NCBI GenBank assembly: GCA_964016885.1
Contig: OZ024741.1
Span: 175,646,001 to 175,710,000, forward strand
Direction: 5' to 3'
From: Eledone cirrhosa
Taxonomy: Eukaryota
DNA: 64,000 nucleotides
The translations under genes and the position numbers were made by a program. The notes under the pieces are model-generated. The model worked only from the letters and a program-made list of their open reading frames with translations. It was not told where the DNA came from and ran no database searches. Shown in pieces: positions 1 to 64,000 of the stretch. Within the stretch, counting starts at the first letter, position 1, and the number at the start of each line of letters is the position of its first letter.

Positions 1-12810: not shown

Positions 12811-15800
12811 GCATTTATCTTGCTTTATGTTCATACGAGTTATCACCAAGTCACAACCAGTGACCTCAAGAGACAACAAGGTCCGCCATGTTCAAGAAAG
12901 AACATACATATTCACACATGCATCCTTAGTGTTTAGACTTGTGATGTACTTATATTGACAGGATCTTCCTTAGTATATGGGCAGTTCCCATTAGTACTAT
13001 CTTTTGTATTTCTCCTATACGCGGGTTTCCTGGGATTTGCGATAAGTAGTCGTTAGACCCCTTAGGTATCATTCCCAGAGCGTCTACAACCACTGGTATT
13101 GTTTTAGTTCTCAATTTCCACATTTCTCCAATTTCTATCTCCAGGTCCTTATACTTGCTCAATTTTTCAAATGTTTTTATAGATACATTCTTGTCTATTG
13201 GAACAGACATATCAATTAGCAGGCATACGCTCCTTTGAAAGTCCTTCAATATTATATCAGGTCTATTTGCATCTATTTTTCGGTCTGTTTGGATGCTAAA
13301 GTTCCACAAGATTGAGATGTGATCTTTTTTAAGTATGGGAGGTGGTTGATGCTCCCACCAATTCTTTTGATGTGGCAGGTCAAAATGCTTACACATTATC
13401 CAATGTATGTATTGTGCAGCTCTGTCATGCCTGTTTAGGTATTCGGTTGGAGCTATAGGACTGCACATTGAAATGATATGGTCAATGGTCTCTGGTTGTT
13501 TTTTGCATACACGGCATAATGGGCTGCACCCATTTTTTATTATGTTGGCTTGGTAATTTTTTGTTGGCAGACACTGATCTTGTGCCGATATAATCAGTCC
13601 TTCAGTCTCCGATTTCAGTCCAGAGGATGCCAACCACTGATGGGTTAAAGTTTTGTCAACATCAGGATTGTTAGCTCGCTCTGGGTATTTTCCATACAGA
13701 GGCTTTTCTTGCCATTTCTTAGCCAGTTTCTGTAGCAGTTATTTCTTTGCAGTTACTTTTACCTGCTTTGCTTTTTCTGTGTTTTCCATTTCAGCAGTAA
13801 ATGGGACTTCTGAAATTTGTAGTCCATTACTGTATCTTTGTGCATATTTTGTAATGGAATATGATCTTTTGGTGCTTTCGTGTTTCAAAACGAGTTTGAT
13901 CATCCAATCATGTGATTCCCTTAGATATGTGGATAATCCAATCGTTGCAGTTTTCAACGCAATGTCTAACTGGATTAACCCACGTCCTCCTTCTTTCCTA
14001 GGGAGATATATTCTATCTATGTCTGTCTTAGGTTGATGCATTCTGTGCATGGTTAAGAATTTTCGGATTTTTGTATCGAGCCTACGGATCTCTGTGCTTG
14101 ACCAGTTGATGACATTGTAACTGTAGGTTACTACTGGTATGGCAAGCGTGTTTATGGCATCGATCCTATTCCTTGCATTCAATTCCGTTCTTAAGATTGC
14201 TCTTACTCTGCGGTAACATTCCTTCCTTATCCTTTCCCTCATTGTCGAGTGCTTGATTCCGTCTCCTTCACAAACACCTAGATATTTGTAAGTTTTTTCT
14301 AGATCAAGCTCTCTTATCACGTTCCCCCGATCAAGATTAATGTCTGAACTCTTCAGCAGCTTTCCTCTGGTGAACGTTGCTTTGGCGCATTTATCCAGTC
14401 CAAACTCCATTTTTATGGCATCACTGAACTGCTTCACAGTGGATAATAGCCCTTGCAATTGTTCATCATTTTTTGCAAATAGTTTCAGGTCATCCATGTA
14501 GAACAGGTGATTAATGGTTTTGTCATAGACTCTATATCCATGTTTTGTTTCATTGAGCATTTTACGTAATGGTATAAGTGCGATGCAGAATAAAAGCGGT
14601 GATAAAGAGTCACCCTGAAAAATTCCACAATTAATATTAACTTCTCCAGCTTCCAGTGATTTTGTTTCACTATTCAAAAGGAGTGTCGTTCTCCATGTCC
14701 TCATACTGAATGACAAAAACCTCCTGACAACGGGGGATATTTTGAAAATCTCTAAACATTTTTCAATCCAACTGTGTGGCAAACTATCGAATGCTTTTTT
14801 ATAATCTATCCAAGCAATCGATAGATTTTTGTGTCTATTATGACAATCCTCCAGTATCATTTTGTTAACCAGAAGCTGATCCTTACAGCCATATGAGCCT
14901 CGTTTACACTATTTCTGCTCAATGGGAAATAGGTCATTTGTTATCAGGTGGTCATATGTGTATTCAGTTAGGACTGATGTTAAAATTTTATACATTGTGG
15001 TCAAGCAGGTTATCGGTCTGTAATTTTTGGGATTGTTTGTCTCATCATTCTTCGGTAGCAGGAATGTAATGCCGTTAACTAGCCATGATGGTATCGTTTC
15101 TGGCTCGTTAACTATTTCATTGTAAAGTTGGGCTAACAGCTCATGAGACTCTGTGAAGGCATTTATCCAAAAGTTTTGTATTTTGTCTTTTCCTGGGGAT
15201 TTCCATTTGCTGGTTTTTCTTAGAGCCAAGCGCAGCTGTTCAACTGTTATATTTTCCCATGTTTGTTCTTCAAGGTGAGCTGTTTCTTTCATTTGTCTGT
15301 CTATCCATGGGGCATGTATGTTATGAACTTTTTCTTCGGCCCAGATCTTTTCCCAGAATTCTTGCACTTCCTCCTTGGGTGGTATTGATTTAGCAGTTAT
15401 TGTTGACTTACCAATTTTTCTGTAGAAGTTTCTTTGGTTGTTTTTGAACATATTATTTTCCTTATAGAATCTAGATCGTTTTTCAAAGCGCCTTATACGA
15501 GCAGCTTTGGCCGACACTTTTTGCTTGATTGTTTCTATCAGCATGTCTATGTCACATGCTGATCTTATACTGTACTTTTTTTTCAATTTTCTAAGTTTAG
15601 TTTGTTTAACATGTTCACCTACTTTATAGTTTGTTAAAATTTCTATGTCAGATCGGAGAAGGTTTATTTGGCGATTGATGTTATCTTGACAAGTAGATTT
15701 CTTGTGGGAATTCCTTTGTTTTTTCATCTTCACTCCACATAAGTGAGTGGTGACTTTAGCCGATGCATAATAGAGATGATTTAAGTCAGTAATGTTTAGT

Positions 15801-17706
15801 TTGTTTGTGATGATAATGTTTTTGAGAATTATGTTAGTCTTGTGTATTATCTTTTGGTTCTGTTTGGAGTTCTGGATCTTAGGGAGGGTGTCTCGTTGCA
15901 CCATGTCAGATTCTTTCATTTTCATCCATTCGATCATAATTTCATCCTTCAAGTTGGCAAGTTCATTCTCATTCATTTCTTTATCATTTACGATCTCATT
16001 ATTTTCATTTGGAGTTTCATCCTGAGCATGCACTCCCTCCACTTTTTCGCTCCTTTCTTTAATTTGTTCTGTTGCCAGTGATTCCGCCCCAACCCTGGGA
16101 TTCGAAGTGTTACAGTTTACCTCGTTTTCACTGACACATGCTTCATTTTCCCTTCGCTGACTTTGTGCTACTAGCTTGATCTGATCAATTTCTATATCAG
16201 TTAGTAACTTTTTTCTTACAATATTTCTTCGTATATTGGCTAGTTTGTTACTGTCAATATAGCCTCTGTTTTCGGGATGTTTCTTTTTCCAGTTGATATA
16301 TGTCTGTTCTGTATTCGATGTATTTGATGGGTAGTACATGGCAGTGTAGAAAGCCTCAAGGACTTCTTTATTATCTTCCCTTGACCATTTTTCTCTCTTT
16401 TTCTTTGGATTTCTTGGTGGTGAGCATGGAGGGCCAACAGTAGGAGTATTCCGGTTATGGGAGGTCTCCAGCTCCGAAGTGATGGGAAGGTTTGAACCAT
16501 TAGCTGATTTTTCGACCCCAGTCTGGTTCCTCTCTGAGGGACGCGGCCCTTTTTTACCCGGGTGACGGCCGATCCGGTATGAGATTTTATCATTAGACAT
16601 TTACTTTATTTTGTCGCGTTTTATCCTTATCCGCCAAGGGGTAATCATTTCGTGTTACCACTTCTAGAACGAGTGTCAACCAAGACTAGAGGGGTCGTTC
16701 TCCCCTAGAGACATGGCTATTCCCCGCCGGCCACCATCCCGGTATTTCTTGGTCACGGGGTTTTCTTTTTGTTGTTTTTTTTAAAATTGTTATTATCATG
16801 ACTGGTTCCTTAATGTGAGCATTGCGTGGCTTAAGAATGAAATTATTAATAATTGTCTCCACTCCAGGCACAAGGCCAGTAATCACCCAGTGCATTACAA
16901 TGATATAATATACTTTTTGTTGTAGTTGGCTGTTATTGTTGTCGGTGGTGGTGCCGGGGCTTTTTATATTGTTGGTGAGGAAGGGGTGAGCCAGCAGTCC
17001 CATAATTGTTGATGTAGACTTTTGGCCGGTGGCAAGGTCACCAAGTCAATCTATTTATATCTTTTGCTAGCCTCTCTCTTGTCTAGTGATACCGCCACCT
17101 TCCCTTTTCTCTCTCAAGTTAACAGGGGAATAGTGTCAGTAGCATTGAATGAGTGGTGGCGGCGATGATGGATGTGGTGGGGTGGTGGCAGCGGTGGTGT
17201 TGTGGTTACTGATATAGTATCTATGAGTTTGTGTTCGTATGTTTAATATATATTTTTATTATATTTTGTGTTGTCATATTCCCGTAAAATTTGAATTAAA
17301 CATTTTTTAAAATTTGAGACAATAATCATAGTAATTATTATTATGATGCTGGTGAAATTGCCGTTATCTGGCTGTTATATTTAGAGTGATGGGATAGGTA
17401 GTGTATCAAGTTTCTGGTGTTGGTGAAATTGAAATTGCTGCTGTTCTATATAGTGTAGACAGAGGGTGTTTTGTTCCATTTATAACCATTTTCTTTTTTT
17501 GAATAAAAAATATATAATACAAAATTGAATATTTGAGCGATACAACAATATAATATGGATCCGAAACTTTATGGGACCTCATTCGGTGCCTTTATGCAAC
17601 ATTTGTGCTAAGAATTGTTCTTTCACAATTGATTTAAATATGTTAAAAATCAAAAAACTTACGGGAGCAATTTCGTGACGTTCTACCACCTCGTGCGTCT
17701 TCTTCC

Positions 17707-17707
<1 letters not shown>
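12806..17707 (-). mobile_element. R4/Dong-like family A, copy A2 (full length, ~4.9 kb, with ~1.1-kb 5' UTR)
   Basis: Starts GGGAAGAAGACGCACG right after (TAA)n; ends in a (TAA)n tail. Confidence 0.93.
12950..16600 (-). pseudogene. A2 single ORF (~1216 codons: N-terminal W-motif, RT, CCHC, RLE) with two in-frame stops (14909-14911, 13739-13741)
   Basis: The track ORFs starting at 16600, 14860 and 13633 are all in one frame. Confidence 0.92.
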
Positions 17708-17740
<33 letters not shown>

Positions 17741-17748
17741 GTTGTTAT

Positions 17749-20700
17749 TCCTTGAATCTCAGTCATTGATGTTGGTTAACTGGAAAGTCCGTTGGATTGA
17801 ATATCAAGCCACTACCTGCAGCCTCAGATATTCAGGACGTATCGGAGGGTTCTTGCTGTTCCAAGCAAGCATGCCTTTTGAAGCGTTCCAAAAAGCGTGA
17901 AGGGGCCGATTTTCTTTAACCATCCCTGGAAACTTTTGGAGATAGTCCCCAGTGCGCCTATGACAATCGGGATCACTTTGACTTCATGGCAGTTCCAAAT
18001 CCTTTTCACCTCCCACTTTAGGTCCTGGTATCGGTTAATTTTCTCCCTCTCCTTCTCTTGCACTCTCGTGTCGAACGGGCAGGCCACATCCACAATCAGA
18101 CACGATCTTTTTTCTTTGTTCACAACCACCAGGTCAGGTCTATTGTGTTCCAGTTTTTTGTCCGTCTGTATCCTAAAATCCCACAGCACCTTCACCTGAT
18201 TGTTCTCCATCACCGCCTCTGGCCTATGCTCATACCATTTCTCAGAATGTGGTAAATTGTTTACTTTGCACAGGTGCCAGTGGATCACCCTGCCCATCAC
18301 ATCGTGTCTCCAGCCCTTATAGTGGGTCTGGGCTAGGTGTTTACACTCGGACACAATGTGAGCCACAGTCTCCTCTCTCTCTCCACAGATCCTGCACAGT
18401 GGGCTAGCCTCCTCCTTGTAGATATGGTGCTTCAACCACTTCGTTTTGAGGGCCTGCTCCTGCGCAGCCATTAGCATTCCTTCTGTAGCCTTTTTGAGGT
18501 CTCCTCTTCTCAACCAGTTCCATGTCTGTGGATCTCTAAATTCAGTTTTCTCAAAGAAGGTACTATGAAGGGATTTTCCCTTAAGGCTGCTCTTCCTCCT
18601 TGATGTTATTTCCTCCTTGGACATCCCCTGGCCTACTGTCCCCTCCTTCAGTACAGTTCTGAGCATTGGCTCCTTACTATAGGTCACGTATTTGTATAGG
18701 TTGTTTTTCTCTATCTGAACACAGTCCTCTATGCTGATAAGACCTCTTCCACCCTCAGATCTCCTTAGGTAGAGTCTATCGACATCACTCCTCTTGTGGA
18801 ACATGTTGTAGATAGTCAATAGCTTCCTAGTCTTCCTATCCATTTCTTTTTGTTCAGCAACATTCCATCTCAGAATTCCCGCACTGTACCTTATAATAGA
18901 CACAGCTCGGAAATTTACTGCGCTTATGGCATTTCTGCTGTTCAGATGTGACTTCAATACGCTCCTTACTCTCCGAATGTATTCAGTTCTTAACAATTCC
19001 TTCATTTTTTTGTTCTTTATGCCATCAGCCTCCAGAACGCCCAAATACTTGTATCCTTCCTCAGAGTCAATTTCCTTTATCATCTCACCTGTTGGTATCT
19101 GGATCCCGTTACTTCTGCTCAACCTACCCCTCTTCATCACAATGACTCCACATTTACCAATACCAAACTGCATACATATATCACTGCTGAAAATACGGAC
19201 AGTGTCAACAAGCACATCCAACTCCTTCTCACTTTTCCCGAAGAGCTTAAGATCGTCCATGAAGAGGAGGTGATTGATGGTAAGCTCTCCCCTTCCCAAC
19301 TTGTATCCTGCTCTCACTTTTCGCAGCATAATGGTCAAGGGCATCAGGGCAAGGACAAACAACAGAGGGGACAGGCTATCTCCCTGGAAGATACCTCTCT
19401 TGATCTTCACGCTTCCCAAGGATACTCCAGTTGATGTCAACTCTGTCTCCCAGGACCCCATACTCCTGCCTAGCAACTGTCTGATGTTATCTGCCACCCT
19501 GAAGATCTCCAGGCTTTTGGTGATCCAGGAATGAGGCACCATGTCAAATGCCTTTCTGTAGTCTATCCATCCCATGGCAAGATCAGTGTGTCTCCTCCTG
19601 CAATTCCCCATTACCATCTTATCAATAAGTAACTGGTCCTTTGTACCACGTGACTTCTTTCGGCATCCTTTCTGTTCGTCCGGTAACAAGTTGTTTGTGT
19701 GGAGGTGATGGTAGATTTCCTCAGACACAATGCTCGTCAACAGTTTCCACATTACGGACAGACATGTGATAGGTCTATAGTTGGTAACATCATTACCCTT
19801 GATTCGGTCTTTCATTATCAGAACTGTGGTACCTTTTGTCAACCACTCTGGCACCTCACCCGACACCAAGCAGTCATTGAACATGGCCGTCAGCTTCGGG
19901 TGGAGGGATGTTAAATGTTTAATCCAATACCCCTGCACACCATCTGGGCCTGGTGATTTCCAGTTGGCTAGTTTTTTGGCCTGCCCCTTAAGAGTTTCAA
20001 CTGTGATACTCAAATCAGTTTGTTGTTGTGCCTGCTCACCGATCTCCCTCTGTACTGTCTCAATCCACCCTGCCTGGGCATTGTGTCTAACATCCTGCTC
20101 CCATATTCCCCTCCAGAATGTTTTAGTTTGCTCCGCCCCAGGGATCAAGTCGTTGCCTCTTTCTTTCCCCTCAAGCTGTCCAAACAGCATCTTCTGGTTG
20201 TTGTCGAACATGCGGTTCTGTTTATACTGACTGACTCTGTTCTCGTATCGCCTGATTTTTGCACTCTTTGCTACAATGCGTTGCTTCAGTTCCTCTATGA
20301 TAATATTTAGCTTTTTCCTCCTAGTTTTGTATTATATTTCCAGTCTATTTTTAGTGCCTATGTTTTTTAGTGTCCCATTCAGTAGTGACTCAAGCTTTCC
20401 TATGTCATTTCTCATTTCCCCGATTTGCCCACTCAGTCGCTTCTTCCACCACGGCTCTGCTCTTTCTTGTCTGTTGTTTCCTCTCGCTTTTATACCAAGT
20501 AGTTTCCTCACCGTATTTGCTGTTGCTTTGAGGATATTGTTGCACTGGTGAAGGCTCCTCGCCTCAAGGTATGGGATGACTTTGTTTACCTTAGCTGTTG
20601 TTTCTTTTAACTTTTTCCTGTCTACAAATCTTAGGTTCATAGGTCTCCCACTATCATTGTTCAATTCATCTACCACTAAATTTAGGATGTCAACCGAATC

Positions 20701-22249
20701 TTGTCCTAGCCCGTCAGCATTCATCTCCTCAGTGGCCGTATCTCTGTTCCAGGTATTATTTATCTCAGTATTCAGATCATTATCTGCTTCGGGTGGTTCC
20801 TCCGTTCTCAGGACCTCTTCACCTTCATTTCCCACTGGCTCGCTTGTCTGGCATACTACACCCGCCATCTCCAAGCCATTCTCTCTGCTCAGTTCCTCCA
20901 GTTCCAGCTCGCTTATCCATCCATTAGTTCTTATTACCCGAGCCTGCCCGGCCAATTTTTGTTCATCTAATTTAAATAAACCAATCTCGTTCCAGATGTT
21001 ATGCATCCGTCTCCTGTAGCCCCTCTCCTTGGGGTTACTTTTCAGGTAACATTGCATAACAGTTCTATTCAATTCTTTCGTCCAGTTGGTTCTGGCCCCT
21101 TTCCTTCTTCTCCTTCCTCCAACATCAGCAGTATTTGGTTGACAGTCAGGTTCCTGCTGCTGAGCCAGGGGGCACCTGTTGGGTGAGAGTCTGTCACATG
21201 ACGTTCTAGTCTCCATTTCACCGTTATTCGAACTGTTTATGTTCGATATTTAAACACTCTTATCGAGGATTGGCGAATGTATGGTTACATATCCATCTGT
21301 GGATCCGCCATTCCACTTGGCCCTTGTGTGGCATTATCACCACGCTGTATACGAACACACATAAACAAACAAACACACAGGCAGAAAGGGCCCCAAAAAT
21401 GAATAAGCATAAGTTTCATTGTAATGTAGTGTTCGAATGTCTGACTTAGTTTTTGTTTTTTAAGTTTTAGTTTTCCCCCCCTCTTCTCTGTCCGTCCGCC
21501 TGCTTCTCTCTTCATTCTTATTTTCTTTAGGTTTTTTTTTTTTTTTTTTTTTTTGGTTTTTCTGTTTGTTTTTTTTTGCTGTTATTGCTGTGCTGCTTTG
21601 GTTTTGTTGTTTGTTTTTTCTTTTTTCTTTTGAGTCTATCTATATATTTTGATGCCTTCCTCTTTTTTAGCAGTAGGGATTCTATAATGTGGTGGCTGCA
21701 GCCAGCTGGAAGGAGTGGGAGACTGGCGGCGGTAGCGATACTGAGACAGTGGTGGTGGTGATGTCGATACCGAGGCAGTGGTGGTGGTGATGTGGCCGTA
21801 TTACTGTAGTGATGGTGCTGTAGCGGTGGTAGCAGTGAAGGAGTGAAGGGGTGGTGGCGGCGGTGATGGGATAATGGTTGTAATGATGGCCGTAGTGAGC
21901 GGTGGTGGTTTAGTGTACACAGGTGATGGGGTGGGTGGTGTATCTAGTTTCTGGTGTTGGTGAGTTTGGCTTTTCTATATAGTGTAGACAGAGGAGGAGG
22001 GGGGGGTTCTTCTTCCATTTATAGCCATTTTCTTTTTTGGATATACATTGTACAATACAAAGTTGAATATTTGAATATTTGAGCCTTATAACAATATATT
22101 TTGGGTCCGAATTTTTTGGGGCTCAAGCCGGGTGCTTTACGTAGCATTTGTACTAAGAGTTGTTATTTCACAAATGATTTAAATATGTTAAAAATTCAAA
22201 ACTTACGGGAGCGATTTCATGACCTCCGTCACCTCGTGCGTCTCTTCCC
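17749..22249 (-). mobile_element. R4/Dong-like family B, copy B1 (full length, ~4.5 kb)
   Basis: Flanked by (TAA)n at 17708-17748 and 22251-22280; its 5' leader is shared with family A. Confidence 0.93.
17824..21216 (-). pseudogene. B1 ORF (~1130 codons, RT+CCHC+RLE) with a single nonsense codon at 20332-20334
   Basis: FMDD, CRICGEREETVAHIVSEC, RHD, NRPDLV, IVDVACP, EKINRY; copy B2 has AAA where B1 has TAA. Confidence 0.92.
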
Positions 22250-22494
22250 TATAATTATTATTATTATTATTATTATTATTGAATGCCATGGTTGACGGAG
22301 GCTCGGCTCTGTAAGGTATAGTAATTTTTAACCGTTAAAACAATTGTAAATTGTTTAAAACTTGAACCAAATTGTTGATAAAGACACCCTCCTCCTCGTG
22401 AGAGGGGTCTTTCTGTCCGTTATTTGGCCCTTCGGGTTAAATAACCAGTTATTGGGGTTTTGTACCCAAAATTTCATTTTAAACAAAAAACAAC

Positions 22495-24573
22495 ATGGCT
22501 ACGAAAAAGTAATTTCATACGTCACTCCCACTCATTCCGTCTTCTTCTTCCTCAATCATCACTACAGCAGAGAGAAGATTGTCTCTCTCCCTCCCTTCTT
22601 TAAATGTGTCTCTCTCCCTCCCTTCTCTTTCGCAAGTGACGAAAGAAAAGAAAAGTCTCGTGCAAAGCGTGCAAGGTTTCTCCACGACGACGACGACAGC
22701 GACGAAACAGGTGTGCGGGAAATACGAAAACCCAGTTCATTCGTCTGACGTCAGGAATAATAGCAGTAGCAGCCGTAATAACAACAGCAACAGTGACAAT
22801 GAAAACAACAGTAGCAGCCGCAACAGCATCACCAGCAGCATAAACAACAACAGCATTAGCAGCAGCAACACCAACAACAACCACAGCAACAGCGGCGGAG
22901 GCAGTAGTCGTAGTACCTGCAGCAACAACAAAAGTACCAGTAGCTCTGACGACAACAACAGAGAAAAACCAATCTCATTTGCAGGTATTGCGAAAAACTT
23001 GGAAACAATCCTCATAACAAATGAGGAATTAGAGGAAGCGAAGAAGATGGTGACAAAGAACGGACACCGAGCAATCTGCAAGGCAGCGAATAATTTTTTC
23101 GAAACCCAAGAGCACTGTACGGTCACGTACCGTACAGTAAGTACAAAATCCCGTAGGGTGGAAAGAGCCACAGAGGCCCAAATACAAAAAGCCTTGGGGT
23201 CTGTGTGGCAGCGGAAAACGCACATCACCCGAGGCAAAAAATACGCCACCGTAGACGTACTTTTTGCCACACCCCAGGAGGCAAAGGCCCAATCAGTAGT
23301 GACCCTAAGGAGCGAGGAAATGGTGTTGGTGCCCTCCTACTGCGGGCAAAAAATTGTGAGGGTCAAACTGACCCACGTCCCCCCCGGAATGACCCCTTCT
23401 TGGCTGGCCGCGTCTGTCCTCGTCGGAATCGAGGACAAAACAACTGTACTGCAAGTACAGAAAAAAGTAAGAGAAGATTGGGTCGGCTCCTCCATTGAGA
23501 TGCTAATCCAAACCAACCAGGAGTGCATCGAAGCTATCCCGGATGTGATAGACTTCGATAACGGCACTCAACTGCCCATAAGTGTTGAGGGCAAACGCCC
23601 GAAATGCTTTCGCTGTGGATCGAAGACTCACCTCAGGGCCTTCTGCAACGAGAAGACCCTGAGAAAGGAGAAAACCCCCCTCCTTCCGAATCCGGCTCCA
23701 CGGCTACCAGCAACAGGACAAGCGGCAACCAGGAACGATAGGTCCGTGGCACCCATACCCACTCCACGGAAATCAAAGACAGCAGCAGCAGTGGAAATAT
23801 TAACAACAACAGCAATACCAAATGCAGCTGCAACAGAGACTCCAGTGCAAACATCACCAACAACAACAAGTGAAAGAGTGGAGCTGGTACCCCTCCCCGA
23901 CCTTACAGAATCAGACATGGAGTGTGATGTGGGAGAGGGATGGCAAAAGATCGCAAGAAGGCACAAACGCAGAAGCAGCGCATCGTCGCCTTTGAAAAGG
24001 GAGGAAAGAAATGAGAAAAGGGTAAAGTCTACTGCAAAGAGACCCACAGCAGCAACACCACCAACACCATCACCACCCACACCAGCACCACCATCACCAC
24101 CGGCGACAACCCCACCGCCAACAACACCTTCAACACAAGCACCAACATCGCAAACACAACAACAAAACACACACACCCAGCAACAACGACAAGAAAATAG
24201 CAGAACCACACCCCACCCCCAGAAAAACAAATGCACGGCAATAAATACACACAACAAGAAACTAATGACTTACATAATTGAACACACAGACATTTCACAA
24301 CAGGACTACATAATACCAGCACCAATCAAAACGCCAACTAACATAAGACTGCTAAAAATAGCACAGAAACAATACACAAACATTAAAACGAAATTCCCCA
24401 ACGCAGTTGGTGATTTCAGGGACCTAGGAGGAACCATCAATCGAAGAGTATACTCAGACATTCTCTTAGAAGAGCCGACGACCAGCCGAAGGGACGATTC
24501 AACGGTCCCTTCACCAGACGATCAAGTGAAAAGGGATGTAAAAACCATCCCTCCTCTACCAAAAGTACGGTAA
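22495..24573 (+). pseudogene. T1 ORF1, gag-like with CCHC knuckle; nonsense at codon 6
   Basis: CFRCGSKTHLRAFC; ATG 22495 is in frame with the 664-aa ORF and matches MATKKKFH in T2; S/N-rich and P/T-rich low-complexity tracts. Confidence 0.85.
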
Positions 24574-24608
24574 GTGGTCTTTCCCATCTTTTCCACTTTA
24601 TTTTAAAC

Positions 24609-27600
24609 ATGACCTCACTCAGAATAGGCAGCATAAATGCGCGTGGCTTGGGGTCGTCATGGAAGCAGGGTCACCTGCTCAACGACCTCAGGTCACTAAA
24701 CATAGATGTAGTGGCCATCAGCGAGACCAGAATCTCCGAAGCACGGGCCTTCGCACCGATCTTCGGCGGCTACGATGTGTACGCATCTCCCAGCCGTCCT
24801 GGATCGGGTGGAGGAGTTGCTGTGCTTTTTCGGAGAGGTTTGGATCTCGCCATACGGGCCATCTTCCTGGACCCAGAGGGTAAGCTGGTGGTGCTGGACG
24901 TGACCAGCGGAGACGGGCAAGCTTTCAGGCTAGTGGCCGTCTATGCCCCGGCAGGAGCAGGGCGGCCTGATTTCTTCCGGCGTCTGGAGACCTTTCTTGG
25001 AACGTCCCGCTCTTTAGTGTTAGTGGGCGACTGGAACGGGATCTTAGATGCACGCTGGGACTGTGTGGGATTAGCGGATAGGGGTGGAGGGTGCAAGAGC
25101 CTCACCAACCTGCTCAGGCGTTTTGAACTGTCTGACAGGTACCGATTGGATTTCCCGAATGTGCCAATGTGGACTTGGACAAACCGCATAGGGTCATCCA
25201 GATCATATCTAGATAGAGTATTTTGTAGGGAAATAGATAGGTCTAGCATAGGCTGTCCACAATTCAAGATAGTCAGCTACACGGACCACAAATTCGTGAC
25301 CTGTGTGCTTGACTTAGATAGGCTTCATAGACGAGGACCCGGCTACTGGAAGCTAAACGCGTCTTTACCAGCGAGCAAGGCCTACAGAGACCGGATTAGC
25401 GAACTAGTTAAGCGGGCGTTGACGGGGGCCATCGTCAACAACAAGTGGTGGTTTGCTCTGAAAAGAGCGATTAGAATAGAATCGATTAGGTTTAGTAAGG
25501 CTTTAGCAATAGAGAAAAATAGAGCAGAGGGAGAACTAGTTAAAAAATTAGACGAGGCGCTTAGCAAAGGCATTGCGACCGACGTGCTTGCGGCGAAATT
25601 GGCCCTTGACCAATTCTTCAATGCAAAGCACGAAGGCTGCGTTGTCAGAGCTAGGGTGCGTGCTCTCAGACACGAGGGGACGAAAGCCGTTCAATGGGCC
25701 CGAGTGGCGGAGGCGCGTCGTGGCAACAAAGCCACGATCCGGTCTTTGGTGGACCACGACGGGCGCATGCTACTCGATCCCGGGCAAATGTGTGAAGCTT
25801 TTCAGCGACACTTCGCTCAGCTGTTCGGGGGCAGCGGGGGGCCGGGTAGAGGGATGGACTTTAGTGTCTACCTCGACGGACTGCCGCGGCTCTCGGCCAC
25901 TGAGGCGAAGTGTTGCGAAAAGCCGATAACAGCCGCTGAAGTAAGGGAGGCAATGACTGGCTGCACAAGGGGTAAATCGCCTGGTTTGGATGGTGTGCCC
26001 TATGAACTTTACGTACAGATGCCAGACTTGTTCGGAGGCCTCTTGGCAGACGTCTACTGCAACTGGCAACAGAACGGGAGAATTCCCAGTTCTGTGAGCC
26101 GAGGAGCGGTGGCACTGCTGAGAAAGGATCCGAACAAGGGGGATAACATAGACAATTTCCGGCCCATAACTCTGCTAAACACAGAGTTTAAGATTTTGGC
26201 CAAGGTGCTAGCAAAGAGGTTGGCGCTTGTCGTTGGTGGTCTGGTGGGAGAGGCGCAGACATGCGCCATTCCCGACAGATCCATCCACGACAACCTCCAC
26301 CTCATGCGATACATCGTAGAGAGGGTAGCTAGGGAACCTGGCACGGGTGGGTCCTTGATCAATTTAGATCAGTCGAAAGCTTTCGATAGGGTCGACCATC
26401 GTTACCTAGCGGCAGTCCTGAGGGCGGCTGGCTTTGGGCCCGTCTTCAGAGGCTGGATCGCTGCCATGCACAGCGACATCTGCTCTGTGGTGAGAGTGAA
26501 CGGTCACCTGTCGGAGCCGTTCAACATCATGCGCTCGGTCCGCCAAGGATGTCCCCTCACGTCCCTCTTGTACGTATTGACTCTCGAGCCATTACTGCAC
26601 AAACTGGAGACGTTGAGGGGAGTCCCGCGCGAACTAGGATGCGGAAGATCAGTGTCAGCATATGCGGACGATGTCACCGTAGTGGTGTAGAGCGCCAAAC
26701 ACATCGAGGCGATCGGCACTACACTAAGAGAATACGAAGCGGTGACAGGAGCAATGATCAACCAGGAAAAGTCAGTGGGCCTGCAGCTCGGCACCTGGAG
26801 AGGCAGGTCCATGCCGTCCAACAGCGTCGTCGGACGCTGGACGGACGGACCGGTTAAATTGCTAGGGGTCTGGTTCGGTCCGGACCTCCAGACGGACAAA
26901 AACTGGGACGAGGTGACGAGCAGGATGGCTTCTCTCACCCAGAAATGGGCGGAGAGGAAGCTATCCCTGAAAGGTCGAGCGGAGGTGGCTAACGCGTACA
27001 TCGTGTCCGTCATCTGCTACCGTCTGACCTTCGTACCTTGTCCTAAGCCTCGCCTGACTGCGCTGGAGCGTTTGCTCTTTCGCTTTTTGTGGAAGGGACG
27101 CGCTCCGATGGTCAGGCGGTCCATCTGTTGTCAACACCGGCTACGTGGAGGGCTGGGCATGCCGTGGCTGATGATGCGCAGGCACGCGCTCAGGCTACGA
27201 CATCTCCACCTCTTCCTCGACGGTGATCAGGTGTGGTCGCCGTTTGCTAGGCGCGTGTTTCCCCAGCTCGTTTCCTTGACGGAGCTGCAGTCCTGGGTCA
27301 AGCGAAGACCGAGAGGGAGCGCCTGGAGACTGGAATGTCTTCAGGCGCTCACAGCCCTCGACCAATCGGGCAATGTGATCGGTGGAAACTCCACCTCGGC
27401 GTTCTATAGAGGATTAGTGGAGGGAAGAGCGATGACGTACTTGGGGAAACTCTAGGCGTCGACGAAAATCAACTAGCCAATCTCTTCGGAAGAACTTTCG
27501 TGCCAGGGCCTATGGACAACTTCCAGAAATCTCTGGCCTGGCAGTGCTACCGAGGAGCCTTGCCAGTTCGGGATAAACTCTACAGGCATGGAGGTGCCGT

Positions 27601-28028
27601 CAGCCGGGCATGTCCGAGATGCACGCAGGGCGACGAAACCGTCCTGCACGCACTCGTCCAGTGTCCGAAAATTGCTGACTTGTGGGTTTATGTCGAACAC
27701 CTGCTGTCGCGTTTAGGACGGATCCGGCTATCATCTGAGTCCATCGTGAGGATTGCCCCGCCCTCCTCCTTTAGCCGGGAAGGGCAGGCAGTTTTTATCT
27801 GCCTGGTGGCCATGGTGAAAGAGATAGTATGGTGGACACGTTTGAAAGGGCTGAAGACGAGCACTTACCTCTTCGGTGATGCTCTGATTGACTTTTTCAA
27901 ATTTCATTTGAAAAGGAAAATCAGAGTAGAGAGGGAAGTGCTCTCTTCCCAGCATTTTGTTGAAAGATGGGTGAGAGAAGCAAGAATGGCCCGAGTGAAT
28001 GGGCCTACTCTGAGTATATATCTGTAAA
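24609..28028 (+). pseudogene. T1 ORF2: AP endonuclease + RT + C-terminal zinc finger; stop at 26688-26690 and frameshift ~27425
   Basis: SINARGL, ISET, VYAP, GDWN, YLDR, TDH; DQSKAFDRVDH, SVRQGCPL, YADD; CPRC..H..C. Confidence 0.93.
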
Positions 28029-28317
28029 TTAAAGGTGGAAAACTGGGAGAGGGCACTTGCCTTGGTGGTCAGGGTCATTGTGGCTTTTTACTGGGCTTTC
28101 ACCACAAATGTCCCTCCGAAGTCTCCCCCCTATTGGGGAATTTTTCATTGTTATTTTCATTGTTATTTTTGTTACATCCTCTGTTTTTGTTTTTTACACG
28201 CAGAAATGCCCATTTGTACCGTCCTGCATTGTCCTGCACTGTCCTTAATGTCTACTTTATGTAAACCCTTGTGGTTAATAAAGAAATCATTATTATTATT
28301 ATTATTGTTATTGTTAT

Positions 28318-31300
28318 TCCTTGAATCTCAGTCATTGATGTTGGTTAACTGGAAAGTCCGTTGGATTGAATATCAAGCCACTACCTGCAGCCTCAGATAT
28401 TCAGGACGTATCGGAGGGTTCTTGCCGTTCCAAGCAAGCATGCCTTTTGAAGCGTTCCAAAAAGCGTGAAGGGGCCGATTTTCTTTAACCATCCCTGGAA
28501 ACCTTTGGAGATAGTCCCCAGTGCGCCTATGACAATCGGGATCACTTTGACTTCATGGCAGTTCCAAATCCTTTTCACCTCCCACTTTAGGTCCTGGTAT
28601 CGGTTAATTTTCTACCTCTCCTTCTCTTGCACTCTCGTGTCGAACGGGCAGGCCACATCCACAATCAGGCACGATCTTTTTCTTTGTCCACAACCACCAG
28701 GTCAGGTCTATTGTGTTCCAGTTTTTTGTCCGTCTGTATCCTAAAATCCCACAGCACCTTCACCTGACTGTTCTCCATCACCGCCTCTGGCCTATGCTCA
28801 TACCATTTCTCAGAATGTGGTAGATTGTTTACTATGCACAGGTGCCAGTGGATCACCCTGCCCATCACATCGTGTCTCCAGCCCTTATAGTGGGTCTGGG
28901 CTAGGTGTTTACACTCGGAACACAATGTGAGCCACAGTCTCCTCTCTCTCTCCACAGATCCTGCACAGTGGGCTAGCCTCCTCCTTGTAGATATGGTGCT
29001 TCAACCACTTCGTTTTAAGGGGCTGCTCCTGCGCAGCCATTAGCATTCCTTCTGTAGCCTTTTTGAGGTCTCCTCTTCTCAACCAGTTCCATGTCTGTGG
29101 ATCTCTAAATTCAGTTTTCTCAAAGAAGGTACTATGAAGGGATTTTCCCTTAAGGCTGCTCTTCCTCCTTGATGTTATTTCCTCCTTGGGTATCCCCTGG
29201 CCTACTGTCCCCTCCTTCAGTACAGCTCTGAGCATTGGCTCCTTACTATAGGTCACGTATTTGTATAGGTTGTTTTTCTCCATCTGAACACAGTCCTCTA
29301 TGCTGATAAGACCTCTTCCACCCTCAGATCTCCTTAGGTAGAGTCTATCGACATCACTCCTCTCGTGGAACATGTTGTAGATAGTCAATAGCTTCCTAGT
29401 CTTCCTATCCATTTCTTTTTGTTCAGCAACATTCCATCTCAGAATTCCCGCACTGTACCTAATAATAGACACAGCTCGGGAATTTACTGCGCTTATGGCA
29501 TTTCTGCTGTTCAGATGTGACTTCAATACGCTCCTTACTCTCCGAATGTATTCAGTTCTTAACAATTCCTTCATTTTTTTGTTCTTTATGCCATCAGCCT
29601 CCAGAACGCCCAAATACTTGTATCCTTCCTCAGAGTCAATTTCCTTTATCATCTCACCTGTTGGTATCTGGATCCCGTTACTTCTGCTCAACCTACCCCT
29701 CCTCATCACAATGTCTCCACATTTACCAATACCAAACTGCATACATATATCACTGCTGAAAATACGGACAGTGTCAACAAGCACATCCAACTCCTTCTCA
29801 CTTTTCCCGAAGAGCTTGAGATCGTCCATGAAGAGGAGGTGATTGATGGTAAGCTCTCCCCTTCCCAACTTGTATCCTGCTCTCACTTTTCGCAGCATAA
29901 TGGTCAAGGGCATCAGGGCAAGGACAAACAACAGAGGGGACAGGCTATCTCCCTGGAAGATACCTCTCTTGATCTTCACGCTTCCCAAGGATACTCCAGT
30001 TGATGTCAACTCTGTCTCCCAGGACCCCATACTCCTGCCCAGCAACTGTCTGATGTTATCTGCCACCCTGAAGATCTCCAGGCTTTTGGTGATCCAGGAA
30101 TGAGGCACCATGTCAAATGCCTTTCTGTAGTCTATCCATCCCATGGCAAGATCAGTGTGTCTCCTCCTGCAATTCCCCATTACCATCTTATCAATAAGCA
30201 ACTGGTCCTTTGTACCACGTGACTTCTTTCGGCATCCTTTCTGTTCGTCCGGCAACAAGTTGTTTGTGTGGTGGTGATGGTAGATTTCCTCAGACACAAT
30301 GCTCGTCAACAGTTTCCACATTACGGGCAGACATGTGATAGGTCTATAGTTGGTAACATCATTACCCTTGATTCGGTCTTTCATTATCAGAACTGTGGTA
30401 CCTTTTGTCAACCACTCTGGCACCTCACCCGACACCAAGCAGTCATTGAACATGGCCGTCAGCTTCGGGTGGAGGGATGTTAAATGTTTAATCCAATACC
30501 CCTGCACACCATCTGGGCCTGGTGATTTCCAGTTGGTTAGTTTTTTGGCTTGCCCCTTAAGAGTTTCAACTGTGATACTCAAATCAGTCTGTTGCTGTGC
30601 CTGCTCACCGATCTCCCTCTGTACTGTCTCAATCCACCCTGCCTGGGCATTGTGTCTAACATCCTGCTCCCATATTCCTCTCCAGAATGTTTTAGCTTGT
30701 TCCGCCCCAGGGATCAAGTCGTTGCCTCTTTCTTTCCCCTCAAGCTGTCCAAACAGCATCTTCTGGTTGTTGTCGAACATGCGGTTCTGTTTATACTGAC
30801 TGACTCTGTTCTCGTATCACCTGATTTTGGCACTCTTTGCTACAATGCGTTGCTTCAATTCCTCTATGATAATATTTAGCTTTTTACTCCTAGTTTTGTA
30901 TTTTATTTCCAGTCTATTTTTAGTGCCTATGTTTTTTAGTGTCCCATTCAGTAGTGACTCAAGCTTTCCTATGTCATTTCTCATTTCCCCGATTTGCCCA
31001 CTCAGTCGCTTCTTCCACCACGGCTCTGCTCTTTCTTGTCTGTTGTTTCCTCTCGCTTTTATACCAAGTAGTTTCCTCACCGTATTTGCTGTTGCTTTGA
31101 GGGTATTGTTGCACTGGTGAAGACTCCTCGCCTCAAGGTATGGGATGACTTTGTTTACCTTAGCTGTTGTTTCTTTTAACTTTTTCCTGTCTACAAATCT
31201 TAGGTTCATAGGTCTCCCACTATCATTGTTCAACTCATCTACCACTAAATTTAGGATGTCAACCGAATCTTGTCCTAGCCCGTCAGCATTCATCTCCTCA

Positions 31301-31762
31301 GTGGCCGTATCTCTGTTCCAGGTATTATTTATCTCAGTATTCAGATCATTGTCTGCTTCGGGTGGTTCCTCCGTTCTCAGGACCTCCTCACCTTCATTTC
31401 CCACCGGCTCGCTTGTCTGGCATACTACACCCGCCATCTCCAAGCCATTCTCTCTGCTCAGTTCCTCCAGTTCCAGCTCGCTTATCCACCCATTAGTTCT
31501 TATTACCCGAGCCTGCCCGGCCAATTTTTGTTCATCTAATTTAAATAAACCAATCTCGTTCCAGATGTTATGCATCCGTCTCCTGTAGCCCCTCTCCTTG
31601 GGGTTACTTTTCAGGTAGCATTGCATAACAGTTCTATTCAATTCTTTCGTCCAGTTGGTTCTGGCCCCTTTCCTTCTTCTTCTTCCTCCAACATCAGCAG
31701 TATTTGGTTGACAGTCAGGTTCCTGCTGCTGAGCCAGGGGGCACCTGTTGGGTGAGAGTCTG

Positions 31763-31764
<2 letters not shown>
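28318..31764 (-). mobile_element. Family B copy B2 (5'-truncated just inside the ORF start; stop at 30817, frameshifts ~28920 and ~28680)
   Basis: Near-identical to B1; (TTA)n at 31765-31818. Confidence 0.93.
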
Positions 31765-31818
<54 letters not shown>

Positions 31819-33160
31819 TGACGATTTGTCTCAACCAGCTTTGATGTTGCTTTAGGCCGGTTATGATATGGAATAACGGCTCTAACTAATAACCGAGGGT
31901 AGCTCTAACCTTTTCATATCCTTCCTTTTTGTTTTGATTCTACTGGTAATCCAGAAACTTCCAAAAAATCGAACGGTTCCCAGCAGACATGTCCTCTGGA
32001 GTACTTCAATCGCTGGTGCAAAATCTAATTCGACAGATACTTATCAAAGTTATTTGTCACCAAATCAAGAGCGCCAATCAACACTGGGACAAAGGTGACT
32101 GTCTTAATTTCATTTTTCAAGTCTGTATAAACTCCTATGTTCCCCATCTTTTTGTTCAATTACGGTGTCAAAAGGACACGTTACATCTTTCTCTCTTTCT
32201 CAATTACGATATCTGGTTTGTTATTTTCAATTTTCATTCGGCCGCAATTGGGAAATCCCACAAGAGCATTATCTCATCGTTCTCTAACATCTTATTTGTG
32301 ACAGCAATTTATAGCTTTTGCTACGCATGGAAATTCATACTTTTTATACAAGCTCCCGTGTAACATGACAGCCATCACATCATGTCGGCCCTTTTTTGTA
32401 TTCCTTGTGGGCAAAAATTACTTACACTCGGAAACGATATCAGCAACTGACTCTGCATTCTTCCCACAAATTAGGCATTCAGTTTGAACATCTTTCTTGT
32501 TTGTTCTTAATTATTCACATTGTTCTTATGGCTTGATCTTACGCTGCTAGTATCAGACTTATCTTAAGATAGCCTTTCAGTAACCGTAACCGAGTACTTT
32601 TATCATCACACACGCTTCTTATTTCTTTAAGGAATGCTCATCAAGAAGCAGGATTTCTCCATGTCTGTATGCATTTCGTCAGCTAATATTTCTGTTATAT
32701 CAAACATGATATTTTTCATGGTATTTCATGGTGTTTCCCCAGTATCCATTTACATGATCTGTCCCACTTGCTTTTGCAAATGGATTTTACCCATCTCTTT
32801 TAATATTTCGATGTTTTCTTCTTTCTGTACACCTGTTACCTGTTTTCCAGCCTTATTTATCCAATCTGCATTATCACTGTGTTGAATAGATTTTCTCTAA
32901 ATGTTATTCCACAAAACAATGCTTCCCTCTCCATCTGATCTTACATCATTGTTCTTTTCGATTATTTCCAGTTTCTCAAACAATATTTTTGGTTGCTTTG
33001 AAAGAATCTAATGTTCATGAATTGGTTATTTCCTTCGTAATTCGTTACTTTTGTAATCTTTGCTTTTATTCGTTACTTCAACACATCTATGACTGCATTA
33101 ATTCCCTTGTTCTTCACATTGTCTTCCAGTGCTTCATTTTACATTCGTTCAGCAACCTTA
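31819..33160 (-). mobile_element. Old, internally deleted R4/Dong-like element (family C)
   Basis: Broken-frame remnants TCLLGT, LLWDF, NKPDIV, TCPFDT and FFQSNQK resemble family B; most of RT is missing. Confidence 0.7.
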
Positions 33161-33182
33161 CATTATTATAATTATTATTATT

Positions 33183-33402
33183 AGAGTTGTGGATTAGCAG
33201 TATCCATAGAGCGTCGGACAACATGCTTTCAGGCATAGAGTTACATCCCATTATGTCTGAGTTAAAATCCCACCGAGATTAGCTTTGCCTTTCATCCTTA
33301 CTACGGTGTCGATAAAATTAATGTACCAGTAATGCACTCTGGTCGATTCAATCGACTTTCATCTCTCCCAAAGTTGCTGCCCTTGAGCCTATATACGAAA
33401 CC
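33183..33402 (+). mobile_element. Degraded SINE followed by (AAT)n at 33403-33471
   Basis: Head, core and end motifs are recognisable. Confidence 0.8.
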
Positions 33403-33464
<62 letters not shown>

Positions 33465-33471
33465 TAATAAT

Positions 33472-36400
33472 GATTTCTTTATTAACCACAAGGTTTTACA
33501 TAAAGTAGACATTAAGGACAGTGCAGGACAATGCAGGACGGTACAAATGGGCATTTCTGCGTGTAAAAAACAAAAACAGAGGATGTAACAAAAAATAACA
33601 ATGAAAAATTCCCCAATAGGGGGGAGACTTCGGAGGGACATTTGTGGAGAAAGCCCAGTAAAAAGCCACAATGACCCTGACCACCAAGGCAAGTGCCCTC
33701 TCCCAGTTTTCCACCTTTAATTTACATATATATACTCAGAGTAGGCCCATTCACTCGGGCCATTCTTGCTTCTCTCACCCATCTTTCAACAAAATGCTGG
33801 GAAGAGAGCACTTCCCTCTCTACTCTGATTTTCCTTTTCAAATGAAATTTGAAAAAGTCAATCAGAGCATCACCGAAGTGGTAAGTGCTCGTCTTCAGCC
33901 CTTTCAAACGTGTCCACCATACTATCTCTTTCGCCATGGCCACCAGGCAGATAAAAACTGCCTGCCCTTCCAGGCTAAAGGAGGAGGGCGGGGCAATACT
34001 CACGATGGACTCAGATGATAGCCGGATCCGTCCTAAACGCGACAGCAGGTGTTCGACATAAACCCACAAGTCAGCAATGCTCGGACACTGGACGAGTGCG
34101 TGCAGGACGGTTTCGTCGCCCTGCGCGCATCTCGGACATGCCCGGCTGACGGCACCTCCATGCCTGTAGAGTTTATCCCGAACTGGCAAAGCTCCTCGGT
34201 AGCACTGCCAGGCCAGAGATTTCTGGAAGTTGTCCATAGGCCCTGGCCCGAAAGTTCTTCCGAAGAGATTGGCTAGTTGATTTTCGTCGACGCCTAGAGT
34301 TTCCCCAAGTACGTCGTCGCTCTTCCCCTCCACTAATCCTCTATAGAACGCCGAGGTGGAGTTTACACCGATCACATTGCCCGATTGGTCGAGGGCTGTG
34401 AGCGCCTGAAGACATTCCAGTCTCCAGGCGCTCCCTCTCGGTCTTCGCTTGACCCAGGACTGCAGCTCCGTCAAGGAAACGAGCTGGTGAAATACGCGTC
34501 TAGCAAACGGCGACCACACCTTATCACCGTCGAGGAAGAGGTGGAGATGTCGTAGCCTGAGCGCGTGCCTGCGCATCATCAGCCACGGCATGCCCAGCCC
34601 TCCACGTAGCCGGTGTTGACAACAGATGGACCGCCTGACCATCGGAGCGCGTCCCTTCCACAAAAAGCGAAAGAGCAAACAACTCCAGCGCAGTCAGGCG
34701 AGGCTTAGGACAAGGTACGACGGTCAGGCGGTAGCAGATGACGGACGCGATGTACGCGTTAGCCACCTCCGCTCGACCTTTCAGGGATAGCTTCCTCTCG
34801 GCCCATTTCTGGGTGAGAGAAGCCACCCTGCTCGTCACCTCGTCCCAGTTTTTGTCCGTCTGGAGGTCCGGACCGAACCAGACCCCTAGCAATTTAACCG
34901 GTCCATCCGTCCAGCGTCCGACGACGCTGTTGGACGGCATGGACCTGCCTCTCCAGGTGCCGAGCTGCAGGCCCACTGACTTTTCCTGGTTGATCATTGC
35001 TCCTGTCACCGCTTCGTATTCTCTTAGTGTAGTGCCGATCGCCTCGATGTGTTTGGCGTTCGACACCACTACGGTGACATCGTCCGCATATGCTGACACG
35101 GATCTTCCGCATCCTAGTTCGCGCGGGACGGCCCTCAACGTCTCCAGTTTGTGCAGTAATGGCTCGAGAGTCAATACGTACACGAGGGACGAGAGGGGAC
35201 ATCCTTGGCGGACCGAGCGCATGATGTTGAACGGTTCCGACAGGTGACCGTTCACTCTCACCACAGAGCAGATGTCGCTGTGCATGGCAGCGATCCAGCC
35301 TCTGAAGACGGGCCCAAAGCCAGCCGCCCTCAGGACTGCCGCTAGGTAACGATGGTCGACCCTATCGAAAGCTTTCGACTGATCTAAATTGATCAAGGAC
35401 CCACCCGTGCCAGGTTCCCTAGCTACCCTCTCTACGATGTATCGCATGAGGTGGAGGTTGTCGTGGATGGATCTGTCGGGAATGGCGCATGTCTGCGCCT
35501 CTCCCACCAGACCACCAACGACAAGCGCCAACCTCTTTGCTAGCACCTTGGCCAAAATCTTAAACTCTGTGTTTAGCAGAGTTATGGGCCGGAAATTTTC
35601 TATGTTATCCCCCTTGTTCGGATCCTTTCTCAGCAGTGCCACCGCTCCTCGGCTCACAGAACTGGGAATTCTCCCGTTCTGTTGCCAGTTGCAGTAGACG
35701 TCCGCCAAGAGGCCTCCGAACAAGTCTGGCATCTGTACGTAAAGTTCATAGGGCAGACCATCCAAACCACGCGATTTACCCCTTGTGCAGCCTGTCATTG
35801 CCTCCCTTACTTCAGCGGCTGTTATCGGCTTTTCGCAACACTTCGCCTCAGTGGCCGAGAGCCGCGGCAGTCCGTCGAGGTAGACACTAAAGTCCATCCC
35901 TCGACCCGGCCCACCGCTGCCCCCGAACAGCTGAGCGAAGTGTCGCTGAAAAGCTTCACACATTTGCCCGGGATCGAGTAGCATGCGCCCGTCGTGGTCC
36001 ACCAAAGACCGGATCGTGGCTTTGTTGCCACGATGCGCCTCCGCCACTCGGGCCCATTGAACGGCTTTCGTCCCCTCGTGTCCGAGAGCACGCACCCTTG
36101 CTCTGACAACGCAGCCTTCGTGCTTTGCATTGAAGAATTGGTCAAGGGCCAATTTCGCTGCAAGCACGTCGGTCGCAATGCCTTTGCTAAGCGCCTCGTC
36201 TAATTTTCTAACTAGTTCTCCCTCTGGTCTATTTTTCTCTATTGCCAAAGCCTTACTAAACCTAATGGATTCTATTCTAATCGCTCTTTTCAGAGCAAAC
36301 CACCACTTGTTGTTGACGATGGCACCCGTCAACGCCCGCTTAACTAGTTCGCTAATCCGGTCTCTGCAGACCTTGCGCGCTGGTAAGGACGCGTTTAGCT

Positions 36401-38837
36401 TCCAGTAGCCGGGTCCTCGTCTATGTAGCTTATCTAAGTCAAGCACACAGATCACGAATTTGGGCTCCGTGTAGCTGACTATCTTGAATTGTGGACAGCC
36501 TATGCTAGACCTATCTATTTCCCTACAAAATACTCTATCTAGATATGATCTGGATGACCCTATGCGATTTGTCCAAGTCCACATTGGCGCATTCGGGAAA
36601 TCCAATCAGTACCTGTCAGACAGTTCTAAACGCCTGAGCAGGTTGGTGAGGCTCTTGCACCCTCCACCCCTATCCGCTAATCCCACACAGTCCCAGCGTG
36701 CATCTAAGATCCCGTTCCAGTCGCCCACTAACACTAAAGAGCGGGACGTTCCAAGAAAGGTCTCCAGACGCCGGAAGAAATCAGGCTGCCCTGCTCCTGT
36801 CGGGGCATAGACGGCCACTAGCCTGAAAGCTTGCCCGTCTCCGCTGGTCACGTCCAGCACCACCAGCTTACCCTCTGGGTCCAGGAAGATGGCCCGTATG
36901 GCGAGATCCAAACCTCTCCGAAAAAGCACAGCAACTCCTCCACCCGATCCAGGACGGCTGGGAGATGCGTACACATCGTAGCCGCCGAAGATCGGTGCGA
37001 AGGCCCGTGCTTCGGAGATTCTGGTCTCGCTGATGGCCACTACATCTATGTTTAGTGACCTGAGGTCGTTGAGCAGGTGACCCTGCTTCCATGACGACCC
37101 CAAGCCACGCGCATTTATGCTGCCTATTCTGAGTGAGGTCATGTTTAAAATAGAGTGGAAAAGATGGGAAAGACCACTTACCGTACTTTTGGTAGAGGAG
37201 GGATGGTTTTTACATCCCTTTTCACTTGATCGTCTGGTGAAGGGACCGTTGAATCGTCTCTTCGGCTGGTCGTCGGCTCTTCTAAGAGAATGTCTGAATA
37301 TACTCTTCGATTGAATATACTCTGCTGCTGTTTTTGATTTCCGTGGAGTGGGTATGGGTGCCACGGACCTATCGTTTCTGGTTGCTGCTTGTCCTGTTGC
37401 TGGTAGCCGTGGAGCCGGATTCGGAAGGAGGGGGGGTTTCTCCTTTCTCAGGGTCTTCTCGTTGCAGAAGGCCCTGAGGTGAGTCTTCGATCCACAGCGA
37501 AAGCATTTCGGACGTTTGCCCTCAACACTTATGGGCAGTTGAGTGCCGTTATCGAAGTCTATCACATCCGGGTAACTTCGATGCACTCCTGGTTGGTTTG
37601 GATTAGCATCTCAATGGAGGTGCCTACCCAATCTTCTCTTACTTTTTTCTGTACTTGCAGTACAGTTGTTTTGTCCTCGATTCCGACGAGGACAGACGCG
37701 GCCAGCCAAGAAGGGGCCATTCCGGGGGGGACGTGGGTCAGTTTGACCCTCACAATTTTTTGCCCGCAGTAGGAGGGCACGAACACCATTTCCTCGCTCC
37801 TTAGGGTCACTACTGATTGGGCCTTTGCCTCCTGGGGTGTGGCAAAAAGTACGTCTACGGTGGCATATTTTTTGCCTCGGGTGATGTGCGTTTTCCGCTG
37901 CCACACAGACCCCAAGGCTTTTTGTATCTGAGCCTCTGTGGCTCTTTCCACCCTATGGGATTTTGTACTTACTGTACGGTACGTGACCGTACAGTGCTGT
38001 TGGGTTTCGAAAAATTTTTCCGCTGCCTTGCAGATTGCTCGGTGTCCATTCTTTGTCTCCATCTTCTTCGCTTCCTCTAATTCCTCATTTGTTATGAGGA
38101 TTGTTTCCAAGTTTTTCGCAATGCCTGCAAATGAGATTGGTTTTTCTTTGCTGCTATTGTTGTTGTTGTCGTCAGAGCTGCTGGTACTTTTGTTGTTGCT
38201 GCAGGTACTACGACTACTGCCTCCGCCGCTGTTGCTGTGGTTGTTGTTGGTGTTGCTGCTGCTAATGCTGTTGTTGTTTATGCTGCTGGTGATGCTGTCG
38301 CGGCTGCTACTGTTGTTTTCATTGTCACTGTTGCTGTTGTTATTACGGCTGCTACTGCTATTATTCTTGACGTCAGACGAATGAACTGGGTTTTCGTATT
38401 TCCCGCACACCTGTTTCGTCGCTGTCGTCGTCGTCGTGGAGAAACCTTGCACGCTTTGCACGAGACTTTTCTTTTCTTTCGTCACTTGCGAAAGAGAAGG
38501 GAGGGAGAGAGACACATTTAAAGAAGGGAGGGATAGAGACAATCTTCTCTCTGCTGTAGTGATGATTGAGGAAGAAGACGGAATGAGTGGGAGTGACGTA
38601 TGAAATTTCTTTTTCGTAGCCATGTTGTTTTTTGTTTAAAATGAATATTGGGTACAAAACCCCAATAACTGGTTATTTAACCCCGAAGGGCCAAATAACG
38701 GACAGAAAGACCCCTCTCACGAGGAGGAGGGTGTCTTTATCAACAATTTGGTTCAAGTTTTAAACAATTTACAATTGTTTTAACGGTTAAAAATTACTAT
38801 ACCTTACAGAGCCGAGCCTCCGTCAACCATGGCATTC
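33472..38837 (-). mobile_element. Tx1 copy T2: full 5' end; ORF1 from 38623 with a frameshift and ~650-bp deletion; ORF2 37142-33722 with a stop at 36606 and a frameshift ~34680
   Basis: Near-identical to T1, including the 5' start GAATGCCATGG. Confidence 0.92.
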
Positions 38838-38872
<35 letters not shown>

Positions 38873-41800
38873 GGGAAGAAGACGCACGAGGTGACGGAAG
38901 GTCATGAAATCGCTCCCGTAAGTTTTGAATTTTTAACATATTTAAATCATTTGTGAAACTCTTAGTACAAATGCTACGTAAAGCATCCGGCTTGAGCCCC
39001 CAAAAATTCGGACCCAAAATATATTGTTATAAGGCTCAAATATTCAAATATTCAACTTTGTATTGTACATTGTATATTCAAAAAAGAAAATGGCTATAAA
39101 TGGAAGAAGAACCCCCCCTCCTCTGTCTACGCTATATAGAACGGCCAAACAACACCAGAAACTAGATACAACACCTACCCTATCACCTCTCTGTGTACAC
39201 TAAACACAACAGCCAGATAACGGCAATTTCACCACCACCACTCACTACTGCCATCATTACCACCACTATCCCATCACCGCCGCCACCACTCCTTCATTGC
39301 TACCACCGCTACAACACCATCACTACAGTAATACGATCACGTCACCACCAACACTGCCTCGGTATCGACATCACCACCACCACTGTCTCAGTATCGATAC
39401 CGCCGCTACTGTCTCCCACATCTCCCCGCCGCGACCACTCATTCAATGCTACCACCACTATTCCCCTGTTAACTTGAGAGAGAAAGGGGAAGGTGGCTGT
39501 ATCACTAGACAAGGGAGAGGCTAGCAAAAGATATAAATAGATTGACTTAGTGACCTGGCCAAGGCCAAACGACAATATCAACAAATATGGGACTGCTGGC
39601 TCACCCCTTCCTCACCAACAATATAAAAAGCCCCGGCACCACCACCGACATAGCCAACAACAATAACAGCCAACTACAACAAAAAGTATATTATATTATT
39701 GTAATGCACTGGGTGATTGCTGGCCTTGTGCCTGGAGTGGAGACAATTATTAATAATTTCATTCTTAAACCACGCAATGCTCACATTAAGGAACCACTCA
39801 TGATAATAACAATTTAAAAAAACAACAACAAAAAGAAAACCCCGTGACCAAGAAATACCGGGATGGCGGCCGTCGGGGAATAGCCGTGTCTCTAGGGGAG
39901 AACGACCCCTCTAGTCTTGGTTGACACTCGTTCTAGAAGTGGTAACACAAAATGATTACCCCTTGGCGGATAAGGATAAAACGCGAAAAAATAAAGTAAA
40001 TGTCTAATGATAAAATCTCATACCGGATCGGCCGTCACCCGGGTAAAAAAGGGCCGCGTCGCTCAGAGAGGAACCAGACTGGGGTCGAAAAATCAGCTAA
40101 TGGTTCAAACCTTCCCATCACTTCGGAGCTGGAGACCTCCCATAACCGGAATACTCCTACTGTTGGCCCTCCATGCTCACCACCAAGAAATCCAAAGAAA
40201 AAGAAAGAAAAATGGACAAGGGAAGATAATAAAGAAGTCCTTGAGGCTTTCTACACTGCCATGTACTATCCATCAAATACATCGAATACAGAACAGACAT
40301 ATATCAACTGGAAAAAGAAACATCCCGAAAACAGAGGCTATATTGACAGTAACAAACTAGCCAATATACGAAGAAATATTGTAAGAAAAAAGTTACTAAC
40401 TGATATAGAAATTGATCAGATCAAGCTATTAGCACAAAGTCAGCGAAGGGAAAATGAAATATGTGTCAGTGAAAACGAGGTAAACTGTAACACTTCGAAT
40501 CCCAGGGTTGGGGCGGAATCACTGGCAACAGAACAAATTAAAGAAAGGATCGAAAAAGTGGAGGGAGTGCATGCTCAGGATGAAACTCCAAATGAAAATA
40601 ATGAGATCGTAAATGAATGAGAATGAACTTGCCAACTTGAAGGATGAAATTATGATCGAATGGATGAAAATGAAAGAATCTGACATGGGGCAACGAGACA
40701 CCCTCCCTAAGATCCAGAACTCCAAACAGAACCAAAAGATAATACACAAGACTAACATAATTCTCAAAAACATTATCATCACAAACAAACTAAACATTAC
40801 TGATTTAAATCATCTCTATTATGCATCGGCTAAAGTCACCACTCACTTATGTGGAGTGAAGACGAAAAAACAAAGGAATTCCCACAAAAAATCTACTTGG
40901 CAAGAGAACATCAATCGCCAAATAAACCTTCTCCGATCTGACATAGAAATTTTAACAAACTATAAAGTAGGTGAACATGTTAAACAAACTAAACTTAGAA
41001 AATTGAAAAAAAAGTACAGTATAAAATCAACATGTGACATAGACATGCTGATAGAAATAATCAAGCAAAAAGTGTCGGCCAAAGCTGCTCGTATAAGGCG
41101 CTTTGAAAAACGATCTAGATTCTATAAGGACAATAATATGTTCAAAAACAACCAAAGAAACTTCTACAGAAAAATTGGTAAGTCAACAATAACTGCTAAA
41201 TCAATACCACCCAAGGAGGAAGTGCAAGAATTCTGGGAAAAGATCTGGGCCGAAGAAAAAGTTCATAACATACATGCCCCATGGATAGACAGACAAATGA
41301 AAGATACAGCTCACCTTGAGGAACAAATATGGGAAAATATAACAGTTAAACAGTTGCGCTTGGCTCTAAGAAAAACCAGCAAATGGAAATCCCCAGGAAA
41401 AGACAAAATACAAAACTTTTGGATAAATGCCTTCACAGAGTCTCATGAGCTGTTAGCCCAACTTTACAATGAAATAGTTAAGGAGCCAGAAAAGATACTA
41501 TCATGGCTAGTTAACGGCATTACATTCCTGCTTCCGAAGAATGATGAGACAAACAATCCCAAAAATTACAGACCGATAACTTGCTTGACCACAATGTATA
41601 AAATTTTAACATCAGTCCTAACTGAATACACATATGGCCACCTGAAAACAAATGACCTATTTCCCATTGAGCAGAAAGGGTGTAAACGAGGCTCATATGG
41701 CAGTAAGGATCAGATTCTGGTTAACAAAATGATACTGGAAGATTGTCATAATAGACACAAAAATCTATCGATTGCTTGGATAGATTATAAAAAAGCATTT

Positions 41801-43514
41801 GATAGTTTGCCACACAGTTGGATTGAAAAATGTGTAGAGATTTTCAAAGTATCCCCCGTTGTCAGGAGGTTTTTGTCATTCAGTATGAAGACATGGAAAA
41901 CAACACTCCTTTGGAATAGTGAAACAAAATCACTGGAAGCTGGAGAAGTTAATATTAATTGTGGAATTTTTCAGGGTGACATTAATCTTGATCGGGGGAA
42001 CGTGATAAGAGAACTTGATCAAGAAAAAACTTACAAATATCTAGGTGTTTGTGAAGGAGACGGAATCAAGCACTCGACAATGAGGGAAAGGATAAGGAAG
42101 GAATGTTACCGCAGAGTAAGAGCAATCTTAAGAACGGAATTGTATGCAAGAATAGGATCGATGCCATAAACACGCTTGCCATACCAGTAGTAACCTACAG
42201 TTACAATGTCATCAACTGGTCAAGCACAGAGATCCGTAGGCTCGATACAAAAATTCGAAAATTCTTAACCATGCACAGAATGCATCACCCTAATCAGATA
42301 TAGATAGAATATATCTCCCTAGGAAAGAAGGAGGACGTGGGTCAATCCAGTTAGACATTGCGTTGAAAACTGCAACAATTGGATTATCTACATATCTAAG
42401 GGAATCACATGATTGGATGATCAAACTCGTTTTGAAACACGAAAGCATCGAAAGATCATATTCCATTACAAAAGATGCACAAAGATACAGTAATGGGCAA
42501 CAAATTTCAGAAGTCCCATTTACGGCTGAAATGGAAAACACAGAAAAAGCAAAGCAGGTAAAAGTAACTGCAAAGAAATAACTGCTACAGAAACTGGCTA
42601 AGAAATGGCAAGAAAAGACTCTGCATGGAAAATACCCAGAGCGAGCTAACAATCCTGATGTTGACAAAACTTTAACCCATCAGTGGTTGGCATCCTCTGG
42701 ACTGAAATCGGAGACTGAAGGACTGATTATATCGGCACAAGATCAGTGTCTGCCAACAAAAAATTACCAAGCCAACATAATAAATAATGGGTGCAGCCCA
42801 TTATGCCGTGTATGCAAAAAACAACCAGAGACCATTGACCATATAATTTCAATGTGCAGTCCTATAGCTCCAACCGAATACCTAAACAGGCATGACAGAG
42901 CTGCACAATACATACATTGGATAATGTGTAAGCATTTTGACCTGCCCCACCAAAAGAATTGGTGGGAGCATCAACCACCTCCCATACTTGAAAAAGATCA
43001 CATCTCAATCTTGTGGAACTTTAGCATCCAAACAGACCGAAAAATAGATGCAAACAGACCTGATATAATATTGAAAGACTTTCAAAAGAGGGTATTCCTG
43101 CTAATTGATATGTCTGTTCCAATAGACAAGAATGTATCTATAAAAACATTTGAAAAATTGAGCAAGTATAAGGACCTGGAGATAGAAATTGGAAAAATGT
43201 GGAAATTGAGAACTAAAACAATACCAGTGGTTGTAGGCGCTCTGGGAACGATACCTAAGGGGTCTAATGATTACATATCGCAAATCCCAGGAAACCCGCG
43301 TATAGGAGAAATACAAAAGATAGTATTAATGGGAACTGCCCATATACTAAGGAAGATTCTGTCAATATAAATATATCGCAAGTCTAAACACTAAAGATGC
43401 ATGTGTGAATATGTATGTTCTTTCTTGAACATGGCGGACCTTGTTGTCTCTTGAGGTCACTGGTTGTGACTTGGTGATAACTCGTATGAACATAAAGCAA
43501 GATAAATGCAACTG
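38873..43514 (+). mobile_element. Family A copy A3: full 5' leader; ORF 40000-43370 disrupted; 267-bp deletion removes the RT YMDD
   Basis: Protein matches A2; GIFQGD is fused to INLDRG at ~41980; frameshifts at ~40610, ~42145, ~42290; TAA at 42579-42581. Confidence 0.93.
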
Positions 43515-43532
43515 TAATAATAATAATAATAC

Positions 43533-46500
43533 TTTCTTTATTAACCACAAGGGTTTACATAAAGTAGACATTAAGGACAGTACAGGACAATGCAGAGCAT
43601 TTCTGCGTGTAAAAAAACAAAAACAGAGGATGTAAAAAAAAAATAACAATGAAAAATTCCACAATAGCTGGGAGATTTCCGAGGGACATTTGTGGAGAAA
43701 GCCCATTAAAAGGCCACAGTGACACTGACCACCAAGGCAAGTGTCCTCTCCCAGTTTTCCACCTTTAATTTACAGACACATACTCAGATCAGGCCCATTC
43801 ACTCGGGCCATATTTACTTCTCTCACCCATCTTTCAACAAAATGCTGGCAAGCGAGCACTTCCCTCTCTACCCTGATTTTCCTTTTCAAATGAAATTTGA
43901 AAAAGTTAATCAGAGCATCCCCGAAGTGGTAAGTGCTCGTCTTCAGCCCTTTCAAACGTGTCCACCATACTATCTCTTTCGCCATGGCCACCAGTCAGAT
44001 AAAAACTGACTGCCCTTCCCGGCTAAAGTAAGAGGGCGGGGCAATCCTCACGATGGACTCAGCTGATAGCTGGATCCGTCCTACACGTGACAGCAGGTGT
44101 TCGACATAAACCCACAAGTCAGCAATGCTCGGACACTGGACGAGTGCGTGCAGGACGATTTCGTCGCCCTGCGCGCGCTCGGACATGCCCGGCTGGCGGC
44201 ACCTCCATGCCTGTAGAGTTTATCCCGAACTGGCAAAGCTCCTCGGTAGCACTGCCAGGCCAGGGATTTCTGGAATTTGTCCATAGGCCCCGGCTCGAAA
44301 GTTCTTCCGAAGAGATTGGCTAGTTGATTTTCGTCGACGTCTAGAGTTTCGCCAAGTATGTCGTCGCTCTGGGGAAAGACGCGTCTAGCAAACGGCGACC
44401 ACACCTGATCACCGTCGAGGAAGAGGTGGAGATGTCGTTGTCTGAGCGCGTATCTGCGCATCATCAGCCACGGCATGCCCAGCCCTCCACGTAGCGGGTG
44501 TTGACAGCAGATGGACCGCCTGACCATAGGAGCGCGTCCCTTCCACAAAAGGCGAAAGAGCAAACGCTCCAGCGCAGTCAGGCGGGGCTTAGGACAAGGT
44601 ACGACGGTCAGGCGGTAGTAGATGACGGACACGATGTACGCGTTAGCCACCTCCGCTCGACCTTTCTGAAATAGCTTCCTCTCCGCTATTTCTAGGTGAG
44701 AGAAGCCACCCTGTTCGTTACTTCGTCCCAGCTTTTGTCCGTCTGGACGTCCGGACCGAACCAGACCCCTAACCATTTAACCGGTCCGTCCGTCCAGCGC
44801 CCGACGACGCTGTTGGACGGCATGGACCTGCCTCTCCAGGTGCTGAACTGCAAGCCCACTGACATTTCCTGGTTGATCATTGCTCCTGTCACCGCTTCGT
44901 ATTCTCTTAGTGTAGTGCCAATCGCCTCGATGTGTTTGGATTGACACCACTACGGTGACATCGTCCGCATATGCTGACACGGATCTTCCGCATCCTAGTT
45001 CGCGTGGGACGCCCCTCAATGTCTCCAGTATGTGCAGTAATGGCTCGAGAGTCAATACGTACACGAGGGACGAGAGGGGACATCCTTGGCGGACCGAGCG
45101 CATGATGTTGAACGGTTCCGACAGGTGACCGTTCACTCTCACCACAGAGCAGATGTCGCTGTGCATGGCAGCGATCCAGCCTCTGAAGACGGGCCCAAAG
45201 CCAGCCGCCCTCAGGACTGCCGCTAGGTAACGATGGTCGACCCTATCGAAAGCTTTCGACTGATCTAAATTGATCAAGGACCCACCCGTGCCAGGTTCCC
45301 TAGCTACCCTCTCTACGATGTATCGCATGAGGTGGAGGTTGTCGTGGATGGATCTGTCGGTAATGGCGCATATCTGCGCCTCTCCCACCAGACCACCAGC
45401 GACAAGCGCAAACCTCTTTGCTAGCACCTTGGCCAAAATCTTGAACTCTGTGTTTAGCAGAGTTATGGGCCTGGAATTATCTATGTTATCCCCCTTGTTC
45501 GGATCCTTTCTCCGCAGCGCCACAGCACCTCGGCTAACAGAGCTGGGAATTCTCCCGTTCTGTTGCCAGCTGCAGTAGACGTCCGCCAAGAGGCCTCAGA
45601 ACAAGTCTGGAATCTGTACGTAAAGTTCATAGGGCAGACCATCCAAACCAGGCGATTTACCCCTTGTGCAGCCAGTCATTGCCTCCCTTACTTCAGCGGC
45701 TGTTATCGGCTTTTCGCAACACTCCGCCTCAGTGGCCGAGAGCTGCGGCAGTCCGCCGAGGTAGACACTACAGTCTATCCCTCGAACCGGCCCGCCGCTG
45801 CCCCCGAACAGCTGTGCGAAGTGTCGCTGAAAAACTTCACACATTTGCCCGGGATCGAGTAGCATGCGGCCGTCGTGGTCCACCAAAGACCAGATCGTGG
45901 CTTTGTTGCCACGACGCGCCTCCGCCACTCTGGCCCATTGAACGGCTTTCATCACCTCGTGTCTGTGAGCACACACCATAGCTCTGACAACGCAGCCTTC
46001 GTGCTTTGCATTGAAGAATTGGTCAAGGGCCAATTTCGCTGCAAGTACGTCGGTCGCGATGCCTTTGCTAAGCGCCTCGTCTAATTTTCTAACTAGTTCT
46101 CCCTCTGCTCTATTTTTCTCTATTGCTAAAACCTTGCAAAACCTAATGGACTCTATTCTAATCGCTCTTTTCAGAGCAAACCACCACTTGTTGTTGACGA
46201 TGGCCCCCGTCAACGCCCGCTTAATTAATTCGCTAATCCGGTCTCTGTAGGCCTTGCGCGCTGGTAAGGACGCGTTTAGCTTCCAGTAGCCGGGTGCTCG
46301 TCTATGAAGCCTATCTAAGTCAAGCACACAGGCCACGGATTTGTGGTCCGTGTAGCTGACTATCTTGAATTGTGGACAGCCTATGCTAGACCTATATATT
46401 TCCCTATAAATTACTCTATCTAGATATGATCTGGATGACCCTTTGCGATTTGTCCAAGTCCACATTGGCACATTCGGGAAATCCAATCGTTACCTGTCAG

Positions 46501-49053
46501 ACAGTTCAAAACGCCTGAGCATGATGGTGAGGCTCTTGTACCCTCCTCCCCTATCCGCTAATCCCACTCAGTCCTAGCGTGCATCTAATATCCCGTTCCA
46601 GTCGCCCACTAACACTAAAGAGCGGGACGTTCCAAGAAAGGTCTCCAGACGCCGGAAGAAATCAGGCCGCCCTGCTCCTGTCGGGGCATAGACGGCCACT
46701 AGCCTGAAAGCTTGTCCGTCTCCGCTGGTCACGTCCAGCACCACCAACTTACCTTTTGTGTCCAGGAAGATGGCCTGTATTGCGAGATCCAAACCTCTCC
46801 GAAAAAGCACAGCAACTCCTCCCCCCCCGATCCCTGACGGCTGGGAGATGCGTACACATCATAGCCGCCGAAGATCGGTGCGAAGGCCCGTGCTTCGGAG
46901 ATTCTGGTCTCGCTGATGGCCACTACATCTATGTTTAGTGACCTGAGGTCGTTGAGAAGGTGGCCCTGCTTCCATCACGACCCCATGCCACGCGCATTTA
47001 TGCTGCCTATACTGAGTGAGGTCATGTTGAAATGGAGTGGAAAAGACGGTAAATACCACTTACCTTACTTCTCGTAGAGGAAGGATGGTTTCTCCATCCT
47101 TTTCACTGCTTGTGGCCTCCTCCGGAAGGATGTTCTTATAAATCCTCCTGGAGTGTGCTTGTCGGAAGTCTCCGATGTCTTTGGGGAATTTTTGTTTTAG
47201 TGTCGTGTACGTTTTCTGTGTGATGCGATTGATTTGTATGTGTGGAGGCGGTGTGAACTTTTGGGTTGTTGTGTAGTCTTTTTCTGTGATGCTGGTGTTG
47301 TGTTGGATGTAGTGTAATAATTGGTTGTTGTTCAAATTTAATGATGGTGATGGTGTTGGTGTTTGTGGTGATGGGGTTGGTGATACTGGTGTGGATGGTG
47401 GCATATCTGTCCTAACCTTTTTGTTTGATAGTTTATTTGTTTCCCTTTGTATTTTGTTTTTGGAGGGGGAAGGAAGGGGACTTTTTCTTTTTTGGTTTCT
47501 TTATCTTTTTTTCTTTTTTCCTGATACCGTTTCCCACTCCTCGTCGTCACAATCTGTCCCCAGTTGCGATAGGTCGGGGAGTGGAAAATCCTCCACAGGC
47601 GTTGGTTTTGGTTGTGGCGTGGTGGATGGTGTAGGCGCTGGTGCTAGTTCTGGCGCGTTGGGTGGTGGTGGTGTTGGTTTTGCTACTGTTGCTGGGGTTG
47701 TTGCTGTTACAGTTGCTTCTGTTGTTGCTGCTACAGTTGTTGCTGCCATTTCTGCTGCTGGTGGTGTTGATGGTTGAGTCACTGGGGTGGGTAAGAAAGG
47801 TGGCTTCCACCTTTTAGTCTGAGGGCAGAAAGCCCTTAGGTGGGTTCCTTCACCACAAACGACACGCCTAGGCCTTCTGCCCTCGACGATTACGGTGAGG
47901 TGGCTGCCGTCAGTGAGGTCTATTACCTCTGGGATCTCCTCAATGCTTTTTTGGTCCGCTTGGATAAGGAGCTCCATCACAGATCCGGACCAGTTCTCCT
48001 GCTTTTCTTTCGCTATTTCGATTATCTTGGTGTTGGCTTCGATGCCGGCGAGGACGGCAGCCATTAGCCAGGAAATGTCGATGGCCGGTGGAACGTGGGT
48101 CACCATGATCTTGACGAGTCTCTGGCCACAATAGCTTGGGACGAGTGTGAAGTCGTCACTTCTTAATGGGGCCATGGAGTGTTCTCGGGCCTCCTGTGGT
48201 GTTTCAAAGAACACGTCCACGGTTCCACATTTCTGCCCACGTCTGATGTGGGGCTTTTTTGCCCACACATGTCCCAAAGCTATTTGGATTTGGGACTCGG
48301 ATGCCCGTTCCACTCGGCACGATTTTATGTTAATCGTCCGATAAGGGGTGGGGGGAGGCTGACCCTGTACCCATCTTTCTTTACCATTCTTTTGGCTTCT
48401 TCTAATTGCTCCTGAGTTACCTGGAATGCTTCGCACTTTTTTGCTACGCTGGCAAAAGACAGGGTTGTTTTCTTAATTTCATTGTTGCTTTTGTTGTTAT
48501 TGTTATTTTTGTTATTGTTAATTTTAGTTTCAGTTGTGGTGGTGGTGGCGTCAGTGGCGTTCGGTGTGGAAGAGTTCATTTTGGGTGTATTCATTTCGAT
48601 ATCACGAGATAATTTATTTTTTTCTTTTGTTTCTGTTGTCGCTATGGTGGTGGTGGGGGTGGCGGCTTCAACACCTGCAGTCATTGGTAATGGCGGGAAA
48701 TGAATGTCTGCCTGTGACAAATTTAAAATATTGCTACTGCTTATATTTTTAGTGTTGGGAAACGTAGTAATATTTACAATGGTGGTGTCGGTGTGAGGTG
48801 TTAGTTTGTGAGGAAGGTGTGACACTGAGTCGTCCATGATTTTTTCAAAGAAAAATTTTTTGCTTGATAATTATAAAAGTTTAAATTTTGGTCTCAAGGC
48901 CCCAACCTTTTTGAGTGTCGTTTTCAGATAACAATGTATGTGCACTTATATACAGTTAACAATAACAATTTTCCATAAATGACAATTTTAAATAACTGAA
49001 AATAACAAACCTTTGCGGAGCTCACGATAATACGATTTACTACGTAGGTCATC
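43533..49053 (-). mobile_element. Tx1 copy T3: ORF2 (47026-43770) close to T1/T2, but divergent ORF1 (48837-47060) and 5' UTR; multiply disrupted
   Basis: ORF2 peptides nearly identical to T1; ORF1 only patchily similar; (AAT)n on both sides. Confidence 0.9.
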
Positions 49054-49060
49054 AATAATA

Positions 49061-49120
<60 letters not shown>

Positions 49121-49122
<2 letters not shown>

Positions 49123-49307
49123 TGTTTCTACTTTAGGCACAAAGCCAGCAATTACCCAGTGCATTACTGGTACTTTATTTTATCGACCCCATATGGATGA
49201 AAGGCAAAGTCAACCTCGGCGGGATTTGAACTCAGATCGTAAAGGGACGTAACTATGCTGCAAAGCATGGCGTCCGACCCTCTACCGATACTGCCAATCC
49301 ACCGCCC

Positions 49308-49309
<2 letters not shown>
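49121..49309 (-). mobile_element. Full-length SINE inside (AAT)n
   Basis: Reverse complement of the 9298-9490 family; B-box GAGTTCAAATCC. Confidence 0.9.
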
Positions 49310-49351
<42 letters not shown>

Positions 49352-49352
<1 letters not shown>

Positions 49353-51066
49353 GATATAAAGTCCATGACAAAACCATTAATCACTTGTTCTACATGGATG
49401 ACCTGAAACTATTTGTAAAAAATGGTGAATAATTGCAAGGGCTATTATCCACTGTGATGGCATTAAAATGGAGTTTGGACTAGATAAATACGCCAAAGCA
49501 ACGTTCACCAGAGAAAAGCTGCTGAAAAGTTCAGACATTAATCTTGATCGAGGGAATGTGATAAGAGAACTTGATCAAGAGGAAACTTACAAATATCTAG
49601 GTGTTTGTGAAGGAGACGGAATCAAGCACTCGACAATAAGGGAAAGGATAAGGAAGGAATGTTACCGCAGAGTAAGAGCAATCTTAAGAACGGAATTGAA
49701 TGCAAGGAATAGGATCGATGTCATAAACACGCTTGCCATACCAGTAGTTACCTACAGTTACAATGTCATCAACTGGTCAAGCACAGAGATCCGTAGGCTC
49801 GATACAAAAATTCGAAAATTCTTAACCATGCACAGAATGCATCACCCTAAGGCAGATACAGATAGAATATATCTCCCTAGGAAAGATGGAGGACGTGGGT
49901 TAATCCAGTTAGACATTGCGTTGAAAACTGCAACAATTGGATTATCTACATATCTAAGGGAATCACATGATTGGATGATCAAACTCGTTTTGAAACACGA
50001 AAGCATCAAAAGATCATACTCCATTACAAAAGATGCACAAAGATACAGTAATGGACTACACATTTCAGAAGTCCCATTTACGGCTGAAATGGAAAACACA
50101 GAAAAAGCAAAGCAGGTAAAAGTAACTGCAAAGAAAGAACTGCTACAGAAACTGGCTAAGAAATGGCAAGAAAAGCCTCCGTATATACCCAGAACGAGCT
50201 AACAATCCTGATGTTGACAAAACTTTAACCCATCATTGGTTGGCATCCTCTGGACTGAAATCGGAGACTGAAGGACTGATTATATCAGCACAAGATCAGT
50301 GTCTGCCAAAAAGAAATTACCAAGCCAACATAATAAAAAATGGATGCAGCCCATTATGCCGTGTATGTAAAAAACAACCAGAGACCATTGACCATATAAT
50401 TTCAATGTGCAGTCCTATAGCTCCAACCGAATACCTAAACAGGCATGACAGAGCTGCACAATACATACATTGGATAATGTGTAAGCATTTTGACCTGCCA
50501 CATCAAAAGAATTGGTGGGAGCATCAACCACCTCCCATACTTGAAAAAGATCACATCTCAATCTTGTGGAACTTTAGCATCCAAACAGACCGAAAAATAG
50601 ATTCAAATAGACCTGATATAATATTGAAGTACTTTAAAAAGAGGGTATGCCTGCTAATTGATATGTCCGTTCCAATAGACAAGAATGTATCTATAAAAAC
50701 ATTTGAAAAATTGAGCAAGTATAAGGACCTGGAGATAGAAATTGGAAAAATGTGGAAATTGAGAACTAAAACAATACAAGTGGTTGTAGGCGCTCTAGGA
50801 ACGATGCCTAAGGGGTCTAATGATTACTTATCGCAAATCCCAGGAAACCCGCGTATAGGAGAAATACAAAAGATAGTACTAATGGGAACTGCCCATATAC
50901 TAAGTAAGATTCTGTCAATATAAGTACATCACAAGTCTAAACACTAAAGATGCATGTGTGAGTATGTATGTTCTTTCTTGAACATGGCGGACCTTGTTGT
51001 CTCTTGAGGTTACTGGTTGTGACTTGGTGATAACTCGTATGAACATAAAGCAAGATAAATGCATCT

Positions 51067-51067
<1 letters not shown>
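49352..51067 (+). mobile_element. Family A copy A4 (5'-truncated just upstream of FYMDD)
   Basis: Same C-terminus; has GAA where A1-A3 have TAA; (TAA)n tail. Confidence 0.92.
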
Positions 51068-51112
<45 letters not shown>

Positions 51113-51127
51113 GGAGAAGAAGAATAA

Positions 51128-53218
51128 GGGAAGAAGACGCACGTGGATAGAGTATTATGGAATCGCTACCGTAGGTTTTTGATTTTTAACATATTTAAAA
51201 CTATTGTGATATAACAATTCTTAGTACAAATGGGACATAAGGCACCAGTCTTAGCTCTCAGGAAATGAGACCCATAACACCCTGGCATATGGCTCATATA
51301 TTCAATTTTGTATTAGAAATTGTAGATTCAAAAAGGAAAATGGTTATAAATGGAACAGACAAATATCGACAATTTCACCACCACAACCTAGATACACCAC
51401 CTAACGCCCCTCTGTGTACACTAAATACAACAGTCAGATGACGTCAATTTCACCACCACCACCACCAATCCCAGTATAATAATAATAATTATTATTATAT
51501 CTCAAGTTTTCTCAAAATGTTTAATTCAAATATTAAGGTAATATGTCAACATGTATATTAAACATAGGCAACAAACCACATAGATATACCGATCAAACAA
51601 ACGCATACTAGCTACAGTCTATTCAACAGAATTCAGTGGCTACAACGCCATCACTACAATACGACTATCCCATCAGCGCCGCCACCACTCCATCATTGCT
51701 ACCACCACTATTCCCCCACTACCTTCTGTTAACTTAAGAAAGTGGAAGGTCGCGGTAACACTAGACAAGGGAGAGGCTAATAAAAGATATAAATAGACTG
51801 ACATAGTGACTCGTCAAAAGCTAACGGCTATGGCAATGAAGTCCCCCACCAACAATAGAAAAAACCCCAGCTCCACCGGCATAGCCAACAACAACAACAG
51901 AGGCAACTTCAACAAAAAGTATATTACATTATTAATAATAATTTCTTTCTCAGCCACGAAGGGCTCACATTAAGGAACCACTCATGATAATAACAATTTA
52001 AAAAACAAAACAAACAAAAAATCCGTGACCAAGAAATACCGGGATGGCGGCCGGCGGGGAATAGCCGTGTCTCTAGGGGAGGACGACCCCTCTAGTCTTG
52101 GTTGACACTCGTCCTAGGAGTGGTAACACGAAATGATTACCCCTTGGCGGTAATCATTTCGTGTTACCACTCCTAGGACAAAATAAAGCCAATGTTTAAT
52201 GATAAAATCTCATACCGGGTCGGCCGTCACCCGGGTCAAAAAGGGCCGCATCCCTCGGAGAGGAACTAGACTGGGATCGAAAATGGTTCAAACCTTCCCA
52301 TCAATTCGGAGCTGGAGACCCCCCATAACCGGAATACTCCTACTGTTAGCCCTCCATGCTCACCACCAAGAAATCCAAAGAAAAAGAAAGAAAAATGGTC
52401 AAGGGAAGACAATAAAGAAGTCCTTGAGTCTGTCTACACTGCCATATACTACCCATCAAATAGATCGAATACAGAACAGACGTATATCAACTGGAGAAAG
52501 AAACATCCCGAAAGCAGAGACCATATTAACAGTAACAAACTAGCCAATATGCGAAGAAATATTGTTAAGAAAAGTTACTAATTTATATAGAAATTGATCA
52601 GATCAAGCAATTAGCACAAAGTCAGCGAAGGGAAAATGAAACATGTGTCAGTGAAAACGAGGTAAATTGTAACACTTTAAATCCCAGAGTTGGGGCGGAA
52701 TCACTGACAGCAGAACAAATTAAAGAAAGGATCGAAAAAGTGGAAGGAGTGCATGCTCAAGATGAAAATCAAAATGAAAACAATGAGATCGTCAATGATA
52801 AAGAAATGAATGAGAATGAACTCGCCAACTTGAAGAATGAAATTATGATCGAATGGATGAAAATGAAAGAATCTGACATGGGGGAACGAGACACTCTCCC
52901 TAAGATCCAGAACTCCAAACAGAACCAAAGGATAATACACAAGACTAACATAATTCTCAAAAACATTATCTTCACAAACAAACTAAACATTACAGATCTA
53001 TTATGCATCGGCTAAAGTCACCACTCACTTATATGGAGTGAAAATGAAAATACAAAGAAATTCCCTCAAAAAACCTACTTGGCAAGAGAACAACAATCGG
53101 CAAATAAACCTTCTCCGATCTGACATAGAAATTTTAGCAAACTATAAAGTAGGTGAACATGTTAAACAAACTAAACTTAGAAAATTGAAAAGAAAATACA
53201 GCATAAAATCAACAAGTC
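51128..53218 (+). mobile_element. Family A copy A5 (5' leader plus N-terminal ORF; 3'-truncated, older)
   Basis: Starts GGGAAGAAGACGCACG; ORF homology from ~52192 to KYSIKST. Confidence 0.88.
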
Positions 53219-53830
53219 TTTTCTTTACTATTCCAATTACACTGACTATCAATGGTAATGGCCTTAAGAGGTTACATTTTCCTAATTTCAATTGATAGAT
53301 CTTTATACTTACTGAGATTTCTGAAATCTATCGAGGAGACGTTACGATCTGATGGAATGCTCATGTCAATTAAGAAATATGCTTTCTCGTTATGGTCCTT
53401 CACAATCATACCAGGTCTGGTGGCCTTGGTTGTTTGGTCAGTGTTCACAGGGAAATCCTATATGATTGTCATGTTAAGCTTCCTGTTACCGCATCTGGGT
53501 GATAGTCATACTATTTTCCCTCCATTTTTAGACTACAGAACCAGCACATTGCCCATTGTAAGTATTGGCCCAGTCTATCATACCTCGTTTTATATTCTTG
53601 AGGAGCTAACACTTTGCAGCCTGAAACCAGGTGGTCAATGGTCTCAACATGCTCATTACAGAATCGCCACTTTGGATCAGTTCCATTTCTGATCATATTG
53701 GCTTGAAAGATTCCCATTAAAAGACACTGGTCTTATGCAGCTAAAATATTGCCCAGAACTCCTCAGACACTGATTGAGAGTTTGATCTACGGAAGACATA
53801 CTGCTCATGCATTGGTTATTGCTCTCATTT
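53219..53830 (-). mobile_element. Degraded RLE-domain fragment of another R4/Dong-like family (D), lacking its 3' end
   Basis: ETIDHLVSGC, IDMSIPSD, LSKYKDL remnants. Confidence 0.75.
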
Positions 53831-53944
53831 AAAAAAGGAATGTCAACAGTCTCTGTTGACATTCATGTTTTACCAACACGTTGATGTATTTTGCGGTTTT
53901 AATTGCAGAATCACCATCATTTTAAAAATGTATTCCCAATTCTT

Positions 53945-55375
53945 CAACAAACTTCTTACTTCATTACCGAGCTCATTTCTGTGCGCCTTGGGTATGTGCA
54001 GTGTGGTTGATTTGGTTGTGTTCTTTCTATTGTATTGAAACTACTCTTTGTAATATGTGTGCAGTACCTAGTAGTGCTATTTTTTGTATGTTGTATATAT
54101 TTGTAAGTCCTGCGGTTTTGGTTATGTATCTCTCTGTGTTTTTTAATCAATCTCAGAGCATCTGTTTTTATTGCTGTTGTTTCTGTCTTCATCATCCACA
54201 TTCGGGTTATTTCTATCTCTAGATCTTTATATTTGGATATTCCTCCATTTCATTAATCGATATATTGTCGTCAGTTAAGACATTTTTCTCATTGTAGTCT
54301 TTGACGATAATATCTTGTAGGTTGGCTTTGACCTCCCTGCCTGTGTGTATAGGTGTGTCTCAGAGAATGGTTGCTTTGTCATTCTCTGATACCATTTCTG
54401 AAGTGCGTCTGTAACATCGTTTTTCCGTTGGTATTTCATGATGTCTGCATAAAATCCAGTATATTTAGGTCCCTACTCTATTATGTATGTGGATGTATTC
54501 CTTTTTGGCTGATAATGTGCAGCCAGAGATAATGTGGTAATTTTACCCCCATCTCCACATACTCTGTATTTATTTACTACGTTCTACCTCATTATGTACT
54601 TCTCATAATGAGGGCGGTGGATTGGCAGATTCGGTAGAGGGTCGGACGCCATGCTTTGAAGCATAGAGTTACCTCCCTTTATGATCTGAGTTCAAATCCC
54701 GCCGAGGTCAACTTTGCCTTTCAACCTTACAGGGTCGATAAAATAAAGTACCAGTAATACACTTGGATAATTGCTGGCCTTGTGCCAAACGTAGAAACAA
54801 GTATGTACTTCTCAGGGTTTCTGGTGGGAAGGCTTTGGTCTTGTGTTGTAAATTAGAAATCCTTCCGTCTCGGTTTTTAGTCCAGTTCTGGCTCCATAGC
54901 ATGTTTTGTGTGTTTCGCTTACCTACTTCCTCTCTATTCAGCTTTTTCAGATATTAGCCATGTAAAAGTTTTTCTTGCCATCGTTTTAACATAGTATTCT
55001 GGAGGTCTGTTTTCAGTTTAGATTTTAGGTTTTTCACAATTTCTATTGTTGTTTCTTGTTTGCTTTCCTTTTTCATACAGCTATCTGTTAATCCAATTTC
55101 TGCTTTTACTTTATTGGCCTCCTTGTCGACTGGGTATCACTTTTTGTTCATGTTTTGTAGTTATTTCTATAAACTTTCCTTTGTTCTACATTAGATATAT
55201 TTGTAGTTCTACAGTAGCTATTTTATAACAGTTTTTTTAGTTTCATAAGACGCCGTCCTTCTTATTTTTGTGGTAAGTATGTACATCTGATTTTGGATGG
55301 TGTATTCTAAATGCTTTCATTAATCAACTTCGATTTCTGTCTATTCCAGCTAGTTTATTTAGTGTCCAGTTCATT
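53945..55375 (-). mobile_element. Degraded R4/Dong-like 3' half (family E), interrupted by a SINE
   Basis: IQKIALLGTAHILQRV and QDQSLPTRN remnants. Confidence 0.75.
54609..54801 (+). mobile_element. Full-length SINE with 13-bp TSD
   Basis: TSD tatgtacttctca at 54593-54605 and 54802-54814. Confidence 0.92.
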
Positions 55376-56517
55376 CTTCAGCCCCTCTCTCATTGTCGAG
55401 TTTTTAATTCCGTCTCCATCAAAAACTTTCTTCTTGTTCAAGTTCTCTTATCACTGATCCAAGGTCTCTGATCAAAATTATTGTCTGAAGTTTTCAGTAG
55501 CTTTCCCCTAATGAATGTGACTTTTGCACACTTATCTAGTCCAACTTCCATTTAAATATAATCACTGAACGGCTCTACAGTGAATAATAGCCCTTGGAAT
55601 TGCTCATCAGATTTTGCAAATATCTTCAGATTATCTATATAGAAGTGATTTACAGTTTTGTCATAAACCTTATATCCATGTTTAGTTTTATTGAGAATTT
55701 TACTTAAGGGTATTAGTGCGATACAGAATAAAAGCGGTGATAAAGGGTCTCCCTGGAGAAATTTACAATCAATGTCATCTTCTCAGGCATCCAGAGATGA
55801 GTTTTCACTCTTCAAAATTAGTGTTGATTTCCTTGCTTTCCTACTGAATGTTAGGAAGTTCTTGATAATTGGAGATAATTTGAAAATATCTTAACACTTT
55901 TTAATTCAACTGAGTAGTAAACTATCAAATACGTTTTTTTTATAATCTATCCAAGCAATTGATAGGTTTTTTGTGTCTGTTATGACACTCTTCCAGGATC
56001 CTTTTGTTAATCAGAAGCTGATTTTTACAACCATACGACCTTTGTTTACATTCTTACTACTCATTGGGAAACAGTTCATTTGATACCAGGTGATCATTTG
56101 ATATCAGGTGATCATATGTGTATTCAATTAGAATTGATGGTAAGATGTTATGCATTGTGGTCAAGCAAGTTATCGGTCTGTAAAGTTTTGGGATTATTGG
56201 TTTCATCATTCTTCAGAAGTAAGAAAGATATACCGTTAAGTAGTCATGATGGCATCTTTTCTGGCTCCTTAAACATTTCATTGTAAAGTTGGTCTAAGAA
56301 CTCATGAGACCTTGTGAAGGCATTTAGCCAAAATTTTGATACTTTGTTTTCCCCTGAACGCAAAGGTTTAACTTTTATTTTTTCCATGTTTTTCTTCAAG
56401 ATGAGTTGTATCTGTCAATTGTCTGTCTATACTTGGAACATGGATATTACAAATATTCTATTTGGTCCAGAGTTTTCCCCAGAATTCTTGCACTTCTTCC
56501 TTGGATTTTATTTATTT

Positions 56518-56695
56518 AATTGTTTCTACTTTTGGCACAAGGCCAGCAATTATCCCAGTGCATTACTGGTACTATATTTTATCGACCCCGTAAGGATGAA
56601 AGGCAAAGTTAACCTCAGCGGGATTTGAACTCAGAATGGCAAGGGCCGTAACTCTTTGCGTCAAAGCATGGCGTCCGACCCTTTACCGATACTGT
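56518..56695 (-). mobile_element. SINE
   Basis: Same family, minus strand. Confidence 0.85.
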
Positions 56696-56817
56696 TAATA
56701 GTTATTGTTGACTTGTTGACTTTAATAGTTATTGTTGACTGAATCTGGAACGTTTTTTAAAGCGCCTTATGCGAGCAGCTTTGAGCAACTCTTCTTACTT
56801 GATTATTTCTATGCCTA

Positions 56818-57008
56818 CGACGGTGGTGGATTGGCAGTATCGGTAGAGGACCGGACGCCATGCTTTACAGCACAGAGTTACACCCCTCTATGATCTGAGT
56901 TCAAATCCCGCCGAGGTTAACGTTGCCTTTTATCCTTACGCGGTCGATAAAATAAAGTACCAGTAATGTACTGGTTAATTGCTGGCCTTGTGCCAAAAAG
57001 TAGAAACA
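56818..57008 (+). mobile_element. SINE with 16-bp TSD
   Basis: TSD attatttctatgccta at 56802-56817 and 57009-57024. Confidence 0.9.
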
Positions 57009-57854
57009 ATTATTTCTATGCCTATGACACTTGTTGAGTTTATGTTGTAATTTATTTTCAATTTTTTAAAATTTAGATGGTTTAACATGTTCACCTACTG
57101 TCGTCAAATCGGAGAAGGGATATTTGACGATTGATGTACTCTCGCTTCGCAGGTTTTTTTTTATGGAATTTCCTTTCGTTTTTCACTTGCACTCTACATA
57201 AACGAGTGATAACGTTTGCCGATACAGAATAAAGATGATTTAATTCAGTGATATTTAGGTTATTTGTGGTGATAGTATCTTTGAGTGCAATGCGAGTCTT
57301 ATCTATTATCGTGCAGTTTTGTTCAAAGTTCTGTTATCCTAGGGAGGTTATCACGATCATCAATGTCAGTTTCCTTTATTTTCATTCTCTCAATAATAAT
57401 TTCATTCTTCAAATCAGCAAATTCATTGATATTCTGTTCGTTGTTTTCAGTTCAGTTTGAGTTTCATCTTCGACATGTGATCCTTTCACTCTTTCGAACA
57501 TTTCATTAATCTGTTCTGTTGCCAGTGGTTACCCTCCCATCATGGGCTCTAGAGTGTTGTAAATTTCCTCGTTTTTAATTACCCTCGTATCATTTTCCAT
57601 TCTTTGGCTTTGTTCTGATTGCCTGATCTCATTAATTTCTATGTCAGTTAGCAAATTGTTTTTAATGATGTTTCTTCAGATATTAGCCACTTTGATAAGT
57701 TTTAAGATAATATGTTTTCAGGGTTTTGTTTTTCTCCAGTTGATATATGGTTCTTCTGTATTCGATCTATTTGATGGCAAGAACATAGCAGTGTAGAAAG
57801 CCTCAAGGACTTCTTTAATATCTTCCCTTGTCTATTTTACTCTCTCTTTTAGTC

Positions 57855-58992
57855 TGCCAACATGGCCATCTTAAGAGTAGGATGCTTGACTGTTCGAGGC
57901 TTGAGTTCATCCTGGAAGCAGGGTCACCTACTGAATGAGCTCAGGTCTCTAGATATGGATGTGACTGCCGTCAAAGAGACCAGGATTTCTGACACGCGCG
58001 CACTAGCACCCATTTTCAAGGACTATCAGATCTACGCATCTATTAGTCGGTCGGGAATTGGAGGTGGGGTGGCAGTGCTATTTAGGAAAGGCCTGGATCT
58101 CGAGGTAAGGTCGATCTTCCTGCTTCCGGACGGTAAGTTGGTGGTCCTAGACGTGAGCAATAGTGAAAGTCGATGCAGTTGAAATGACTAGTATTTTCCG
58201 GAGGCCTTTCAAGCCAGGGACTATGAATAATTTCCAGATATTCCTCGCTTGGCATTGATACCGTAGGGCACTACCGATTCGAGATAAACTCTACAGGCAC
58301 GTAAGAGGGGTCAGACGGACCTGATCGAGAAGCGCGCAGAACGACGAAACTGTTCTACACGCACTCATCCAGTGTCAGTGCATTACTGACGTGTGGAATT
58401 ATGTCAGACAGCTGTTATTGAGAGTAGAACGGATCCAACTATCAACTGAGTCCATAGTGAAGATAGCCCCGCTGACTTCTTTTTACGTGGAAGGGCAGGC
58501 ATTTCCCTCTGATTGGTGGCCATTGTGAAAGAGTTTGAGTGGTGGACAAGGCTGAAAGGAGTGAAGGCAGACATCTTTCTCTTCGGCTAATACCTTAGCA
58601 ACTATTTCAAGTTTCATTTGGAAAGGTGGATGAGGGTGGAGAGAGAAGGGCTACCCCCCATTACATTTGCTAAAATGTGGGTGAAAGTTGCAAGATTTGC
58701 GCGTGTGAATGGGGTTATTCTGAACATGCGCCTGTAGGCTGGTTGATTTAAGGGGGAGATGAGTGCCCTACCCGGGTGTTATTACAGGGTAGGATGGTTC
58801 CGCATTGGTGGAGTACCTGAGACGCCATAGTATGGTTATCCCCCATATTGGGGAATTTATTTTGTTATAATTTTCTTGCTTATGTTATTGTTTTTTATAT
58901 TATTTACTCATTTTTCTGTAAAATCCCAACTGCCCCCGTCTTTTGTATTGTCCCCTATATGTAGTCCCTTGTGACCAATAAAGAAATCATTA
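57855..58992 (+). mobile_element. Old, internally deleted Tx1 relative (T4): APE N-terminus fused to zinc-finger region and 3' UTR
   Basis: MAILRVGCLTVRGLSSSWKQGHLL; C-terminal homology from ~58190; ends aataaagaaatcattatt. Confidence 0.85.
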
Positions 58993-59130
58993 TTCGGTAT
59001 TTCGGCAGTATAGAGTTATGGCCCTTTACATTATGAGTTTAAATCCCGTCGTGGTTAGCATTACCATTCATCCTTACGAGCCAGATAAAATAAAGCACCA
59101 GCTGGCCTTATGCCTTTACTAGAAATCCTT
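58993..59130 (+). mobile_element. Degraded SINE followed by (GCA)n/(GTA)n to ~59215
   Basis: B-box and core remnants. Confidence 0.6.
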
Positions 59131-59169
59131 ATTATCAGTAATAGTAGCAGCAGCAGGAACAGCAGCAGC

Positions 59170-59215
<46 letters not shown>

Positions 59216-59457
59216 TCTTCTGTGAAGTAGTAACAAACAGATATAGGCATCAGAGTTTGGGTAGACAGTACTTTCATACACATTGAAATACGTGCTAACT
59301 GATTTTTGCCGGCCAACACCACTATTCGTGTCTATTTATTAAAGCGATTATAGGAATAAAAAAGTAAAACAACCTTTGATTGCTATACCATTCCCGTTAA
59401 CTACAACTCATACGAAACCTAATATAACTAAAGTATGCGTTTTATTATTCTTATTCT

Positions 59458-59460
<3 letters not shown>

Positions 59461-59539
<79 letters not shown>

Positions 59540-59925
59540 TATATATATATAGATAGATATATATCATACATATATATTTATATAGTACTATCATTATTGA
59601 AGCATATCTCAGACTAAGTTCATTGCAGATTCATTGATAGTTATTGTAGTTTTGGTGTGAAAAAGATTTAGTGTTTTTTTTTTTTATCAAAGAAGTCTAT
59701 CTTCAAAAAAATGAAAAAAATATCTATTTCAGCTTACGAAGAATTCTATTAAAACTTTATCTTACTGAACCTGTCAAAATTCCTTTAGATACTAATCGGA
59801 GTATTCTATCATATGTATATATATATATATAGATCTGTATGTATGTGTGTGTGTGTGTGTGTGCCTGTCTGTATATGTATATATACATATATGTTTATAT
59901 GTATACATCCATCGATCTATACGTC

Positions 59926-59980
<55 letters not shown>
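59461..59980. repeat. (TA)n at 59461-~59585 and mixed TA/TG/CA microsatellites at 59812-59980
   Basis: Directly visible. Confidence 0.95.
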
Positions 59981-59983
<3 letters not shown>

Positions 59984-60900
59984 TTCACTCATATCTTTCA
60001 CTACCTTTCAATTTCAAATGTTAAGCTCAACAAACATTTACCATTGTCAACAAATGTGCTTTTATAGTTGCCAAAGAAAGATAAATAAAAAAAATTTACT
60101 TTTTCCAAACTTTACTATACTTTGAAACGTAGAAGAAGTAAATGAATGCGAAAGAAATAAAGAATGGCAAGGTTCCAGAAGACACAAATAGAATGTATAC
60201 GTTGTTGGGAAGTTTACAACACTAACATTGCAGGCTATCCAAAGAATTACACTAAATTTGAATGACAGATGTATTCTTAGGAACCATTATTATAATATTG
60301 ACAACATAAACAATAAAGCGCCCTATCTTTCTTAAATCTTTTATTCCTTTTGATATGTTATATTAGCAAGCTTGGAAAATGCTGGATAATCTGATGTTGG
60401 TCTGATTGTTTGTATTTAGTGAGAACGACATCCCGTCCATACGACAATACTTAGTTGTAAAAATGTTTAACAATATATATGAAAAAGAAAATTACTCTAA
60501 TTTGGTAGGATCAATTGAAAAATGTGTTACTGCAATAAAGGAAATCCCGCAGCATCGCAGCTTATTCTGGGGATAGAAGTAATTTCTTTATATATATATA
60601 TATATATATAACGGCGATGAATTAGTTTTGCGAGGTTTTTGATATGAAATCGTGTGTCGAAACAAATATTGTTATACTTGGGGAGGGTCATATATGTGTA
60701 ATAATATTGCCAGAATTAATAACAGAACACACTCACTGTTTGGTTGGTTTTCGCTTCTGAGTATCGGTTAATTTAATTTATTCGGTTCACAATGTTACCA
60801 TTGACTGACCAACGGTAAAAAATACAGATACAATATAGACACAAACACATATATATAGTCTAACAAAGTTCTTTCGCTGCACATCTGCAACATCGTCAGT

Positions 60901-61093
60901 GGGGAACTAAAAGGACGAAAAAGTGGTTCAGTACTATACGAACATGCCAGACAACAACACGACGGTAACATAGACAACATAGAAATTAGAATAATATCTA
61001 AACATAGAAATGACCCAGCAGATAGGCAAATCAGAGAGGCCAGCGAAATAGAACTTAGAAGGCCAAGGCTAAACAGAAAAAAATGAATGGAAT
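60901..61093 (+). pseudogene. C-terminal fragment of a Penelope-type GIY-YIG endonuclease (not in the ORF track)
   Basis: Manual translation: ELKGRKSGSVLYEHARQQHDGNIDNIEIRIISKHRNDPADRQIREASEIELRRPRLNRK, then NEW after a 1-nt slip in an A-run; fits the S..H....H / R..EA..I....P.LN pattern. Confidence 0.72.
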
Positions 61094-61393
61094 AACAACA
61101 ACACCCAAACAAACAACACTGACGTAAGAGAAGTATAAATAAATAAATAAATAAATAAATACATGCACAAGAACAATAACAACAAACACATATAAACACA
61201 CACTAATAAACTAAGATAGAATACAATAACCAATACACAGTGACCCAAACACGAACACACATCAAACAAAACACTATACACACACGCAAACGCATGCGCA
61301 GGGAAGACAAAAAGATAAAAAATAAATAAATAAATAAACAGATTAAATAAAGATGGCGTAAGCATACAATACAACGGGAGGAAACATAATAGC

Positions 61394-61435
61394 ACCACTG
61401 GCGATGTTGCAGATGTGCAACGAAAGAACTTTGTT
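61394..61435 (+). ncRNA. Degenerate minimal hammerhead (mirror copy 60862-60902, minus strand)
   Basis: CUGRCGA-U-GUUGCA gaug UGCARC-GAAA-GAAC-UU; weak stem I; the mirror copy has the intact CUGACGA. Confidence 0.5.
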
Positions 61436-61628
61436 AGACTATATATATGTGTTTGTGTCTATATTGTATCTGTATTTTTGACCGTTGGTCAGTCAATGGT
61501 AACATTGAGACCGAATAAATTAAATTAACCGATATAAAAGACAGAGAAGCGAAAACCAACCAAACAGTGAGTTGTTCGGTTATTAATTCTCGCAATATTA
61601 TTATACAAATATGACCCTCCCCAAGTAT

Positions 61629-61686
<58 letters not shown>

Positions 61687-61863
61687 GTGTGTGTGTGTGT
61701 GTGTTTGTACACATATGCATATAGATATGCCCACACATGTTGATGTATATATAAATATATATATATATACACGAACATGTGTGGCCATATCTATATGTAT
61801 ATGTGTACACACACACATACACAATCACACACATACACAGACACACCCACACAGACACACAGA

Positions 61864-62011
<148 letters not shown>

Positions 62012-62232
62012 AAGAAATTACTTCTATCCCCAGAATATGTTGCGATGCTGCGGGATTTCCTTTATTGCAGTAACACATTTGTCAATTGATCCTACCAAAT
62101 TAGAGTAATTTCTTCTTCACATATATTGTTTAACATTTTTACAACTAAGCATTGTCGTATGGACGGGATGTCATCCTCACTAAATACAAACAATCAGACC
62201 AACATCAGATTATCCACCATTTTCCAAGCTTG

Positions 62233-62302
<70 letters not shown>

Positions 62303-62416
62303 TACATATATATATATTTATTATAATGCTCGGTGTGTTTGTAAACAACCATCCCGTATTAAGCCGTAGTGTCTAGCAACCATCGTTGCTCTCGTTTGTT
62401 CAACACTGACAAAGCA

Positions 62417-62459
62417 ACGCTGTACTAGTTTAAAGCTTATTAGCTATCGTCAGCAACGT
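62417..62459 (-). ncRNA. Minimal hammerhead with G12U mutation (probably inactive)
   Basis: GAAA reads UAAA in this copy. Confidence 0.65.
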
Positions 62460-62843
62460 ATACCTTCCTGCCAGATTGTTGAAAGCCTGAAAGCATATAC
62501 TTTCCTTATACATATTAACGGCTGAGTAGCCCAAGTTTCATATCGAGTGGGTTAATCGGCCGGGTGCACCGAAAACGATAAACGGAAAAAATGAAACGAA
62601 ATTTCATTTCCCACTCTTAGTACGGCTGTTACTTAAATATAAGTATGTATACGTACATACATATATGTATACAGACGCACAATAGTATGTATATATATAT
62701 ACATACATGCACACACATATATATGTACGTATGGATTCACCGAACATTTATTATAATGCTCGGTGTGTTTGTAAACAAACATCCCGTATTAAGCGTAGTG
62801 TCTAGCAACCATCGTTACTTGTTTGTTCAACACTGACAAAGGA

Positions 62844-62886
62844 ACGCTGTACTAGTTTCAAGCTTATTAGCTATCGTCAGCAACGT
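62844..62886 (-). ncRNA. Minimal type-I hammerhead ribozyme
   Basis: Reverse complement of 63148-63190. Confidence 0.8.
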
Positions 62887-63147
62887 ATACCTTCCTGCCA
62901 GATTGTTGAACGTCTGAAAGCATATACTTTCATTATGCATATTAACGGCTGAGCAGCCTAATTTGCATATCGAGTGGGTTAATTGGCCGGGTGCACTGAA
63001 AACGATAAACGGAAAAAATGAAACGAGATTTCATTTACTACTCTTAGTACGGCTGTTACTTAAATATAAGTATGTACACGTACATATATATATATGCATA
63101 AGGAAAGTATATGCTTTCAGACGTTCAACAATCTGGCAGGAAGGTAT

Positions 63148-63190
63148 ACGTTGCTGACGATAGCTAATAAGCTTGAAACTAGTACAGCGT
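63148..63190 (+). ncRNA. Minimal type-I hammerhead ribozyme; predicted cleavage GUA| after 63184
   Basis: Stem I ACGUUG/CAGCGU; core CUGACGA; stem II U-AGCU aaua AGCU-U; GAAA; palindromic ACUAGU. Confidence 0.82.
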
Positions 63191-63447
63191 TCCTTTGTCA
63201 GTGTTGAACAAACGAGCAACTATGGTTGCTAGACACTACGGCTTAATACGGGACGTTTGTTTACAAACACACCGAGCATTATAATAAATGTTCGGTGAAT
63301 CCATACGTACATATATGTGTGCATGTATGTATATATATATATACATACTACTGTACGTCTCTATACATATATGTATGTACGTGTACATGCTTATATATAT
63401 ATATATAGAGACAAACACTTGCGGTTGCCTTCAATAACAGTAACAAT

Positions 63448-63618
63448 AATTGTTTCGACTTTTGGCACAAGGCCAGCACTTATCCAGTACTGGTACTTTA
63501 TTTTATCGCCCCCTAAGAATGAAAGGCAAAGTTGACCTCGTCGGGATTTGAACTCAGAATGGCAAGGGCCGTAACTCTATGCGTCAAAGTATGACCTTCG
63601 ACTCTCTACCGATACTGG

Positions 63619-63620
<2 letters not shown>
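63448..63620 (-). mobile_element. SINE followed by (TA)n at 63621-63685
   Basis: Same SINE family, minus strand. Confidence 0.85.
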
Positions 63621-63688
<68 letters not shown>

Positions 63689-64000
63689 CAGTCACTCTAA
63701 TTAGGGACGTGTTGTCTGGGCAATCAGGCTATAGAGTACACACCAAGGTTTAAACGATGTCACTTTGAAATATAAAAGAAATGGTTGCGAGAAAATGATA
63801 ACTATGTGTATAAAACAGTGAAAAATTCACTAAATGTTTATTACTTCGATGTTATAAAAGCTCACTTACTCGTACATTTTAAACTCAGTGATGATATTAA
63901 TTCGTCAAGCTATCAAATCCCCATAAAATCAGTTCAGCTCCATAAGGAATTAAATATATGTTATAATGGCAGACATTAATCTGCCTACATTTAATGCAAC

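Follow-up and report, generated by a model that had tools for sequence, protein, structure and literature searches.

Two distantly related families of LINEs in the genome of Eledone cirrhosa, here called A and B, carry the same 5' leader sequence. The best explanation overall, to which we assign a probability of about 0.72, is that this leader is the normal 5' end of both of these TAA-targeting families and likely their internal promoter, that a subfamily of A received it from B, and that at an earlier time it likely moved the other way, from A to B. Sharing of the leader across the whole genome, conflict between the leader tree and the relationships of the ORFs, and a B-to-A junction with surviving intermediates are each demonstrated at the level of sequence.

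The 64,000 nucleotides analysed here (the window) contain a cluster of LINEs stacked within (TAA)n tracts, in a host genome whose assembly is 3.0 Gb long. Families A (elements A2, A3 and A5) and B (B1 and B2) have one ORF each, with RT followed by a CCHC motif and a restriction-like endonuclease and with no APE; a single ORF with RT and then a restriction-like endonuclease is the domain layout of the Dong/R4 clade. A Pfam scan of the A and B proteins returned RVT_1 only, the motifs C-X2-C-X8-H-X4-C and RPD..D..K are present in both, and their best PDB matches are R2 proteins. TAA-type tracts precede nearly all of 90 leader starts sampled (below) and are also found after the 3' ends of A and B; by these features A and B are classed as Dong/R4-type LINEs inserting into (TAA)n. 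Since the 120 best homologues of B (ranked by score to B) are 43–66% identical to B and 32–40% identical to A, the split between the two families is a deep one. The homologues and cluster members that were read bear no informative names. The 5' UTRs of A and B are ~1.0–1.4 kb long, and intact B ORFs of 1128–1130 amino acids are present at other genomic loci. The features of the window that bear on the leader are as follows:

21830..22249, minus strand: B1 leader, the portion that every A and B type has; here of the young "beta" kind, with the AT block deleted; TATAAAT at 22023.
Within 21830..22249, minus strand: B1 leader positions 1 to ~235, colinear in a profile search with L1-group 5' UTRs.
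21691..21829, minus strand: ACC-rich, B-derived segment, carried over into A along with the leader; on the B side, the breakpoint of the B-to-A capture is immediately downstream of a motif that begins at 21691.
21217..21690, minus strand: remainder of the B 5' UTR, with the remnant of an older leader layer.
17824..21216, minus strand: B1 ORF (RT, CCHC and RPD..D..K endonuclease) with one in-frame stop.
38873..39419, plus strand: A3 leader, beta type, B-derived; short form after a probable ~237-bp deletion from a chimeric intermediate.
39420..43514, plus strand: A3 body, made up of the rest of the A 5' UTR, an ATG at 40000, a broken ORF and a 3' end ahead of a TAA tail.
17145..17707, minus strand: A2 leader, alpha type, with the AT block and an internal (TAA)3 tract at 17335–17343.
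17335–17343 in A2, minus strand: the end of this type of internal tract corresponds to the A-side breakpoint of the B-to-A capture.
12806..17144, minus strand: A2 body, with an ORF from 16600 to 12950 that has in-frame stops.
51128..51697, plus strand: A5 leader, the oldest A type.
22281..28289, plus strand: element C (ORF1 and APE-RT, L1 group), antiparallel within the same TAA/TTA tract as B1; its 5' UTR (22281–22497) is weakly colinear with the leader.
33442..38837, minus strand: second C copy, head to head with the A3 leader.
28305..31765, minus strand: B2, which has no leader because it is 5'-truncated near the ORF start.

The window also holds copies of a SINE-like repeat of ~200 bp (9284–9491, 49115–49324, 54605–54804, 56517–57014 and 63445–63622), which is abundant, frequently adjoins TAA tracts and may be octopus-like, and a near-perfect tandem repeat with a 591-bp period whose first unit is inverted (2903–6662). 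A ~50-nt piece of the A 5' UTR (16850–16900 and ~39722) resembles that SINE's 3' end (76%, E 1e-6).

The leaders of B1 (22249 to 21715, minus strand) and A3 (38873–39419, plus strand) align over ~535 and 547 bp, the homology ending at 21715 and 39419. Their nearly identical starts, described in the initial annotation, are borne out by a mismatch of 1.6% over the initial 250 bp, against 4.3% overall (gaps excluded), as is the distant similarity of the proteins behind them, which are 35% identical in translations read through stops with X; at the DNA level the A and B ORFs are alike in short patches only. About the first 420 nt of the leader are all that is common to every type, and the last ~120 nt common to B1 and A3 are B-derived. 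A2 (from 17707) and A5 (from 51128) do carry diverged versions (70–77%) with an AT block, but this block is not an extra one as was first thought: it is present in old A, old B and mid-age B and has been lost from young B. All four leaders start with GGGAAGA(A)GACGCACG after a TAA tract, though not always directly after it: 0–15 bases intervene.

Homology of the B1 and A3 regions continues for 6 kb upstream of the leaders, where near-identical C copies abut both, and 21715–28318 matches 33442–39419 in inverted orientation with 2% mismatch; the presence of C beside both leaders gives the window the look of an inverted duplication. This match is what could be said for B1 being a one-off chimera, a misassembly or part of a local inverted duplication of C and leader, an explanation that we consider extremely improbable. 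The B leader is found on many contigs with different flanks, and the leaders of B1 and A3 each group with their own subfamily in the leader tree (below). C lies on the strand opposite to the adjoining A or B, with its 5' ends after (TTA)n in 29 of 30 cases and its 3' ends before (TTA)n in 28 of 32 (these loci were picked through A or B and are biased to that extent), so that head-to-head pairs arise independently. Inverted duplication as the cause of the shared leader is ruled out by the genome-wide copies.

The 16-mer at the leader start has 1,359 exact matches in the genome, and its reversed control has none. In similarity searches, in which the best 40 candidates were scored, the other top matches of the B1 leader led into B in 29 of 29 cases with varied upstream neighbours. 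The initial annotation had allowed that other full-length B copies might have a 5' end of their own; instead, leader sequence, whole or in part, is present in 29 of 29 other top B copies (28 include its core; the flanks vary), which makes the leader B's normal 5' end. The 69 B copies anchored at the ORF start, whose flanks were read directly, had no foreign 5' end in common.

Sampling by position gave 90 leader starts (90 of the first 100 of the 1,359 matches, all on one contig, and missing old B, in which the 16th base differs); 60 lead into B, 27 into A (23 alpha leaders, 2 beta leaders and 2 old A) and 3 into internally deleted copies. Thirty A copies anchored at the ORF start, a set that overlaps these 90, comprised 4 beta leaders, 19 alpha or old leaders and 7 that were too short. 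The suggestion that the leader is an independently mobile module finds no footing here, since the 90 starts include no solo-leader family. Nor do they include an amplified non-autonomous family made of leader plus 3' end in the manner of SIDEs: the three internal deletions are single-copy, and each joins the leader to a downstream part at a different junction with 2–4 nt of microhomology. Among individual oddities, one locus (L211) is a ~120-bp mini-element in which the leader's initial 89 nt are joined to the terminal ~30 nt of B, with a TAA tail, and two B copies (L293 and L356) have inverted 5' segments, as in twin priming.

The claim that leader and ORF relationships conflict holds up well: leader trees reject family monophyly, and divergences are discordant. 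The leader tree (106 rows, its root set by relative copy age) is a ladder that runs from oldest A through old B and mid-age B to a beta clade in which young B is found together with the A3 type; alpha A splits off close to old B, and the leader of the oldest B copies branches among old A leaders. ORF identity to B1 climbs along the B part of this ladder from 92–95% to 99%. In AU tests on 55 of the 106 rows, "all B" as a clade was rejected (p = 1.5e-5), as was "alpha + A-beta (A3 type)" (p = 1e-4), and "B + A-beta" was not (p = 0.31). A-beta and A-alpha differ by 1.5–2.0% in their ORFs and by 12–14% in their leaders, and the A-beta leader differs from that of young B by 2.8–3.7%. Resolution at the base of the leader tree is poor, with 6 label changes in the free tree, and the alpha leader, too, may have come by way of B. 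No branch of the A ORF tree is starred, and an old A-like fragment at 57009–57849 has no close family (best other matches 73–75%) and thus gives no outgroup. A further set of contigs, considered for the same purpose, gave 3 pieces at depth 2–3, too thin to serve as one. Our best reading of these relationships is that the leader has been exchanged between A and B at least twice.

Divergent families of L1 in lizard, frog and fish are described as retaining conserved 5' termini without replacement (PMC5381506), and by analogy the leader might have been inherited from the ancestor of A and B and held alike by selection, with no exchange at all. The data leave almost no room for such shared descent. 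The leader is not slow but accumulates fixed differences faster than fourfold sites in both A (46/279 in the leader against 10/371, p = 4e-10) and B (27/280 against 19/354, p = 0.045), A-beta and B leaders are ~3% apart while the ORFs share only those short DNA patches, and the AU tests and junction intermediates refute it. The fast leader divergence in A may reflect a further swap.

Exchange from B to A is recorded in the junctions themselves, from which we conclude that ~610 nt of the B 5' end passed to a subfamily of A. Twenty-four distinct A-beta copies were compared: four have a long junction (L088, L089, L302 and L329), 16 have the shorter A3 joint and 4 missed the anchor motif. In the four with the long junction the B 5' end runs ~30 nt further and is followed by A's own AT block, part of the leader being present twice, and the joint has a 4-nt microhomology, AATT, at the end of A's internal (TAA)3–4 tract. 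The shorter A3 joint is explained by an apparent deletion of ~237 bp. Apart from one nested B insertion, A-beta bodies are pure A. The 19 A-beta copies that were read all lack a complete ORF (the best has 1149 of 1217 amino acids), so the present autonomy of this subfamily is inferred from its amplification.

An earlier capture of the leader by B from A is likely. The oldest B leader is 86% like that of old A (L291 compared with L135), and at 29 of 30 old-B loci the A-like piece extends ~60 nt past the leader, where it breaks off in B and continues in A. Downstream of its leader B has a second, older leader layer that also matches A (a 57-nt block with a score of 72 against a maximum of 41 in 1000 shuffles; HMM E values of 0.003–0.1 in most copies). 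An old-A-like leader upstream of an older leader remnant in the oldest B copies implies the earlier A-to-B capture, and, as a duplicated layout also marks the recipient in the B-to-A case, B appears by parallel to have been the recipient here. The older layer itself suggests that another exchange came before this one. Neither 30 of 187 marker matches nor the 69 ORF-anchored copies yielded a B copy with a pre-capture 5' end, so that the direction, from A to B, is read from relative copy age and from structure.

The order of events would then be as follows. Old A would have carried the leader; B would have acquired ~690 nt of the A 5' end, placed upstream of its own older, homologous 5' layer; the leader would have evolved within B and lost its AT block; and ~610 nt of the B 5' end would have become fused to an A copy, at the TAA tract inside the A leader, a later deletion giving the A3 type. 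As to the route, common TAA targeting would stack the families in head-to-tail order, RNA reading through from an upstream leader would continue into a 5'-truncated neighbour and be shortened by a microhomology-guided RT jump or by DNA deletion, and the shortened product could become a new master element. A tandem resembling such a precursor exists (L405/L406): full-length B, then TAA, then an A truncated at the same internal tract, although L405 is without its upstream half. Read-through of a B-TAA-A tandem plus one deletion would give the observed chimera. None of 81 leaders has an element inserted inside its internal tract. The initial annotation favoured template switching; the tandem-array deletion route fits as well.

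A direct RT jump between separate RNAs of the two families, with no tandem precursor, seems to us rather unlikely. R2 jumps to other RNAs in vivo (PMC3414825), transfers of the mouse L1 5' UTR are mostly among co-active families (PMC3600994), and the junction microhomology is short, all of which would suit it. The A-side breakpoint, however, is the internal TAA tract, where tandem B-TAA-A joints occur (2 of 5 expanded-tract matches), which is suggestive only, as both routes yield an identical product.

What the exchanged leader does can be approached computationally. It had been proposed as a promoter or an RNA-processing module, and a self-cleaving ribozyme that frees the element from read-through RNA would be the obvious form of the latter: Bombyx mori Dong and Ascaris R4 self-cleave at their 5' junction by means of an HDV-like ribozyme (PMC3774820), the leader has a sharp start at a G, and tandem arrays would yield co-transcripts. 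Such a function is nonetheless improbable. Rfam scans gave no match and nothing near the gathering score; an HDV descriptor (run without a positive control) had no matches in five of six 5' UTRs and only wobble-rich ones in the sixth; folding z-scores of the first 100–160 nt were -0.8 to +1.4; the consensus fold of 34 leaders (-1.6 kcal/mol) was no better than column shuffles; and the four commonest pair types listed for each pair showed no compensatory change. Immediately upstream of the A ATG (window 16600–16770), complementary segments could, judged by eye, form a pseudoknot; folding gave no signal there (z-score ~0.4) and Rfam no match.

The leader is probably an internal promoter. A tandem duplicate of a ~325-bp unit bearing TATAAAT is present in 18 of 59 B copies. 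Four B copies (L352, L368, L348 and L365) have 2–4 tandem units of leader positions ~160–486, like mouse L1 monomer arrays.

The leader also resembles the 5' UTRs of the elements with which it shares its tracts. Element C has an ORF1 and an APE-RT ORF2 and belongs to the L1 group (Exo_endo_phos, RVT_1 and zf-RVT; best PDB match L1 ORF2, E 3e-39); family D was placed in that group by inspection of translations, and family E, which was located through the leader profile, by ORF1 likeness to C alone (37%). These related families lie antiparallel in one microsatellite (window 22281–28289, 33442–38837 and from 43515; loci L035 and L151 for D, L341 and L134 for E), and could possibly be a TTA-specific L1/Tx1 lineage. 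When a profile of 34 leaders was run against 1.7 Mb of loci, its best match outside A and B was the C 5' UTR (18 bits, E 5e-4, with C decoys at ≤2.9 bits), colinear from position 17 to 235 and ending at the C ORF1 ATG. A combined C+D+E profile matched the oldest A leaders at 10–10.5 bits (340 shuffles gave ≤2.5), D alone gave no signal against the leader profile (≤2.4 bits), reciprocal searches with single-family profiles gave weaker matches, and pairwise comparisons of the leader with C and D 5' ends gave borderline scores, only profiles setting them apart from decoys. This match was found post hoc.

We hold homology of the leader with the C, D and E 5' UTRs to be moderately probable, and it is likely, if on weak evidence, that its first ~230 nt come ultimately from the 5' UTR of L1-group elements using the opposite strand of this microsatellite. 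That the likeness is convergence, within AT-rich DNA, on promoter motifs of the host is possible, if not probable: the scores are low (10–18 bits), C copies are near-identical and so are not independent tests, and D alone gives no match. Against convergence, ~220 nt are colinear and end at an ORF1 start context that opens no long ORF in the leader, C and D, whose ORF1s are seemingly related, themselves reach merely 9–14 bits, and the highest scores are those of the oldest A leaders. If homology is accepted, colinearity with L1-group 5' UTRs makes the leader likely a borrowed internal promoter; that the 5' UTR is one is established for mammalian L1 (PMC5381506) and assumed for C. Our joint reading, put forward tentatively and at slightly less than an even chance, is that the TAA microsatellite acts as a promoter exchange in which the Dong/R4 5' ribozyme was replaced by an L1-group 5' UTR, after which A and B swapped this fast-evolving promoter at least three times, each step being preserved as a layer or an intermediate.

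The closest parallel is replacement of the L1 5' UTR in mouse and primates, where, as described in PMC3600994 and PMC5381506, 5' ends are gained and moved repeatedly between co-active families, 5' units are duplicated in tandem and 5' evolution is fast. The sign by which such replacement is recognised, a 5'-end history in conflict with that of the ORF, is found for A and B. The L1 families of those accounts come from one lineage, whereas the A and B ORFs are only distantly similar, and the transfer between A and B was likely reciprocal and its intermediates survive. In Drosophila R2/R1 hybrid SIDEs a 5' module likewise crosses between distant non-LTR elements with a common target locus and tandem arrays, and a template jump or non-homologous recombination has been proposed (PMC3414825); SIDEs, however, are non-autonomous and their module is an HDV-like ribozyme, whereas A and B are full-length coding families with no ribozyme seen. 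B. mori Dong is alike in its TAA target and its single ORF with RT and restriction-like endonuclease, but has an active 5' HDV-like ribozyme (PMC3774820), none being detectable in the long 5' UTRs of A and B. The genome of Octopus vulgaris also has several Dong-R4 and L1-Tx1 families with recent activity, and the text available of that account contains neither "UTR" nor "chimer" (PMC13282606). No report of a comparable exchange was found in the literature searched, the scope of which left out Repbase and most subscription papers.

The way in which a LINE acquires a new 5' end is usually deduced from the finished elements; a single genome here has the donor, the recipient, the junction, intermediates and a tandem resembling the precursor, which makes the mechanism testable. 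L1 lineages that coexist for long are reported to carry promoters that are not homologous (PMC3600994, PMC5381506), whereas A and B coexist on one leader, and two active lineages on one leader run contrary to the L1-derived idea that coexisting lineages must have different promoters. If the L1-group origin of the leader is true, these families would have switched from ribozyme processing to a captured promoter, and would have done so across clades.
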